64,000 nucleotides of DNA from Gammaproteobacteria bacterium (lineage in GTDB: Bacteria; Pseudomonadota; Gammaproteobacteria; Eutrophobiales; Eutrophobiaceae). The DNA lies in contig CBDEUK010000002.1 in the NCBI GenBank assembly GCA_965243205.1, positions 480,001 through 544,000 of the forward strand, written 5' to 3'. Numbering within the stretch: position 1 is the stretch's first letter; the number at the start of each line of letters is the position of its first letter. The position numbers and the translations under genes are program-made. A model generated the notes under the pieces. It was not told the DNA's origin, searched no databases, and worked only from the letters and a program-made list of their open reading frames with translations. Below are positions 1 through 64,000 of this stretch, in pieces.

Positions 1-117
1 AGTTCCCATGTCACGTACAGCGGCATCGCCATATATCCATAAAATACTACAAACATAAACCGAACAAAATATTATGAACAAAAATACGCCTAGAACGTTT
101 TCAAATGATACGGCCAT
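1..117 (-). CDS. Small membrane protein, N-terminal part (truncated by window edge)
   Basis: Read by hand: MAVSFENVLGVFLFIIFCSVYVCSILWIYGDAAVRDMGT..., with AAGGAG upstream at the end of the MFS gene; one hydrophobic helix followed by a W-x-Y-x-D-A-x-x-R motif. Confidence 0.6.
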   Translation of the reverse strand, partial: MAVSFENVLGVFLFIIFCSVYVCSILWIYGDAAVRDMGT

Positions 118-121
118 AGTA

Positions 122-1810
122 TCACTCCTTCATATAATGTTTTGCATCAACAGGTCGCATAGTAGCGTTCATAATCAATGCTATAAATAATAAAGTTGCC
201 ATTAAATACATAGTCGTATTATACAAGCTTGGAGTTGGATCAATCGTACCTGCAGGTGCAATTTCCATTAACTTTGCAATTGTCACTGTTTTAGCCGCAA
301 CTAATTGTTCTAATTGTTCTACACCAGCACCAAAGGTTGTTTTAAAAGTAGCTGGATCAATTTTAGACACTAAATCATTGATCGCATTATTAACAGAAAT
401 TTCACGAAGAGATGTAATTGCAACAGGTCCAAATACTCCAGCACTACTCCATGCTGTTAACAATCGACCATGTATACCACCAACATATTTTGTTCCAAAG
501 ATATCCGCAAGATAAGCTGGTATCGTTGCAAAACCTCCTCCATACATAGTAAAGATGATCATTGTGGCGGCGTAGAAATACACTAACCAAACAACCGATG
601 GATTGATACTAGCTTGTTGAGCGGTATATGGAATAGAACAATACAAAATAATACCTAAAGTAAAAAATACCCAATAAGTATTACGTCTGCCTAAATAGTC
701 TGAAGTACTTGCCCAGAAAAAACGTCCAACCATGTTAAATAAACTGATCATCAAAACGTAAGTTGAAGCAAAACCAAAATCAACTATACCAGGCAAGCTT
801 GTGCCAAAAATTTCTTTAATCATTGTTTTAGCTACTGCAAGCACACCAATACCTGCAGTCACGTTAAAACATAATACAATCCAAAGTTGATAAAATTGAC
901 GTGTTTTTAATGCTTCATCAATATGCACATGATGTTGTGTAATCATACTGCTCTTGCCATTATCTTTGGGTGGTTCCCAACCGGCTGGTTTCCAATCTTC
1001 GGCTGGTACACGATAGGAAAATGCAGCAATTAACATAACAACAAAATAAATCGCACCTAAGGAGAAAAATGCTTGTGCTACTCCAACAGTTCCAGAGCCT
1101 ACTAAGTAAACACCTTCTGGGCCTGGCACAATCATATTGCCAATATCATTCGCACCAATCACCACAACTTCTTTCAGTTCTCCAGCGACTTCAGCTAAAC
1201 GTCTTCCAAAATCATCTGTCGTTAATTTAATAGCATCAACAGTTCCTAAATACTCTGGAGCAACATAAAACAACCTTACAAATGGCTCGATCATAAATTT
1301 GGCAATCATGGCACCACCGCCAAAACCCATAATCGCTAATCCAGTTGCCATGCCTCTTCTATCAGGAAACCAACGAATCAAAGTACTGACAGGCGAAACA
1401 TAGCCTAGACCTAGACCACAACCACCAACGACTCCATAACCTATATAAAGTAACCAAAGCTGGCCTGTTAAAATTCCAAAACCGCCGATGAAAAAGCCCC
1501 CTGCCCAACAACAAGCTGCAACTACTCCAACCATTCTGGGACCAACTTTTTCTAGCCATTTACCTGCGATGGCAGCGGATAAGCCTAGAAAAACTATAGC
1601 AACGGTGAAAATCCACACAACTTGACTAAGCGTCCAATCACCAGATGAACTAGTAACAACACCTAAACGTTTAATCAAAGCTGGATTAAATAGGCTCCAT
1701 GCGTAGACAGAACCGATACAGAGGTGAATACCAAGTGCCGCTGGCGCGATAAGCCAACGGTTAAATCCAGGTTTTGCTACTATGCGTTGCTTAGAAAGTA
1801 AGCCCGACAT
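122..1810 (-). CDS. OFA-family (oxalate/formate antiporter-like) MFS transporter
   Basis: Motifs IHLCIGSVYAWS, GLGLGYVSPVSTLIRWFPDRRGMATG and GGIHGRLLTAWS; about 12 TM segments; divergent from moaA-fdhD. Confidence 0.85.
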   Translation of the reverse strand: MSGLLSKQRIVAKPGFNRWLIAPAALGIHLCIGSVYAWSLFNPALIKRLGVVTSSSGDWTLSQVVWIFTVAIVFLGLSAAIAGKWLEKVGPRMVGVVAACCWAGGFFIGGFGILTGQLWLLYIGYGVVGGCGLGLGYVSPVSTLIRWFPDRRGMATGLAIMGFGGGAMIAKFMIEPFVRLFYVAPEYLGTVDAIKLTTDDFGRRLAEVAGELKEVVVIGANDIGNMIVPGPEGVYLVGSGTVGVAQAFFSLGAIYFVVMLIAAFSYRVPAEDWKPAGWEPPKDNGKSSMITQHHVHIDEALKTRQFYQLWIVLCFNVTAGIGVLAVAKTMIKEIFGTSLPGIVDFGFASTYVLMISLFNMVGRFFWASTSDYLGRRNTYWVFFTLGIILYCSIPYTAQQASINPSVVWLVYFYAATMIIFTMYGGGFATIPAYLADIFGTKYVGGIHGRLLTAWSSAGVFGPVAITSLREISVNNAINDLVSKIDPATFKTTFGAGVEQLEQLVAAKTVTIAKLMEIAPAGTIDPTPSLYNTTMYLMATLLFIALIMNATMRPVDAKHYMKE

Positions 1811-2053
1811 AATAAATCTCCCAACTCAAGTTATTATTATTGTTTACCCTATTTTATAAGGTTGTAGTCATTCTCACATGATTCATGACAGAATGTTATA
1901 AGCGCTTACCGAAGTCAAGTTCCAGTCATATAAGTCATAAAAATTAAGAGTTTATTCATCTATTTAAAGGTTATAATGCATTGCTTTTGACCAAAACTTA
2001 TGAAAAAAATATAATTCAACTAATTGAATTCATTTAAATTTTAGGAAACGTTA

Positions 2054-3055
2054 TTGTCTAATTCTGCAACACAGCTAACCGATAAATTCGGCCGTACTGT
2101 TGACTATCTCAGGATCTCCGTAACTGATCGTTGTGATTTTCGCTGTGTCTATTGTATGGCGGAAGAAATGCAATTTGTTCCAAGAAAAAACTTACTCACT
2201 TTAGAAGAGCTATCAATGATTGCTCGTGCTTTCACTGAACTGGGTACAAAAAAAATTCGCATCACGGGCGGTGAACCTTTAATCAGACGCAATGTATTAA
2301 AACTATTTAAGGACATTGGAGCTTTGCCAGGATTAAACGAATTAGTTACGACCACTAATGGTTCTCAGTTAACAAAAATGTCTGCTGAGCTTAAAGAAGC
2401 TGGTGTTAAAAGAATTAATGTAAGTTTAGATTCATTAAACCCTGAGAAATTTAAACGTATCACTCGGGTAGGTGAACTTAAAGTTGTACTTGATGGTATT
2501 GATAGTGCAATTGAATCAGGTTTTGAAAAAATTAAAATTAATTCAGTTATTTTAAAAAATCGTAACGATGATGAAATTATTGATTTAGTTAATTACTCAA
2601 TTGATAAAGGAATTGATATTAGTTTTATAGAAGAAATGCCTTTAGGTGTTATTGGGGACCATGATAGAGCTGAGGCTTATTATTCAAGCGATCAAATCAA
2701 AGCTGATTTAGAACAACATTTTTCATTAATACCAACCACTGAAACTACTGGTGGTCCCTCTAAATATTATCGCCTTGCTGATTCTAAAACTCGTATTGGA
2801 TTTATATCACCTCATTCACATAATTTTTGTGATACCTGTAATCGAGTTCGTCTAACTTGCGAAGGCCGTTTATTACTTTGTTTAGGACAAGAACATTCTG
2901 TCGACTTACGTGCAATCGTGCGTGAATATCCAAACGATATGAATAAACTTAAACAAACGATTATCGACTCTATGGACATTAAACCTAAAGGTCATGAATT
3001 TGATCTAACTGAGAAACCTATTTTATTCCGTCATATGAATGTGACGGGAGGTTAA
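2054..3055 (+). CDS. moaA: GTP 3',8-cyclase (radical SAM)
   Basis: YLRISVTDRCDFRCVYCM, C-terminal FCDTCNRVRLT...LCL and terminal GG; TTG start. Confidence 0.97.
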   Translation: MSNSATQLTDKFGRTVDYLRISVTDRCDFRCVYCMAEEMQFVPRKNLLTLEELSMIARAFTELGTKKIRITGGEPLIRRNVLKLFKDIGALPGLNELVTTTNGSQLTKMSAELKEAGVKRINVSLDSLNPEKFKRITRVGELKVVLDGIDSAIESGFEKIKINSVILKNRNDDEIIDLVNYSIDKGIDISFIEEMPLGVIGDHDRAEAYYSSDQIKADLEQHFSLIPTTETTGGPSKYYRLADSKTRIGFISPHSHNFCDTCNRVRLTCEGRLLLCLGQEHSVDLRAIVREYPNDMNKLKQTIIDSMDIKPKGHEFDLTEKPILFRHMNVTGG

Positions 3056-3913
3056 ATGTCTACAAATAATCAACCGGAACTGAGTCAAGCCGGTCTTGAA
3101 CCTACCATTGCTGTTATAGCAACAGATGAATATCAAAACAAACGACAAATGTTCATTGCCGATGAACGTCCATTAACCATCTATGTCGATAGTTATGAAA
3201 TCGTTACATTAATGACCTTAGGCACTAACCCAGAACTATTAACTTTAGGCTATTTAAAAAACCAAGGTATCATAAAAGATATTGCTGAAATCAAATCCGT
3301 TCAAGTTGATTGGGAAGTCAATGCTGCTGCCGTAACCACCCAATCAAAACGAGATGATTGGCAAGATAAACTAGGGCCACGTATCGTTACGACTGGCTGT
3401 GGTCAAGGCACGGTTTATGGCAATATTCTTGAAAATTTAGAATCTTTAAATATTAATCCAATCAAAATAAAACAATCTGATTTATATCGCTTATTAAAAA
3501 ATCTCAATGCTTATAATGAAGTTTATAAAAATGCTGGCGCGGTTCATGGTTGCGCACTATGTAATTTAGTTAATATAGAAATATTTATTGAAGACGTCGG
3601 CAGACATAATGCTGTTGATGCAATCGCTGGCAAGATGTGGTTAGAAAATATTTCTGGCACTAATAAAATATTTTATACCACTGGGAGATTAACCTCTGAA
3701 ATGGTAATGAAAGTTGCACAAATGCAGATCCCAGTTTTGTTATCTCGTTCAGGAATTACTCAAATGGGTTTGAAACTAGCGCAAGATACTGGCGTGACTT
3801 TATTATCAAGAGCCAAAGGCAAACACTTTCTTGTGTACAACGGCAGTGAAAATATTATTTATGATGTTGAACTACCTCAGAAAAAAGAAGTAAGTCATTT
3901 AATAGCTGAATAA
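3056..3913 (+). CDS. fdhD: Formate dehydrogenase accessory sulfurtransferase
   Basis: TTGCGQG, GAVHGCAL, EDVGRHNAVDAIAG and TTGRLTSEMV motifs. Confidence 0.95.
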   Translation: MSTNNQPELSQAGLEPTIAVIATDEYQNKRQMFIADERPLTIYVDSYEIVTLMTLGTNPELLTLGYLKNQGIIKDIAEIKSVQVDWEVNAAAVTTQSKRDDWQDKLGPRIVTTGCGQGTVYGNILENLESLNINPIKIKQSDLYRLLKNLNAYNEVYKNAGAVHGCALCNLVNIEIFIEDVGRHNAVDAIAGKMWLENISGTNKIFYTTGRLTSEMVMKVAQMQIPVLLSRSGITQMGLKLAQDTGVTLLSRAKGKHFLVYNGSENIIYDVELPQKKEVSHLIAE

Positions 3914-3919
3914 ATTATT

Positions 3920-4525
3920 ATGAATAACATTCATAAACATGACGATGTTACTGCGATTATTCTTGCTGGTGGGCAAGCGAGACGCATGGATGGTGTTGAT
4001 AAAGGTTTAGTCGAATTGAATCATAAAGCGATGATTGAGTACGTTATTGATAACATAAAAAACCAAACTGATTGGATCATAATTAATGCAAATCGCAATC
4101 AGGATATTTACGAGCAATATCAATATCCCGTTATTCCTGACGACATACCTGACTATGCAGGGCCATTATCTGGCATAGCCAGTTGTTTAAAATTAACTTT
4201 AACGCGCTTCATAGTGACTTGCCCTTGTGACTCGCCTTTCGTCCCTCATAATTTAATTCAAAGATTGCATAATAATTTAGAAGACAACCAATCCGATATT
4301 AGCGTTGCTCATGATGGGGAACGTATGCAACCTGTATTTTCATTAATTAAAGTCAGTTTATTACCATCGTTATTAGATTACTTATCATCTGGAGAACGTA
4401 AAATTGATCGATGGTTCCAACAACATCGATTATCTCTATGTGATTTTTCAGATAATAAAGACGCGTTCATCAATATCAATACATTAGAAGAAAAAGCTGC
4501 AATAGAAAAAAAGTTGAATGAATAA
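3920..4525 (+). CDS. mobA: Molybdenum cofactor guanylyltransferase
   Basis: ILAGGQARRMDGVDKGL, GPLSG, PCDSPF and NINT motifs. Confidence 0.95.
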   Translation: MNNIHKHDDVTAIILAGGQARRMDGVDKGLVELNHKAMIEYVIDNIKNQTDWIIINANRNQDIYEQYQYPVIPDDIPDYAGPLSGIASCLKLTLTRFIVTCPCDSPFVPHNLIQRLHNNLEDNQSDISVAHDGERMQPVFSLIKVSLLPSLLDYLSSGERKIDRWFQQHRLSLCDFSDNKDAFININTLEEKAAIEKKLNE

Positions 4526-5042
4526 AAAACAGAACATACCAATGATAGGTTTTGCAGCTTATAGTGGCACAGGCAAAACTACATTATTAAAGAAACTAAT
4601 CCCTGAATTAAAATCATATGGTTTAGGTATTGCGGTTATTAAACATGCGCATCATTCATTTGAAATTGATCATGAAGGTAAAGATAGTTATGAACTACGT
4701 AAAGCTGGAGCCGATCAATTGCTCATAGGCTCTAGGGAGCGCTGGGCATTAATCGTTGAAAAACCTGATGAGGATTTATCTTTAGAAGACTACATACAAA
4801 ATCTAAATTTAGATAAAACCGATTTAGTACTTGTCGAAGGTTTTAAACCAGAAAAGATCGCTAAAATTGAATTATGTCGCCCTAGTTTAAATAAGGAACC
4901 TTTTTATATAAACGATGACTCTATCATAGCTGTCGCAACAGATGATAAAAAGCACCACGAAACCCAACTTCCGTTGCTCGACATAAATAACCCAAAACAA
5001 ATCAGCGAATTTATTATTGATTATTTTAAATTATCCGTATGA
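4518..5042 (+). CDS. mobB: Molybdopterin-guanine dinucleotide biosynthesis protein B
   Basis: SGTGKTTL P-loop, IKHAHH, GKDSYELRKAGA and LVEGFK. Confidence 0.95.
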   Translation: MNKKQNIPMIGFAAYSGTGKTTLLKKLIPELKSYGLGIAVIKHAHHSFEIDHEGKDSYELRKAGADQLLIGSRERWALIVEKPDEDLSLEDYIQNLNLDKTDLVLVEGFKPEKIAKIELCRPSLNKEPFYINDDSIIAVATDDKKHHETQLPLLDINNPKQISEFIIDYFKLSV

Positions 5043-6319
5043 CATCAAACGATAAAAACTCTATTAAAACCGAAATCAGCTGTAAAGACGATTATGATCC
5101 TAATTCATTAACGCCTGATGAAGCTAACAGACGTATTCGTAATAGTGTTAACATTACTAATCAAGTTGAAACCACTGCTATTCGAGAAAGTCTAGGTAGA
5201 ATCTTAGCAAAAGATATTATATCAACTATGAATGTACCTTCTGCTACTAACTCAGCTATGGATGGTTATGCCATTCGAGGTCAAGATATTCCTGAAACAG
5301 GCATTCAATCGTTCGAACTCATTGGTAATAGCTTCGCTGGGAATGCGTTTTCTGGAAATGTAAAACAAAACCAAACTGTACGTATCATGACAGGTGCCGT
5401 TATGCCAGCAGGAACAGATACTGTTGTCATGCAAGAAAACACAGAAGTTATTTCAGAAACTCAAATTAATATCGGCCAAGATACAAAAACTGGCGACAAC
5501 GTTAGACAAGCCGGCGAAGATATAAATATAAATGATGTCGTACTCAGCGCTGGACAAATACTTTCTCCAGCAGATATTGGTTTAATTGCTTCTCTTGGAC
5601 AAGCTGAGGTTTCTGTTTATAAAAAACTTAGAGTTGCATTTTTCTCTACAGGCGATGAATTGCGCTCTATCGGTGAAGAATTAGAACCTGGCATGATCTA
5701 CGATAGTAATCGTTACACGCTATATAGCATGTTAAAACAATTGGATGTTGAGATTATCGATATGGGTGTGGTGAAAGATATTAAGGAAGATATAGATACT
5801 GCATTTAAACAAGCTTCTGAACAAGCCGATGTTATCATCACTTCTGGTGGTGTATCGGTTGGTGATGCTGACTTTGTTAAAGCCAGTTTAGAAAGCCAAG
5901 GCGAGATGAATTTTTGGAAAGTGGCTATGAAACCAGGTCGGCCCTTAACCTTTGGCAAGATCAATAATGCTTACTTCTTTGGTTTACCGGGTAACCCTGT
6001 TTCTGTCATGGTAACGTTTTATCAATTTGTACAACCCGCTTTAAAATACATGATGGGTAATCAACATTTAAATGAATTTACCATACGTGTTAAATGTGAA
6101 AGTAAATTACGCAAACGTCCCGGTCGAGTTGAATATCAAAGAGGTATTCTAACTAAGAACGAAGAAGGTGAATTAACTGTTAGAAAAACCGGTGCCCAAG
6201 GTTCTGGTATTTTAAAATCCATGTCGAGTGCCAATTGCTTTATTGTTTTACCGCTAGAAAGTGATGGCGTACGCCCTAATGATTGGGTTGACGTTCAACC
6301 TTTTCATGGTGGATTGTAA
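5039..6319 (+). CDS. moeA: Molybdopterin molybdotransferase (gephyrin-like)
   Basis: SAMDGYA, RIMTGA, FSTGDEL, TSGGVSVGD, MKPGRP and GLPGNPVS. Confidence 0.97.
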   Translation: MTSNDKNSIKTEISCKDDYDPNSLTPDEANRRIRNSVNITNQVETTAIRESLGRILAKDIISTMNVPSATNSAMDGYAIRGQDIPETGIQSFELIGNSFAGNAFSGNVKQNQTVRIMTGAVMPAGTDTVVMQENTEVISETQINIGQDTKTGDNVRQAGEDININDVVLSAGQILSPADIGLIASLGQAEVSVYKKLRVAFFSTGDELRSIGEELEPGMIYDSNRYTLYSMLKQLDVEIIDMGVVKDIKEDIDTAFKQASEQADVIITSGGVSVGDADFVKASLESQGEMNFWKVAMKPGRPLTFGKINNAYFFGLPGNPVSVMVTFYQFVQPALKYMMGNQHLNEFTIRVKCESKLRKRPGRVEYQRGILTKNEEGELTVRKTGAQGSGILKSMSSANCFIVLPLESDGVRPNDWVDVQPFHGGL

Positions 6320-6485
6320 AAATTAAACTCATCAGTTCTTTCTTAATAAATCTTCTATTTCGTCTCTAACCGCTGAATTAATCTAACCTTGTTGTATAAC
6401 TTTCTATGTTTTTCAAACAACACGGCTCTATATAAATTCTATCTTCTTAATTATTGATTTAAATAATGCTACTACAGATGTAGAT

Positions 6486-6501
6486 TGGCATTATTCCTGC
6501 T
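6486..6501 (+). promoter_or_regulatory. Candidate sigma54 (-24/-12) promoter for the ParA-like gene
   Basis: TGGCATTATTCCTGCT has GG and GC at canonical spacing, about 120 nt upstream of the ATG at 6621. Confidence 0.45.
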
Positions 6502-6620
6502 GCTATGTTTTGAATAAATATGCTCAAAATACTAATTATTTATTTGAAAAAAGTTAATTATTATTTATAGTTAGAGAATAAACTAAAATAACAACTTTAA
6601 TAGTGTGACGTAATATACAA

Positions 6621-7382
6621 ATGGATCTACATTCCATTCATTCTTCCGGCATTAAAGTAAAACGAGTAACCATTCTGAACTCGAAAGGTGGCTGTGGGAA
6701 ATCCACTCTGTCCACAAATCTCGCCAGTATTTATTCGACAAATCAACTACGTACAACACTTATTGATCATGATCCTCAAGGTTCTTCTATACGTTGGCTG
6801 AATCTTCGTTCTAATCATTATCCAAATATTCATGGAATTAACGCGGCGGTTCCACAAGCAGGAGTTACCCGAAGCTGGCAAATGCGAATCCCTGCAGGAA
6901 CCGATAGGCTAATTATTGATACACCAGCTGGTGTTCGAGGCATGGAATTGAATGATTTCGCAAATAATACCGATTTCATTTTAATTCCAGTAGTGCCTTC
7001 TGACGGAGATATTCATGCGACTACACAGTTAATTGCTGAATTACTACTGAACGTAAAGGTGCGCTCATTGGGCGTAAAAGTTGGTGTTGTTGCGAATCGC
7101 GTTAAGAAAAATACCCGAATATTAGAGCAGCTCTATAAATTTTTAGAGCATGTTAAATTTCCTTGTGTCACGGTCTTACGGGACACTCAAAACTATGTCA
7201 ATGCATCCAAACAAGGGCTAGGAATTCATGAAGTCGCTGCAGCTTCAGTGGTGAATGAAGATTTAAAAAGCTGGGATAATTTATTAGCGTTTCTAGAAGA
7301 TGGCAGTGTTCTGGATGTTCATAAATCAGTGCCATCACAAGTCATTGATATTACATCAAAAATAAGCAACTTAAACAAATAA
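6621..7382 (+). CDS. Orphan ParA/MinD-family ATPase
   Basis: NSKGGCGKSTL deviant Walker A, IDHDPQGSS and IIDTPAG; no parB nearby. Confidence 0.88.
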   Translation: MDLHSIHSSGIKVKRVTILNSKGGCGKSTLSTNLASIYSTNQLRTTLIDHDPQGSSIRWLNLRSNHYPNIHGINAAVPQAGVTRSWQMRIPAGTDRLIIDTPAGVRGMELNDFANNTDFILIPVVPSDGDIHATTQLIAELLLNVKVRSLGVKVGVVANRVKKNTRILEQLYKFLEHVKFPCVTVLRDTQNYVNASKQGLGIHEVAAASVVNEDLKSWDNLLAFLEDGSVLDVHKSVPSQVIDITSKISNLNK

Positions 7383-7387
7383 CAGTA

Positions 7388-7831
7388 TTATTCCGAATAG
7401 CCAGCCGTATTCTTTTCTACCCAGCGTTCTCCTTGCTCTAGTTGTTCTTTTTTCCAAAATGGTGCTTTGGATTTTAGATCTTCCATAATGAATCGACAGG
7501 CCTCAAACGCATCGAGCCGATGTTCAGACCACACAGCCACTAATACAATTGCATCACCAATAGCCACTTTTCCAATGCGATGTAGTAGCAACACATCCAG
7601 TAACTGCCATTTTTCACTGGCGGCATCAATTATCGTCTGAAGATGTTTTTCAGTCATCTCAGGGTAATGTTCTAAGGTCATAGATATGACCTTATCGCCT
7701 TCATTACTGTTACGCATAAAGCCTATAAAGCTAGCTTGTGCACCAAATTTACCCAGCTTCAAACGCTTTTGTTCGTAAGATTCAAGCTCTTGATAAGGGT
7801 TGTAAATATCAGGACGTATTTCAATTTGCAT
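7388..7831 (-). CDS. moaE: Molybdopterin synthase catalytic subunit
   Basis: LEHYPEMT, HRIG, HR..AFEACRFIMEDLKSKAPFWKKE. Confidence 0.96.
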   Translation of the reverse strand: MQIEIRPDIYNPYQELESYEQKRLKLGKFGAQASFIGFMRNSNEGDKVISMTLEHYPEMTEKHLQTIIDAASEKWQLLDVLLLHRIGKVAIGDAIVLVAVWSEHRLDAFEACRFIMEDLKSKAPFWKKEQLEQGERWVEKNTAGYSE

Positions 7832-7839
7832 AGATTGAT

Positions 7840-8073
7840 TTAACCACCCGTTACAGGTGGGAAAAAGGCCACTTCATCGCCATCATGTATCTGTGTATCT
7901 TTGGTTACGTATTCCATATTAATTGCAGATTTGATTGTTTCCGCCAAATCATTATTACCTGACACCTGTTGCCAAAGTTGCTGTACAGTAGTGTTTGGCT
8001 TCAGCTCAAGTGCTTCTTCTGAACAGCCGATAGCTTCTTTCAGACTTGCGAAATATTTTACTTTAACTTTCAT
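7840..8073 (-). CDS. moaD: Molybdopterin synthase sulfur carrier
   Basis: VKYFASLKE and C-terminal DGDEVAFFPPVTGG. Confidence 0.97.
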   Translation of the reverse strand: MKVKVKYFASLKEAIGCSEEALELKPNTTVQQLWQQVSGNNDLAETIKSAINMEYVTKDTQIHDGDEVAFFPPVTGG

Positions 8074-8186
8074 TTAAATATTTAATATTATCAATAATTT
8101 ATAAATTAGTCTTAATGTTAATAATTGGTTATTTATAGTGAATATTGTACACTATTCTTAATCATGAATTTGGATCAGAATAAACT

Positions 8187-8666
8187 ATGAGCAAATTAAC
8201 GCATTTTAACGCCCAAGGCGAAGCCCATATGGTAGACGTTGGTGATAAAGCAATTACACACCGCGTTGCTGTCGCCGAAGGAGCTATATCTATGCAGGCA
8301 GAAACATTGAAAATGATCCAACAAGGGGAACATAAAAAAGGCGATGTGTTAGGCATTGCTCGTACAGCGGGGATTATGGCTTCGAAAAAAACTTCGGAAT
8401 TGATCCCCTTATGTCACCCTATTTCGTTAACGCATGTTGAAATCGATTTAGCCACCATTCCTGATTTAAACCGCGTCCATTGTGTAGTAAGGACAGAGTC
8501 TCGTGACCAAACTGGCGTTGAAATGGAAGCGCTTGCCGCCGTTCAAGTAACGCTATTGACCATATATGATATGTGTAAAGCTGTAGATCGAGGCATGGAA
8601 ATATCACAAGTACGTTTATTAGAAAAGTCTGGCGGTAAATCTGGAGATTGGAAACGAGAAGAATAA
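8187..8666 (+). CDS. moaC: Cyclic pyranopterin monophosphate synthase
   Basis: [26 protein letters not shown] and IYDMCKAVD. Confidence 0.98.
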
Positions 8667-9185
8667 TTAAGCAATCTCCTTGGCTAAATATTCTAACGTT
8701 CGATTAAACGTGGCTTGAATAACCCAGGCATCGCTACTGGCACGATGTCGAATCAGTTTTTCTTCTTCAATTACCTCTTGTTTCGTTTTATCCCAAATAA
8801 GCATTTGCTGCTCACTTAATAGCATTTCAAGCGGACTTACATAAAACTCCATATCTACCTGAGCATATTGAAATAATGTAATTAACCAAGGTTTATCGAC
8901 TACCCAACCATCTGAATAAATAGTTTTATTCTTTAGAAGGCCATTTAATTCAAGTGCAACTTTTTGAACCGATTTACCATATTGAAATAAACAATCTCGA
9001 GTAATCCCATGAATTTGTTCGGCACTTTTATCCCAATGTTTCCATTCATCTACTGGTGTTATTAAGGTGCAAAACTTTACATCCTGTTCTAATACAATTC
9101 CGACTTCAATTGGATAACTATCGATTCCAAATCCAGAAGCTTCAACATCAATAATGAAAGGATTTCTTTTGTGTCCTTCTAACAT
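8667..9185 (-). CDS. DEDDh-like 3'-5' exonuclease-fold protein
   Basis: IIDVEASG (ExoI-like), SYPIEVG, IHGI and HRASSDA (ExoIII-like). Confidence 0.7.
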   Translation of the reverse strand: MLEGHKRNPFIIDVEASGFGIDSYPIEVGIVLEQDVKFCTLITPVDEWKHWDKSAEQIHGITRDCLFQYGKSVQKVALELNGLLKNKTIYSDGWVVDKPWLITLFQYAQVDMEFYVSPLEMLLSEQQMLIWDKTKQEVIEEEKLIRHRASSDAWVIQATFNRTLEYLAKEIA

Positions 9186-9335
9186 TTGTTATTTATCCCT
9201 TTTACTACGGTTTTAACAATAGGATTAACGATAAAATTCATAAATTCTTTAAAGAAGTTTTTCTAATAATTACGCATCATGTATTATTGATACTACAATA
9301 TTATTACCGCATTAAACTCGTATCTATTATTTTCA

Positions 9336-10238
9336 ATGCAGCAATTCAAATACATTCTTTCTTGGGTCCTGTGGCCGGCTTTATTCATCATCTGTTGTTT
9401 GATTACCCAATTAGGTTTTCACTATGATTCGCCGATTCTTTATTTCAATATAGCCTATTTATTTTTAATTGTTTCGTTATTTTTCCTTGAGCAATGGATG
9501 CCCCATGAACGTGCATGGCTAGAACCAGATGGGCAAAACATCGCTAGTATTTTGCATACTTTAACCAGTAAAGGTACTGTGCAAGGAATATTATTATTCA
9601 GTGGCGTGATCGGTTTTGCTGAATATGTTACTCCGCTTTCAGAGCCAGCATATTCTATTTGGCCTAGAGATTGGCCTTTATGGACACAGGTCCTTCTCGG
9701 TGTGACTGCTGCAGAGTTTGGTCTTTATTGGGCACACAGACTCGCACATGAAGTTCCATTGATATGGCGCTTTCATGCCATTCACCATAGTGTTACAAAA
9801 TTATGGTTTTTAAATACCGGTCGCTTCCACTTCATCGATAGTTTATTCAGTATCGCTCTCGGTATTTGTATCTTATTAGCGCTAGGCGCTCCATTAGAAG
9901 TTGTGACATGGCTAAGCGCGATTACGGCCTTCATCGGCATGTTAACCCATACCAATGTTGAAATGCGTTTTGGTTGGATAAACTATATATTTAATACACC
10001 AGGCCTACATCGTTGGCACCATTCAAAAAAAATTCACGAAGGTAATACAAATTACGGTGAAAATATTATGTTATGGGACATAATTTTTAACACTTTTTAC
10101 AATGCAGATTACCGCCCACCAAAAGATATTGGCATTAATGATCACATGCCAAAACGGTTTATTCATCAACTAGCTTGGCCATTCTTAAATCAACAGCAAA
10201 AAACCAAATTAGACTCTGAATATAGGTCAAATATTTAA
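9336..10238 (+). CDS. Sterol desaturase/fatty-acid hydroxylase family membrane protein
   Basis: His boxes YWAHRLAH, FHAIHHS, H(TN) and HRWHHS, plus TNYG. Confidence 0.88.
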   Translation: MQQFKYILSWVLWPALFIICCLITQLGFHYDSPILYFNIAYLFLIVSLFFLEQWMPHERAWLEPDGQNIASILHTLTSKGTVQGILLFSGVIGFAEYVTPLSEPAYSIWPRDWPLWTQVLLGVTAAEFGLYWAHRLAHEVPLIWRFHAIHHSVTKLWFLNTGRFHFIDSLFSIALGICILLALGAPLEVVTWLSAITAFIGMLTHTNVEMRFGWINYIFNTPGLHRWHHSKKIHEGNTNYGENIMLWDIIFNTFYNADYRPPKDIGINDHMPKRFIHQLAWPFLNQQQKTKLDSEYRSNI

Positions 10239-10319
10239 CATAGAATTCCAAATTACATCTTAAGTATTTTTAAAAATTGCCGTTAATATTTCATTAGAAT
10301 ATTCTAATTTTTTAATGAA

Positions 10320-12113
10320 ATGGCTGACAATAAACAAGCAAAAATTGGACGTTTTGAAGTATTGGAACGTATCGGTGAAGGATTTCATGGCAAACTCTAT
10401 CTGTGTTGGGATCCCACTCTAAAACGTAAAGTCGCGTTAAAAGTCATTACTCAAGCGCAAGGTGATGTAGAAATTGCCAAAGAAGTCGTTGACGAAGCGC
10501 TGATGGTCGCTCGTATTTCTCATCCTAACGTTATTCCTATATACGAAGCATCAATCGAAAATAACACTCCTGTTATGGTGTTTGAATTCGTTCAAGGAAT
10601 GACTTTAAAAGAATATTTAGAGCAACATGGTGCTTTTAATGAAAAAGAAGCATTATCCATCATGGTTAGAATTGCTGTGGGATTAGCTACAGCTCATGAA
10701 CAAAATATTGTACATCTCGATCTTTCCCCAAATAACTTCATGATTGATGAAGAGACTCGACCAAGAATTATGGATTTTGGTTTAGCCCGTTTAGCAACAA
10801 AAACTAAAGAAGAAAATTTAGAAAATAAAGTATCAGGCACACCACGTTATATGAGCCCTGAACATTTAAATGGTGAAGATTTTTCACCCGCATCGGATAT
10901 ATTTACCTTAGGTTTAGTATTTTTTGAATTATTGACGGGTAAAAAGGCGGTAGAAAAAAATTCCTTATTAGAAGTATTTCTTGCGATTGAAACTGCTGAT
11001 ATTAATTGGCGAGCAATTCAATATTTTGGTATATCGCCACATGTTATTGCTATTCTTAAAAACATGATTAATGTTGATCCCAAACAACGTTATCAAACAG
11101 CTTCAGAACTCGTCGTTGATTTAGATAAAGTCATACAATCTTTAAATCAAGATGTAAAAGATTCCCTAGCATTAGAATTTTTATTACGACGTTTAGAGCG
11201 AAACCCTGACTTTCCGGTTTGTTCACAAAAGATTGCCGAAATAAATAAATTAACCGATGTTTCAAGCAACACTGATTTTATTAAAATCGCAGATCTCATT
11301 ATTAAAGATTATTCCTTGACCAAACGAGTAATGACAGTTGCTAATTCTGTCGCGTTTAATCCATTAGGCGGTAATATTACAACTGTCTCACACGCCATCT
11401 CAAAGTTAGGGTTAAAATTAGTTAGGATGATATGTACGAATGTCATCTTACAAAATCAATCTAAAACATTAGATGATAATTTAAAAGATGAATTGGTTAT
11501 TTCATTCGTTGCAGCATTAATAGCAAAAGAACTCACAGAAATAACTAATAAACGAATTGCAGAAGAAGCGTTTATATGTGCTTTATTTCATCGGTTAGGT
11601 ATACACTTGCTCGCATTTTATCTAACCGATGAATATTTAGATATAGCCCATTACACTCAAGAAGGTATGGATATTAACGATGCTGAACATAAAGTATTGG
11701 CAACCAGCAGTAATGCTTTAGGTCAGCATATTGCCAAAAAATGGAATTTTCCCGAAGATATTATTAATAGCATGAAACGTTTACCATTAGGTAAATTAGA
11801 AGCGCCTACTAATGAACAAGATTTTTTATCCCATATTAGCAACTATACAAATGAGCTTTGTTGTTTAATTCATCTGAGCAAAGATAATGAAAAACTAATT
11901 GGGGAATTAAATCAATTCATTCAACGACATCATAATTTCATAAAACAAGATATTTTTAATATTGTTGAAACACTTAACAATATTACTGAAGAGATAAAAA
12001 TTATCTCTCCAGATTTAGGTGTGAGTTATCAAGGCAGTAATTTTTGTTCTAAATTAGAACAATTAGTGTCTGAAGTTTTAAAAAACCAAGAAGAAATATT
12101 ACAGATTGCTTAA
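10320..12113 (+). CDS. Ser/Thr protein kinase fused to a C-terminal HDOD domain
   Basis: VALK, DFG, GTPRYMSPE and SDIFTLG, followed by HDOD-like ANS.AF...AISKLG and LFHRLG...W.FP. Confidence 0.85.
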   Translation: MADNKQAKIGRFEVLERIGEGFHGKLYLCWDPTLKRKVALKVITQAQGDVEIAKEVVDEALMVARISHPNVIPIYEASIENNTPVMVFEFVQGMTLKEYLEQHGAFNEKEALSIMVRIAVGLATAHEQNIVHLDLSPNNFMIDEETRPRIMDFGLARLATKTKEENLENKVSGTPRYMSPEHLNGEDFSPASDIFTLGLVFFELLTGKKAVEKNSLLEVFLAIETADINWRAIQYFGISPHVIAILKNMINVDPKQRYQTASELVVDLDKVIQSLNQDVKDSLALEFLLRRLERNPDFPVCSQKIAEINKLTDVSSNTDFIKIADLIIKDYSLTKRVMTVANSVAFNPLGGNITTVSHAISKLGLKLVRMICTNVILQNQSKTLDDNLKDELVISFVAALIAKELTEITNKRIAEEAFICALFHRLGIHLLAFYLTDEYLDIAHYTQEGMDINDAEHKVLATSSNALGQHIAKKWNFPEDIINSMKRLPLGKLEAPTNEQDFLSHISNYTNELCCLIHLSKDNEKLIGELNQFIQRHHNFIKQDIFNIVETLNNITEEIKIISPDLGVSYQGSNFCSKLEQLVSEVLKNQEEILQIA

Positions 12114-12120
12114 ACAATTT

Positions 12121-12507
12121 TTAATCGTATTTTATATAGGCAAAACGTTGGTCGCTTGGCGTTCCTTCCAAATCATTTTCTTCTAATCCTGGTTGCCACT
12201 GTACTACTTCTTCAATTTTTTTAGCAAGTTCAAAATCTTTATCAGTAATGCCTTTAGCAGCATGATTCATTAATTTTACAATGACAAATGCATATGAAAC
12301 GGTTAAATCAGGATGATGCCAAGCCGCTTCCGCTAAATGTCCAACTGTATTCACAACCATTAGAGTACTTTTCCAACTATGGGTTTTGTATTTACGACGG
12401 ATCCAATCGCCTTCATATTTCCAGTTAGGTAATTCTTCTGCCAAACGTGCGTTAACCTCTTCTTCTGAATACACTTCATCTTTAGTTTTATTGCGCCATT
12501 GAGCCAT
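12121..12507 (-). CDS. Pterin-4a-carbinolamine dehydratase
   Basis: HLAEAAWHHPDL and GITDKDFELA; this family is commonly found in H4MPT gene clusters. Confidence 0.9.
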   Translation of the reverse strand: MAQWRNKTKDEVYSEEEVNARLAEELPNWKYEGDWIRRKYKTHSWKSTLMVVNTVGHLAEAAWHHPDLTVSYAFVIVKLMNHAAKGITDKDFELAKKIEEVVQWQPGLEENDLEGTPSDQRFAYIKYD

Positions 12508-12520
12508 AATTTTTCTCCCA

Positions 12521-13228
12521 CTAAATCGTTTTACGATAATTTACTTCAGTGATATTGATATGTTGTTTAATCCTATGTACTGCTAATTCATCGAGCTGAG
12601 AAACTCTATTATTGTCACTGCACAAAGCTCCACGAAAACCTAAATAATCTGGTTCTAATGGCAATAGATATTCAATATCTTCTAATTTTAATGACCCTGC
12701 CAAACCAGTAAATAAATTATTTTTTTTAGCTGTCATAACAAATTCATTCAGTTTTTCAAGACTGGAGTTTTTTAATAAAGAGCCAGAATTTTTATTTGCC
12801 GTATCTAACATCACGCCATAAATAATCGATGAATCTAATAATTTAATAACTTCTATATAATCGAATAATTTATCGGCAAAAAAAACCAAAACAATTTTTA
12901 TGTTCTGTTTTTTATATTCAATCAACGTTTCGAAGAGTTCTTGTGTAAAGCCATCATTGAATACACCAATCTTAATAATATCAACATTTGCATTTATCAA
13001 AGAATCGATAGAAGGCTTGACCTGATCCTTATCAAGAGGCTTATCGCCGATGGTTGCACTAATAGTTAGTTTATTTGAATATTTCTTAACAATTGATTCA
13101 ATAACGTCCATATCAACAGCACCTAGAGCACCTTGACTCGGTTCTTTCAAATCTAATATATCAACACCAGCTTTAACAACAATATCTGATTCAGTTATAG
13201 ATTTAACACTTGCAAGCATTCCTGTCAT
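12521..13228 (-). CDS. mfnB: (5-formylfuran-3-yl)methyl phosphate synthase (orf22/DUF556; methanofuran biosynthesis)
   Basis: MLASV, DILDLKEPSQGALGA, SATIGD, MLDTANK, GLAGSL and GFRGALC. Confidence 0.88.
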   Translation of the reverse strand: MTGMLASVKSITESDIVVKAGVDILDLKEPSQGALGAVDMDVIESIVKKYSNKLTISATIGDKPLDKDQVKPSIDSLINANVDIIKIGVFNDGFTQELFETLIEYKKQNIKIVLVFFADKLFDYIEVIKLLDSSIIYGVMLDTANKNSGSLLKNSSLEKLNEFVMTAKKNNLFTGLAGSLKLEDIEYLLPLEPDYLGFRGALCSDNNRVSQLDELAVHRIKQHINITEVNYRKTI

Positions 13229-13797
13229 GATTGTTGCTCTGCTTGCTGTATATAAAAGTCATCGATCTTATCCATCAACCAACCCCAAGCAGTTAATTCA
13301 CTTTCACCTGCTGTTTTATCAATTGAAATTTTATGATATTCAATTTCAGTCATAATTTTTTCTTTCGATAACATATGTAAGCGACTAGCAAGAATGGCTG
13401 CTTCTAACACAGCAGCTTGTGCACGATTAAAACCTAAAAAAGGTTTATGAATCACTTCATGCAAAATTTTACAATAGAACTGAGGTCTTACATCATCATC
13501 TTCGAATTTGATCACTTCTAACTCATGATGAGTTAAACAATCTTCAAGATGTTTACCTGTGATTTTTTCAGCATCAATAGTCTTCCAATCACGCCTTCCT
13601 GTTAAACACCCTGCAAAGATCTGCACATTATCCGTCATATTGATACAAACAGATTGTTCACGTTGAATATTACTCAACGTTGTAGAAGGTTTAAAAGGTG
13701 CAATAACAATTAAGTCATCTTCTTCTCGAATGCCCATAGGTGCGATATGAACTGAACCATCGTCATTCAATGTGGTTACTATTATTTCATGGATCAT
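13225..13797 (-). CDS. DUF447 family protein (orf19-like, H4MPT cluster)
   Basis: HIAPMG, APFKPSTTL and FNRAQAAVLEAAILASRL. Confidence 0.85.
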   Translation of the reverse strand: MIHEIIVTTLNDDGSVHIAPMGIREEDDLIVIAPFKPSTTLSNIQREQSVCINMTDNVQIFAGCLTGRRDWKTIDAEKITGKHLEDCLTHHELEVIKFEDDDVRPQFYCKILHEVIHKPFLGFNRAQAAVLEAAILASRLHMLSKEKIMTEIEYHKISIDKTAGESELTAWGWLMDKIDDFYIQQAEQQS

Positions 13798-13799
13798 AT

Positions 13800-15272
13800 T
13801 TAATCTTTTGTTTGTGCTTTCTTCTTTTTTTGCTCTCGACTCATCTTAACTGTCGAGCCTTCTTCTTTAAATAACGATTTTTTTCGTTGTTTTAAGTCAT
13901 GAACTGCTTTGGATAAAGCCTCTTCTTCATCTTCCGTCTTCATAGGTAAGGCTGCACCCCAATCTAATTCTTCATCCTGATGATAACGTTTGCCCAACTG
14001 CCAAGCGATTTGAGCTTTGGCTAGTTCAACTCCCATATAAAATGCATGCGGAGCATCTTCGTGCAATAAATCTAATTTAGGAAATAATTCAAATGGATCG
14101 GTATGCGTGTCAAAACCATCTCGATTATAAACGTGTATGCCATTATCCGATACCTGTACACGATAATTAGGGTCTTTTACATCCTTAGCTAATTCTTTGA
14201 TTTCTTCTGCAGTATAAGGAAATGGTTTTCGAGCATGTGTGGTTAATAAAGAACTATCTAACCCTTTTGGTAGGCTCTCCTCTTCTCTCGCTGCAAACAT
14301 CATACGTCGTGCTTTATCGGCTTCTCGAATAGCCGAACGTGCATGTGGGCTTACTTCTGTTGCTAATACGGCAGTGATGCGCATTTCCGAAATTAACCCA
14401 AATAACATAGCATTAATACCAGTCGTATCCGCTTCGGTTAGTTCGGTTAAGTTACCAATACCCATCATAATTTCTATATCCGGACATTGGGTTCGACATT
14501 CATGGTAGCGCAATATGGATTCGGTAAAACCAAAATGAATAGGATCGAGTATCGGATCGGCATAGAAAGGTTTATTTTGTTGAGCAAATTTTTCTATGAC
14601 TCTATACAAAGACTGCATATCGCCATGTTTATCAGGGATAAGTATTGGAATCGAATCGACTTCATCAGCTACCCAAGCCGTACTTTCTTTTAAACTTAAT
14701 AAATAATCGGCACCTGCTTTTCCACCGCGTAATAAATCATCAGTTTCTAACGAATCAACACTGACGATAAAACCTTCTTGCTTTAAGGTTTTAACAGTCT
14801 CTTCTAAATGAGGGAATGAAGTATCGGGTAAACAACCTATATCAATCACATCGGCGCCATCATCTCGATAGCGTTCAGCTCGCTTGATAATATCTTCGAT
14901 GGTTGATTGTGGAGCATCAACAATTTCAGCAAAAATTTTAGTATCGTATCTTGAAAGATCAACTGGTTTTCCATCACGACCGAAAAATACAGGCAAATCT
15001 TTTAAATCAATTGGACCGCGTGATATAGGAACATTTAACTTCTTCCCTAATTCTTCTAAATCTCCACGACATAAGCCAGGAACAATAATCCGGTCAAATC
15101 CATTGGCCTCTTCTAATCGACGACCAATCATCTCTGCTGTCATTAGTGCCGCAACACTAACGCCAATATTTTTAACTTCATATTCAAAATCCTTTTCAGG
15201 CATTGCATCAAGCACCCTATGCAGACGCTTTTCAGCTAATTTTCCAGTTAAAAATAATATCTGTTCAGACAT
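13800..15272 (-). CDS. Dihydropteroate-synthase-related H4MPT biosynthesis protein (orf20-like)
   Basis: LFLTGKLAE, IFAEIVDAP, GADVIDIGC, DPILDPIHFG, MGIGNLTEL and HAFYMGVELAKAQIA. Confidence 0.88.
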   Translation of the reverse strand: MSEQILFLTGKLAEKRLHRVLDAMPEKDFEYEVKNIGVSVAALMTAEMIGRRLEEANGFDRIIVPGLCRGDLEELGKKLNVPISRGPIDLKDLPVFFGRDGKPVDLSRYDTKIFAEIVDAPQSTIEDIIKRAERYRDDGADVIDIGCLPDTSFPHLEETVKTLKQEGFIVSVDSLETDDLLRGGKAGADYLLSLKESTAWVADEVDSIPILIPDKHGDMQSLYRVIEKFAQQNKPFYADPILDPIHFGFTESILRYHECRTQCPDIEIMMGIGNLTELTEADTTGINAMLFGLISEMRITAVLATEVSPHARSAIREADKARRMMFAAREEESLPKGLDSSLLTTHARKPFPYTAEEIKELAKDVKDPNYRVQVSDNGIHVYNRDGFDTHTDPFELFPKLDLLHEDAPHAFYMGVELAKAQIAWQLGKRYHQDEELDWGAALPMKTEDEEEALSKAVHDLKQRKKSLFKEEGSTVKMSREQKKKKAQTKD

Positions 15273-15289
15273 TCAGACGCCTTTATTAT

Positions 15290-15327
15290 TGGTTGATATG
15301 AACCAATTAATTGGTTTAAGACACGCA
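15290..15327. promoter_or_regulatory. Tandem putative enhancer (UAS) boxes, TGGT-N8-ACCA, upstream of pqqB
   Basis: TGGTTGATATGAACCA (15290-15305) and degenerate TGGTTTAAGACACGCA (15312-15327); 22-bp start-to-start spacing, the same as at pqqA. Confidence 0.6.
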
Positions 15328-15459
15328 AATATTGCTATAAAAAGAAAGCGTAAAGTACGTGACTATATGCTAAAGTGCAAGCTTAAATATATTATAAGCT
15401 ATTAATTTCTATACATTTTTTATTTATAATACATTTTATAAAAATAGCAATTAATGCTC

Positions 15460-15475
15460 TGGCATAGTTCTAGCT
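15460..15475 (+). promoter_or_regulatory. Sigma54 (-24/-12) promoter of pqqBCDE
   Basis: TGGCATAGTTCTAGCT with correct GG/GC spacing, about 80 nt upstream of pqqB. Confidence 0.65.
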
Positions 15476-15553
15476 CAGCATCATCGCATATGAGCTGGTA
15501 TGTCTATGATTCATATAAATTAATTACAACATACGATTTGGGAAAAGAAGTAA

Positions 15554-16468
15554 ATGCATATTCGATTATTAGGAACTGGCGCTGGTGGCGGCTTTCCACA
15601 GTGGAACTGTAACTGCGATAACTGTAAACGATTACGTTCAGGCGACATTAAAAGCTCTGCTAGAACACAGTCTTCGATCACTATCAGCGGCAATGGTACC
15701 GATTGGGTATTATTCAATGCTTCGCCAGATATTCGTGCACAAATTGAATCATTTCCTCCTTTACAACCTGCTCGAAAAATTCGTGATACAGGCATATGCT
15801 CCATTATTTTATGTGATGCGCAAATTGATCATACAACAGGCTTAATTATTCTAAGAGAGCATGATAAACCTTGGGATGTTTATTGTACCGATGCTGTACA
15901 TGAAGACATGACCACAGGCTATCCTATCTTTAATATCCTCAGTCACTTTCGTGGTGTGAACTGGCATGAAATAAAAACCGATCAATCTTCTTTTACCATT
16001 CCTAAAGCAGATAATTTAATTTTTACCGCGGTACCGTTAAAAAGTGAAGCACCTCCATTCTCTCCTCATCGCCATAATACTGTTCCTGGTGATAATGTTG
16101 GTTTTAAAGTTGAAGATACTTCAACAGGTAAGAACTTATTCTATGCCCCAGGTTTAGGCATTATTGAAGACCATGTTTATGATTACATGAAAGATGCTGA
16201 TGTGGTTTTAGTCGATGGCACCATGTGGACCAATGACGAAATGGCTAAACATGGTATCAGTAATAAACTTGCTAGTGAGATGGGGCATCTCGATCAATCC
16301 AGTAAAGGCGGCATCATGGAAACCTTAAACTCACTGGAAAAACCTCGAAAGATTTTGATCCATATCAATAACACTAATCCAATCTTAGATGAAGATTCAG
16401 ACGAGCGTAAAGCATTAGACGCCGCGGGTATCGAAGTTTCTTACGACGGTATGGATATTATTATTTAA
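15554..16468 (+). CDS. pqqB: PQQ biosynthesis protein B
   Basis: LGTGAGGGFPQWNCNCDNC, ARTQSS, NASPD, DHTTGL and HINNTNPIL. Confidence 0.98.
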   Translation: MHIRLLGTGAGGGFPQWNCNCDNCKRLRSGDIKSSARTQSSITISGNGTDWVLFNASPDIRAQIESFPPLQPARKIRDTGICSIILCDAQIDHTTGLIILREHDKPWDVYCTDAVHEDMTTGYPIFNILSHFRGVNWHEIKTDQSSFTIPKADNLIFTAVPLKSEAPPFSPHRHNTVPGDNVGFKVEDTSTGKNLFYAPGLGIIEDHVYDYMKDADVVLVDGTMWTNDEMAKHGISNKLASEMGHLDQSSKGGIMETLNSLEKPRKILIHINNTNPILDEDSDERKALDAAGIEVSYDGMDIII

Positions 16469-16480
16469 TAGAGAGTTATT

Positions 16481-17203
16481 ATGACTGATAAAACACCTTG
16501 GACCAGAGAAGAGTTTGAACAGAAATTACGTGATAAAGAAAAGTATTATCACATTAACCATGAATTCCATGTCTTAATGAATGAAGGTGGTTTAAGTAAA
16601 GAAGCCGTACAAGGCTGGGTAGCGAATCGTTTTTATTATCAAACGACCATTCCAATTAAAGATGCAAACATTATGGCTAACTGCCCTGATCGAGATACAC
16701 GTCGTCAATGGGTACAACGTATCATTGATCACGATGGTGTAGAAGGTGAAGATGGTGGTATTGAAGCCTGGTTACAACTTGCCGAAGCAGTAGGCTTAAC
16801 TCGTGAAGAAACATTATCTTATGAACATGTACTACCTGGTGTACGTTTCGCGATTGATGCCTATACAAACTTTGCTCGTCGAGCTACTTGGCAAGAAGCG
16901 GCAAGTTCATCATTGACTGAATTATTCGCACCTACGATTCATCAAAAACGTTTGGATAATTGGCCTGAGATTTATCCTTGGATTGATGAAAAAGGTTATA
17001 GCTACTTTCGTAAACGTTTAACTGAGGCACGTCGTGATGTTCAACATGGGCTAGATATTACTCTAGACTATTATAAAACCCGTGAAGAACAAGAACGCGC
17101 TTTAAACATTCTACAGTTTAAACTCGATATACTATGGACTATGCTTGATTGTATGTGGATGGCTTATATTGAAAAGAAACCACCTTTTCATAATTGTAAA
17201 TAG
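16481..17203 (+). CDS. pqqC: PQQ synthase
   Basis: [31 protein letters not shown] and LQFKLDILW. Confidence 0.98.
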
Positions 17204-17211
17204 GATTAATT

Positions 17212-17484
17212 ATGGATACTAATAACATACCTGAAATTGCCCCAACCTTTCGTTTTCAATGGGAAGAAGCTCAAGACTGCTATGTTGTTTTGTATCCTGA
17301 GGGCATGGTAAAACTCAGTGGCAGTGCTGGTGAAATTATGAAACGTGTAACTGGTGAATTGAGTATAAAAGAAATTGTTAATGACTTAGAAACAACATTT
17401 TCCGAATCGAATTTAGAGGATGATGTTATAAAATTTTTGGAGGTGGCCTATGACAACGGCTGGATCAGAAACAAAGCAAACTAA
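17212..17484 (+). CDS. pqqD: PqqA peptide chaperone
   Basis: [23 protein letters not shown]; position between pqqC and pqqE. Confidence 0.97.
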
Positions 17485-18616
17485 TGTTAATCCACCTCTA
17501 TGGTTATTAGCAGAGCTGACATACCGCTGTCCGCTACAATGCCCTTATTGTTCTAACCCTGTAGAGATTGCCAAATATCAAAACGAACTCAGTACAGAGG
17601 ATTGGGTTCGAGTTATGCAACAAGCTCGTAAGATGGGTGCTACTCAACTAGGCTTTTCAGGCGGTGAGCCATTAGTCCGTCAAGATTTAGAAGAACTCAT
17701 TCAGGAAGCACGTCATTTAGGTTATTACACAAACCTAATCACATCAGGCGTTGGCATGGATGAACAACGTGTTAAGCGTTTTAAAGACGCCGGTTTGGAT
17801 CATATTCAAATCAGTTTCCAAGCTAGCAATGAAGAATTAAATAACTATTTAGGTGGTACGAAAAGCTTTCAACATAAAAAAGATATGGCACGTATCGTCA
17901 AAGAATATGAATACCCAATGGTATTAAACATTGTCATTCATCGAAAAAATATTGATCAGATTCGTGACATATTAGATATGACTGTCGAACTCAATGCTGA
18001 TTATGTTGAACTCGCTAGCACACAATATTATGGCTGGTCACGTATCAATGTTGATCAATTACTACCTACACGCGAGCAGTTAGCGAATGCCGAAAAAGTT
18101 GCACAAGAATACCAAGAAAAAATGAAAGGAAAATCTAAAATCATTTATGTTATTCCTGATTATTTCGAAAATCGACCTAAACCATGTATGAATGGTTGGG
18201 GTGCAATCTTCTTAACGATTGCTCCTGATGGTACTGCTTTACCTTGTCATGAAGCTGGCCAACTACCGATCGAATTTCCAAATGTAAAAGATTACAGCAT
18301 TTCAGAGTTATGGAATGATTCACCAGGATTTAACCATTTTAGAGGCTTTGAATGGATGCAAGAACCATGTCGTTCATGCCCTGAAAAAGAAAAAGATTTT
18401 GGTGGCTGCCGATGCCAGGCCTTTATGATCACAGGTGATGCAGCAGCAACTGACCCTGTCTGTGATAAATCTCCGCACCATCAGGCATTATTAGATGATG
18501 TCGAACGTATTGGTAAATTAGCTGGCGATGAAAAATCTGGTGTTGTCAAAGAACAACCTCTGATATTCCGCAATATGAAAAACTCAAAAGAATATATCAA
18601 AGAAGAATCTGTATAA
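17450..18616 (+). CDS. pqqE: PqqA peptide cyclase (radical SAM/SPASM)
   Basis: [29 protein letters not shown] and DFGGCRCQA. Confidence 0.98.
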
Positions 18617-18703
18617 ATTATCAATTTTCTTTTTTGTAATTATTTAAATTATCTATAAGTTTGTAGATAATGCTCATCTTTATAATATTTCTAATAAAAA
18701 ATC

Positions 18704-19648
18704 ATGCGTGAGCTTTTCCCTGAAATAGAAAAAAACTTTCATAATTATTTAGAGACTGATTCAAATAAAATTTACTATGAAGAATCAGGTAATCCTAATG
18801 GCATTCCAGTAATTTTTTTGCACGGCGGTCCTGGTTCAGGTTGTAATGATAATCATCGACGTTATTTTGATCCGAACCTTTATCGGATTATTTTAATGGA
18901 TCAACGTGGTTGTAACCGCTCTATTCCTAGTGGAAATATAATTAATAATACAGCTCAAGAAATTCTAAGTGATATAGATACTATACGACAAATACTGCAT
19001 ATCGATAAATGGTTGTTATTTGGTGGTTCTTGGGGAGCTACACTAGCATTACTTTATGCAGAAACTTATCCAAATAATGTACAAGGAATAATTCTTAGAG
19101 GTAGTTTTTTAGCAAGAAAACAAGATTTAAATTGGTTTATCGATGGAGTCACTCGATTATTCCCTGACTATTGGGATGACTTACTAAAAGAATATCCTAA
19201 TAGAGAAACTTTAATAGATGATATTGCTAACGATATTTTTTCTGATGACAAAACTAAACAAATTAAGGCGGCAAAAGCTTGGTCATTATGGGCTGGAAGA
19301 ATAGTTACATCTTCAATTACAGATGAATATATTTTAGAAATTGAAGATGAAAATAAACTTATCAATGATGTACAAATTGAAATGCATTTTGCGACAAATC
19401 GATATTTCATCAAAGAAAATCAGATATTAAATAATATTAACAATATTCCTGATATTCCAATTAGTATCATACATGGCAGAAGGGATTACACATGTCTTAT
19501 TGAATCCTCACATACGTTACATAAAGCATTACCAAATGCTGAATTTATTTTATTATCTGATGCTGGTCATTTAGGCGGTGAACCCGCTATGATAGACGCA
19601 CTAATTAGAGCAACAGATTTAATGGCTAATAAATTATCATTATCATGA
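18704..19648 (+). CDS. pip: Proline iminopeptidase (S33)
   Basis: LHGGPGSG, DQRGC, FGGSWG nucleophile elbow, HGRRD and AGH. Confidence 0.93.
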   Translation: MRELFPEIEKNFHNYLETDSNKIYYEESGNPNGIPVIFLHGGPGSGCNDNHRRYFDPNLYRIILMDQRGCNRSIPSGNIINNTAQEILSDIDTIRQILHIDKWLLFGGSWGATLALLYAETYPNNVQGIILRGSFLARKQDLNWFIDGVTRLFPDYWDDLLKEYPNRETLIDDIANDIFSDDKTKQIKAAKAWSLWAGRIVTSSITDEYILEIEDENKLINDVQIEMHFATNRYFIKENQILNNINNIPDIPISIIHGRRDYTCLIESSHTLHKALPNAEFILLSDAGHLGGEPAMIDALIRATDLMANKLSLS

Positions 19649-20463
19649 CATCCTTTCCCAAAAAACCTTTAATAATGGGTATTCTGAATGTAACGCCTGA
19701 TAGCTTTTCCGATGGTGGCTTACATAATAAGTTTGCTCAAGCTGTTAATCATGTACGACAAATGATTGATGAAGGTGCTGATATTATTGATGTTGGTGGT
19801 GAATCAACTCGTCCTGGTTCTGAACGTATTAGCGTTGAAGAACAATTGACTCGTACCATTGATATCATTGCGGAATGCCGAAAACAAATTCCTGAAAATA
19901 TAGATATCAGTATTGATACCACTCGTAGCAAAGTTGCTGAAGAAGCATTAAACAAAGGCGCATCTATTATTAATGATGTTACTGCAGGAACAGACGATCC
20001 TGATATTTTATCATTAGCAGCTGACCGCAAAGTCCCTATTTGTTTAATGCATATGCAAGGACAACCTTCAAATATGCAAGTTAATCCAAGCTATGATGAT
20101 GTTGTAGAAGATATTCGTGCCTATTTATTAGAACGAGTAGAAGTTGCTATTAAAGCTGGTATAGATAAAGAACGTATTATTCTTGACCCAGGTATTGGCT
20201 TTGGAAAAACACGTGAGCATAATCTGACTCTCTTAAATCGCTTAGATCGTTTTACTGATACAGGCTTTAATGTACTACTTGGAACAAGTCGTAAACGTTT
20301 TATGGGTTCGCTTTGTAATGTTGAATCACCCAAAGAATTAGTTGCTGCAACTTGTGCAACAACCGTGTTAGGTATGGAACAAAACGTTAGGATTTTCCGA
20401 GTTCACGATGTAAAAGAAAATCGTCAAGCTGCAGATGTTGCATGGGCAGTATTAAATAGTTAA
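19645..20463 (+). CDS. folP: Dihydropteroate synthase
   Basis: GILNVTPDSFSDGG, GGESTRPG, DPGIGFGK, SRKRF and RVHDV. Confidence 0.97.
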   Translation: MTSFPKKPLIMGILNVTPDSFSDGGLHNKFAQAVNHVRQMIDEGADIIDVGGESTRPGSERISVEEQLTRTIDIIAECRKQIPENIDISIDTTRSKVAEEALNKGASIINDVTAGTDDPDILSLAADRKVPICLMHMQGQPSNMQVNPSYDDVVEDIRAYLLERVEVAIKAGIDKERIILDPGIGFGKTREHNLTLLNRLDRFTDTGFNVLLGTSRKRFMGSLCNVESPKELVAATCATTVLGMEQNVRIFRVHDVKENRQAADVAWAVLNS

Positions 20464-20467
20464 AGAA

Positions 20468-21400
20468 CTAAATATCATTTAAGATTTCTTCGCGTTTAGA
20501 TTTATATTCATCATCAGTAACTAAACCTTTATCACGTAATTTATCTAAATTCTCTAAACGTTGTTCAACACTAGAACCAGAAGAAGCACTTCCCCCCTCT
20601 TTCATCTCTTTTCGTATACGTGCCATCTCAATACGCATTTCCCTACGCTCTTTTGCCATTTTTGCTGCCTCAATTTCAAATTGTTTATCACGGGCAGTTT
20701 TTGGATTTTCTCTTTCTTCCTTTAATGCTAAATATGTCTCAGATGATTTTTTTACATCAATAATAAACCAATCATTCCGTGCACGTTTTTTTACAAGCTT
20801 GTTCTCAATTCCAACAACTTTAACTGTTTGTTTATCGAATTTTTGCTGAGAATTACGACTACCATGTAAAAAATAATATTTAACAATTCCGACCTCAGTG
20901 GGGTCATAGGCTTTTTCATAGCCTTCTTGTCTAGGTTTTTCATAATCACCAATAATAATATTCAATTTACCATCTTTATAAAAAGCTCTACCTGCTGTGT
21001 AATACACCGAAGTTTTTAAACCGAGCAATCGTTCTTTTCTCTTTTCTACAGCAAATAGAATATCTTGGTCAGGCTTAGCTTTAGCTAAACCTTTTGCTAA
21101 TTGTTGCCCTAAAATAGTAACCTGCTTTATTGAAAAGACTGGAGGTAAACTTTCATTCAATTCTAATTTATCTTGATCCCATATCTGTAATGATTCTAGA
21201 GCATAACGAATATCATCTTTTTTTAATTTAATAGGATGATCATTACTTCCGGTGATTGAAGAATCTTGCTCATCGTACTTTAAATAGGTATTTCTACCTT
21301 GATTCCAATAAACAGACTCATCTTCGAATATATCAAGGCTATAAGTATTTTGACTGAAAAAAAATATAACCGATAAAGTGACAAGAGTTGGATATTTCAT
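20468..21400 (-). CDS. Exported protein with C-terminal coiled coil and SHOCT domain
   Basis: Signal peptide; C-terminal VEQRLENLDKLRDKGLVTDDEYKSKREEILNDI. Confidence 0.8.
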   Translation of the reverse strand: MKYPTLVTLSVIFFFSQNTYSLDIFEDESVYWNQGRNTYLKYDEQDSSITGSNDHPIKLKKDDIRYALESLQIWDQDKLELNESLPPVFSIKQVTILGQQLAKGLAKAKPDQDILFAVEKRKERLLGLKTSVYYTAGRAFYKDGKLNIIIGDYEKPRQEGYEKAYDPTEVGIVKYYFLHGSRNSQQKFDKQTVKVVGIENKLVKKRARNDWFIIDVKKSSETYLALKEERENPKTARDKQFEIEAAKMAKERREMRIEMARIRKEMKEGGSASSGSSVEQRLENLDKLRDKGLVTDDEYKSKREEILNDI

Positions 21401-21473
21401 AGAATTTAGAATTTATAAATTTAATAACATATTATGATTTGATTTTAGCCAAATAGTTTACACTAAATCAAAA

Positions 21474-21499
21474 AAAAAGACCTCCGAAGAGGTCTTTTT
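21474..21499 (-). terminator. Rho-independent terminator of the porin gene
   Basis: AAAAAGACCTC-CGAA-GAGGTCTTTTT hairpin with A/T tracts. Confidence 0.85.
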
Positions 21500-21523
21500 A
21501 AATTAAGAAGTTAATTTAGCTTC

Positions 21524-22717
21524 TTAGAAGAAGTATGTACCACCTAATGTGAAGGTATCTAACTCTTCAGCACCGCCGTATAAACCAGCTGCAGCACCAT
21601 CAACATCTAGATCTAACTGCTCATAAACACCATAAAGGATTAAAGAGCTACCGAAATATTGGTTAACTTCAAAACCAATACGCTCAACTTCAGAGCCTGT
21701 AATACCGTCAGCAGCAGTACCAAACTGGTCATTATAAGAACCGTATTGGATTGCTATTGAAGTATCACCAACACTGGTAAAGCCTTTCTTAATACCAGCT
21801 TTGATCCAGTATGCATCAGTATCATCACCAGCAACAGTACCTGCAGCAACGCCATCAGCTTCTTCAGTTTGATATGCGATTGAACCGAAAATACCAGTTA
21901 CTGAATCCATTAAACCAGCTTGGATTTGAAAAGTTTCAGCTTCTGTACCACCAGCGCCAGCAGCACCTTGGTTAATGCTGTAACCACCATGAACGTTAGC
22001 AGTCATACGACCAATGTTACCGCTGTATTTAACAGCAATATCATAAATATCATCGTTTGCGTAACCTACAGCAACACTAACAGGTCCAAAAGCAGGTAAA
22101 TCATAACGAATACCTTGACGATATACACCATTACAATCAATACCAATACCTAAACCAGGAGTACCAAGACATTGTAAGAATGAACCCCAAGTTGTTTTAG
22201 TTGCACCAGCACCTAAACCTTGGATTGTAGCGCCATTACCACGGAAAACTGGAGAAATAGAAGCCCAAAGTGTAAGTGAAGGATCAGCTAATACAGCAAT
22301 GTTATCAGTAGGCATTGTTTGTAAACCAACAGTCACTTTACCCCAAGAACCGCCGATGTTTAAGCTGTTGCCTAAAACACCAATAGCGTGGCCATTTTGG
22401 TTTTCACCAGCATCACCGATACCGCTTGAACCAAAGCCTAAAAGGTTACCTGTAGCACTAGGCTCTAAGATTATTTCGAAACCAGCAGTTAATCCAGCGC
22501 CAACTTCTGAAGAACCTGCAAATGTCATACGTGTACCTAAAGTAGTACCGTTATCAGATGTTTGGACTATATCACTGCCTACACCGTCGTCATACCAGGT
22601 CAAACCTTCGTTCACCCAACCAGAAATATTCACTTCTGCTTGCGCAGCTTGTGAAAGTGGTAACATTGCAGCTGTTGCTACTAATGCACCTTTAAGTACT
22701 TTATTAGATTTCATCAT
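21524..22717 (-). CDS. Gram-negative outer-membrane porin
   Basis: Signal peptide, AEVNISGWVN start, amphipathic beta strands, C-terminal YFF, and strongly biased codon usage (likely highly expressed). Confidence 0.85.
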   Translation of the reverse strand: MMKSNKVLKGALVATAAMLPLSQAAQAEVNISGWVNEGLTWYDDGVGSDIVQTSDNGTTLGTRMTFAGSSEVGAGLTAGFEIILEPSATGNLLGFGSSGIGDAGENQNGHAIGVLGNSLNIGGSWGKVTVGLQTMPTDNIAVLADPSLTLWASISPVFRGNGATIQGLGAGATKTTWGSFLQCLGTPGLGIGIDCNGVYRQGIRYDLPAFGPVSVAVGYANDDIYDIAVKYSGNIGRMTANVHGGYSINQGAAGAGGTEAETFQIQAGLMDSVTGIFGSIAYQTEEADGVAAGTVAGDDTDAYWIKAGIKKGFTSVGDTSIAIQYGSYNDQFGTAADGITGSEVERIGFEVNQYFGSSLILYGVYEQLDLDVDGAAAGLYGGAEELDTFTLGGTYFF

Positions 22718-23259
22718 TATCCTCCTAAAGGAATATTTAGTACTCTAGAGAAATTCGGCCTCCCCAAGACTATCCCCCCAAACGGTAAGAAGTTTTTGAG
22801 ACCACTCATGAGCGTCTTATAATTCTAAAGACAAACGAAAAATAGCAAACTCAAACCAACTTATCAACATAATTTCTACTTTTTTACAACAAAAAAACAT
22901 AAAAATTTAAGTTTGTTGTAAAATAACAACGATTATTCATAATAATTAGCAAGTTTTATCAAAATATCAGTTACATATAGCACTTTTATAAGCGATATTC
23001 GATATTGGTAAATCAATAGTTCGAAGCACATTATTAGAAATATAATCTGTTAACCGTTGTATATTTGCTACAAAGTTAAGTGGTTTCATATAGCAAAATT
23101 TAATTTTATCTTACTGTCGATAATAAGTTATTGAATTTAAAGTTATTAAACTAAATATTCAGGAAAATATCATGGGAAATTATGGTAAATGAAACGGTCT
23201 ACAATGATAGACTGAATTAGATTAACTGTAATATTGCTAAATTTATCTAGGAACTAAAT

Positions 23260-24078
23260 ATGAAATTCATGATTTCAAAGATAACAAAAACTATTTTTTT
23301 TCTTCTATTAATTCAAACTGATTTTACTTATGCAGAAAATATAGAAGCAACTTTCTTATTCGTTGGTGATAAATCAAGTCAGGCATACTTTGGAGCTAAC
23401 CAAGGTCTAGTAGAGGCTAATCTACAAGGTGAATTCTTAGGTCAAAAATACACATTAACTAACACAACTATTGATAATATCGATTCAAACCTTGATAGTT
23501 CTGTTGCCGCAATATTAGTCAGTGACACTAAAGAAAATTTTCTTATAATTTCGAAGAACCACTCTAACCTACCCGTTTTCAACTTAAGTTTAGAAGATGA
23601 TGATTTAAGACAAGTTTGTTCAACTAATCAATTCCACACCATTCCTAGCCATCGCATGAAAGACGATGCTTTAAATCAATGGCAACAAAAAGAACCAGAC
23701 TCAAAGGCTATATCACAAACCTGGCATCCTAGTTTCAAGAAATTTGCAGCCCGCGATTTAAACAAGCGTTTTTTCAAAACCAATAACGAAAAAATGTTAG
23801 ATGAAGGTTGGGCTGGTTGGGCTGCAGTCAAAATGGTTTCCGATACAGTAGCGAGAGAAAATAAAGTTGACCAAAAAAGAATTATCGATTTTCTAAAAAA
23901 TGAATTAGATTTTGATGGTCAAAAAGGAATCAGCATGTCCTTTAGAGATAATGGGCAATTACGCCAACCTATACTCATTGTTGAAGGCGATAAAATTCAT
24001 GCCGAGGCACCGATTCGAGGTGTTGCAAATCCACCGACTTTAGATAGTCTAGGCAACACTGATTCTGTTTGTGAATAA
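23260..24078 (+). CDS. Shortened substrate-binding protein of the PQQ-dehydrogenase-associated ABC family (PedA/LutA-like)
   Basis: DDDLRQVC, FHTIPS..M, WH......AARDLNKRF, WAAVK and FDGQKG..MSFR.NGQLRQPIL. Confidence 0.7.
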   Translation: MKFMISKITKTIFFLLLIQTDFTYAENIEATFLFVGDKSSQAYFGANQGLVEANLQGEFLGQKYTLTNTTIDNIDSNLDSSVAAILVSDTKENFLIISKNHSNLPVFNLSLEDDDLRQVCSTNQFHTIPSHRMKDDALNQWQQKEPDSKAISQTWHPSFKKFAARDLNKRFFKTNNEKMLDEGWAGWAAVKMVSDTVARENKVDQKRIIDFLKNELDFDGQKGISMSFRDNGQLRQPILIVEGDKIHAEAPIRGVANPPTLDSLGNTDSVCE

Positions 24079-24110
24079 TATTTAAAATATTCTAGGAGTA
24101 AGCAAATAAA

Positions 24111-25166
24111 ATGAAATACATTCTACTATTGATAACATTATTAACTATAGGCTCTTGTGGAAATGACTCCGCAGAGCATTCTTCAGATACAGAAAAACAG
24201 GAATCAAACGTATCCGATGCTAATAATGTATCTGATTCTTCAAATACGAACGACAAAGCGGCTTCGAATGGCCCTACAGGTCGTATCTTTGTTACCAATG
24301 AAAAAGACGATACAGTAAGCGTGATCAATGGAAGTACTTTAGAAGTTGAAGCCACGATTGATGTTGGTGAACGCCCTCGAGGTATTGGTATCGCTCCCGA
24401 TGGTTCTGAGGTATATGTAGCAGTCAGTGAAGAAAATAAAATTGCTGTAATTGATCCTAATAGTCTAGAAGTCTTGCGAAAATTTGAATCAGGTTCTGAC
24501 CCTGAAACTTTTGCGGTTCATCCTAATGGAAATATTTATATCTCTAATGAAGATGATGCTAAGGCAACTGCATTCAATCCTAAAACAGGCGAACAAATTG
24601 CTGAGATTAAAGTCGGTTTAGAACCTGAAGGCGTAGCAATTTCACCCGACGGTAAATACGTTATAGTCACCAGTGAATCAACCAACATGTTACATGTGAT
24701 TGAAGTGCCTTCACATAAAATTGCTTCAAACATCTTAGTTGGCGCGCGTCCTCGTGCGGCGACTTTTAGTGCTGATAGTAAAACTGCCTACTCAACTTCT
24801 GAAATCAGTGGAGAGGTGAAGAAAGTCGATATGGAAACCTTTAAGGTTTTAGCTGTTGGACAACTTCCTGATGCTAAAGCAAAGCCAAAAGATGTTTTAT
24901 TAAGCGGTGATGAAAAAACTTTATATGTCGCTGGTGGTAGAGCAAATAGTGTTATTACTCTGGATGCTGAAACGATGGAAGTCACTGGCAGCATTCCTGT
25001 CGGCAAACGCGTTTGGGGTTTGGCTATGAATCAAGATAAAACACGTTTATACAGTACTGATGGTGTTAGTGGTACAGTCTCTGTGATTGATACTACTAAT
25101 AATACCAATATCAAAACTATTGAAGTTGGTAAATTCCCTTGGGGCATTGTGATAGACGATAAATAA
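24111..25166 (+). CDS. YVTN beta-propeller lipoprotein (PQQ-catabolism-associated type)
   Basis: Lipobox IGSC, Ser/Asn/Asp linker, and repeats IFVTNEKDDTVSVI, VGERPRGI, SDPETF, VGLEPEGVAISPDG. Confidence 0.85.
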   Translation: MKYILLLITLLTIGSCGNDSAEHSSDTEKQESNVSDANNVSDSSNTNDKAASNGPTGRIFVTNEKDDTVSVINGSTLEVEATIDVGERPRGIGIAPDGSEVYVAVSEENKIAVIDPNSLEVLRKFESGSDPETFAVHPNGNIYISNEDDAKATAFNPKTGEQIAEIKVGLEPEGVAISPDGKYVIVTSESTNMLHVIEVPSHKIASNILVGARPRAATFSADSKTAYSTSEISGEVKKVDMETFKVLAVGQLPDAKAKPKDVLLSGDEKTLYVAGGRANSVITLDAETMEVTGSIPVGKRVWGLAMNQDKTRLYSTDGVSGTVSVIDTTNNTNIKTIEVGKFPWGIVIDDK

Positions 25167-25184
25167 AATTATCTTTTAAGTAAT

Positions 25185-25218
25185 AATAAAAAAGCCGCTT
25201 TAACGCGGCTTTTTTATT
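25185..25218. terminator. Bidirectional terminator between the beta-propeller gene and amtB
   Basis: AATAAAAAAGCCGC-TTTAAC-GCGGCTTTTTTATT. Confidence 0.88.
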
Positions 25219-25233
25219 GGAATAGAAATTTAA

Positions 25234-26541
25234 TTATAAATCATAACCTCTTTCATTATGCATCGATATATCAAGTCCTGTTTGCTCATCGTCATTCGAA
25301 GCGCGTAGACCAACAATTAAATCCGTAATTTTTAAAATGATATAAGTAACAAATACAGTAAAAACCAGTACTGAAACTACACCAATAAGTTGAACTGATA
25401 ATTGACCAACAATCGAACTGATATTTTCACTTGCGTAACCCTGACCACTGAAAATTCCTAAACCAGTATTTGCAAACACTGCTGTCAGTAATGTACCTAA
25501 AACACCACCGACTCCATGAACTGGGAACACATCTAAAGAATCATCGATCACTAAAACGCGTTTGATAAACATTGTTGCATTAAAACAAACAATACCCGCT
25601 GCGAACCCTATAACCAAAGCACCCGCAGGTCCTACAAAACCTGAAGCAGGAGTAATCGTTCCAAGACCAGCCACCATGCCAGTCACAGCCCCTAAAGCAC
25701 TTGGTTTACCATATTTGATCCATTCAATTAACATCCAAGTAAAAGCGCCTGTCGCAGCTGAAATATGCGTCACTAACATGGCCATGCCTGCATCACCATT
25801 TGCAGCTAGTGCACTGCCGCCATTAAAACCAAACCAGCCAACCCATAACATGCCGGCGCCAGTGATACACATGGTCATATTATGTGGTGGCATTGGTTCT
25901 TTAGGAAATCCTTTACGTTTACCTAAAACAACTGCTGTTACTAAAGCTGCAGCGCCAGCTGTTAAGTGAACTACTAAACCGCCAGCAAAATCCATAACTC
26001 CCATTTCACCTAACCAGCCGCCGCCCCAAATCCAATGAGTTACTGGTGCATAAACGATAAGTAACCAAAGCGTTGAAAAAATTAATACCGCAGAAAATTT
26101 CATACGTTCTGCAAAACCACCAACAATCAATGCAGGAGTAATAACAGCAAAGGTCATTTGAAATAAAGCAAAAACACTTTCAGGGATAGAACCAGAAACA
26201 GTATCTTCAGCGATGCCACCTAAAAATAGATTGCCTAAGCCGCCGAAATAAGGACTGCCTTCAGAAAACGCAATGCTATAACCACAAACCATCCAAACAA
26301 TGGACATTAAGCAAGTAAGTGCAAAGCATTGCATCAACACACTTAATACATTTTTACTGCGTACTAAGCCTGCATAAAATAATGATAAGCCGGGGATTGT
26401 CATAAACAACACTAAAGCTGTTGAAGTCATGATCCAAGCTGTATCTGCTGGGTTTAATTCATCAGCCTGAACTGAAAAAGAAAAGCATAGGAATAAAATA
26501 GCTAAAATTGAGCGTGGTAGAACTCTTAAGATCATCGACAT
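25234..26541 (-). CDS. amtB: Ammonium transporter
   Basis: DTAW, LFQMTFAVITPAL, DFAGGLVVH, WFGFNGGS and DDSLDVFPVHG; start moved to 26541 because GGGAGG precedes it. Confidence 0.95.
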   Translation of the reverse strand: MSMILRVLPRSILAILFLCFSFSVQADELNPADTAWIMTSTALVLFMTIPGLSLFYAGLVRSKNVLSVLMQCFALTCLMSIVWMVCGYSIAFSEGSPYFGGLGNLFLGGIAEDTVSGSIPESVFALFQMTFAVITPALIVGGFAERMKFSAVLIFSTLWLLIVYAPVTHWIWGGGWLGEMGVMDFAGGLVVHLTAGAAALVTAVVLGKRKGFPKEPMPPHNMTMCITGAGMLWVGWFGFNGGSALAANGDAGMAMLVTHISAATGAFTWMLIEWIKYGKPSALGAVTGMVAGLGTITPASGFVGPAGALVIGFAAGIVCFNATMFIKRVLVIDDSLDVFPVHGVGGVLGTLLTAVFANTGLGIFSGQGYASENISSIVGQLSVQLIGVVSVLVFTVFVTYIILKITDLIVGLRASNDDEQTGLDISMHNERGYDL

Positions 26542-26682
26542 AACGACCCTCCCCCGTTTATCAATAGATGATATTGTTATTTTGAATAAAAACGCACTCT
26601 CAAGCATCATAAGATACTTAATGGTGCGATATTAAACCTTTTGAGGGATGAAAAAAACTAGAACGAACCAAAATAATGCGTT

Positions 26683-27333
26683 TTACGCACCAAGTATGTT
26701 ATGTCGAATCGCCATTCTTACTAATTCAGCGACTGTATTGACCTCTAATTTGTTTTTAATCTGAGTACTATAATTTGCGACAGTCTTGTAACTGATAGAA
26801 AGTTGTTTAGCAATCTCACTGGTATTTAGGCCTTTTGCCAATAAACAAAAAATCTCAAACTCTCGCGTTGATAAATTACTGAACGGCGTATCGTCCCCTC
26901 GCACTTTATCAATTGCTAATCTCTCAGCAATTTTGCTATCAATATGAGTAGAACCTTTAAATACGTCTCGTATTCCTTCAATTAATTGCGATGGTGGACT
27001 TGATTTAGGTATATATCCTCTCGCGCCGGCTTGTAGGGCCTGCTCTACAAAAATAGTATCTTCATGCATACTAAAGACTAAAATTTTTGCCTTACCATCT
27101 CTGGCTTTAATTCTTCTAATAGCTTCTAAGCCACCAATTCCAGGCAGAGACAAATCCATTACTACCACATCAGGAATATCATCGATATAAGACTTAATCG
27201 CCTGTTCACCGCTTTCTGCATGTCCTAGAACTTCTATATCATCAGAGTTTTTAAGTAACATTTCATAACCAGCTCTAACAACCGCATGGTCATCTACAAG
27301 TAATACTCGAATTTTTCTACTGAGTGCATTCAT
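26683..27333 (-). CDS. NarL/LuxR-family response regulator (MxcE/MxaB/PedR2-like)
   Basis: LVDDHAVVR, VMDLSLPG, GYIPK and LSTREFEIF...LSISYKTVANY. Confidence 0.9.
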   Translation of the reverse strand: MNALSRKIRVLLVDDHAVVRAGYEMLLKNSDDIEVLGHAESGEQAIKSYIDDIPDVVVMDLSLPGIGGLEAIRRIKARDGKAKILVFSMHEDTIFVEQALQAGARGYIPKSSPPSQLIEGIRDVFKGSTHIDSKIAERLAIDKVRGDDTPFSNLSTREFEIFCLLAKGLNTSEIAKQLSISYKTVANYSTQIKNKLEVNTVAELVRMAIRHNILGA

Positions 27334-27341
27334 ATTTATAA

Positions 27342-28655
27342 TTATATTATTGGGATGGATACCTTGATAAGTACGCCATCATTTTTAAAACTGCTTATTT
27401 TAAAACTACCTGATAGGGCTTCTACTCGCTCTCTCATACCTAATAAACCTAAACCTTTTTGGGTTGTCGCTTTATCAAAGCCTTCACCGTTGTCTTGAAT
27501 CACTAATAGAATGGTCGAGTTTTGGTTTTCTAAATCAATTTTCACACTGTCCGCATTCGAATGTTTTGCAACATTGGTTAGGCTCTCTTGGACTATTCGA
27601 TATAAGGTAATATTAATAGATTCGTTTAAGTTATCTAACTTACCTGAAAAATTAAACTGACAAAACACATCTTCATGATAAATGTTCCAATCATCGACCA
27701 TTTCTTGTAATGCAGGAACAATTCCTAATTCATCGAGAATAGACGGCCGTAATCGTTGCATCATATTTTTAGCAACATCGTACATACGATTGGAAACATC
27801 AATAATCGCTTCAACACTATCATTGATCTGTTTTTCCGTTTGCTGTGTACTATTAATAGATGCTGCAACTGCTTTTACGGCGGTAATGGATTGCCCTAAT
27901 TCATCATGAAGTGCTAATGCTAGATCTTGTCGCTCTTGTTCTTGGATTTCTAAAGAGCGTTGAGTCAAGGCCCTATTCTCTTCCCGACTTTTCTCCATTA
28001 CACCAGCCATGTGATTAAATTTTCCGGAAATCTTGGATAACTCTGGCAAATTAAATTCAGGAAGTCGTAATTGATAATCTCCTTGCTCAATTCCATCCAA
28101 ACCTTGCAGAATTTTATCGATCGGCTTCAAGCCTCGGCCTAATGTGTAATAAACCAGACCTATCGCAAATAACACAAACATCATCAAAATTAACAAAACA
28201 CCCTTGGTTTCATGCCAAGCCTCAGTGATTTCATCCGCAGGGTTAGCTTTGATAATGACTTCAATGGGTAAATCGTTAGATGGAAAATTCCGTCTAAACT
28301 CAATAGGACTAGGCTTTACCTGTTTTAAAAACCACTCTGGCACCTCAGGAGGGATATTATGTTCTGGTAAAAAAGGCGCATGCCTGGAATTACTATGACG
28401 TATCAGGTCAATTGTTAAATGACGACTACTCTCCATATTTGAAATTTTTTCCAATAATTCAACTTTTTTCTGAGTAGATTGGTTTTCAACGCTACTAAAG
28501 GCAATTTCAAGCAGTTGAATTGTCAGTTTAGCGCTTGAATGAATTTCATCCTCAATCGCTTTTCGAGCGTTTTCGATTACAACATAGCCAGTTGCAGCTA
28601 AAATAATCAAAAATAATAAGGTCATTAATAAGCTGAGACGTAACCTAAGACTCAT
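27342..28655 (-). CDS. HAMP + HisKA_3 sensor histidine kinase (MxcQ/MxaY/PedS2-like)
   Basis: Two TM helices, HAMP, QEQERQDLALALHDELGQ, YRIVQESLTN, DNGEGF and GLGLLGMRERV. Confidence 0.9.
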   Translation of the reverse strand: MSLRLRLSLLMTLLFLIILAATGYVVIENARKAIEDEIHSSAKLTIQLLEIAFSSVENQSTQKKVELLEKISNMESSRHLTIDLIRHSNSRHAPFLPEHNIPPEVPEWFLKQVKPSPIEFRRNFPSNDLPIEVIIKANPADEITEAWHETKGVLLILMMFVLFAIGLVYYTLGRGLKPIDKILQGLDGIEQGDYQLRLPEFNLPELSKISGKFNHMAGVMEKSREENRALTQRSLEIQEQERQDLALALHDELGQSITAVKAVAASINSTQQTEKQINDSVEAIIDVSNRMYDVAKNMMQRLRPSILDELGIVPALQEMVDDWNIYHEDVFCQFNFSGKLDNLNESINITLYRIVQESLTNVAKHSNADSVKIDLENQNSTILLVIQDNGEGFDKATTQKGLGLLGMRERVEALSGSFKISSFKNDGVLIKVSIPII

Positions 28656-28826
28656 TTTTGTTCCTTTTTAGAGTAATTTAAGAAAACAGTATAAGTAATT
28701 AAAATCACAAAAATAATAAATATTAAAATAGATATTTATCCACAAAAAAGAATATTCAACATCTATTCAGATCATGGTTATAATATGAGAACAATAATCA
28801 TTATCTATAGTATTTAGGGAATACTC

Positions 28827-29591
28827 GTGTATCAATCAATTTTCTGGTCTTTTATTGGCATAGCCATTGTTTCTTTTTCGATTAACGCTGCAGAACCTCT
28901 AAAATCCGCTGTCGAAACGACTTTAGAATCTCAAAACAATAATATTCAATCGCAAAAAACTATCGATTCATTGGCTGATTCAACCCGAACGATGGAACAA
29001 GAATATAAAACTATCCTGCATTCAATGGATGGACTTGTAAGCTATAACAATCAATTACAAGTACTTGTTAAAAAACAACAAGACGAGTTGTCTTCGATTC
29101 AAAAACAGCTTGGATATATCGAAGAAACTCAACGTGACATTGTGCCTTTGATGCTCAAAATGATTAATGTCTTAGAAGAATTTATCAGCCTTGATCTTCC
29201 TTTCCTAAAATCAGAACGCGAAGAACGTATCACATTGATTAAAGAAATTATGGATAGACCTGATGTGACACTTCCAGATAAATATCGACGCATTATGGAA
29301 GCGTATCAAATAGAGATGGAATACGGTCGTACCATTGAAGCTTATGAAGATGAAATTAATGTAAATGGTAAAAATCAAACGGTAGATATTTTACGTGTAG
29401 GACGATTAGCTCTAGCGTTTTCAACTTTAGATAAAAATACTGTTGGTAAATGGGATCCTCAAATCAAACAATGGACCATTCTTGATAGCACGCAAAACCA
29501 AGGCATACAACGCGGCATTAAAATAGCACGTAATCAAGCACCCCCAGATCTATTTGCTGTTCCTGTCACAGCACCGGAGGTAGCAAAATGA
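28827..29591 (+). CDS. DUF3450 protein (TtpB-like component of a TonB2-type system)
   Basis: Signal peptide, coiled coil, LDLPF..ER, KYRRIMEAYQIEMEYG and LRVGRL; GTG start. Confidence 0.88.
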   Translation: MYQSIFWSFIGIAIVSFSINAAEPLKSAVETTLESQNNNIQSQKTIDSLADSTRTMEQEYKTILHSMDGLVSYNNQLQVLVKKQQDELSSIQKQLGYIEETQRDIVPLMLKMINVLEEFISLDLPFLKSEREERITLIKEIMDRPDVTLPDKYRRIMEAYQIEMEYGRTIEAYEDEINVNGKNQTVDILRVGRLALAFSTLDKNTVGKWDPQIKQWTILDSTQNQGIQRGIKIARNQAPPDLFAVPVTAPEVAK

Positions 29592-30946
29592 TTTTACGAA
29601 TAACAACTGTTTTATTTTTTGTCTTCTTTATTAGTAATGCACAAAGTCAAAGTAAAGCGACTTCATTAGATGAATTAGTTAATCAAGTTAAGCAAGAACG
29701 TTTAAAAGAGAAACAAGCTTTAAACAAACGTGAACAACGATTTAAAGCTGCAAGAGATAAACAATCTTCTTTACTTAATCAAATAAAACAAAAATACACT
29801 AAAGAAGAATCACGCGGTGATAGTCTCAGAAGAAAATATGAATTAAATCAAACAAACATCAACCGTCTACAAACTCAATTAGATAACAAAGCCGGCTCAC
29901 TGGATGAATTACATGGTATTGTGAGACAAATTTCTCAAGACATAAATAATGTAATAGATGGCTCTATCATCACAGCTCAAAAACCCGAACGAGCTGAAAC
30001 CTTAAATCAGCTAATAGAGAGTAAAGAACTACCTTCTATTCAAGAACTGGAAAAGCTTTGGTTAGTGACATTAGATGAAATGGCTGAATCAGCAAAAGTC
30101 GTTTCATACCCTACCAAGGTAATACGTAATACAGGCGAAGAAGCTCAAGTCAATGTAACTCGCGTAGGAAGTTTTAATACCTTCGCTGAAGGCAATTATC
30201 TACGTTATCTTCCAGAAACAGGAAGATTAGTAGAACCTGGTCGCCAACCAACACCTCGTTATCGTGCTATGGCCAGAGAATTAGAAACATCTAGTTCAGG
30301 TAGTCATTCCATTGCACTTGATCCAACCCGTGGTGCAATGTTGGCCTTACTCGTTCAAGTCCCAAATACCATGGAACGTATTAAGCAAGGTGGACTCGTT
30401 GGTTATATTATTATTGCGGTTGGTATTATCGGTTTATTAATTTCAATTGAACGTATTATTAGCTTAAGCATTACAGGTTCAAAAGTTCGTGGTCAGTTAA
30501 AAACCAAGTCTGCAAAAAATAATCCATTAGGTCGTATTTTGAAGGTCTACAAAGATAATACAAACGTTGATGTTGAAACTTTAGAATTCAAGCTCGATGA
30601 AGCCATCTTAAAAGAGTTACCGAAACTACAACGTGGTATGAACATACTTGCCCTACTAGCGGCAATCGCTCCACTATTAGGCCTATTAGGTACTGTCGTC
30701 GGTATTATTGAAACCTTCCAGTCGATCACCTTATTTGGCACAGGTGATCCGAGAGCCATGTCTGATGGTATCTCTCAAGCATTGGTCACAACGGTTATGG
30801 GGCTTGTTGTCGCAATACCATTATTGTTACTGCACAGTTTCATTTCAGGTAAAAGTAATAGCATTGTTCAAACCTTAGATGAAAAAAGCAAAAGCTTTAT
30901 TGCTCAACTGGCAGAATTCAAACAATCTAAGCGAGCCAATGTATAA
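29588..30946 (+). CDS. TtpC-like long MotA/TolQ/ExbB protein
   Basis: N-terminal coiled coil, DPTRG, APLLGLLGTV.G.I.TF and GISQALVTT. Confidence 0.88.
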   Translation: MILRITTVLFFVFFISNAQSQSKATSLDELVNQVKQERLKEKQALNKREQRFKAARDKQSSLLNQIKQKYTKEESRGDSLRRKYELNQTNINRLQTQLDNKAGSLDELHGIVRQISQDINNVIDGSIITAQKPERAETLNQLIESKELPSIQELEKLWLVTLDEMAESAKVVSYPTKVIRNTGEEAQVNVTRVGSFNTFAEGNYLRYLPETGRLVEPGRQPTPRYRAMARELETSSSGSHSIALDPTRGAMLALLVQVPNTMERIKQGGLVGYIIIAVGIIGLLISIERIISLSITGSKVRGQLKTKSAKNNPLGRILKVYKDNTNVDVETLEFKLDEAILKELPKLQRGMNILALLAAIAPLLGLLGTVVGIIETFQSITLFGTGDPRAMSDGISQALVTTVMGLVVAIPLLLLHSFISGKSNSIVQTLDEKSKSFIAQLAEFKQSKRANV

Positions 30947-31451
30947 CTTTTATATACAATTTAACGAATTTTTCGACCAAGGTGGTCCTGTACTATTTGT
31001 GATCTTACTTTCTTCAATTCTGTTATGGAGTTTGATCATTGAACGCTACTGGTTTTTTTTAGTCGGTTATAAAAAAATTCATAATAAAACCATTAAACAA
31101 TGGGAAAAACGGACCGATAAAAACTCATGGCATTCGAAAATGGTTCGTGAAGGCTTATTAGCGGATATTCAAGTCAGTGCAAAATATAACCTGATACCAA
31201 TTAACACTTTAATTGCTGTGTTGCCGCTGTTAGGTTTGTTAGGAACGGTGACAGGAATGATTACTATCTTCGATGTGATAAATGTCTTCGGTACTAGCAA
31301 TGCAAGAGGTATGGCCGATGGTATTTCGCGCGCGTTATTACCAACAACTGCAGGCTTGGTCACATCCATTGTCGCACTCTACTTTAGTACTGATTTAAGC
31401 CGCAGAGCACAAAACCAATTAGATAAAACCAGAGATTTATTAACACACTAA
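30939..31451 (+). CDS. exbB: ExbB-type proton channel
   Basis: LPLLGLLGTVTGMI and MADGISRAL; start moved to the ATG overlapping the upstream stop. Confidence 0.85.
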   Translation: MYNFYIQFNEFFDQGGPVLFVILLSSILLWSLIIERYWFFLVGYKKIHNKTIKQWEKRTDKNSWHSKMVREGLLADIQVSAKYNLIPINTLIAVLPLLGLLGTVTGMITIFDVINVFGTSNARGMADGISRALLPTTAGLVTSIVALYFSTDLSRRAQNQLDKTRDLLTH

Positions 31452-31456
31452 ATATT

Positions 31457-31861
31457 ATGCGTAACCGTCATACGAATAACGATAATGTAGCTTCTAACGT
31501 AAACTTAACACCATTAATTGATATGGTGTTTATTTTACTTATCTTCTTTTTAGTCACCGCTTCATTTACCAAAGAGTCTGGCATTGAAGTTGACAGACCA
31601 TCGGCTAAAACAGCTACTCGTCAAGAACAAGGCACGCTTATTATTGGCGTTAATGAAATCGGTGAAGTATGGATTGAAGGCAAAAAAGTTAAACTTCGTT
31701 CTGTACGTGCACATGTTGAACGTTTAACAGCTCAAAACCCGGAAGGCACCGTAATTATTATGGCGGATAAAAAATCGAATACAGGCGTTACTATAGATGT
31801 ATTAGATCAAGTTCGATTAGCCGGTGTTTCCAATGTTTCTATTGCAGCAAAGCAAGAATAA
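31457..31861 (+). CDS. exbD: Biopolymer transport protein ExbD
   Basis: VNLTPLIDMVFILLIFFLVTASF. Confidence 0.95.
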   Translation: MRNRHTNNDNVASNVNLTPLIDMVFILLIFFLVTASFTKESGIEVDRPSAKTATRQEQGTLIIGVNEIGEVWIEGKKVKLRSVRAHVERLTAQNPEGTVIIMADKKSNTGVTIDVLDQVRLAGVSNVSIAAKQE

Positions 31862-31873
31862 GTAAATATTCCA

Positions 31874-32551
31874 ATGTGGTCTTCTTTATCACGTACTCCA
31901 GCTTTTGTTTTTTTTGCATTTATTGCGAATTTATTTATTTTTTATTTCATTATGCAATTGGTAACGAACGAAGATTTCAGAGCTCGTTCGTTTGATTCAG
32001 TCAACTTAGTTGATTTCATTCGATTAAAAGAAGAAGTAACACCACCAGATGAAGTCAAACCCGAACAAGAATTAGAAGAACCACCACCTCCCGATGAGGT
32101 ACCTCCACCTCCAGATGTACCTCAACCCGAAGTATCAAAACCAGATGTATCACAGTTGGATGTTCAAATACCTAACTTAGACATTCCACTCAATGTTGAA
32201 GGCACGCCTTTTATTGGAGATTTTGTTAAATCAGCACCAAACACATCTGATGCTGTTTCAATGAAAGCAAGTCGTGGCATATTAACGGACATCAAACCAA
32301 CTTTAAAAGTACAACCAGAATACCCACGTCGAGCGTTACGTTCAGGGATTGAAGGAATTGTTGTTGTTGAATTTACTATTACTAAAGATGGGAAAGTAAA
32401 AGACCCTGTGATTATCAAATCACCTTCAGATATTTTTAACCGTGCAGTACTCAAGGTAATTACTCGATGGCAATTTAACCCTGAAACTGAAAACGGTAAG
32501 CCAATAGAAGTCCGCGCTCGACAAAATGTAAAATTCAAACTGCAAAAATAG
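31874..32551 (+). CDS. tonB: Energy transducer TonB
   Basis: N-terminal TM helix, Pro/Glu-rich linker and C-terminal PEYPRRA...GIEGIVVVEF. Confidence 0.93.
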   Translation: MWSSLSRTPAFVFFAFIANLFIFYFIMQLVTNEDFRARSFDSVNLVDFIRLKEEVTPPDEVKPEQELEEPPPPDEVPPPPDVPQPEVSKPDVSQLDVQIPNLDIPLNVEGTPFIGDFVKSAPNTSDAVSMKASRGILTDIKPTLKVQPEYPRRALRSGIEGIVVVEFTITKDGKVKDPVIIKSPSDIFNRAVLKVITRWQFNPETENGKPIEVRARQNVKFKLQK

Positions 32552-32553
32552 TT

Positions 32554-33765
32554 ATGATGAAAATACGCTTATTACTTTCTGCTTCAATTCTTTTAACTTT
32601 AACGGCTTTTTCTTCTGTTAGCTTAGCTAAAGAACAAGCTCTATCTAGTCTATCTTATAAAGTAATATCAGCAGCTCAAGAATCATTAAGCGCGGGGCAA
32701 CCAAAAGAAGCAATTAAGAAGATACGACCATTATTATCAAAAATTAAAGATAAACCTTATGATCAAGCCATAGCGTTTCAAACGTTAGGGTTCGCGTTTT
32801 ATGAAGCGAATGATAGCAAAAATGCCAAAGCCGCATTTGCAAAAGCCATAAGTCTAAATGTACTACCAAAAGATGTGCAGCAAAAATTATTATTCAATCT
32901 AACAAAAATTTATTCCTTGGATAATGATGATAAACAAGCAAAAATCTACCTTGAAAAATGGCTTAATACTAAACCTAAAATGGATACGGACGGTTATATA
33001 CTAGCCGCAATGGTTTACTATAACCTACAACAATACCAATCGATGATACCTCATCTAAAGTCTGCAATTAAATTGAAAAAAAATGCGCCTACTAATTGGT
33101 ATGAATTATTAGGTTCTGCTTATATCCAAATTAAACAATATAAAAATGCTGCTTCAGTCTATGAATCATTGGTTCGTAAAAAACCAACTGAAAAACAATT
33201 ATGGTTACAACTTGCTACCATTTATCAATTAGCAAACAACAGTAAGAAATCATTGGCTATATCTGAATTAGCTTATAAAAAAGGCTTGTTCAATGAAAAA
33301 GAAATTTTAAATTTAGCAAACAGTTACAATTATCATAATATGCCATTTAAAGCTGGCACATTACTGGAACAAGAATTATCTAATGGCTCTATCAAACGTA
33401 CTAAAAAAACTTTAGAGCTACTAGCGAATAGTTGGATCCTTGCGCAAGAACAAACTAAAGCGATAAAAACGTTAACAACTATTTCAAAAAATAGCCCTAG
33501 TTCCGATATTAGTTTTCGACTTGGTCAGCTCTACTATGAAACTGAAAAGTGGGATAAAGCAATTGCAGCATTTAAAACGGTTGTTGAAGATAAAGATTAT
33601 AAACTACGTTCTAAAGCGCTAATATTTCTAGGTATTGCAGCATACGAACAAAATGAGTTAGCTTTATCTGAAAAATCTTTCACGCGTGCTTTATCTTATA
33701 AACAAACTAGAAATCATGCGGAGCAATGGTTGCGACAATTAAAATCTAAACAGGCAAATAGCTAA
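32554..33765 (+). CDS. Exported TPR protein (TtpD-like)
   Basis: Signal peptide, multiple TPR helices, last gene of the TonB operon. Confidence 0.85.
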   Translation: MMKIRLLLSASILLTLTAFSSVSLAKEQALSSLSYKVISAAQESLSAGQPKEAIKKIRPLLSKIKDKPYDQAIAFQTLGFAFYEANDSKNAKAAFAKAISLNVLPKDVQQKLLFNLTKIYSLDNDDKQAKIYLEKWLNTKPKMDTDGYILAAMVYYNLQQYQSMIPHLKSAIKLKKNAPTNWYELLGSAYIQIKQYKNAASVYESLVRKKPTEKQLWLQLATIYQLANNSKKSLAISELAYKKGLFNEKEILNLANSYNYHNMPFKAGTLLEQELSNGSIKRTKKTLELLANSWILAQEQTKAIKTLTTISKNSPSSDISFRLGQLYYETEKWDKAIAAFKTVVEDKDYKLRSKALIFLGIAAYEQNELALSEKSFTRALSYKQTRNHAEQWLRQLKSKQANS

Positions 33766-33778
33766 TTTATTAATAGAA

Positions 33779-35050
33779 TTAAGCAATATCAAAATTACCC
33801 TGTTCCGCAGCATTAAGTACATCGATAAATTCTTGTGCAGTTTGATATCTATCTTCTGGGTTCTTCGCCATAGCCTTATCAATAATTGATTGGTAATGCA
33901 TCATATGGGAAGGCAATCTTGGTATTTCATTATTGACATGCTGAAAAATCAACGCTGATGGCGACTTCCCCATATAAGGCTTATGTTTAGTCAGTAATTC
34001 ATAATAAATAACACCAGCGCTATAAATATCTGAACGTTCATCTGTCGGTCTACCCAAACCTTGTTCCGGACTCATGTAATGTGGTGTCCCCAATATTTGA
34101 CCAACTGCAGTTAGATCACCATCATCATATAGATTTTTTGAAATCCCAAAATCAGCCAAAGCTAAACTATCATCACCACGAAACATGATATTGGCAGGTT
34201 TAATATCACGATGAATAATGCCAACTTTATGGATAGCAGCTAACCCATGCACAATATGATTGATATATAAAGTTGCAATCTCAGCATCGAAATTAAGTTC
34301 TAAACGATGTTTAAGATCACCTCGAGGAAAAAACTCGATTACGATATAAACATAATCATTATTTGTTACACCATATTCAAAAATATTCGCAACAAATGGA
34401 TTATTCAGTTGTGAGAGTAATTTTGCTTCTTGAATAAAGCGTTTTATATAGGTTTCACTTTGAACATTAGAGATATTGAGTATTTTGAGTACAACACTCT
34501 GTTGATCTTCTAGACGTTCTGCTAAAAAAACGTCCGAGGTCAAACCACCACCTATACGACTGACAAATTTATAACTGGACGACATATCCGATGTCATTTT
34601 TGATTCACGCAATTCATCCAACATATCGTTAGCATCGCGCACTGTTTTATCATGATGAGCTTGCTTACGCGGTGTAAACTGTAGTGCGTCAGCAATCATT
34701 TCATTTAAACGACCACCTGTCACGTCGCGCTTATTAATGTAATCACTCGCGCCAATCTTCATAGCCCTCAAAGCGACATATTCGTCACCTTCAGCTGTTA
34801 GAACAATTGTTGGTGGATAACCGGAAAGAGTTTGAAATTCTTCGAGCCAAGTGAGTCCGTCTTCTTTGCCCAATTGATAATCAAGAATAACCACATCATA
34901 TTCAGACCAATTAAAGCTGTGATCGGGTTTGGGCAATCTTAGTGCATCGTATTCATGGACTTGAACATCCTCGACTTCACGTTTTAACCAAATTTTTAAT
35001 AAAGCTCGATACTCTTCTGAATCGTCTATGATAAGAACACTAATAGCCAT
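33779..35050 (-). CDS. Receiver domain + Ser/Thr protein kinase fusion
   Basis: VLIIDD, ILDYQL and DYINK receiver motifs; HRDIKPAN, DFG and GTPHYMSPE kinase motifs. Confidence 0.9.
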   Translation of the reverse strand: MAISVLIIDDSEEYRALLKIWLKREVEDVQVHEYDALRLPKPDHSFNWSEYDVVILDYQLGKEDGLTWLEEFQTLSGYPPTIVLTAEGDEYVALRAMKIGASDYINKRDVTGGRLNEMIADALQFTPRKQAHHDKTVRDANDMLDELRESKMTSDMSSSYKFVSRIGGGLTSDVFLAERLEDQQSVVLKILNISNVQSETYIKRFIQEAKLLSQLNNPFVANIFEYGVTNNDYVYIVIEFFPRGDLKHRLELNFDAEIATLYINHIVHGLAAIHKVGIIHRDIKPANIMFRGDDSLALADFGISKNLYDDGDLTAVGQILGTPHYMSPEQGLGRPTDERSDIYSAGVIYYELLTKHKPYMGKSPSALIFQHVNNEIPRLPSHMMHYQSIIDKAMAKNPEDRYQTAQEFIDVLNAAEQGNFDIA

Positions 35051-35278
35051 TGCTGTACTTAATTAAATTCCAATATTGTTCGAAAATTGATTCATTTATT
35101 ACAAATAAGATGCTAAATCATAGCAGAATTATTAACAGAGTCACGCTTTCCTTTTTAATTCAACGACTTATAGAAATAAAGTTGTTTTTATCAGTGCTTT
35201 ATGCTTGACAATATTAATTATTCTTACTGATTTAAGATACAACTCAAGAGGATGGGTTCAAGAATATATATTATTACC

Positions 35279-37039
35279 TTAAACAAAGACCATATCGAGT
35301 AGAATAGATGACACATTACTCCATTTTGGATTCATTTCATAATCCAATAATTTATGCGCCAAAGATAATTTCTTTTTATGTGATGTGAAATAAAACGGTT
35401 TTCTAGAACTGACTATGGGAAATTTAGCAACCATTTTTTCAATGCCTTCCACCATAGATGTGTTATGTATCCAACCTCTGCCACTTTGAATATTACTTAA
35501 GACAGATCCTGGATAAGCACCCCAAGCAGCAGCAGCGGTGATAAAACTTAAAGCTGTGAAAGAAGAGTTAATAGCGACCGTGCCATATTCTAAATCTGTT
35601 ATTGTCTTTTCTAGAGCTGATGAGATTTGTTTATTTTTTGCAGAACGTGGATCAATGATAATACTTGCACTTAAAGTACCCCACACTTTATTGTTCACAA
35701 AATAGACTGCTTTATTCAGAAATGCCAATTCATCTTCTGCATTGAGTGTTGTTTCACTGATCACAGCACAGAAAGGCTCATTTTGATATAACTCAAAATC
35801 ATATTGATCTTCAGATATACCTTTTGCAAACGCCCATGGTGTAGAATGTTTTTGCTCTTCTCCAAGCACTTTAAATTTCATTGAACTCATAACCATATTA
35901 TGCCAACGTTCTTTGGCTCCTGGATAATAAGCTCTTCGAGGTTCTAATTTAGAAATTTCTGTTTCTAACAATGTTAAAAATTCAGCCCGTTGCGGCCAGT
36001 ATTTATATGTGAACAATGAAACTGGAACTGAACACATATAGCCTGAGTTAAAATTTAATGAGCTTGCAATATCTTCTGCTTGGAAAGCTAACTCTTCTTT
36101 TGTGTATTTGCCTGGAAATATAATAACAGGGGAAATATTGCCTAATGCGGAAGTACTTGGTTTAGTATTAACTGGAAGGTTACGTGCCATTCTATTTGCA
36201 CGCTCAGTTCCTGGTGCTCCCCAATAAATATAGTCATGCGTTTTATTAGAACCAGTAATATGCAACTCATCTATTTCATCATGATTTAATAAACGTTTTG
36301 CTTGTTCTACCTTACCATATACGACGGCTAAATAGTTTTTTTCAATCGCTTCTTTAAATGCTTCTTCAATAAAGTAACCTAGATAAGCATTTACTGGGTT
36401 CATCTTTAAAATACATGACTTACCTTCATTGAACATTTTGGTAAGCACATCCATAGCAGGTATAGATGATAAATTACCTGCTCCTAGTATTAATACAATT
36501 TTTCCATCGTGTTTATTGTTACGATAAAAAGAGGCTCTATTCTTTTCTAATGCGTTTAAATCATAATTTTTATCCATACGCATTTCTATAGATGCTTCTT
36601 TAAATAAAGTTTTATCAATTAATCTATTTGGAAAAATAGGAATACTTAATTGGCCATTCGATAATGTAGCTGGTTGTTCAATCTTAGTAGTGCCTGTCTT
36701 TTTAATTTGCTCCAAAGATTCTTTGAGTAAGCGTAAATGGCGGAAGATACATAATGGACCTGATATCCACTCTTCTCCTTCAGCAGGTGTGCCAAACTCT
36801 ATACCTTTAGCAGCGCAACTTGCTTGAACACTACGCTTTGTGACCTTTTTAAAACCTTGGTGAATAGAATCGATAAGTGAAATACGAGATTCAATAGATA
36901 AGTTAGCAAATTCTTGTTTAGACTGATTAAGGCGCTCAACAATATCATTAATCTGATACTTATTTGTATCAACAGGTGCTTCTATCACCGGTTGAAATTC
37001 ATAATCAGAAAATGTTTTATTAAAAACTGCTGCTGTCAT
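35279..37039 (-). CDS. Aldehyde dehydrogenase family protein (atypical)
   Basis: LGAGN, LKMNPVN, LHITGS, (A)LGNISP, NSGYMC and EPFC. Confidence 0.8.
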   Translation of the reverse strand: MTAAVFNKTFSDYEFQPVIEAPVDTNKYQINDIVERLNQSKQEFANLSIESRISLIDSIHQGFKKVTKRSVQASCAAKGIEFGTPAEGEEWISGPLCIFRHLRLLKESLEQIKKTGTTKIEQPATLSNGQLSIPIFPNRLIDKTLFKEASIEMRMDKNYDLNALEKNRASFYRNNKHDGKIVLILGAGNLSSIPAMDVLTKMFNEGKSCILKMNPVNAYLGYFIEEAFKEAIEKNYLAVVYGKVEQAKRLLNHDEIDELHITGSNKTHDYIYWGAPGTERANRMARNLPVNTKPSTSALGNISPVIIFPGKYTKEELAFQAEDIASSLNFNSGYMCSVPVSLFTYKYWPQRAEFLTLLETEISKLEPRRAYYPGAKERWHNMVMSSMKFKVLGEEQKHSTPWAFAKGISEDQYDFELYQNEPFCAVISETTLNAEDELAFLNKAVYFVNNKVWGTLSASIIIDPRSAKNKQISSALEKTITDLEYGTVAINSSFTALSFITAAAAWGAYPGSVLSNIQSGRGWIHNTSMVEGIEKMVAKFPIVSSRKPFYFTSHKKKLSLAHKLLDYEMNPKWSNVSSILLDMVFV

Positions 37040-37301
37040 CTTGCGACCCTCCCTACATCAATACAAACTAAGAGGACATTCTCTAGTACTAATGCCGATA
37101 CAAAACATGAATACAAACTACAAATGGTTGGGGATAATTCCGTTTTTTATTGTTTTTTATTAAGTAATATCATATTACTTTTTCATAACAATTTCACGAC
37201 AAGAAATTATTTCATAAAAAATAATATTCAGTTTTGATATCAATCATTTAATGATATTTATTAATTTGAGATGGGCAGAAGATAATACTTTCGTACTATA
37301 A

Positions 37302-40300
37302 CTATTGAGCAGATTTAAAGTTTCCAAACTTATGCATCACGGAAGGCATGATCAATAAATTAAGTATCGTCGAAGAAATTAAACCACCAATAATTATCGC
37401 GGCCATGGGCCCCATAATTTCTCGACCTGGGTTATCGCTATCAAGTGCTATCGGCAACATGGCTAACGCTGTTACTAAAGCCGTCATTAGTATAGAAGGT
37501 AATCGTTCTTGTGCGCCACGAATCACCGTTTCTATATTCCACGACATTTCTTCAACATGAATTAAATGTTCATAATGGCTAATTAACATAATTGAATTTC
37601 TCACTGTAATACCAAATAAAGTAACAAACCCAACTAAAGAACCAACAGATAAAGAAGCTCCAGTAATAACCGCAGCAGCAACACCACCTACCATTGAGAA
37701 AGGAAGATTTAACATGATTAAAAACATGTGACGAATAGATCCAACAGCGATAAGAATTAAAATAAGAATAAATGCACCAACTAAAATAGAATGTACAAAC
37801 AATTCTTCTTTTGCTTTAGCTCTTTCTAAAGCAGCACCAGTAAATTCAGGCGAAGTCACTCCATCAAAATTAATTTTATCTAGAATTTTTTGCTCAGCTT
37901 CTTCGATGAACGATATTAAATCTCTATCTTTCACATGAGAAGTGACTGACTGTAAACGTTGAGCATTCTGATGAAGAATATTATAACGACCAGTTATTTG
38001 TTCAATTTGCGCTACATCTTGCAACTCTATAATTCGTCCATTATTTGTCTTTATAGGTAAAGAATATAGATTATTTATATTGTTTCGACTTTCATCCAAG
38101 ATAACATTAATATCCCTTATTAAAGCTCCTTCTTGATAATTTCCAACAACAACTCCCTGGTATGAAGTTTTGACAACTTCAAAAACATCTAATGGTCTTA
38201 AGCCATATTGACTCAATTCATCTTCTTGAACATCAATCGACATGACTGGAGTACCAGAAACCGCTCTAATTTGAACATCTGTCGCGCCATCTATTGTTCT
38301 TAATGTTTCTGCAATTTCTTTAGATTTTTGATCCAAAGTATTTAAGTCATTACCATATATATTGATAACGACTGGAGAGGAATATCCCGAGATTGTTTCA
38401 AAGATACGCTCTGATAAAAAATTATGAGCTTCGAATAATAATCCTGGAAAAGAAATTAATATCTCTCTTATTTCATCTAAAACTTTCTGTTGTTCCTGAC
38501 CACTTAAAGTATATAAGTCAACTTCAAACTCGCTGTAATGACTACCAAAACTATCAGCACTTCTTTCTGCTCTACCAGCCCACTGAGAAATAGAGCGGAC
38601 GCCATTTATATTGATAATTTCTTCTGAAATATTATTACCAGTTCTAATAGATTCTTCTAATGCAGTTCCAGGTTGCATAGTGGTATGGACAATATAATGC
38701 CCTTCTCTTAATTTAGGTAAGAAGCTACCACCCAAGTCATGTAAATATGAAATCCCAAACAAACATAAGACTATCGATAAAATTAAAGTAAGAATTGGCA
38801 TTGAGCAGGTAGCACGTAATACCCATGAATAGATAGGCTGGATAAATCTTAATAAAGGAGGTTCATTAGATTTCAAATTATCATTAGCGAGTAAGATATA
38901 AGACAATGCTGGAGTTACAGTCAAAGCAACGAATAACGACATCATAATTGAAAGAATATAAGCTATTCCTAGTGGAGAAAATAATCGCCCAGCTAAACCA
39001 CTTAACGTTAGTAGAGGAATAAACGCTGCAGCCACAATAAAAGTTGCATAGACAACGGAACCTCTTACCTCCATAGATGCATCATAAACTACTTTTGATA
39101 ATGGCTCTGGATTTTTTAATTTTCGATTTAATCTTAATCTACGATAAATATTTTCTGTGTCGATAATGGCATCATCTACTACTTCTCCTAATGCTATAGC
39201 CAAACCTCCAATGATCATAATATTAAGATTTATTCCCGCTTCAATAAGAACAATAATTGCACTCATCAAAGATAAAGGAATCGCAACTACAGATATAAAA
39301 GCTGTGCGAACATTAAATAAAAACAGAAAAATTATGATGACAACAAAAAAACCACCTACTAATAAATGTCCAAAAATACTTTTTATTGAGTTTTCAATAT
39401 AGTTTGCTGGGCGAAACAGATCGGAATAAAGCTTAATGCCTTGTTTAGTTAAAATAACTTCGTAATCTTTTAATACATTTTCAATGTTATTTGTAACAGC
39501 AAGCGTGTTTGCATCGAATTGTCCTATTATCATCATAACAATACCTGAATCACCCATAATCGATGCTGCACCTATCGCAGGTTCAGGCCCATAAAAAATA
39601 TCTGCTACGTCTTCTAGATAAATAGTATTTTCAGTAAATTGTTTTAGTACTATACCTCCAATATCTTCTGGCTTAATTGTTTTACTATCAAAACTTAAAG
39701 TGATTCTTTGATTAGAATTTTCTATAAATCCAGACCCAAAAATCACACTGGCTTTTTTAGCACTGTTTAATACTTCGTCGATACCTATCGAATACAGTTT
39801 TAATTTTTCAGGCTTTATTTGTATTTGTAATTGCTTAACATGCCCACCAAAAATATTAACATCAGCAACTCCAGGAACACTTAATAAACGAGGAACCAAA
39901 CCAGAATCAACAACTGTTCTTAAATCGATTAAATCAAGAATGTCTGATTGCACACCGATTGTCATGACAGTTGCTGAAGATGATGCCATTGGTGCTGGAA
40001 CAACAGCACCAACACCTTCAGGTAACTGGCTATTAATACCCATAAGACGTTCATTGATAAGTTGTCGATTACGAAAAACATCGGTATCTTCCTTGAAAAA
40101 AACATTCACGATGGATAAACCTTGAATAGATTCCGAACGAATTTTATCTAACCCTATCATTCCCATTAAGGCATTCTCTATTGGCTGCGTTACTAAAACT
40201 TCTACTTGTTCGGTGGAAAAACCGCGAGCCTCAGTTTGCAAAACAACCAGTTTAGGAGAAAATTCAGGAAATATATCTAAACCCGCATTATTGATTCTAT

Positions 40301-40385
40301 ATGCTCCATACAAAATCAACATACAGGATATAAAAATAATTACCCCACTGTATCTAATAGAGAAACGAATTAGTGATGCAAGCAT
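37302..40385 (-). CDS. CusA/CzcA-family RND efflux permease
   Basis: DIFPEF, EVLVTQPIE, GEVVDDAII..ENI, ERLPSILMTAL and PMAAIIIGGL. Confidence 0.93.
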   Translation of the reverse strand: MLASLIRFSIRYSGVIIFISCMLILYGAYRINNAGLDIFPEFSPKLVVLQTEARGFSTEQVEVLVTQPIENALMGMIGLDKIRSESIQGLSIVNVFFKEDTDVFRNRQLINERLMGINSQLPEGVGAVVPAPMASSSATVMTIGVQSDILDLIDLRTVVDSGLVPRLLSVPGVADVNIFGGHVKQLQIQIKPEKLKLYSIGIDEVLNSAKKASVIFGSGFIENSNQRITLSFDSKTIKPEDIGGIVLKQFTENTIYLEDVADIFYGPEPAIGAASIMGDSGIVMMIIGQFDANTLAVTNNIENVLKDYEVILTKQGIKLYSDLFRPANYIENSIKSIFGHLLVGGFFVVIIIFLFLFNVRTAFISVVAIPLSLMSAIIVLIEAGINLNIMIIGGLAIALGEVVDDAIIDTENIYRRLRLNRKLKNPEPLSKVVYDASMEVRGSVVYATFIVAAAFIPLLTLSGLAGRLFSPLGIAYILSIMMSLFVALTVTPALSYILLANDNLKSNEPPLLRFIQPIYSWVLRATCSMPILTLILSIVLCLFGISYLHDLGGSFLPKLREGHYIVHTTMQPGTALEESIRTGNNISEEIININGVRSISQWAGRAERSADSFGSHYSEFEVDLYTLSGQEQQKVLDEIREILISFPGLLFEAHNFLSERIFETISGYSSPVVINIYGNDLNTLDQKSKEIAETLRTIDGATDVQIRAVSGTPVMSIDVQEDELSQYGLRPLDVFEVVKTSYQGVVVGNYQEGALIRDINVILDESRNNINNLYSLPIKTNNGRIIELQDVAQIEQITGRYNILHQNAQRLQSVTSHVKDRDLISFIEEAEQKILDKINFDGVTSPEFTGAALERAKAKEELFVHSILVGAFILILILIAVGSIRHMFLIMLNLPFSMVGGVAAAVITGASLSVGSLVGFVTLFGITVRNSIMLISHYEHLIHVEEMSWNIETVIRGAQERLPSILMTALVTALAMLPIALDSDNPGREIMGPMAAIIIGGLISSTILNLLIMPSVMHKFGNFKSAQ

Positions 40386-40400
40386 AACCTTTTACTTGTA

Positions 40401-41522
40401 TTAAGGTTTATCATCTTCATCTGGAATAAAATTTCTGAACTCTTCAGATAACAATAATTGTGCTCCCTCAACGACAACTTTATCACCAGGAGTAAAATTT
40501 TCTGAAACGAACCAACCTGAGCCCGTGTCAATAGGATTTACCAGTGCTTTTTTTATGAAATATTCATCGTATTCCTGAACATAAGCCCATGGCACGCCTA
40601 GGTGCCAAATGATGGAAGAATCAGGAACAACTACACCATGAAGATATCGTTCGTTTTTGGGAATCCAAACATTGAGTCTCATACCAGGTCTTAAATTTTT
40701 TGAATCTGTATGTAAATAAAAACTTTCTCCTTGTATAGAACTATTAATTACGTTTGAAGCTGAGATTAAACTAGCCTCTCGCGCTTCTAATCTATTATTG
40801 TTTTTATTTATAAAAACAGTTTTAATATTTTCAGGCATTGTTTGATTTGGCTTTAAACTCAAAAGAATAAGTGATTGTTTAAAACCTAATAAGTCTTGAT
40901 ACAAATCCGATTTATCAAATAATACTATTTCAACTAACTCTTTGCCCCATTTTTGGGTCATACTATTTTGATGATTCGTAAGAGAAATTTTAAGTCGATT
41001 AAGTTTAGACGCATCAAGATCTTTCAGCACTTTAGCTTCCAATAACTTCCTTGAAGAAACATTATCTGTTCTACTGTTAAGTTCTTTTAAGTTCTTATAA
41101 ACATTTGTGGTATTCGCTAAATTAATTTTAGCAATTTCGATATCTGCTATGATTAATTCATAAGCACTCTTATCTTTTTGTAATTCTTCTAAAGAAATAA
41201 CATTTGCATAAGCTAAGATTTCTTCCCTGAATTCTTGAATTTTAACCACTTCAGTTTTTAAGCCACTTATAAATTGTTGCTGCGCATTAAGGTTCACATA
41301 AATTAAATCATTTTTTTGTACCAATCTAAGTGGAACATCATCATCGTCATCATCTGAAAAATCTTTCTCCTCATCATTATTGCTATCGCCATCTTCCTCT
41401 AACTCGGAAATTTCGAAATTCTCTCCAAAAAATGAACTCATAAATGATGTTTTTTCTAACAAGAGCCAAGTGATAATTAAAAATATAATGGCAACAATGA
41501 TAAATCTGATAAAATTTTTCAT
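40401..41522 (-). CDS. RND periplasmic adaptor (membrane fusion protein)
   Basis: N-terminal TM helix, acidic linker, helical hairpin, LRPGM and GDKVVVEGAQLLLSEEF. Confidence 0.85.
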   Translation of the reverse strand: MKNFIRFIIVAIIFLIITWLLLEKTSFMSSFFGENFEISELEEDGDSNNDEEKDFSDDDDDDVPLRLVQKNDLIYVNLNAQQQFISGLKTEVVKIQEFREEILAYANVISLEELQKDKSAYELIIADIEIAKINLANTTNVYKNLKELNSRTDNVSSRKLLEAKVLKDLDASKLNRLKISLTNHQNSMTQKWGKELVEIVLFDKSDLYQDLLGFKQSLILLSLKPNQTMPENIKTVFINKNNNRLEAREASLISASNVINSSIQGESFYLHTDSKNLRPGMRLNVWIPKNERYLHGVVVPDSSIIWHLGVPWAYVQEYDEYFIKKALVNPIDTGSGWFVSENFTPGDKVVVEGAQLLLSEEFRNFIPDEDDKP

Positions 41523-41523
41523 G

Positions 41524-42981
41524 TTATTGATCTTTATTTATTCTTAATTCTATAAGTTTTGAAACAAGTCGTTTTATATTCACTTGGTCAAATACTGGAT
41601 ATTGAACGACTGATTGTAATTCACCAACTGCTAAAACTTCCTCTACGGTTAGTTTAATCAATGATTGCTGTAAATTAATACGTTCTAATTCTGCACGTAA
41701 AAACTCTAATCGATCAATTGCACCCAACTCATATTGAGTTTGAATTATCTCATGTCTTTGATGAAATTGGTCTAATAAATCAAGTGCTATTTTTCTCGCA
41801 ACAACACGTAAATTAAAATCATTTAATCGATATTGAATTTGATTAAGCATTTTAGTTTGCATAGAAATAATTTGTTGTTGTTGTTTTTCTCTAACCTTCA
41901 TCGCTTTATCAATTGCTGGTTCATTGTTATGCAATAAAGGTAAAATCCAACTTAATCCTAAGGAAAGTATTTGATCGCCTTGATCATAAACAAACCCAGG
42001 TGACAAATTAACATCAGGGTATTGCTGTTCGATTTGTAATTTTAATTCTGCTTCGTTTCTCAAATAAGTTTGTAATGCTATTAAAAAATCTGTGCGTTGA
42101 TGAATTGCGGCTTCTTTTAAATCTTGTTCTGATAAATCAAAACTTGTATAAAATTCCAAATCTAATGTGAAAAAGAGTTCTGTAATATCCAAGGCTCTTT
42201 TATCAACACCTATCAAAGTCAATATCGTATGATATGCCTGATGCATGTTTCTAATATATTGAGTCTGCTCCAATAATTCACGTTGCAGACTTAATCGCGC
42301 TGTTGAGATTTCAAAGTTACTTGCTTCACCAAACTCTCGACGTTTTAATAATAAATCTACTACTTCAGCTTTTATTTCAATTTCTTTTTTTAAAATATTC
42401 AACTGGTATTTATTAAGATAAAATTCCCAATAAGCTCGATAAAGATTTAAATATAATTCCCATGCCTTATTTTCTATCTGCAATTTTGATTGCTGTATAT
42501 TTGCTTCAGCGATTAAGGTTTTTGCATCGCGCTTACCTTGGCGTTCGTAAAAGAAGCTTTTAACTAATCCAATTGTCCAGGGTGAAAAGCCATCAAATAT
42601 TTCGCTGTGATATTCAAGAGGAATTTGTATGGTGGGATTGGTACGTGTTAATGCAACAATTTTTTGAGACTCTTGTATTGGGATGTCTTGAATCAAGGTT
42701 TGTATTTCAGGGTTGAAATACAACATAGATACCGTTAAAAAATCTAAATCTTTATTATCAATATTGAAACTTGCTATTTCAGATTGGATAATTTTTTGGA
42801 ATGACTCATCACTGAATGCTTTATCATCTATTTGATGATAAATATCATCCGTATCTATCGGCTCAGCGATATATTCTTGCTTAGTACACGATACTAAAAC
42901 AAACACAATCACTAAAATGAATGGTATTAGACATGAAGTGAGTTTGCTTGAGCTTTTGTTATTATAGTGTTTAATATTCAA
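41524..42981 (-). CDS. TolC/CzcC-family outer-membrane factor (lipoprotein)
   Basis: LVSC lipobox, ERQGKR and QYPDVNLSPG; first gene of the RND operon; exact start uncertain. Confidence 0.85.
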   Translation of the reverse strand: MNIKHYNNKSSSKLTSCLIPFILVIVFVLVSCTKQEYIAEPIDTDDIYHQIDDKAFSDESFQKIIQSEIASFNIDNKDLDFLTVSMLYFNPEIQTLIQDIPIQESQKIVALTRTNPTIQIPLEYHSEIFDGFSPWTIGLVKSFFYERQGKRDAKTLIAEANIQQSKLQIENKAWELYLNLYRAYWEFYLNKYQLNILKKEIEIKAEVVDLLLKRREFGEASNFEISTARLSLQRELLEQTQYIRNMHQAYHTILTLIGVDKRALDITELFFTLDLEFYTSFDLSEQDLKEAAIHQRTDFLIALQTYLRNEAELKLQIEQQYPDVNLSPGFVYDQGDQILSLGLSWILPLLHNNEPAIDKAMKVREKQQQQIISMQTKMLNQIQYRLNDFNLRVVARKIALDLLDQFHQRHEIIQTQYELGAIDRLEFLRAELERINLQQSLIKLTVEEVLAVGELQSVVQYPVFDQVNIKRLVSKLIELRINKDQ

Positions 42982-43082
42982 ACTTCGTCTACTATCTTGT
43001 TGAATAATATGATAAATGCCATATTAACCGAATCCTGTTTATTAATCATGTAACATTATTCTGAAACGACAGTCATATCGAT

Positions 43083-44033
43083 ATGTTCAATAAATTACCC
43101 ATACTATTATCTTGTACATTATTCTGGTTTGGCCTAATACCATCTATTAGTCAAAGCGAAAATGCTAGCGATACTCAAAAGGTGGCATGTGAACCATACC
43201 AGTTACCAATCAGTTCAGAAAACATCCGCGATTATTCAGATTACCCCTATACAGAATCTCTTATCTGGAAGGCAGTAAAAGACGATAAAGTAAATTTCCT
43301 GTACGGAACCATCCATACTCAGGACCAAATGGCCACGCGATTCCCGCCGCAGGTCCGTCTAGCCATTTATCAAAGCAAAACTTATTTAATGGAAATCCAA
43401 CTTAGCCAGGAAACCAATGATATTTTTCAACAAGCCATGTTTTATAAAGATGGTGAGTCATTAAAAGGAAAAATCGACCCTATCCTGCTCAATATTCTAG
43501 GAAACCAGTTGTCACAATATGGTTACGAAACCAATGATGCCAAACGTATCAAACCCTGGGCTGCGTTCAGCACCATCGGAGCACCAAAACCCACCAGGCA
43601 ACCAAGCCTGGATCAGGTTTTAATGAATTACGCTGGCTCACGAGGCTTAGAAGTCATTGGCATCGAGACCATGCAGGAACTAGTTGATTCTCTAGCCAGT
43701 ATATCCAAACAAGATCAGCTGACTATTCTTGGCGATACCATTTGTAATCGCTCCAAAATCATTGCAGATACCAAGCAACTTGTGGATATGCATATGCGAA
43801 ATAACCTACTAGGGTTGGTCAAATTTAATGAGCAGCCTCATCAAGATGAGGCTTTATTCGAGCGTTATATGCAGACCATGGTATTTGATCGAAACCAACG
43901 AATGCATGATCGTATCCTGCCTTATTTCGAAAAAGGTGCCACAACTGTCGCAGTAGGAGCTTTACATCTTCCTGGTGAAAAAGGTTTATTGAAATTGCTT
44001 GAACAATCTGGATTCAAAATAAGTCCGCTTTAA
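43083..44033 (+). CDS. TraB/GumN (TIKI-like) family protein
   Basis: Signal peptide, LYGTIH, GIET..E, RN..M and AVGALHLPG..GLL.LL. Confidence 0.88.
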   Translation: MFNKLPILLSCTLFWFGLIPSISQSENASDTQKVACEPYQLPISSENIRDYSDYPYTESLIWKAVKDDKVNFLYGTIHTQDQMATRFPPQVRLAIYQSKTYLMEIQLSQETNDIFQQAMFYKDGESLKGKIDPILLNILGNQLSQYGYETNDAKRIKPWAAFSTIGAPKPTRQPSLDQVLMNYAGSRGLEVIGIETMQELVDSLASISKQDQLTILGDTICNRSKIIADTKQLVDMHMRNNLLGLVKFNEQPHQDEALFERYMQTMVFDRNQRMHDRILPYFEKGATTVAVGALHLPGEKGLLKLLEQSGFKISPL

Positions 44034-44037
44034 ACTA

Positions 44038-44283
44038 TTATTTTTGATATTTTTCTTTCCATTCTTGGTAGGTCATTCCATACACATATTCTCTCGCATC
44101 ATCGTATGACATTTCACTGCCCTGCTCTTCGGCAGCTGCTAAATACCATTTTGCTAAACAATTACGACAGAAACCTGCTAAATTCATCAAGTCGATATTT
44201 TGTACTTCTGTGTGCTCACGAAGATGCTCCAGTAAACGACGAAATGCTGCAGCTTCAAGTTCTGTTTGGTTTTGATCTTGCAT
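44038..44283 (-). CDS. DUF1244 family protein
   Basis: ELEAAAFRRLL.HL, VQNIDLMNLAGFCRNCL and YGM.Y.EWK; the real start is probably 44283, not the ORF-track 44505. Confidence 0.88.
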   Translation of the reverse strand: MQDQNQTELEAAAFRRLLEHLREHTEVQNIDLMNLAGFCRNCLAKWYLAAAEEQGSEMSYDDAREYVYGMTYQEWKEKYQK

Positions 44284-44359
44284 TTTTTTAATTACCATTT
44301 TGTTGCGGTGTAACAATCTTGTACTATAGAGAAAAAACACTATTCGGAAAACAATAATA

Positions 44360-45700
44360 ATGACCAATAAAACAATACCAGAAAATTTACACAAAGTTGT
44401 CATTGTCGGTGGTGGTGCTGCTGGCCTAGAACTGGCAACAAAGCTAGGTAAAAAATTCGGCAAAAAGAAAAAAGCACAGATCATGTTGATCGATTCTGTT
44501 CGCACACATCTCTGGAAACCTTTATTACACGAAGTAGCCGCTGGTAGTTTGAACTCATATGGCGATGAAACCGGATATATGGTTCACGCACATGTTAACC
44601 ACTTCTTATTTCGTTTAGGCAAAGCAATCAAAGTTGATCGAGAAAAACAGTTGGTCATCACTGCCCCTCAAGTCGATGAAGATGGCAATGAATACATTCC
44701 TTCACGTTCTTTCGAATACGATACTCTTATTCTAGCCGTCGGCAGTGTTACAAATGATTTTGGCATTAAGGGTGTAAAAGAACATTGCTACTTCCTAGAT
44801 AGTCGTGAGCAAGCAGATAAATTTCACCAAGATTTACTGAAATCCGCCTATATCGCACATACACAGGAAACTCCATTAAAAGAGGGCCAATTGCACGTTG
44901 CTATCGCTGGTGCAGGCGCAACTGGTGTTGAACTTGCCGCGGAATTACATGAATCAATCCGTGAATTAGCCACGATGGGTCTAAATCGGTTTGACCCTGA
45001 AAACGATATTGAGATCCATATCATTGAAGCTGCGGATCGTATCTTACCTGGCCTGCCAGAGCGGTTATCCGCACAAACTGCAAAAACTCTGGAAAAGCTA
45101 AATGTTCAACTACATACCAGTGAGCGTGTGAGCGAAGCTACTAAAGAAGGTTTTAAAACAGAAAGTGGCGAGTTGATCCCCGCTGAGATAAAAGTTTGGG
45201 CTGCAGGTATTAAGGCCCCTGAATTTCTGGCCGAGATAGATGGACTAGAAACCAATAGAATAAATCAATTATCAGTACATAAAACCTTACAAACTACCAA
45301 TGACGAAAACATTTTCGCGATGGGCGATTGTGCAGCCTGCCCTATGGAAGATGGGAAATTTGTTCCGCCAAGAGCTCAAGCTGCCCACCAACAAGCATCT
45401 TTATTATATAAATCAATCAAATACCGTCTAGCCGGTAAAGATAAGATGCCTGAATACAAGTATGTAGATTATGGCTCATTGATCAATTTAAGTAGTTATA
45501 CCACTGTAGGCAGTTTAATGGGAACCGTCTCGCGCAAATTCTCGAGTCGGGTGTTTATTGAAGGTGTCATTGCTCGCTTTGTATATTGGTCATTGTATAA
45601 AATGCACCTCATGGCGATACACGGTTTCATTCGCACAACCTTCATGACGATTGCCAACTTTTTAACAATGAAAACCAAACCAAGAACAAAACTGCACTAG
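44360..45700 (+). CDS. ndh: Type II NADH dehydrogenase
   Basis: VVIVGGGAAG, HLWKPLLHEVAAG, GAGATGVELAAEL and VPPRAQAAHQQA. Confidence 0.93.
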   Translation: MTNKTIPENLHKVVIVGGGAAGLELATKLGKKFGKKKKAQIMLIDSVRTHLWKPLLHEVAAGSLNSYGDETGYMVHAHVNHFLFRLGKAIKVDREKQLVITAPQVDEDGNEYIPSRSFEYDTLILAVGSVTNDFGIKGVKEHCYFLDSREQADKFHQDLLKSAYIAHTQETPLKEGQLHVAIAGAGATGVELAAELHESIRELATMGLNRFDPENDIEIHIIEAADRILPGLPERLSAQTAKTLEKLNVQLHTSERVSEATKEGFKTESGELIPAEIKVWAAGIKAPEFLAEIDGLETNRINQLSVHKTLQTTNDENIFAMGDCAACPMEDGKFVPPRAQAAHQQASLLYKSIKYRLAGKDKMPEYKYVDYGSLINLSSYTTVGSLMGTVSRKFSSRVFIEGVIARFVYWSLYKMHLMAIHGFIRTTFMTIANFLTMKTKPRTKLH

Positions 45701-45964
45701 ATAACATCTAAATACAATGCGTACCCCTTAAGAAGTTTCCGTTTTCTGGAACGTAAACAGGGATGTTTACTTATAGGAATTATTTTTGATTTCTATACTG
45801 CCTGAATTTCTCATAATTTATTCATAAATGTCTTGATATAGATTTATTTTTGCTAACTGATTGAATAACATACTCTTTTAGCTGTTTAAGCAGATGCACA
45901 ACCGTTTTGTAAAAGATTAAATCGCTATTATTTGTAATAACAATTGATTGGAGCTCTACAAAAA

Positions 45965-45979
45965 CAGGAATTCCTCCTA
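45965..45979. promoter_or_regulatory. GGA-N5-TCC palindromic box upstream of the TonB-dependent receptor
   Basis: CAGGAATTCCTCCTA, about 90 nt before the ATG; similar boxes at 50718, 53371, 60011 and 60033. Confidence 0.5.
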
Positions 45980-46064
45980 AAATATAAAGTAATAATAATC
46001 CAAAAAACCTAATAAAAACCTATAATTACTAGTGTTTTTGAACTTATTTTGTTAACTTAACAAG

Positions 46065-49000
46065 ATGAGTTTGTTTCATTGCTTAAAAACGATAATTATC
46101 GGTTCGATGGTCGTGGCCATATGTCCTGCGTCTGCGAACCGAGAACTTGCTAATCATCTCCATGATGATTTTCTAGAGCAATCGATTCAATTCAAGCTAA
46201 TGAACCCTCATCGCCGATTTGTTGACCAATCTGCACTATTCAAAATTGATCCTCAGAGGAACTTCCTATTAGCTCAGGTAGACGACCTCGATATTGACTT
46301 TGGAGAGTATGGAGAAGAAGAAGCGTTAGAAGAGTTTGAGGAAGAATACCAAGAAGAAATTGAAGCATTAGAGCAAACTGAACCTGAAATAATAGAACCA
46401 GTAGAAGAAATCGTCGAGCAAGAACCTCTCGTAGGGCCTGAGGAAGTAACTACGTCTACAACAGAAGAAGAGGTGTTTGCAGATGATACAAGTGAAATAA
46501 TCATTGATGATGAACAGGAGACAATTCTAGAAGAGGCACCCACCAATGAAGTTGTCGATGACGGTACTATTTTCATTGACCCTACAGAAGAAACTGCTCC
46601 TATTGAATTTGAAGAAGAACTTGTAGATGAAGCAGATGAGCTTATCGAGGAGATACCTGAAGAAGTTGCGGATGATGAAACTTCCCCTGAGATCCTCGAA
46701 GTCGATGATGTTGAAGTAATTGGTGAACCATTTAAACTCATCACTCCCTTACCGGGCGTCGACTTCGACGAAGACCAAATCTCGACCAATATCCAAACTG
46801 CTACTGGAGAAGACATAAAGAAATCCGGTGCCATCAATGCAACGCAGTTTCTCAATGAACAACTGCAATCGATCACAGTCAGTGATAACTCAGGTAATCC
46901 ATTCCAACAAGACGTTAATTTCCGCGGCTTTTCTGCCTCTCCTCTAATTGCAACACCACAAGGTCTCTCCATCTATATCGATGGAGTTCGAGTTAATGAA
47001 TCCTTTGGCGATGTCGTCAATTGGGATCTAATCCCATTAAATGCCATCGATTCGGTAGCGTTAGTCCCAGGAGCAACACCGCTCTTTGGTCTGAACACCA
47101 TCGCAGGCGCTTTAACCCTGTCGACCAAGACAGGATTTTCTTCACCAGGAGTTGATGCAGCCGCTCGCTACGGAAGTTGGAATCGACGCCAACGTGAACT
47201 CACAATTGGAGGAAATAATGGGTTAGTAGGTGCATTTGTGGCCTACAATCGGGTACAAGAAGATGGCTGGCGTAATAATTCCCCATCAGACGTAGAACAA
47301 ATATTTGGTCGTGCTGATGTTACAACCGACATGCTTAATTTAAGCTTTTCAGGACTAGCTGCTGATAATTCCTTAGTAGGTAATGGTACTGTCCCATTTA
47401 GTGATTTTGAAATCGATCCTGAACAAATTTACACATCACCGGATATAACAAATAACTCAGTCAATCACTTTAATATGACAGCTACTTTGACCCCTAACGA
47501 TAATACTTCTATATCAGCCCTTGCTTACCATCGTGGGGTTAATCAGACTACAATTGGTGGTGATTTCTGGGATGATTTTGAACGAGCGGTCGACGGTCGT
47601 CTGGGCTACTTTTGCGATAGATTTGCTGCTCCTGGTCAACCAGCCAATGGAGCTGGAACAGGTGATCCAGGCGTTCCTGGTTGTTATCCGAATGGTGTTT
47701 TAAATCAAGGCGGGTTAGAACAGGATACCTATGGTGCTTCACTACAACTAAACTGGGTTACCGAGCGTAATCAAGCCGTTTTTGGAGCTACGTTTGATAA
47801 ATACAACGTTGAATTTAGTCAGAGTCAATTATTAGGCTTCATTGAATCGGATCGCAGTGTCGTAGCTGACCCGACGCGCTTAGTAGGAGCAAATCTCATA
47901 GGCGCTCCGTTTTTTGATGACCCTCAAGTTTTTATTAATCTTTGCGTCTTATCCGGACAAACACTTGCAACATGTCAAGAGCTCTCAAGGCAGGATGAGC
48001 TCGGTCGCATCAACTTTGCAGCAGAAAATCCCATTCTACGAAACCGTGTTAAGGGCGTAGGAACCAACGCTGCCTTCTTTTTATACGATGCTTTCAATGT
48101 TACACCTAAGCTCACAACAACTTTGGGACTAAGGTACAACCGCACTCGTGTACAAAACCAGGTGCAGGCGGATGCACCTACTCCCCTTTGGACATTTGAT
48201 CGAGCCACATTCGAAAATACAATATTGCAGTGCCGTCTCGATCCAACCGATCTAGTTAGTCGTTTGCAATGTACTTCAGAGGACATTGTATTTAAGTCTT
48301 GGAACCCAGCCCTCGGTATAACCTATGCCTTAAATGAATCCACAAGTACATTCGCCAACGTTAGTGTAGGAACGCGTACTCCATCTGCTATAGAACTCGC
48401 ATGTGCACGTCCTGCAGATGAAGATATCCAACAAGGGCTTATCGTTGGTTGTACGATTCCGACAAACTTTACGGCTGATCCACCCCTAGAACAAGTTCGA
48501 TCTACTTCTTATGAGATTGGCACACGAATGCAGTTTAATAATGGAATTGATGCCAATCTGGCTTTTTTCCGAACGGACCTTAAAAATGATATCTTATTTT
48601 TATCGCTTGGCCGTGGTAATCGTGGAGTATTTGATAACTTTGGTGAAACTCGTCGCCAAGGTCTAGAATTGGGTCTTTCGGGTGACCATGGCCGTTTTAA
48701 TTGGTTTCTTAACTATACCTATCTCAAAGCAACCTTTGAATCAGAAGCAACCGTAGTTAATTCCTCAAATAGCACCGCGGCCAGAGGATTCAATGCGATA
48801 AACGAATTTACAGTGGACATAGGTGATGAAATTCCTGGCGTTCCTAATCATGCTATTCGAGCCGGGGTTGAATTTGCATTCACACCAAAATTCAGTCTAG
48901 GGCTGAATTTGATCGCACAAAGCGACTCGTTCGCCCGTGGTAACGAGAATAATGAACATCAAGCGGTCGGTAATGATGAATTCAGCAATGGTCAGTCTTC

Positions 49001-49361
49001 ATCAGGACCCTGTGCCCCCAATATTCAATTACCAGGCGGAGCTTGTTTTGAGGGCGGTCGACCGTTCATTGGAAGTGGCAGCATCAAAGCTTTTTGGATT
49101 CTGAATCTTGATGCCACATACCGTCCTACTAAACGACTGACGGTTTCATTAGCAGTTGATAATCTATTTGACAAAAGGTTTGCAACCGCAGGCAATCTGG
49201 GTTTTTCACCCTTTCAATCAGATTCTGTAAACTTCCCTGGTGCAGTGGATGCAGCTGGATTCAACTTCAATTCCTTCAACTGGAAACACGACCTCTTTGT
49301 CGGCCCAGGCGCCCCGAGGGCTGCCTGGTTGAGCTTGCGCTATACCTGGGATGGTTGGTAA
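46065..49361 (+). CDS. TonB-dependent receptor, LutH/LanA-like, with an acidic N-terminal extension
   Basis: TonB-box-like EVDDVEVIG; plug motif GNPFQQDVNFRGFSASPLIATPQGLSIYIDGVRVNESFGDVVNWDLIP; ELACA...CTIP.NF.ADPPLEQV; C-terminal PGAPRAAWLSLRYTW. The family link is from recalled motif similarity. Confidence 0.85.
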   Translation: MSLFHCLKTIIIGSMVVAICPASANRELANHLHDDFLEQSIQFKLMNPHRRFVDQSALFKIDPQRNFLLAQVDDLDIDFGEYGEEEALEEFEEEYQEEIEALEQTEPEIIEPVEEIVEQEPLVGPEEVTTSTTEEEVFADDTSEIIIDDEQETILEEAPTNEVVDDGTIFIDPTEETAPIEFEEELVDEADELIEEIPEEVADDETSPEILEVDDVEVIGEPFKLITPLPGVDFDEDQISTNIQTATGEDIKKSGAINATQFLNEQLQSITVSDNSGNPFQQDVNFRGFSASPLIATPQGLSIYIDGVRVNESFGDVVNWDLIPLNAIDSVALVPGATPLFGLNTIAGALTLSTKTGFSSPGVDAAARYGSWNRRQRELTIGGNNGLVGAFVAYNRVQEDGWRNNSPSDVEQIFGRADVTTDMLNLSFSGLAADNSLVGNGTVPFSDFEIDPEQIYTSPDITNNSVNHFNMTATLTPNDNTSISALAYHRGVNQTTIGGDFWDDFERAVDGRLGYFCDRFAAPGQPANGAGTGDPGVPGCYPNGVLNQGGLEQDTYGASLQLNWVTERNQAVFGATFDKYNVEFSQSQLLGFIESDRSVVADPTRLVGANLIGAPFFDDPQVFINLCVLSGQTLATCQELSRQDELGRINFAAENPILRNRVKGVGTNAAFFLYDAFNVTPKLTTTLGLRYNRTRVQNQVQADAPTPLWTFDRATFENTILQCRLDPTDLVSRLQCTSEDIVFKSWNPALGITYALNESTSTFANVSVGTRTPSAIELACARPADEDIQQGLIVGCTIPTNFTADPPLEQVRSTSYEIGTRMQFNNGIDANLAFFRTDLKNDILFLSLGRGNRGVFDNFGETRRQGLELGLSGDHGRFNWFLNYTYLKATFESEATVVNSSNSTAARGFNAINEFTVDIGDEIPGVPNHAIRAGVEFAFTPKFSLGLNLIAQSDSFARGNENNEHQAVGNDEFSNGQSSSGPCAPNIQLPGGACFEGGRPFIGSGSIKAFWILNLDATYRPTKRLTVSLAVDNLFDKRFATAGNLGFSPFQSDSVNFPGAVDAAGFNFNSFNWKHDLFVGPGAPRAAWLSLRYTWDGW

Positions 49362-49380
49362 AAATATCAAAAAAGAATTA

Positions 49381-50453
49381 AAAAGAAAGCCCCTTTAGTG
49401 GGGCTTTCTGAATCTTGAATTAGTAACTGTTTGTTACTTTGTAGGTTTTATTAAGGAAAGGCAGAACTTTTTCTTACTAAACCGCTTTAAACCGAGCGGC
49501 TCCAACCCCGATAACCCCAAGTGCTACAGCCAAACCGAGAATTCCCAACCATGGTAAAGGAACCTGTTCAGTATTGCTGCTACATTCTACTGAGACAAAA
49601 CCCGGTAAGAAAATAGAAACCTGAGTTTGTCCCTCCTCGCCAGCTTGATTAAGTTCTAGAGAATTTGGCTGCTCTTCATAACATTCAGCCGTAGTCTTCA
49701 AATGAAAATACATAGAGGTAGGATTAAGTTCACTAACGTTAAGATCCGTTTGAAACCGCACCACATCTGGGTCAAAAGGTGTGGCACCCCCAAGGGTTTT
49801 AGCCGTAGTCCGTGCTACGTTATATAATCTTAAGCCTCCCTCACGTCGCTCCGAGCTCGCGGCTTGCACAGTGTAACCATCGTTTCCAGAACGTAGAATA
49901 TAATTGAATTCAGATTCGTTTACGACCGCACCAGCACCTTCAGGAAGGGTTGGTTCAAGGTCTACTCGCAAAGATAACACCAATGAATTATCCGTAGTAT
50001 CCGTAAAAACACTATCCGTAATAGTACCGACGGTGACTGGTCCAGTCGCTGGATCAGACAATCCAAGTACTTGCGACCGATCTAGGACAAGGTCGCGTAC
50101 TTTTTCTTCAACTAAGGTAAGACGCTCAGGGGCATCGAAAATATCGAGCGTAGTCGTACCCACCACCACATCATCAATGTCAGGTCCGTTACAATCGAGA
50201 TTCGCGTTGGTGATGAACAGTCGATTTATACCGCTGATTGGAACTCCTGGATTACCGCTGGAAATGTTTTCGCAATCCAGGGCATAAAACACATCTGACG
50301 TAAGTTGCGCAACACCATCAACTCGCGTTCCGTCACTGGGAATGTCACAATAACCAGTTGCTAATTTGATATTGTTGTCAGTGCTAGTGCAATCTTTTGC
50401 TTGTACTCCAGATGCTATTAACATGAGCGAAATAATAATGATGCTGTATTTCA
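49381..50453 (-). repeat. Copy 1 of a ~1.07-kb direct duplication (gene, 3' region and terminator)
   Basis: Near-identical to 50883-51955 at an offset of 1502 bp. Confidence 0.97.
49384..49409. terminator. Terminator between the receptor and anchored-protein copy 1
   Basis: AGAAAGCCCC-TTTAGT-GGGGCTTTCT. Confidence 0.8.
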
Positions 50454-50472
50454 AACTTGGTGCTTTATACAC
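49477..50472 (-). CDS. Exported acidic protein with C-terminal VPLP-TM-basic (exosortase-type) anchor, copy 1
   Basis: Signal peptide ending VQA; six Cys; C-terminus EQVPLPWLGILGLAVALGVIGVGAARFKAV; GTG start after AGAGG. Confidence 0.8.
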   Translation of the reverse strand: MYKAPSLKYSIIIISLMLIASGVQAKDCTSTDNNIKLATGYCDIPSDGTRVDGVAQLTSDVFYALDCENISSGNPGVPISGINRLFITNANLDCNGPDIDDVVVGTTTLDIFDAPERLTLVEEKVRDLVLDRSQVLGLSDPATGPVTVGTITDSVFTDTTDNSLVLSLRVDLEPTLPEGAGAVVNESEFNYILRSGNDGYTVQAASSERREGGLRLYNVARTTAKTLGGATPFDPDVVRFQTDLNVSELNPTSMYFHLKTTAECYEEQPNSLELNQAGEEGQTQVSIFLPGFVSVECSSNTEQVPLPWLGILGLAVALGVIGVGAARFKAV

Positions 50473-50626
50473 AATTTTATACCTCTTCTGAACGATACTC
50501 TCTTTTTCAATATAGTAAGGAGTCTGAGTAACTCCTACAAATTAGCTTCTAACCTCTCATTCACGTTAGAGATCAGTTACAATAAGAGACTTGAAATTGT
50601 TCTGTCCATAAATCTAATTTGTGTCG

Positions 50627-50728
50627 TGACGAGTCGCTTATTATTCAATGATTAATTTGTAGAACAAACTAATTAGTTTAATCCCAATTTTATTATTAGT
50701 TATACATAATTTGTTAGGGATATCTTCC
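50627..50728 (-). promoter_or_regulatory. Conserved upstream module shared with the 52400-53239 gene
   Basis: TGACGAGTCGCTT (50627-50639) and GTTAGGGATATCTTCC (50713-50728), both identical to 53281-53293 and 53366-53381. Confidence 0.75.
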
Positions 50729-50882
50729 TGCTTATTTATTATGTAACACAATTTTCATATTTTGAACTGCTCTAGAAAAATTATATTTTTCATCTATATT
50801 ATTGAGATCACAGGGTTACCAAAGGCAAAACCACTTTGCTGAATAGCCAAACCCATTGATAAGGTTATGGATGGGAATAATA

Positions 50883-51955
50883 AAAAGAAAGCCCCAGAAT
50901 TGGGGCTTTCTGGATCTTAAATTAGTAACTGTTTGTTACTTTGTAGGTTTTATTAAGGAAAGGCAGAACTTTTTCTTACTAAACCGCTTTAAACCGAGCG
51001 GCTCCAACCCCGATAACCCCAAGTGCTACAGCCAAACCGAGAATTCCCAACCATGGTAAAGGAACCTGTTCAGTATTGCTGCTACATTCTACTGAGACAA
51101 AACCCGGTAAGAAAATAGAAACCTGGGGTTGCCCCTCCTCGCCAGCTTGATTGATCTCTAGAGCATTCGGCTGCTCTTCATAACATTCAGCCGTAGTCTT
51201 CAAATGAAAATACCTTGAGGTAGGATTAAGTTCACTAACGTTGATATCCGTTTGAAACCGCACCACATCTGGGTCAAAAGGTGTGGCACCCCCAAGGGTT
51301 TTAGCCGTAGTCCGTGCTACGTTATATAATCTATTTCCTCCCTCACGTCGCTCCGAGCTCGCGGCTTGCACAGTGTAACCATCGTTTCCAGAACGTAGAA
51401 TATAATTGAATTCAGATTCGTTTACGACCGCACCAGCACCTTCAGGAAGGGTTGGTTCAAGGTCTACTCGCAAAGATAACACCAATGAATTATCCGTAGT
51501 ATCCGTAAAAACACTATCCGTAATAGTACCGACGGTGACTGGTCCAGTCGCTGGATCAGACAATCCAAGTACTTGCGACCGATCTAGGACAAGGTCGCGT
51601 ACTTTTTCTTCAACTAAGGTAAGACGCTCAGGGGCATCGAAAATATCGAGCGTAGTCGTACCCACCACCACATCATCAATGTCAGGTCCGTTACAATCGA
51701 GATTCGCGTTGGTGATGAACAGTCGATTTATACCGCTGATTGGAACTCCTGGATTACCGCTGGAAATGTTTTCGCAATCCAGGGCATAAAAGGGATCTGA
51801 TGTAATTTGTGCAACACCATCAACTCGCGTTCCGTCACTGGGAATGTCACAATAACCAGTTGCTAATTTGATATTGTTGTCAGTGCTAGTGCAATCTTTT
51901 GCTTGTATTCCAGATGTTATAAGCATGAGCGAAATAATAATGATGCCATGTTTCA
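50883..51955 (-). repeat. Copy 2 of the ~1.07-kb direct duplication
   Basis: Near-identical to 49381-50453. Confidence 0.97.
50886..50911 (-). terminator. Terminator of anchored-protein copy 2
   Basis: AGAAAGCCCC-AGAATT-GGGGCTTTCT; same stem as 49384 with a different loop. Confidence 0.8.
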
Positions 51956-51956
51956 T
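50979..51956 (-). CDS. Exported acidic protein with C-terminal VPLP-TM-basic anchor, copy 2
   Basis: Mature part differs from copy 1 at eight residues; same C-terminal anchor. Confidence 0.8.
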   Translation of the reverse strand: MKHGIIIISLMLITSGIQAKDCTSTDNNIKLATGYCDIPSDGTRVDGVAQITSDPFYALDCENISSGNPGVPISGINRLFITNANLDCNGPDIDDVVVGTTTLDIFDAPERLTLVEEKVRDLVLDRSQVLGLSDPATGPVTVGTITDSVFTDTTDNSLVLSLRVDLEPTLPEGAGAVVNESEFNYILRSGNDGYTVQAASSERREGGNRLYNVARTTAKTLGGATPFDPDVVRFQTDINVSELNPTSRYFHLKTTAECYEEQPNALEINQAGEEGQPQVSIFLPGFVSVECSSNTEQVPLPWLGILGLAVALGVIGVGAARFKAV

Positions 51957-52197
51957 AATTAACTTATTCCTATTCTGTGAGATGCTTTTTTATAAAGTAT
52001 GTAAATTAATTTATTGGCTGAAATTAAATCACAAATGGTTTTTTCAAGTAATCTTCTTGAGTAAGATTTTGAACATAAAGGACTGATTTAATTAGATATT
52101 TAGGATATGTTAACTATTGAAATAGGATTATTTCACTGCTTTATGGAAAACGTTTTAAATTGCATCCTCCTTATTATCTGTGATCTATTAGATCAAA

Positions 52198-52220
52198 AAA
52201 GGGGCCTGAACGGCCCCTTT
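52198..52220 (-). terminator. Rho-independent terminator (second of two downstream of the 52400 gene)
   Basis: AAAGGGGCC-TGAAC-GGCCCCTTT with an A tract on the left. Confidence 0.7.
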
Positions 52221-52344
52221 GAATTAACTTCTATTTAATTTTAGGTATGAGTTTACTAGGTTCCACTTTTTAGAGATAAAGACTAAACAAAAGAGAGGTG
52301 TCTTAGCTATTGATGTACTGTCGCTATGCGACCGTGTGCATAAA

Positions 52345-52379
52345 AAAACCTCGAATGCACAATGTGCAGTCGAGGTTTT
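52345..52379 (-). terminator. Rho-independent terminator of the 52400-53239 gene
   Basis: AAAACCTCGA-a-TGCAC-AAT-GTGCA-g-TCGAGGTTTT. Confidence 0.8.
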
Positions 52380-52399
52380 AAAGTAAAAAATTTAAGCAA

Positions 52400-53239
52400 T
52401 TAAGATTTTTTACGAATGCCTACCATTCCAATCAAAGCAGAACCTAATAACCATACTGCAGCTGGCACAGGAACTGGAGCAAAAGATTGTAGGTTATCAC
52501 CAAAAATATAGTTCTGGAATCGATCTTCACTAGGGTCAAATTCAGAGAAGAGCGTCAATGCACCAGTGATTTGGGTATAGTCGGTCGCATCAGTAGCAAC
52601 GAGATGCCATACAGAGTAAGGGTTATCTTCTTCGCCACTCATGTCATTAACGAAAGTCACAAGATTTGAGTCTTTGCTTACTTCGTCGAAAACACGATCG
52701 ATACCACTTTGGGCAAAATATGCTGCTTCTGTTGAAACCGATGAAGCGTATTGTCGTCTGACTTCATTGAATTCACCTTCGTATTCAAATAAGCCTGAAC
52801 CACCTGGGCCATCATCTAATTCCGGGAAGAGCGTAACTCGTGTAGCAAATACTAGAGTGTTATCAGAATTATTACGCCAGACCTGATCTGTAAGAATTCC
52901 AATCTCTTCAAGTTCACCATCTTCAGGAAATGTGATCTCATATTCATTTTCATCGATTATGGTGTAGCCTGCAGGAAGTAGAAATCCATTTGTACTGCGA
53001 GTGAAAAATTCTTCTTCTGGTGCCTCACCGAAGGTACCGAAACCCGGATCCACGGCTGCTGGTGCATCACCGCCTAGGACAAAACCTTGATCAGGTCCTA
53101 GACCGCTACCAATGATCTGGAAATCAGGACCACCAGTACTAAGAAAACTATCACCGTTGTTAAGATTTTGAAACGCCGCATTAGCGCTACTTGATGTAAT
53201 TAATGCTAGAACAGATATAATGAGAGACTTAGAATTCAT
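52400..53239 (-). CDS. Highly acidic exported protein with VPLPA-CTERM-type sorting signal; distant homologue of the duplicated pair
   Basis: Signal peptide ending ANA; C-terminus APVPVPAAVWLLGSALIGMVGIRKKS; GGAGG RBS. Confidence 0.85.
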   Translation of the reverse strand: MNSKSLIISVLALITSSSANAAFQNLNNGDSFLSTGGPDFQIIGSGLGPDQGFVLGGDAPAAVDPGFGTFGEAPEEEFFTRSTNGFLLPAGYTIIDENEYEITFPEDGELEEIGILTDQVWRNNSDNTLVFATRVTLFPELDDGPGGSGLFEYEGEFNEVRRQYASSVSTEAAYFAQSGIDRVFDEVSKDSNLVTFVNDMSGEEDNPYSVWHLVATDATDYTQITGALTLFSEFDPSEDRFQNYIFGDNLQSFAPVPVPAAVWLLGSALIGMVGIRKKS

Positions 53240-53280
53240 GTCTCTACCCTCCTAATTTAATTGTGTGAAGACTTGTATCT

Positions 53281-53381
53281 TGACGAGTCGCTTGTTATAA
53301 AAAATATATTTTTGAACGCCTTACGCCGTCAGAATGTTGACTATATCATTTCATAATTATAATTCGTTAGGGATATCTTCC
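53281..53381 (-). promoter_or_regulatory. Conserved upstream module shared with copy 1
   Basis: TGACGAGTCGCTT plus GTTAGGGATATCTTCC at 85-bp spacing (86 bp at copy 1); a -10-like TATAAC abuts the first block on the minus strand. Confidence 0.75.
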
Positions 53382-53503
53382 CGGTTTTTATTAAATATCC
53401 CCTTTTTATTTAGCAAATTAGAATTTTTTTAACTATTTAATAATATGTTTTTTTAGCCTTTTCTTGTTGTATTCTCGCTTTTTCTTTTCGATCTTAACTG
53501 AGA

Positions 53504-54931
53504 TTAAAGATTGTATTTCTTCATTCGATATCGCAAAGCCATACGTGTTATACCTAATTCTCTTGCGGCCTTTGAGACATTACCATTAGTTTTTTCTAAA
53601 GCTTGTTTAATCATATTTAATTCAGCTTCGCTTAGTGTTAAATCATCTTTGGTTTCTTCCATAACAACTGCTTGTTTAGGTTTATTCACTAAAGCTAATT
53701 GTTCAGAAGTAATTTCTTCACCACCACTTAATAGTACTGCACGTTCAATCAAATGCTTCATTTCTCGAATGTTACCTGGCCACTCATAATTTAAAATCGA
53801 GTCTTTTGCATCATCATTAAACTCTGGTGTTTCTAAAGCATAACGTTTAGCAGTTTGAGCAGCGAAATGATTGGCTAATATCATCGCATCATTACCGCGT
53901 TCTCGTAATGGTGGTAAGGTAATACTTAAAACATTCAATCGATAAAATAAATCTGAACGAAATTCACCACTCTCCGATAACGATTCAATATCTCGATTGG
54001 TTGCAGCGACAAACCAAGCTTGTACTGGAATTTCCTGTGTTGAACCTACTTTACGCATACTACGGCGTTCTAATACTGCTAATAATTTACCTTGTAGGTC
54101 CAAAGGCAATTCACCAATCTCATCGATGAATAACACGCCATCTTCAGCTGCTTCTATTAAACCCGTTCTAGCTACATGTGCATTGGTAAACGCACCTTTT
54201 TCATGGCCAAATAATTCCGCTTCAATCAAATCTTTTGGTAATGAGGCACAGTCCATATGTACAAATGGTTTTTGCATTCTTGCACTTTTAGAATGTAGAA
54301 CACGTGCTAACACATCTTTACCTGTACCTGTTTCTCCTAGTATTAATACTGTAGGAGGAACAGCATCAGCATTCATTGTAAGCTGGGCAATACGTTCAAC
54401 TTGTTTTTTAACATCTTTAATCGCTTTACAGTTACCAAGAAAATCAATCGTATTTGCTGAATGTTCAACAGCATGTTGTTCGCGCTTACTTGAGTAAGTT
54501 AATTTTTGTTCTGTCTCCTGTCGTCTCATAACTTTCTCGACATTCAACATAAGCTCATCAAGATCGACTGGTTTCTTAAGATAATCAGAAGCTCCTAATT
54601 TCATTGCTTGTACTGCGTCTTCAATTTCACCATAAGCAGACATTACAATCACAGCAGCATTAGAATCGTATTTATTTCTAACATCGGTTAAAAAATCCAG
54701 GCCTGAGCCATCAGGTAATCTCATATCAAGTAAAATTAAATCTGGAGAAAACGCTTTGAATTTTTCATGAGCTGTTTCTATATCGCCTGCAATTTCGCTA
54801 TTAAATCCAGAGCGTGTTATACGTTTATTAACTGCTTTTGCTAAAATGGTTTCATCTTCAACGATTAATACTTTATGTTCTATGACTGGTATTTCAGTTG
54901 CAGGCACATAGTTATCAAAAAAGTCTGTCAT
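53504..54931 (-). CDS. Sigma54-dependent response regulator (REC-AAA+-Fis)
   Basis: IVEDE, LLDMRLPDG, GETGTGKD, ELFGHEKGAFTNA, FRSDLFYRL and C-terminal HTH. Confidence 0.95.
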   Translation of the reverse strand: MTDFFDNYVPATEIPVIEHKVLIVEDETILAKAVNKRITRSGFNSEIAGDIETAHEKFKAFSPDLILLDMRLPDGSGLDFLTDVRNKYDSNAAVIVMSAYGEIEDAVQAMKLGASDYLKKPVDLDELMLNVEKVMRRQETEQKLTYSSKREQHAVEHSANTIDFLGNCKAIKDVKKQVERIAQLTMNADAVPPTVLILGETGTGKDVLARVLHSKSARMQKPFVHMDCASLPKDLIEAELFGHEKGAFTNAHVARTGLIEAAEDGVLFIDEIGELPLDLQGKLLAVLERRSMRKVGSTQEIPVQAWFVAATNRDIESLSESGEFRSDLFYRLNVLSITLPPLRERGNDAMILANHFAAQTAKRYALETPEFNDDAKDSILNYEWPGNIREMKHLIERAVLLSGGEEITSEQLALVNKPKQAVVMEETKDDLTLSEAELNMIKQALEKTNGNVSKAARELGITRMALRYRMKKYNL

Positions 54932-54945
54932 AATTATTGATCTAA

Positions 54946-56403
54946 TTAATTGGTTGTATTTGGAATGGTAATCGTTATATCAGTACCGATACCTTCATTG
55001 ATTTCAAAATTCAAATCCCAACCATGGGTTTGACAAATTTTAAAAGCAATCGGAATACCTAAGCCAGTACCAAAACGTTTCGTCGTAGGGCCTGGCTCTA
55101 AATTTCTTGGTTCAGGTTTAAATGGTAAACCTCCACCTTCATCTATGATGGATAAGATAAGATTTTGTTCTCGTTGTATGAAACCGATTTTTAACCTGGC
55201 ATTTTTAGGTGATGCATCAACGGCATTAGCAAGTAAACCATACAATGCTTGCTCCATTAAATCTGGGTCAACAAGTACTGTAGTTGAGTCATCCCAATCC
55301 AGTTGTTCAAGTTCGATTTGTTTTTCTTCTAATTTTGTTTTTAATACCGCTAGAGTTGAGTTTAATAAGTCGCTGACTTTATGTTGTCGCTTATTTGGTT
55401 TTAAAGGATGTAAATACGATACTAAGGAATTAACCCACCGCCCTAACCTATCTATTGTTTCAATTATCGCTTCACTACTTTCTTTTAATTCTTCTTTATC
55501 ATCAGCATCATCTAACACTTGTGCAGTTGCTCTAATCGCAGCCAAAGGATTTCGAATATTATGTGCGACAACTGGCACTAGTGCGCCTAGAGCCGCTTGT
55601 TTTTCACTTTGAACTAAAGCATCACGACTGGTTTCAAGATCGCTTGCCATTTGATTAATCGTTGCCGCTAATTCAGAAACTTCTTCAACGCCTTTTTCAG
55701 GAATGGAATGAGATAAATCACCAGCTTTGATTTTATGGGCACCATCCATAATATTGGTCATGGGTTTCATAAAACCACGTTTTAAAAAGTTTCGTGCAAA
55801 GACAACTAAAATTAAAGCAATGATTAATGGGATTGGAATGATTAACGGTGCATAAGTCGACCAGCGTTTGAGTGTATTATCTAAAACATCATGCTGTTGA
55901 TCTAATAATTTACGAAATTCTAAATATCGGTTTTCAAATTTATCGACCATGCTTTCAGCAAATCGCGGATCGAGAATTTTCATCCGAACCCGTAAATCTG
56001 AAATATACGGGTCGGTAAAGATTTTATTCATATCTTTTTGAATTTCACGATAGGACTCTTGCAAATCTTGAATCGCTTCATTTTCCTCACGAGAATCAGC
56101 AGTATTTCTTAGATTATTAAATTGCTTATCGATAAGACGTGAATATTCTGCATATACATCAAGTGACTTAGAGTCCTCTAAAACTCTGACTCGAATCGCA
56201 GCCTGGATTTGTCGAAACAAAGAACTTCGCACCTGCTCAGTCACAGATTTCAACTCATTAATACGTACCGATTCAGCCGAATTTTTTTGCCAGAAATAGG
56301 CAGACATACCACCAATGATCCCTGTTACAGCGACTAACAATAAGAACGCAATCTCATGGATTAAAAGTAGATTGCTCAGTGATTTAGGTCGTTTAGCAAG
56401 CAT
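54946..56403 (-). CDS. HAMP sensor histidine kinase (NtrB-like)
   Basis: Two TM helices with a periplasmic helical domain, HAMP, VAHNIRNPL, NAVDAS, DEGGG and GTGLG. Confidence 0.93.
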   Translation of the reverse strand: MLAKRPKSLSNLLLIHEIAFLLLVAVTGIIGGMSAYFWQKNSAESVRINELKSVTEQVRSSLFRQIQAAIRVRVLEDSKSLDVYAEYSRLIDKQFNNLRNTADSREENEAIQDLQESYREIQKDMNKIFTDPYISDLRVRMKILDPRFAESMVDKFENRYLEFRKLLDQQHDVLDNTLKRWSTYAPLIIPIPLIIALILVVFARNFLKRGFMKPMTNIMDGAHKIKAGDLSHSIPEKGVEEVSELAATINQMASDLETSRDALVQSEKQAALGALVPVVAHNIRNPLAAIRATAQVLDDADDKEELKESSEAIIETIDRLGRWVNSLVSYLHPLKPNKRQHKVSDLLNSTLAVLKTKLEEKQIELEQLDWDDSTTVLVDPDLMEQALYGLLANAVDASPKNARLKIGFIQREQNLILSIIDEGGGLPFKPEPRNLEPGPTTKRFGTGLGIPIAFKICQTHGWDLNFEINEGIGTDITITIPNTTN

Positions 56404-56430
56404 TATTCAGCCAGTATACTCTATTAGATA

Positions 56431-56468
56431 TGGTTCATATAGACCAATTTCATGGTTATTCATAACCA
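56431..56468. promoter_or_regulatory. Tandem TGGT-N8-ACCA enhancer-like boxes between the kinase gene and pqqA
   Basis: TGGTTCATATAGACCA (56431-56446) and TGGTTATTCATAACCA (56453-56468). Confidence 0.65.
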
Positions 56469-56589
56469 TTTATCTTCAATGAAACACTGTAAAACATTGA
56501 ATTATGAATAGTTATTATTTAAATAAAAACAACGTAAGCAACTGTTTTTAAAATACTTTTATGTAAAATATTTTTGTTGTCTATATCAC

Positions 56590-56605
56590 TGGCATACAAA
56601 CTGCT
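56590..56605 (+). promoter_or_regulatory. Sigma54 (-24/-12) promoter of pqqA
   Basis: TGGCATACAAACTGCT with canonical spacing, about 80 nt upstream of pqqA. Confidence 0.7.
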
Positions 56606-56687
56606 GATGTAGGTATGTACTGTCATTAAGTACATCTGGGAAACCAGATTGAACCTTATCTTTTAACATTAACGAGGAGAACTCATC

Positions 56688-56762
56688 ATGAAATGGGAAA
56701 CACCTGCTTACAGTGATATCCGTTTTGGTTTTGAAGTTACCATGTACATCAACAACAAATAA
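56688..56762 (+). CDS. pqqA: PQQ precursor peptide (24 aa; absent from the ORF track)
   Basis: MKWETPAYSDIRFGFEVTMYINNK with E-x-x-x-Y motif; GAGGAG RBS; terminator directly downstream. Confidence 0.97.
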   Translation: MKWETPAYSDIRFGFEVTMYINNK

Positions 56763-56790
56763 TTGTTGAGGTAGCTTACAGCTAAAACAC

Positions 56791-56813
56791 GGGGCTGTAA
56801 CAGCCCCTTTTTT
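56791..56813 (+). terminator. pqqA terminator
   Basis: GGGGCTG-TAA-CAGCCCC followed by a T tract. Confidence 0.88.
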
Positions 56814-56869
56814 GTCGAAGTTCTTTTCAAACGCTTAATTCATCAGACACAAACAAATCCTCCTCATAT

Positions 56870-56904
56870 AGGAGCCATTGAAACATATTCAATGGCTCCT
56901 TTTT
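56870..56904 (+). terminator. Second terminator-like hairpin after pqqA
   Basis: AGGAGCCATTGAA-ACATA-TTCAATGGCTCCT followed by TTTT. Confidence 0.65.
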
Positions 56905-56993
56905 ATTTCATAACATTTATCGAAACTCGGGAATTATTCCTTTGTGCAAACATTCATTATTCATTTAGTCTTAAAATAAAAATGAATATATTC

Positions 56994-57713
56994 ATGAAAC
57001 TATCTGCATTTAAATTTTTATTACCGATTACACCTTTATTCCTTATTCAGGCTTGCTCTGAACAACCTTCGAATCTATTTTTTCCTTCAGAAAAAGGCAT
57101 TACTTGGACTTATAATGTTGAACAACTAACGATGACCGAACCTGTTTTTTATCGAATGATGTTTACTAATCTTGGTAAAAAAAAGATTGACGATCAATCT
57201 TTCTATATACGTAAGTTACATAATAATAGTTTTCAATATTTTAATGATGACGACTCCGGTTTCTATGAATTAATAAAAAACCAAGAAACTAAAACAGAAC
57301 ATAAAAAGTATCTATTTAAATATCCATTAAAAATGACCACAACATGGAAAGCTGAAGGCGATCCTTTTTTAATGCGTCGCTCAATAGATGAAATTAATGC
57401 ACAACAAAACTCTATGCCGGGTTTAAGTCAGGATTCACCTTTAAAGATGGAATACAAGATCGCTAGTATGAGTGATTCTGTAAAAGTACCTGCGGGAAAA
57501 TTCAAAGGCTGTATGAAAGTCGTTGGTAAAGGAAACTGTTCTTTCTCCAGTACTGGCAGCTTTGCTCGTAAAATGATTGTTGAAGTCATTAATAACGAAT
57601 GGTATTGCCCTGAAGTTGGATTAGTAAAAATTGATCGTAGGGAATCCAGTGAGCGTGTCTCATTGAAACCTGTTCACTATGTTATCGAACTAGAAAAAAT
57701 ATCTCACCAATAA
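56994..57713 (+). CDS. Hypothetical lipoprotein
   Basis: MKLSAFKF...LIQAC lipobox; VKVPAGKFKGC and WYCPEVGLVK pattern typical of a secreted beta-rich family; the ORF-track start at 56892 lies inside a hairpin. Confidence 0.7.
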   Translation: MKLSAFKFLLPITPLFLIQACSEQPSNLFFPSEKGITWTYNVEQLTMTEPVFYRMMFTNLGKKKIDDQSFYIRKLHNNSFQYFNDDDSGFYELIKNQETKTEHKKYLFKYPLKMTTTWKAEGDPFLMRRSIDEINAQQNSMPGLSQDSPLKMEYKIASMSDSVKVPAGKFKGCMKVVGKGNCSFSSTGSFARKMIVEVINNEWYCPEVGLVKIDRRESSERVSLKPVHYVIELEKISHQ

Positions 57714-57714
57714 A

Positions 57715-57738
57715 AAACCCCGACCGAAGTCGGGGTTT
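57715..57738. terminator. Bidirectional terminator (xoxF / lipoprotein)
   Basis: AAACCCCGAC-CGAA-GTCGGGGTTT with an A tract on the left. Confidence 0.88.
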
Positions 57739-57779
57739 CTAGTCTTATAGGAACATAACTGCTCCTTAAACTAAGTTGC

Positions 57780-59765
57780 TTATGGCAATGAGAAAACCAT
57801 TAACACACCAGCATTACGTGATGAGTTCAATAGTTTACGATAACCACCAACCGCACCTAGAGCCGCTTCACCTGGAGCAGCTGCTAAGCCTGGGATAGCA
57901 ACAACAGCACCAGCCCAACCGCCGATACCTGAAAGGATACCTACGTATTGTTTGCCTTTGTGTGCCCATGTATGGAAGTTACCGATAATGCCTGATGGAG
58001 TTTTGAATTTCCAAAGAAGCTTACCAGATTTCGCATCAACCGCTTTAGCATACGAATCAAGTGTTCCATAGAACACAACATCGCCCGCTGTGGTTAATAT
58101 GCCAGACCATACAGACCATTGTTCGGTAATATTCCAAACAATTTTACCTTTGTCCGCATCCCAAGCAATGAAGTTACCCATATTATCCTTTTCAGGGTTA
58201 TTGTTAGGGCAATCTGGGCATACAGCACCAGCAGGATACATGGTTAAGTTAGCATTAACGTAAGCTTGACCAGATACATAACGGTTACCACCAGCCGCAT
58301 AAGATACAGGCTCATAGGTCATACAAACGTGGTTTGTAGGAACATAGAAAAGACCTGTACGTGGGCTATAAGCCGCAGGTTGTTGGTCTTTGGTACCTAG
58401 AGCAGCAGGACATACGTCTTTAGATACAACATCTTCACCATTATGATGCGGGCTGTATTGATTAAGAACCTGAGGATAACCAGTCTTCATATCAACATGA
58501 GTAGCCCAGTTAACCGCAGGGTCAAATTTCTCAGCAACCAAGAGTTCGCCGGTAATACGATCCATGGTGTATGCAAAACCATTACGGTCAAAGTGAACTA
58601 ATGCTTTACGCATTTTGCCTTTGACTTTCATGTCAACCAAGATCATTTCGTTAACACCGTCATAATCCCACTCATCATGTGGAGTCATTTGGTAAGCCCA
58701 ACGAGCAACACCTGTGTCGATGTCACGAGCGAACATGGTCATAGACCATTTGTTGTCACCTGGACGAACCGTTGGGTTCCAAGTAGATGGGTTACCTGAA
58801 CCGTAATAGACTAAGTTTTCATCAAAGTCAGCAGGCCACCAGCCCCATACAGAACCACCACCAGTTTTCCACTGAGGTCCGCGTGTTTTACACTCACGTG
58901 CCTGAAGATTGAAATTACGTAGTTCCTTGTCACCAGTCCAATCATTTTCAGCACACCAAGTTTTCAGTGAAGAATCTTTACCAACTTTTCTACCCATAGA
59001 GGTGGTATTTTCGTCGAAAAGAATATCTTCATCAGGACCCATTGAGAATGCGCGCCATGCTAAAGAACCATCTTTCGCATTGTAAGCTGCTAACCAGCAA
59101 CGAACACCAAACTCAGCACCAGAACAACCAGTCATAATTTTATCTTTGATTGGGTGTGGAGCATTGGTGTTGGTCATACCACTTGCAGGACCAACGCCTC
59201 GGCCCTCTTTAGGATTTGGACCAGTAGTAATTTCGTGACCGTTAAATACATCCCAAACCACTTCACCTGTTTTAGCATTCAAAGCAACTAATTTGGTGTC
59301 GTTTTGTTGTAAGTAGATTTGACCATATGAATAACCTAAACCACGGTTAACAATGTCGCAGCACATAACTGGTACAGTTTCTTCTTCGTTTTGTTGTGGC
59401 TCGAAAGACCAAACGATTTCGAAAGTGTCTAAGTTAATCGCGAAAACATCATTCGGGAATGATGAATGGATGTATAAGGTGTCATGAGGTAAACCAGTAG
59501 CACTGGTAGGTAATACCAATGGACCACCTTCGTGACCTTGTAGACGACCTGTTGAGAATGTCCAAGCTGCAACTATTTTATTGACGTTTTCTGTGTTGAT
59601 TTGTTTCAGCTTCGAATATCGCCAATTATTATAGTCACCACCAGGGAATGCCCAGTAGTTCGGATTGTCATTCAACGCACGAACTTCGTCGTTTGCTGAT
59701 GCTGACATAGGAACGGCTAAAGCGATAGAAGCCACTAAAGCCGACTTAAGTGTAAATTTATTCAT
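57780..59765 (-). CDS. xoxF: Lanthanide-dependent PQQ methanol dehydrogenase
   Basis: Vicinal [32 protein letters not shown] and [10 protein letters not shown] (extra Ln-ligand Asp where MxaF has Ala); GGAGGAGG RBS; no mxaI nearby. Confidence 0.93.
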
Positions 59766-60008
59766 AACCTCCTCCTCTCTTGGTGTTATTGAATAATTAA
59801 TGAATGTTTAGCCTCTATATCACTACATCATTTCCCCTGAGGCCATTAGGAAAACTCATGTCTGAACTATGGCCTCTTTCGGTACCTATAAACAAAATGA
59901 CTTAATACATGCTGTTTAATGCAACGAAATCTAGAGGAGGCAATATACAGATTCGATAATACTTGCTTACCGAATCAATAATTTAGGATGGATAAGTGAA
60001 TATAGATA

Positions 60009-60045
60009 TAGGACTACTTCCCATCTAACCTAGGAAATACTCCGT
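60009..60045. promoter_or_regulatory. Tandem GGA-N5-TCC boxes upstream of xoxF
   Basis: TAGGACTACTTCCCA (60009-60023) and TAGGAAATACTCCGT (60031-60045), 22 bp apart. Confidence 0.55.
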
Positions 60046-60158
60046 TTAAACATTATGATTTTAATTACATTTTAATTGTGAATTTTTCCCAAAGATAAAA
60101 TGTAGTGTAGCTATTTAGGTTTAAGGAATAGTTTTTGATTAATTATCAAACAATCAGG

Positions 60159-60701
60159 TTAAAATTTATTCGGTAACATTCTACTAAGAACGTTTTCATG
60201 TCGACTTATCAAAAAAGCAAAAGCACCACATAGATGGATAACGATCAAAGTTAGTAAGAAAATTGATGAAATCTCATGGATCGCAGTAAAAAAATCATTC
60301 CATTCTTTACTCGGTTCAAAAATACGTGGCAAATCAATTATGCCCCAAAAACTGGTTTTATATTTCGTAAAGCTAGAAGAAATAAAACCGGTTAATGGCT
60401 GTAGAATCATAAATAAGTAAAGTGAATGATGAGTTGCTGTAGCCAATTTCCTTTGCCATGAAGACAATGACCTAGGTAATGCGGGTCGTCTGTCAATTAC
60501 GGCCCATATTATGCGTATAAACAGTAACAAAAAAACCGTCATACCAATATTTTTATGCAGTCTAAAGAAATAACTTCGCTCATCCGAACCTTTGGGTAAA
60601 TCTTCCATGTACCACCCAAGGCAGAACAAAACGAGGATTAAAATGGCCATTAACCAATGCAGTGACATAGCCAATTTTGAGTATTTTTGTACTTCAGACA
60701 T
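60159..60701 (-). CDS. Cytochrome b561 (YceJ/CybB-like)
   Basis: LHWLMA, LHKNIG, HHSLY, P.TG, IHE and IHL; four TM helices. Confidence 0.9.
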   Translation of the reverse strand: MSEVQKYSKLAMSLHWLMAILILVLFCLGWYMEDLPKGSDERSYFFRLHKNIGMTVFLLLFIRIIWAVIDRRPALPRSLSSWQRKLATATHHSLYLFMILQPLTGFISSSFTKYKTSFWGIIDLPRIFEPSKEWNDFFTAIHEISSIFLLTLIVIHLCGAFAFLISRHENVLSRMLPNKF

Positions 60702-60784
60702 AAAGAAATAACCTTAAGAATGATTGTTTGAGTATTATTTTAACTATAAAATCCATATAAATAATGAAAAAAATGTAATGAATA

Positions 60785-61378
60785 ATGCATCAGTATTTTA
60801 TAGCCATGTTTAATCCTATTCAAAAACAGACCACTTTATTTTTTTTATTGGCTGTTTATTTAGCTTACCCAGCAACCACTTTAGCTAGTCAATATGAAAT
60901 AGAAATCAGTAAATCCAATCAAGAGCTGCTGGTAAAAAATGCTGATACCATCGTTAAGCGCTATCGTATTGCTTATGGTAGAGGTGGCAAAGGAACAAAA
61001 TATAAAAAAGGCGATAAAAAGACCCCTATTGGTGTTTATAAGATTATGGACTTTAAAGCTGAAAGTCGATTTCATTTTTTTATGCAGCTTAATTACCCTA
61101 ACCTATTAGATGCATGGGGTGGTTATAAAAATAAAGTTATTAATGCTCAAGAATTCGATGCAATAGCAACAGCTATCTCCAATAAACAAAAACCACCTCA
61201 AGATACCATTCTAGGAGGTTACATTGGAATCCATGGATTAGGCGAAGAAAACCCAGAGAAAATTAAATTACATCGTAATACAAATTGGACTGAAGGCTGT
61301 ATCGCATTAACAAATAAAGAAATTATTGAACTTAAACAATATGTAGATATCGGTACTAAGGTTGTGATTAAAGAATAA
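60785..61378 (+). CDS. L,D-transpeptidase family protein
   Basis: K...GD.KTP.G.Y, LNYPN, IGIHG and WTEGCIAL.N. Confidence 0.9.
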   Translation: MHQYFIAMFNPIQKQTTLFFLLAVYLAYPATTLASQYEIEISKSNQELLVKNADTIVKRYRIAYGRGGKGTKYKKGDKKTPIGVYKIMDFKAESRFHFFMQLNYPNLLDAWGGYKNKVINAQEFDAIATAISNKQKPPQDTILGGYIGIHGLGEENPEKIKLHRNTNWTEGCIALTNKEIIELKQYVDIGTKVVIKE

Positions 61379-61387
61379 AAGCCTGCA

Positions 61388-61903
61388 ATGTCATCAAAAC
61401 ATCATTTTTTATATATCTTTATAGGTATATTTCTACTAGCTCTTTATTTATATAATAAAGCAAAACTTGATGCTGCCAACAATGAAGGTTCAACTAAACA
61501 AGAATCGTTATATTCAGTAAGCTCAAATAAATCTTTTACCGATGCTGCAGAAGATGCCGCCTTTGCAATATCAGAACGTAATTTTCGAATCACGAACACC
61601 CTAAGGATAGGTAACGCAATTCGCGAGCGAGGCACAGAAAACTATTTAGATTATGACGTAATATTATTTTGTAATATTCAATACGCTGAACTTATGATTG
61701 ATGCAGATCCATATTACGTAAATTATTGCCCTGGACAAATAACCATCAGCGAAGTGTCTGAAAATCAGGTTATAATATCTGCCCCTTTGGTACCACTGCA
61801 TGGTTCCAATAATGAATTAAATGAATTAGTACAAGAAATAAATCGCCTAGTAGTTGAAAGCGTAGACTTTGCAGCTGAAACTTGGCAACAAGAATCAGAA
61901 TAA
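61388..61903 (+). CDS. DUF302-like protein
   Basis: N-terminal TM helix; AISERNF, ILFCN...A and YCP..I.I pattern. Confidence 0.65.
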   Translation: MSSKHHFLYIFIGIFLLALYLYNKAKLDAANNEGSTKQESLYSVSSNKSFTDAAEDAAFAISERNFRITNTLRIGNAIRERGTENYLDYDVILFCNIQYAELMIDADPYYVNYCPGQITISEVSENQVIISAPLVPLHGSNNELNELVQEINRLVVESVDFAAETWQQESE

Positions 61904-61920
61904 TTCTTGAGGAGAAGGTT

Positions 61921-62661
61921 TTGAATAAAATTGAACATCATTTATTACTCAGTTGGTTAATATTAATTGGTTTAATTACATTCGGCTTATACTTAGCTTG
62001 GGATCAAGGAATTCTTAATTTATTGTATGGCAGTGATAAAAGTAAAATATCGTATTTAATTAGTTTTATTTATCTTTTAATTATTGGTCATGGAGCAATT
62101 CGTGTTTGGTATGTATCAAAACAATTAAACTACTCAAGCCAAATTGTGAATGATATTAAACACCATTCTTCTGAAAAAATATTTGTTCATGACGAACAAG
62201 TAAAATTTTCAAACAATCAATTCTTACCTAACTCAATCACTACTGAATTTATTCATGATTTAGTAACTCGTAATAATAATCAGATCAATAAAACAAATTC
62301 TGAGAATGCAAGCGAAACAGACTTAATTGATGTCTATGAATCAAGATTGAAGAGCCCAGACGAAATTGGTTGGTTTGCGTCGGACGCGATGATTAAACTT
62401 GGTTTATTAGGCACAATAATTGGTTTTATTTTAATGTTAAGTTCAGTCGTAAATGTTACTGAGTTTGATGTTACAACCATGCAAAAGATTCTAGCCAACA
62501 TGAGTTCAGGTATGGGTACAGCTTTATATACAACAATGGCAGGACTTATTTGCAGTTTATTAGCAACTGCTCAGTATCATATGATTGAACGCCATATAGA
62601 TGAATTAATGAATTCAATCAAACATATATCACAAGTTCATATCTTACCTAAACTCAGCTAA
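61921..62661 (+). CDS. MotA/TolQ/ExbB-family proton-channel protein
   Basis: KLGLLGTIIGFILML and GMGTALYTTMAGL; TTG start at 61921 follows GAGGAG. Confidence 0.82.
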   Translation: MNKIEHHLLLSWLILIGLITFGLYLAWDQGILNLLYGSDKSKISYLISFIYLLIIGHGAIRVWYVSKQLNYSSQIVNDIKHHSSEKIFVHDEQVKFSNNQFLPNSITTEFIHDLVTRNNNQINKTNSENASETDLIDVYESRLKSPDEIGWFASDAMIKLGLLGTIIGFILMLSSVVNVTEFDVTTMQKILANMSSGMGTALYTTMAGLICSLLATAQYHMIERHIDELMNSIKHISQVHILPKLS

Positions 62662-62669
62662 TCATAATC

Positions 62670-63266
62670 ATGGGTATACGTAAACGTTTAAAATCTGATC
62701 CCTTTACAGATCTTTTATTTAATGCACTATTAGGTTTTACTTTTTTATTTCTGGTCGCCATTATGTTTATGAATCCAGAAGCAAAAACAGGCATTATTGA
62801 TCCTAAAGCTGAATATATTATTACTGTTACCTGGGAAGACTTTAGTCCTGAAGATATCGATGTTTGGGTTGAAGATCCTGATGGAAACTTAATCTATTTC
62901 CAAAATCGTGAAGCAGGATTAATACATTTAGATAGAGATGATCGTGGTATGTTGAACGATATTATTATGGTTGGAGGCAAAGAAGTTGAAAACCCTTTAA
63001 ACCAAGAAATCGTAACCATTCGAGGTGTTGTTAAAGGTGAGTACGTAGTAAACCTACATTACTATCAATCTGAAAGCGGCAAACCCGTTAACGCAAATAT
63101 ACGTTTAGCCAAAGTAAACCCTAAACTTGAAGTGATTTATTATGGGCAAGTATCCTTAGCTGAACATGAAGAAAAAACTGCTTTCAGATTTAAAATAACC
63201 AATAACGGTAAAATATCTGGAATTAATTTTATACCTAAGACTTTAGTTACCCTAGGAAAATCCTAA
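62670..63266 (+). CDS. Membrane-anchored partner protein (ExbD/MotB-like TM Asp; periplasmic DIDVWV/LDRDD domain)
   Basis: DPFTDLLFNALLGF TM helix; W.D...DIDVWVEDP.G, HLDRDDRG, NQEIVTIRG and GEYVVNLHYY. Confidence 0.7.
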   Translation: MGIRKRLKSDPFTDLLFNALLGFTFLFLVAIMFMNPEAKTGIIDPKAEYIITVTWEDFSPEDIDVWVEDPDGNLIYFQNREAGLIHLDRDDRGMLNDIIMVGGKEVENPLNQEIVTIRGVVKGEYVVNLHYYQSESGKPVNANIRLAKVNPKLEVIYYGQVSLAEHEEKTAFRFKITNNGKISGINFIPKTLVTLGKS

Positions 63267-63335
63267 TTGGAAAATCTTTTAGACAAAGTCTTAGTGAACA
63301 AATCATAACGACAATAAATTAGAGGAGTTAGTATT

Positions 63336-63860
63336 GTGTTTACATTAGGTATTACTGGCATCATAACCGCTTATGTCATACTTGGACTATTATTATTAAG
63401 CTTGAATCTTTATTCCAAATGGCCTTGGTACGTTAAGTTCAGCGCAATCGCTATTACTTCTTTATTTTATATAGTGACTTATATCTCAATGCCTCCACTG
63501 TTAGGTTGGCCAACTGACCAAACACCGCCAGAACGTTTCCGATTAATATCAACCTATGTTGAACAACCTAATAAATTAACAGGTGATGAAGGCGGCATTT
63601 ATTTATGGCTATCCGAAATAGATGATTTATCAGAAACACCTGAACCGCGTGCGTATAAATTTCCTTATAGCGATCCTTTTCATGAAGATATATTAAAGGC
63701 TCAATCCAAACTTAATAAAAGCATTTTGCAACTTGGAGAATTCAAAGACGAAGAAGAAGCTGGCTCGCTAGAAAATCTTGAACTCAAAAATAGAACTACA
63801 AATATTAGCGCAAAGATTTCATTCTATGATTTGCCTGATCCGCTATTCCCAGAAAAATAA
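63336..63860 (+). CDS. Hypothetical two-TM membrane protein
   Basis: GTG start after GAGGAG; two TM helices, then LLGWP, IYLW and PRAYKFPY. Confidence 0.7.
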   Translation: MFTLGITGIITAYVILGLLLLSLNLYSKWPWYVKFSAIAITSLFYIVTYISMPPLLGWPTDQTPPERFRLISTYVEQPNKLTGDEGGIYLWLSEIDDLSETPEPRAYKFPYSDPFHEDILKAQSKLNKSILQLGEFKDEEEAGSLENLELKNRTTNISAKISFYDLPDPLFPEK

Positions 63861-63867
63861 TTTAAAT

Positions 63868-64000
63868 CTATAAAGAACCTAACCATTTAATCAATAAATC
63901 TTCTTGGGCACTGATTGAAAGTTTAGGTTCTTTACCATCAAACCATCTATTTTTTTGTTGAGTAATTTCATTCACAATCTTAGATGGTTTTATTTTGCCT
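63868..64000 (-). CDS. C-terminal end of an unidentified CDS running off the window
   Basis: Open frame ...GKIKPSKIVNEITQQKNRWFDGKEPKLSISAQEDLLIKWLGSL*, convergent with the 63336 gene. Confidence 0.5.
   Translation of the reverse strand, partial: GKIKPSKIVNEITQQKNRWFDGKEPKLSISAQEDLLIKWLGSL

What the first reader, a model, noticed from the sequence alone, without database searches (positions are those of the whole stretch)
46065..53381. Candidate surface lanthanide-capture system: LutH/LanA-like receptor plus three acidic, C-terminally anchored paralogues near xoxF
Seen: a TonB-dependent receptor converges on three exported proteins that each end in a VP(L/V)P-TM-basic sorting signal. All three share one domain. 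GTITDSVFTDTTDNSLVLSLRVDLEPTLPEG...ESEFNYILR aligns with GILTDQVWRNNSDNTLVFATRVTLFPELDDG...EGEFNEVRR, and DVVRFQTD.NVSELNPTS.YFHLKTTAECY aligns with NLVTFVNDMSGEEDNPYSVWHLVATDATDY. The conserved positions are mostly Asp/Glu/Asn, His is nearly absent, and the 52400 protein is very acidic. xoxF and pqqA lie within about 5 kb. Known: XoxF needs Ln3+, LutH/LanA receptors import Ln, Ln3+ prefers carboxylate ligands, and PEP-CTERM/VPLPA-CTERM proteins are sorted to the cell envelope. Inference: these proteins are surface-displayed Ln (or Ln-chelate) binders that feed the receptor, unrelated to EF-hand lanmodulin.
Basis: partly seen in the sequence, partly recalled or inferred. Interest (0 to 1): 0.85.

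Follow-up and report, generated by a model that had tools for sequence, protein, structure and literature searches.

The report
Methylotroph receptor with two sorted partner proteins
A lanthanide-type outer-membrane import receptor sits beside acidic, exported, C-terminally sorted partner proteins, a gene trio found only in methanol- and methane-using bacteria and likely a new way of capturing rare-earth metals.

Summary
A TonB-dependent receptor (46065-49361, +) converges on three exported proteins on the minus strand. A (49477-50472) and B (50979-51956) are 96% identical. C (52400-53239) shares a domain of about 180 residues with them (28% identity, E=1e-11). All three end in VP.P, a membrane helix and a basic tail.

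The passenger domain matches no Pfam, NCBIfam or PDB entry. The link to the receptor is not chance. In 13 of 13 related loci (Methylomonas, Methyloversatilis, Methylobacillus and three MAGs), an orthologous receptor lies directly next to these proteins. Twelve of the 13 hold two conserved paralogue types.

The receptors with such partners form one clade inside a wider receptor family. Other members of that family sit next to lanthanide-type PQQ dehydrogenases, pqq genes or a lanmodulin-like protein.

The window adds xoxF, an orphan pqqA, a sigma-54 two-component pair and a CusA-like pump. The pump carries the His/Tyr/Glu substitutions reported for a lanthanum-induced pump.

Best reading: a three-part lanthanide acquisition module. 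It works like the zinc exoprotein ZepA or a hemophore with its receptor.

Metal binding, cellular location and likeness to LanA are untested.

The parts
46065..49361 (+). TonB-dependent receptor, 1098 aa. Signal peptide aa 1-24; acidic extension aa 25-220 (35.7% D+E); TonB-box-like LEVDDVEVIG at aa 211-220; Plug 238-349; barrel to the C-terminus.
   Evidence: Pfam Plug and barrel. No NCBIfam equivalog is reached. 38-54% identical orthologues sit next to PEP-CTERM paralogues in 13 of 13 loci. It falls in the partner-linked clade (SH-aLRT 100). Clade-specific insertions lie at aa 600-609, 704-735 (Cys723/736), 786-794 (between Cys780/796) and 1051-1061.
49384..49409 (.). Hairpin between the convergent TBDR and gene A; terminator-like.
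49477..50472 (-). Protein A (alpha type), 331 aa from the GTG start; an alternative TTG start lies at 50454. It has an N-terminal four-Cys region, the shared domain, and a VPLP-helix-RFK tail.
50627..50728 (-). Upstream module of A: GGAAGATATCCCTAAC (50713-50728) and AAGCGACTCGTCA (50627-50639).
   Evidence: Exact copies with the same 71-72 nt spacing occur upstream of C only. No stable RNA fold (z=0.46).
50886..50911 (-). Terminator-like hairpin after B.
50979..51956 (-). Protein B, 325 aa, a recent tandem copy of A.
   Evidence: 312 of 325 aa identical. 30 of 978 nt differ, and codons 56-206 are identical. The duplicated segment corresponds to A coordinates 49380-50450. Its upstream region lacks the A/C motifs.
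52198..52220 (-). Terminator-like hairpin after C.
52400..53239 (-). Protein C (beta type), 279 aa, VPLPA-CTERM tail; the most acidic of the three (net charge -35).
   Evidence: TIGR03370 above cut-off
53281..53381 (-). Upstream module of C: GGAAGATATCCCTAAC (53366-53381), TGATATAGTCAAC (53336-53348) and AAGCGACTCGTCA (53281-53293).
53504..56403 (-). Sigma-54-dependent response regulator (53504-54931) and HAMP histidine kinase (54946-56403).
   Evidence: Similar sigma-54 regulators lie beside related receptors in Burkholderia loci L017 and L022. They are also lanthanum-induced beside the receptor and xoxF in M. flagellatus (PMC9988556, passages).
56590..56807 (+). Sigma-54-like -24/-12 element TGGCATACAAACTGC (56590-56604), orphan pqqA (56688-56762) and a terminator-like hairpin (56791-56807).
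57780..59765 (-). XoxF-type PQQ methanol dehydrogenase, 661 aa, with DEWDYDG.
   Evidence: TIGR03075 at 633 bits; motif. Reading the extra Asp as the lanthanide ligand is recalled knowledge.
37302..42981 (-). Tripartite efflux system: outer-membrane factor (41524-42981), probable adaptor (40401-41522, no family hit) and CusA/CzcA-family RND pump (37302-40385).
   Evidence: The pump has His567/Tyr617/Glu663 at the positions of E. coli CusA Met573/623/672. These are the same three substitutions reported for lanthanum-induced Mfla_1632 (PMC9988556, passage).
28827..32551 (+). DUF3450, ExbB, ExbB-like, ExbD and TonB genes; a candidate energiser of the receptor.

Best explanation
This is a three-component lanthanide acquisition module.

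Proposed mechanism:
1. A specialised offshoot of the LutH-related TonB-dependent receptor family imports Ln3+, or a Ln complex, into the periplasm. There XoxF is loaded.
2. Two paralogous acidic proteins act outside the inner membrane as metal-capturing partners. These are the alpha type (A and its copy B) and the beta type (C).
3. They are exported by Sec and carry a PEP-CTERM/VPLPA-CTERM tail for exosortase processing.
4. They are either tethered to the cell surface or matrix, or released like a protein metallophore. They hand the metal to the receptor.

This mirrors how ZepA is proposed to work for zinc and how hemophores work for heme. Neighbouring genes complete a lanthanide island: a sigma-54 two-component pair, pqqA, xoxF and a His/Tyr/Glu-type RND pump.

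Shown here: gene content, homology, conserved adjacency, paralogue structure, clade structure and composition.

Inferred: metal binding, lanthanide specificity, cellular location, contact with the receptor and exosortase processing.
For: (1) Adjacency. All 13 of 13 genome loci that encode a relative of C also encode a 38-54% identical orthologue of this receptor directly beside it. This holds despite co-directional, divergent and convergent gene orders and different flanking genes.

(2) Paralogues. Twelve of 13 loci hold two paralogues; the thirteenth is a 5.2 kb contig. First and second paralogues of Methyloversatilis and Methylobacillus group by position (SH-aLRT 98 and 86). The positional label needs 2 changes, against a mean of 8.6 in shuffles (0 of 500 as low).

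(3) Receptor clade. All 19 receptors counted as partner-linked form one clade (SH-aLRT 100). Of these, 12 were seen next to a partner gene and 7 were inferred from matching contig lengths. The clade excludes all 8 relatives without such partners. It carries its own insertions, including conserved Cys pairs.

(4) Taxonomy. All 10 loci with a genus name are methylotrophs: Methyloversatilis 6, Methylobacillus 3, Methylomonas 1. The named receptor homologues are Methyloversatilis, Methylobacillus, Methylotenera and Methylophilus.

(5) Wider receptor family. Of 26 plasmid or chromid records I examined 10. Four have a WD[YF]DG PQQ dehydrogenase nearby, 4 have pqq genes, and 1 has a protein with four DPDxDGTxD EF-hands. 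Six of 10 have at least one of these.

(6) Context of the module. The window has xoxF and pqqA. Methyloversatilis L004-L006 have pqqB/C/E. Methylobacillus L009, L010 and L012 have mxaCKLD upstream and an EPS/exosortase cluster downstream.

(7) Pump. The window's RND pump carries the substitutions of the lanthanum-induced Mfla_1632 (PMC9988556).

(8) Composition. Passengers are acidic and nearly free of His, and D/E/N are enriched at near-invariant columns.

(9) Literature.
- ZepA is a PEP-CTERM exoprotein that mediates zinc uptake (PMC10957091, passages).
- A Methylomonas LW13 suppressor with a broken lanthanide switch lacked mxaY/mxaB mutations. It carried changes at two exosortase loci, one within a gene and one intergenic, which the authors could not explain (PMC5874918, passages).
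Against: - There are no binding, location or expression data.
- No structure could be predicted, so no carboxylate cluster was seen.
- xoxF is not within 10 kb in any of the 13 other loci. Seven of the 14 loci (the window counted) show no methanol-oxidation or PQQ gene nearby. Two of those seven contigs are too short to tell.
- In Methylobacillus the module abuts the calcium-type mxa genes and an EPS cluster.
- The 90% clusters of the M. flagellatus A12 receptor and partners contain no strain KT member. KT responds to lanthanum through another receptor, Mfla_1253 (PMC9988556). The module is therefore dispensable for lanthanide use.
- In the window the receptor is convergent with A, B and C, and it shares none of their upstream motifs.
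- The tails of A and B match no sorting model, and no exosortase lies in the window.
- The LanM-adjacent receptor is only 28% identical.
Confidence: 0.45

Rival explanations
1. The module and metal are the same, but the partners act after the receptor. They stay anchored by their C-terminal helix in the inner membrane, facing the periplasm. There they receive Ln3+ from the receptor, a role like lanmodulin, LanP or LutA, rather than capturing it outside.
For: A Sec leader plus a C-terminal helix and basic tail gives this topology by default until an exosortase cleaves it. The tails of A and B match no sorting-signal model. No exosortase lies in the window, or within 10 kb in 10 of the 13 loci. 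The receptor's own periplasmic N-terminal extension is very acidic (35.7% D+E).
Against: C passes the VPLPA-CTERM cut-off. VP.P is kept in 61 of 66 aligned family members. The betaproteobacterial partners have canonical VPEP tails. The Methylobacillus loci encode an exosortase 8.5 kb away. ZepA, with the same signals, was found outside the cell (PMC10957091).
Confidence: 0.15
2. The module imports something else that methanol oxidisers need. Candidates are PQQ, calcium for MxaF, or another metal or metal chelate. The partners would bind that substrate.
For: The closest solved structures by sequence are the PQQ transporter PqqU/YncD, though only at 53 bits. pqq genes flank the module in Methyloversatilis. 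The mxa genes of the calcium enzyme flank it in Methylobacillus. Some receptor relatives sit in unrelated contexts: a nickel transporter with MbnP in Ideonella, and a MacB-like ABC system in Caballeronia.
Against: Hosts with pqq genes beside the receptor make their own PQQ. Relatives sit beside WD[YF]DG-type dehydrogenases and a lanmodulin-like protein. The window also carries the pump type reported as lanthanum-induced. Acidic, nearly His-free partners suit hard cations, not the PQQ anion.
Confidence: 0.15
3. A, B and C are ordinary exosortase-sorted matrix or biofilm proteins. Their neighbourhood with the receptor reflects co-inheritance or a structural role in the envelope, not transport.
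For: PEP-CTERM proteins are generally linked to exopolysaccharide and floc formation. In three Methylobacillus loci the genes adjoin an EPS/exosortase cluster. The nearest named families are PEP-CTERM families of unknown role. The Atlas gave only generic PEP-CTERM clusters.
Against: Adjacency to one orthologous receptor clade holds in 13 of 13 loci across several lineages and gene orders. EPS genes are absent from the other 10 loci. Receptor insertions are specific to the partner-linked clade. The family is restricted to methylotrophs where a genus is named.
Confidence: 0.1

Closest known systems
ZepA (All3515) of Anabaena sp. PCC 7120, a zinc-handling exoprotein (PMC10957091; passages read)
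   Same: It has a Sec signal plus a PEP-CTERM tail. The mature protein is about 25-35 kDa and serves metal supply to the cell. TonB-dependent transporters and other PEP-CTERM proteins occur in its genomic context. Its authors propose hand-over to an outer-membrane receptor.
   Different: ZepA binds zinc in a histidine pocket, whereas A, B and C have one His each. ZepA is not reported as a fixed pair of paralogues locked to one receptor clade. Homology to ZepA was not tested because its sequence was not on hand.
LutH receptor with lanmodulin and the lut cluster of Methylorubrum/Methylobacterium (PMC11845868, PMC9988556, PMC12482762; passages read)
   Same: A TonB-dependent receptor linked to XoxF-type dehydrogenases, with an accessory lanthanide-binding protein encoded beside it. 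The window receptor is homologous over 93% of its barrel to the receptor beside a lanmodulin-like gene on M. nodulans pMNOD02.
   Different: Identity is only 28%. The partner-linked receptors form a separate clade with their own insertions. The accessory proteins are not EF-hand proteins and carry sorting tails. No LutA/E/F-type ABC system lies in the window.
LanA of Methylotuvimicrobium buryatense (known here only through citations in PMC12482762, PMC8788690 and PMC9988556)
   Same: A TonB-dependent receptor needed for the lanthanide switch in a gammaproteobacterial methanotroph. LanA-like transcripts are reported from Methylomonas and Methylotenera, genera that also hold relatives of this receptor.
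   Different: No sequence comparison was possible. The original paper is not held, and the supplement with the query sequences could not be read.
Receptor-plus-binding-protein systems: HasA/HasR hemophore, TbpB/TbpA, SusD/SusC (recalled, no call)
   Same: An extracellular or surface protein captures the substrate and delivers it to a cognate TonB-dependent transporter encoded next to it.
   Different: Those partners are lipoproteins or type I secreted proteins, not exosortase substrates. No sequence similarity was found (profile vs PDB: 0 hits at E<=1).
NF038126 FxDxF-family PEP-CTERM proteins (NCBIfam)
   Same: This is the nearest named family. It matches 35 of 70 family members at E<=0.001.
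   Different: In the 12 members examined, 7 had a hit and all 7 were below the 50-bit cut-off. Six of the 7 covered only the sorting tail. One (P0070) covered 106 residues at 46.8 bits. A, B and C do not match it.

Membership tests
TonB-dependent receptor | N-terminal plug domain inside a C-terminal beta-barrel | tested here: met
   Pfam Plug 55.5 bits (cut-off 23.9) and TonB_dep_Rec_b-barrel 149 bits (cut-off 27)
TonB-dependent receptor | TonB box ahead of the plug | tested here: inconclusive
   LEVDDVEVIG lies at aa 211-220 and the family consensus reads EExEVxAxR. This was judged by eye; no model was applied.
LutH-type lanthanide receptor | Sequence membership in the LutH lineage | tested here: inconclusive
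   28% identity over 93% of the barrel (E=2e-69) to the receptor beside a lanmodulin-like gene in M. nodulans. That receptor falls outside the partner-linked clade. LutH of M. extorquens itself was not on hand.
LutH-type lanthanide receptor | Genomic link to a lanthanide-type PQQ dehydrogenase or lanthanide-binding protein | tested here: met
   xoxF with DEWDYDG lies 8.4 kb downstream in the window. Six of 10 plasmid relatives examined are linked to such genes.
LutH-type lanthanide receptor | Required for lanthanide uptake or the lanthanide switch | not testable with these tools
   Needs genetics and metal measurements.
LanA | Sequence similarity to M. buryatense LanA | not tested
   Paper not held and query table unreadable. 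No hit among the best 120 receptor homologues was named from that organism.
PEP-CTERM / VPLPA-CTERM exosortase substrates | C-terminal motif, hydrophobic helix and basic cluster recognised by the curated model | tested here: met
   Met for C only: TIGR03370 27.3 bits vs cut-off 25.35. Pfam PEP-CTERM is below cut-off (17.2 vs 20.7).
PEP-CTERM / VPLPA-CTERM exosortase substrates | The same feature, for A and B | tested here: not met
   No sorting-signal model matches at E<=0.01. By eye they have VPLP, a helix and RFK, and they align with the tails of relatives.
PEP-CTERM / VPLPA-CTERM exosortase substrates | A cognate exosortase in the same genome | not testable with these tools
   Only the 64 kb window is available and it holds none. 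The Methylobacillus loci encode Exosortase_EpsH 8.5 kb from the partners.
ZepA | Conserved histidine zinc pocket | tested here: not met
   One His in each passenger; family median His content is 0.41%.
Lanmodulin / LanP | EF-hand loops (lanmodulin) or PepSY domains (LanP) | tested here: not met
   No EF-hand or PepSY match in Pfam for A, B or C.
XoxF (neighbour gene) | Methanol/ethanol-family PQQ dehydrogenase with the extra Asp (D-Y-D) | tested here: met
   TIGR03075 633 bits vs cut-off 480; DEWDYDG. The meaning of the motif is recalled.
Mfla_1632-type RND pump (neighbour gene) | [quoted passage not shown] | tested here: met
   H567, Y617 and E663 align with CusA M573, M623 and M672. The description of Mfla_1632 comes from a PMC9988556 passage.

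The most novel reading that the evidence does not exclude
The alpha and beta proteins may be the first known exosortase-sorted partners of a TonB-dependent transporter. On this reading they form a two-subunit surface or secreted 'protein lanthanophore'. It would have a new carboxylate-based lanthanide-binding fold and dock on the Cys-containing loop insertions of a dedicated LutH-derived receptor clade. This would let methylotrophs mine poorly soluble rare earths. It would also explain why exosortase mutations broke the lanthanide switch in Methylomonas LW13.
Probability: 0.3. Interest if true: 0.9.

Novelty: new variant of a known kind. Interest (0 to 1): 0.75.

Why it matters
How lanthanides reach the outer-membrane receptor is an open question, especially in methylotrophs that lack lanmodulin, the lut ABC system and known lanthanophore gene clusters (PMC9988556, PMC11845868).

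A conserved receptor-plus-two-partner module gives concrete, testable candidates in cultivable, harmless genera such as Methyloversatilis and Methylobacillus. [quoted passage not shown] It would extend the ZepA idea of protein metallophores to a second metal. It could also yield a new lanthanide-binding scaffold for rare-earth recovery.

Four full-text searches found no paper describing this link.

Tried and rejected
- **Sigma-54 control of A, B and C.** No -24/-12 match with up to 2 mismatches lies upstream of them. The only fitting site is upstream of pqqA.
- **c-di-GMP or other riboswitch.** This was suggested by Methylophaga GP59, where such riboswitches precede pqqA, a receptor and VPLPA/PEP-CTERM genes (PMC12530212). 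Rfam found nothing at gathering scores in the whole window. Only chance-level hits appeared at E<=5 in 45600-60300. The A and C leaders fold no better than shuffles (z=0.07 and 0.46).
- **Naming the passenger domain.** Pfam and NCBIfam gave nothing beyond sorting tails. A PDB profile search gave 0 hits. The Atlas gave generic PEP-CTERM clusters for a homologue.
The fold, any carboxylate clusters and receptor docking therefore stay unexamined.
- **Atlas look-ups** of the window protein and four homologues failed.
- **M. flagellatus KT lanthanum proteomics.**
  - The lanthanum-induced receptor Mfla_1253 has a different neighbourhood.
  - Mfla_2030 and Mfla_2031 are absent from the table.
  - The 90% clusters of the A12 proteins hold no KT member.
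  - These data therefore do not bear on the module.
- **LanA comparison.** The paper is not held and the supplement docx is unreadable.
- **Tandem repeats** in the region: none.
- **Conservation of the receptor's acidic extension.** It is absent from the closest homologues.
- **A and C against 72,556 plasmids.** No match.
- **Collections.** Their co-occurrence rests on matching contig lengths only.

Full report
**What is there**

The window is about 35% G+C. It encodes tetrahydromethanopterin-pathway genes, pqqB/C/E, molybdenum-cofactor genes and a XoxF-type dehydrogenase. It therefore comes from a methylotroph.

At the finding's coordinates lies a 1098-aa TonB-dependent receptor (46065-49361, +) with Pfam Plug and barrel domains. 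No NCBIfam equivalog is reached. The best matches are generic siderophore-receptor models far below their cut-offs.

The receptor converges on three minus-strand genes. These are A (49477-50472, 331 aa), B (50979-51956, 325 aa) and C (52400-53239, 279 aa). Each gene is followed by its own terminator-like hairpin.

**Checking the observation**

- A and B are 312 of 325 residues identical. At the DNA level 30 of 978 positions differ. Codons 56-206 are identical. The copy begins about eight codons into the gene, so B has a different 5' region.
- A and C share 28% identity over 182 residues (E=1e-11). They are bridged by intermediate relatives in a 20-sequence alignment.
- All three proteins have signal-like N-termini and end in VP.P, a hydrophobic helix and a basic tail.
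- Only C passes a curated sorting-signal model (TIGR03370, 27.3 vs 25.35 bits). A and B match none.
- The passengers are acidic: pI 4.05-4.15 and D+E 15.5-18.5%. The comparison values are 12.2% in 25 other window ORFs and 10.7% in the receptor barrel. Each passenger has a single His.
- Six of 12 near-invariant passenger columns are D, E or N, against 17% elsewhere (p=0.009). This is enriched, but not 'mostly'.

**The family**

The passenger domain has no model in Pfam or NCBIfam. A PDB profile search found no relative by sequence.

It is a small family.
- Word-seeded searches of 5.8 billion clusters gave 17 hits for C and 15 for A, each including the window's own protein.
- A profile search of 1.84 billion representatives gave 126 hits at E<=0.001 and 74 at E<=1e-10.
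- I scanned 70 members. Named-family matches were PEP-CTERM families, for example FxDxF in 35 of 70.
- I examined 12 of those members in detail, and seven had a named-family hit. None reached the full-length family cut-offs. Only short sorting-tail domain models did so (PEP_CTERM in two members, VPLPA-CTERM in one).
- The hits lay in the C-terminal tail region. The one exception was P0070, with 106 residues at 46.8 vs 50 bits.

**The key result: a conserved module**

A scan of one genome per species (185,579 species) used one peptide pattern from the family. It returned 13 loci.

| Source | Loci |
|---|---|
| Methyloversatilis | 6 |
| Methylobacillus | 3 |
| Methylomonas MAG | 1 |
| Gammaproteobacteria MAGs | 2 |
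| Burkholderiales MAG | 1 |

The pattern is narrow, so absence elsewhere is not shown.

- In all 13 loci, a 38-54% identical orthologue of the window's receptor (600-819 bits) lies directly beside the sorted proteins.
- Gene order varies. It is receptor-alpha-beta in the betaproteobacteria. In L002, L011 and L013 one partner is downstream and one divergent. In L001 the arrangement is divergent, and in the window it is convergent.
- Twelve of 13 loci hold two paralogues. L001 is a 5.2 kb contig.
- The tails are VPEP in the betaproteobacteria. They are mostly VPVPA in the gammaproteobacteria, with degenerate tails on the downstream paralogues of L002 and L013.
- In a quick maximum-likelihood tree of 39 rows, the first-position paralogues of Methyloversatilis and Methylobacillus group together (SH-aLRT 98), as do the second-position ones (86).
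- A and B group with the receptor-downstream paralogues of L002 and L013 (94). C sits with its own type (100).
- The positional label needs 2 changes, against 8.6 in shuffles (0 of 500 as low).
- The tree was a short search, and several long branches make deep placements unsure.

Further support is weaker. Eleven contig lengths recur between the receptor hit list and the partner hit lists. This is only a proxy for co-location.

**What the receptor is**

The named homologues among the best 120 are Methyloversatilis, Methylobacillus, Methylotenera and Methylophilus.

Against 72,556 plasmids or chromids, only 26 records match at E<=1e-20, all at 36% identity or less. I examined 10 of the 26.

| Neighbour within 6-7 kb | Count | Loci |
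|---|---|---|
| PQQ dehydrogenase with WD[YF]DG | 4 of 10 | Variovorax L015, B. multivorans L017, B. cenocepacia L022, Ralstonia L024 |
| pqq genes | 4 of 10 | L017, L021, L022, L024 |
| Four-EF-hand DPDxDGTxD protein | 1 of 10 | M. nodulans pMNOD02, L019 |
| None of these | 4 of 10 | Ideonella L016, Caballeronia L018, Methylocalor L020, IS-disrupted M. fujisawaense copy L023 |

- L019 also carries YncE-, SRPBCC- and vWA-family genes nearby.
- None of the 10 encodes an A or C relative.
- L017 and L022 also place a sigma-54 regulator between the receptor and pqqA, as the window does.
- That DPDxDGTxD marks lanmodulin, and that the extra Asp marks lanthanide enzymes, is recalled knowledge.

In a tree of 37 receptors, all 19 counted as partner-linked form one clade (SH-aLRT 100, branch length 0.8). 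The clade excludes the 8 receptors without partners.

Insertions specific to that clade lie at window residues 600-609, 704-735, 786-794 and 1051-1061. They flank or contain the invariant Cys723, 736, 780 and 796.

The closest solved structures by sequence are PqqU/YncD, at only 53 bits.

**Context**

The module lies near methanol-oxidation or PQQ genes in 7 of 14 loci.
- The window has xoxF and pqqA.
- Methyloversatilis L004-L006 have convergent pqqE, pqqC and pqqB, 55-60% identical to the window's copies.
- Methylobacillus L009, L010 and L012 share one arrangement. The order is mxaCKLD, a PLP decarboxylase, a 2OG oxygenase, the receptor, alpha, beta, then an EPS cluster ending in Exosortase_EpsH.
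- The other seven loci show none. L001 and L003 are cut short.
- XoxF is within 10 kb in 0 of the 13 loci.

The window's own island is telling. A CusA/CzcA-family pump (37302-40385) has an outer-membrane factor and a probable adaptor. The pump carries His567, Tyr617 and Glu663 where E. coli CusA has Met573, Met623 and Met672.

These are the same three replacements that Hemmann et al. describe for lanthanum-induced Mfla_1632. They also found two lanthanum-induced sigma-54 regulators, one beside the receptor Mfla_1253 and one beside xoxF (PMC9988556, passages and supplementary table).

The window's sigma-54 regulator and kinase (53504-56403) sit between C and pqqA. pqqA is preceded by TGGCATACAAACTGC.

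**Regulation of A, B and C**

A and C share two exact upstream motifs with the same spacing. B and the receptor lack them. These regions show no sigma-54 site, no Rfam match and no stable RNA fold.

An exact 13-mer is shared between the C upstream region and the pqqA/kinase intergenic region. This is a lead only.

**Interpretation**

The conserved trio, the single receptor clade with its own loop insertions, the restriction to methylotrophs and the lanthanide associations of the wider receptor family together point one way. They make a lanthanide acquisition module the best-supported reading.

The nearest working precedent is ZepA of Anabaena. It is a PEP-CTERM exoprotein that binds zinc and supplies it to the cell. 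Its authors propose hand-over to an outer-membrane receptor (PMC10957091, passages). A, B and C differ in being nearly His-free and acidic, in coming as two conserved paralogue types, and in being locked to one receptor clade.

One published oddity fits. A Methylomonas LW13 xoxF suppressor had a broken lanthanide switch, a rough biofilm and no mxaY or mxaB mutation. It carried four mutations, one within an exosortase gene and one intergenic beside another. A xoxG suppressor had a stop codon in an outer-membrane receptor. The authors left both unexplained (PMC5874918, passages). I could not check whether LW13 carries this module.

**Against the reading**

- Nothing shows metal binding, location or regulation by lanthanides.
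- The module is accessory. The 90% clusters of the M. flagellatus A12 proteins hold no strain KT member. KT senses lanthanum through Mfla_1253, whose neighbourhood is different.
- In Methylobacillus the neighbours are calcium-type mxa genes and EPS genes.
- Periplasmic action, another substrate, or a matrix role remain possible. They are scored as rivals.

**Literature on novelty**

Four full-text searches found no description of such a module.
- PEP-CTERM with lanthanide: 6 papers.
- PEP-CTERM with TonB-dependent receptor and methylotroph: 2 papers.
- Exosortase with lanthan-: 2 papers.
- PEP-CTERM with TonB-dependent: 16 papers.

I read passages, not whole texts. Subscription journals and bioRxiv supplements were not searchable.

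**Verdict**

This is a new variant of known kinds: the LutH-type receptor and the ZepA-like protein metallophore. Confidence in the full mechanism is moderate (0.45). Confidence that the receptor and the two paralogues form one functional unit is high.

Noticed in passing
window 46137-46724 (receptor aa 25-220): A 196-residue, 35.7% D+E, low-complexity stretch lies between the signal peptide and the TonB-box-like motif, so it would face the periplasm. The closest homologues lack it (22-69 residues there). A subset of more distant ones has 126-215 residues at 17-26% D+E. It may act as a periplasmic cation sink. No tandem repeat is present at the DNA level.
   Followed up: partly
window 37302-42981 (-): A tripartite efflux system whose CusA-family pump has His/Tyr/Glu in place of the copper-binding Met triad. 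This matches the lanthanum-induced Mfla_1632 of M. flagellatus. It is a candidate lanthanide or lanthanophore exporter 3 kb from the receptor.
   Followed up: yes
window 56590-56807 (+) and 15460-15474 (+): An orphan pqqA lies 40 kb from pqqBCE. It is preceded by a sigma-54-like -24/-12 element and followed by a hairpin, and it is divergent from the sigma-54 regulator/kinase pair. A weaker sigma-54-like match (TGGCATAGTTCTAGC) lies about 80 nt upstream of pqqB, and no pqqA-like ORF was found there.
   Followed up: partly
window 53336-53348 (-) and 56576-56588 (-): The 13-mer TGATATAGWCAAC occurs exactly twice in the window. One copy is upstream of C. The other abuts the sigma-54-like element of pqqA. 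It may be a shared operator or chance in AT-rich DNA.
   Followed up: no
window 49380-51956: A and B are a recent tandem duplication with 150 consecutive identical codons. Differences cluster at both ends (13 nonsynonymous and 8 synonymous codons). B has lost the upstream motifs shared by A and C.
   Followed up: yes
L009, L010, L012 (Methylobacillus), about 900-20000: The module sits between the end of the mxa operon (mxaCKLD) and a methanolan-type EPS/exosortase cluster. The 90% clusters of the strain A12 proteins include other Methylobacillus species but no strain KT member. The module therefore seems strain-variable.
   Followed up: partly
L011 1-10600 (Burkholderiales MAG): Three receptor paralogues lie in a row (31-43% identical to the window's). 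There are two family partners, plus a further PEP-CTERM protein (4850-5812) that is not detectably related to A or C.
   Followed up: no
proteins P0051, P0076, P0033: Some family members replace or extend the tail. P0051 adds a thrombospondin type 3 repeat and a dockerin-like calcium-binding segment. P0076 adds a MopE-type putative metal-binding motif. P0033 appears to hold two family copies in one 540-aa prediction.
   Followed up: partly
L023 (M. fujisawaense plasmid), about 6000-9500: The receptor relative is interrupted by an IS66 transposase.
   Followed up: no
window 57780-59765 and 56892-57713: The XoxF-type protein is 661 aa, longer than the two related dehydrogenases seen here (575 and 596 aa). 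A DUF3108-like exported protein of unknown role lies between it and pqqA.
   Followed up: no
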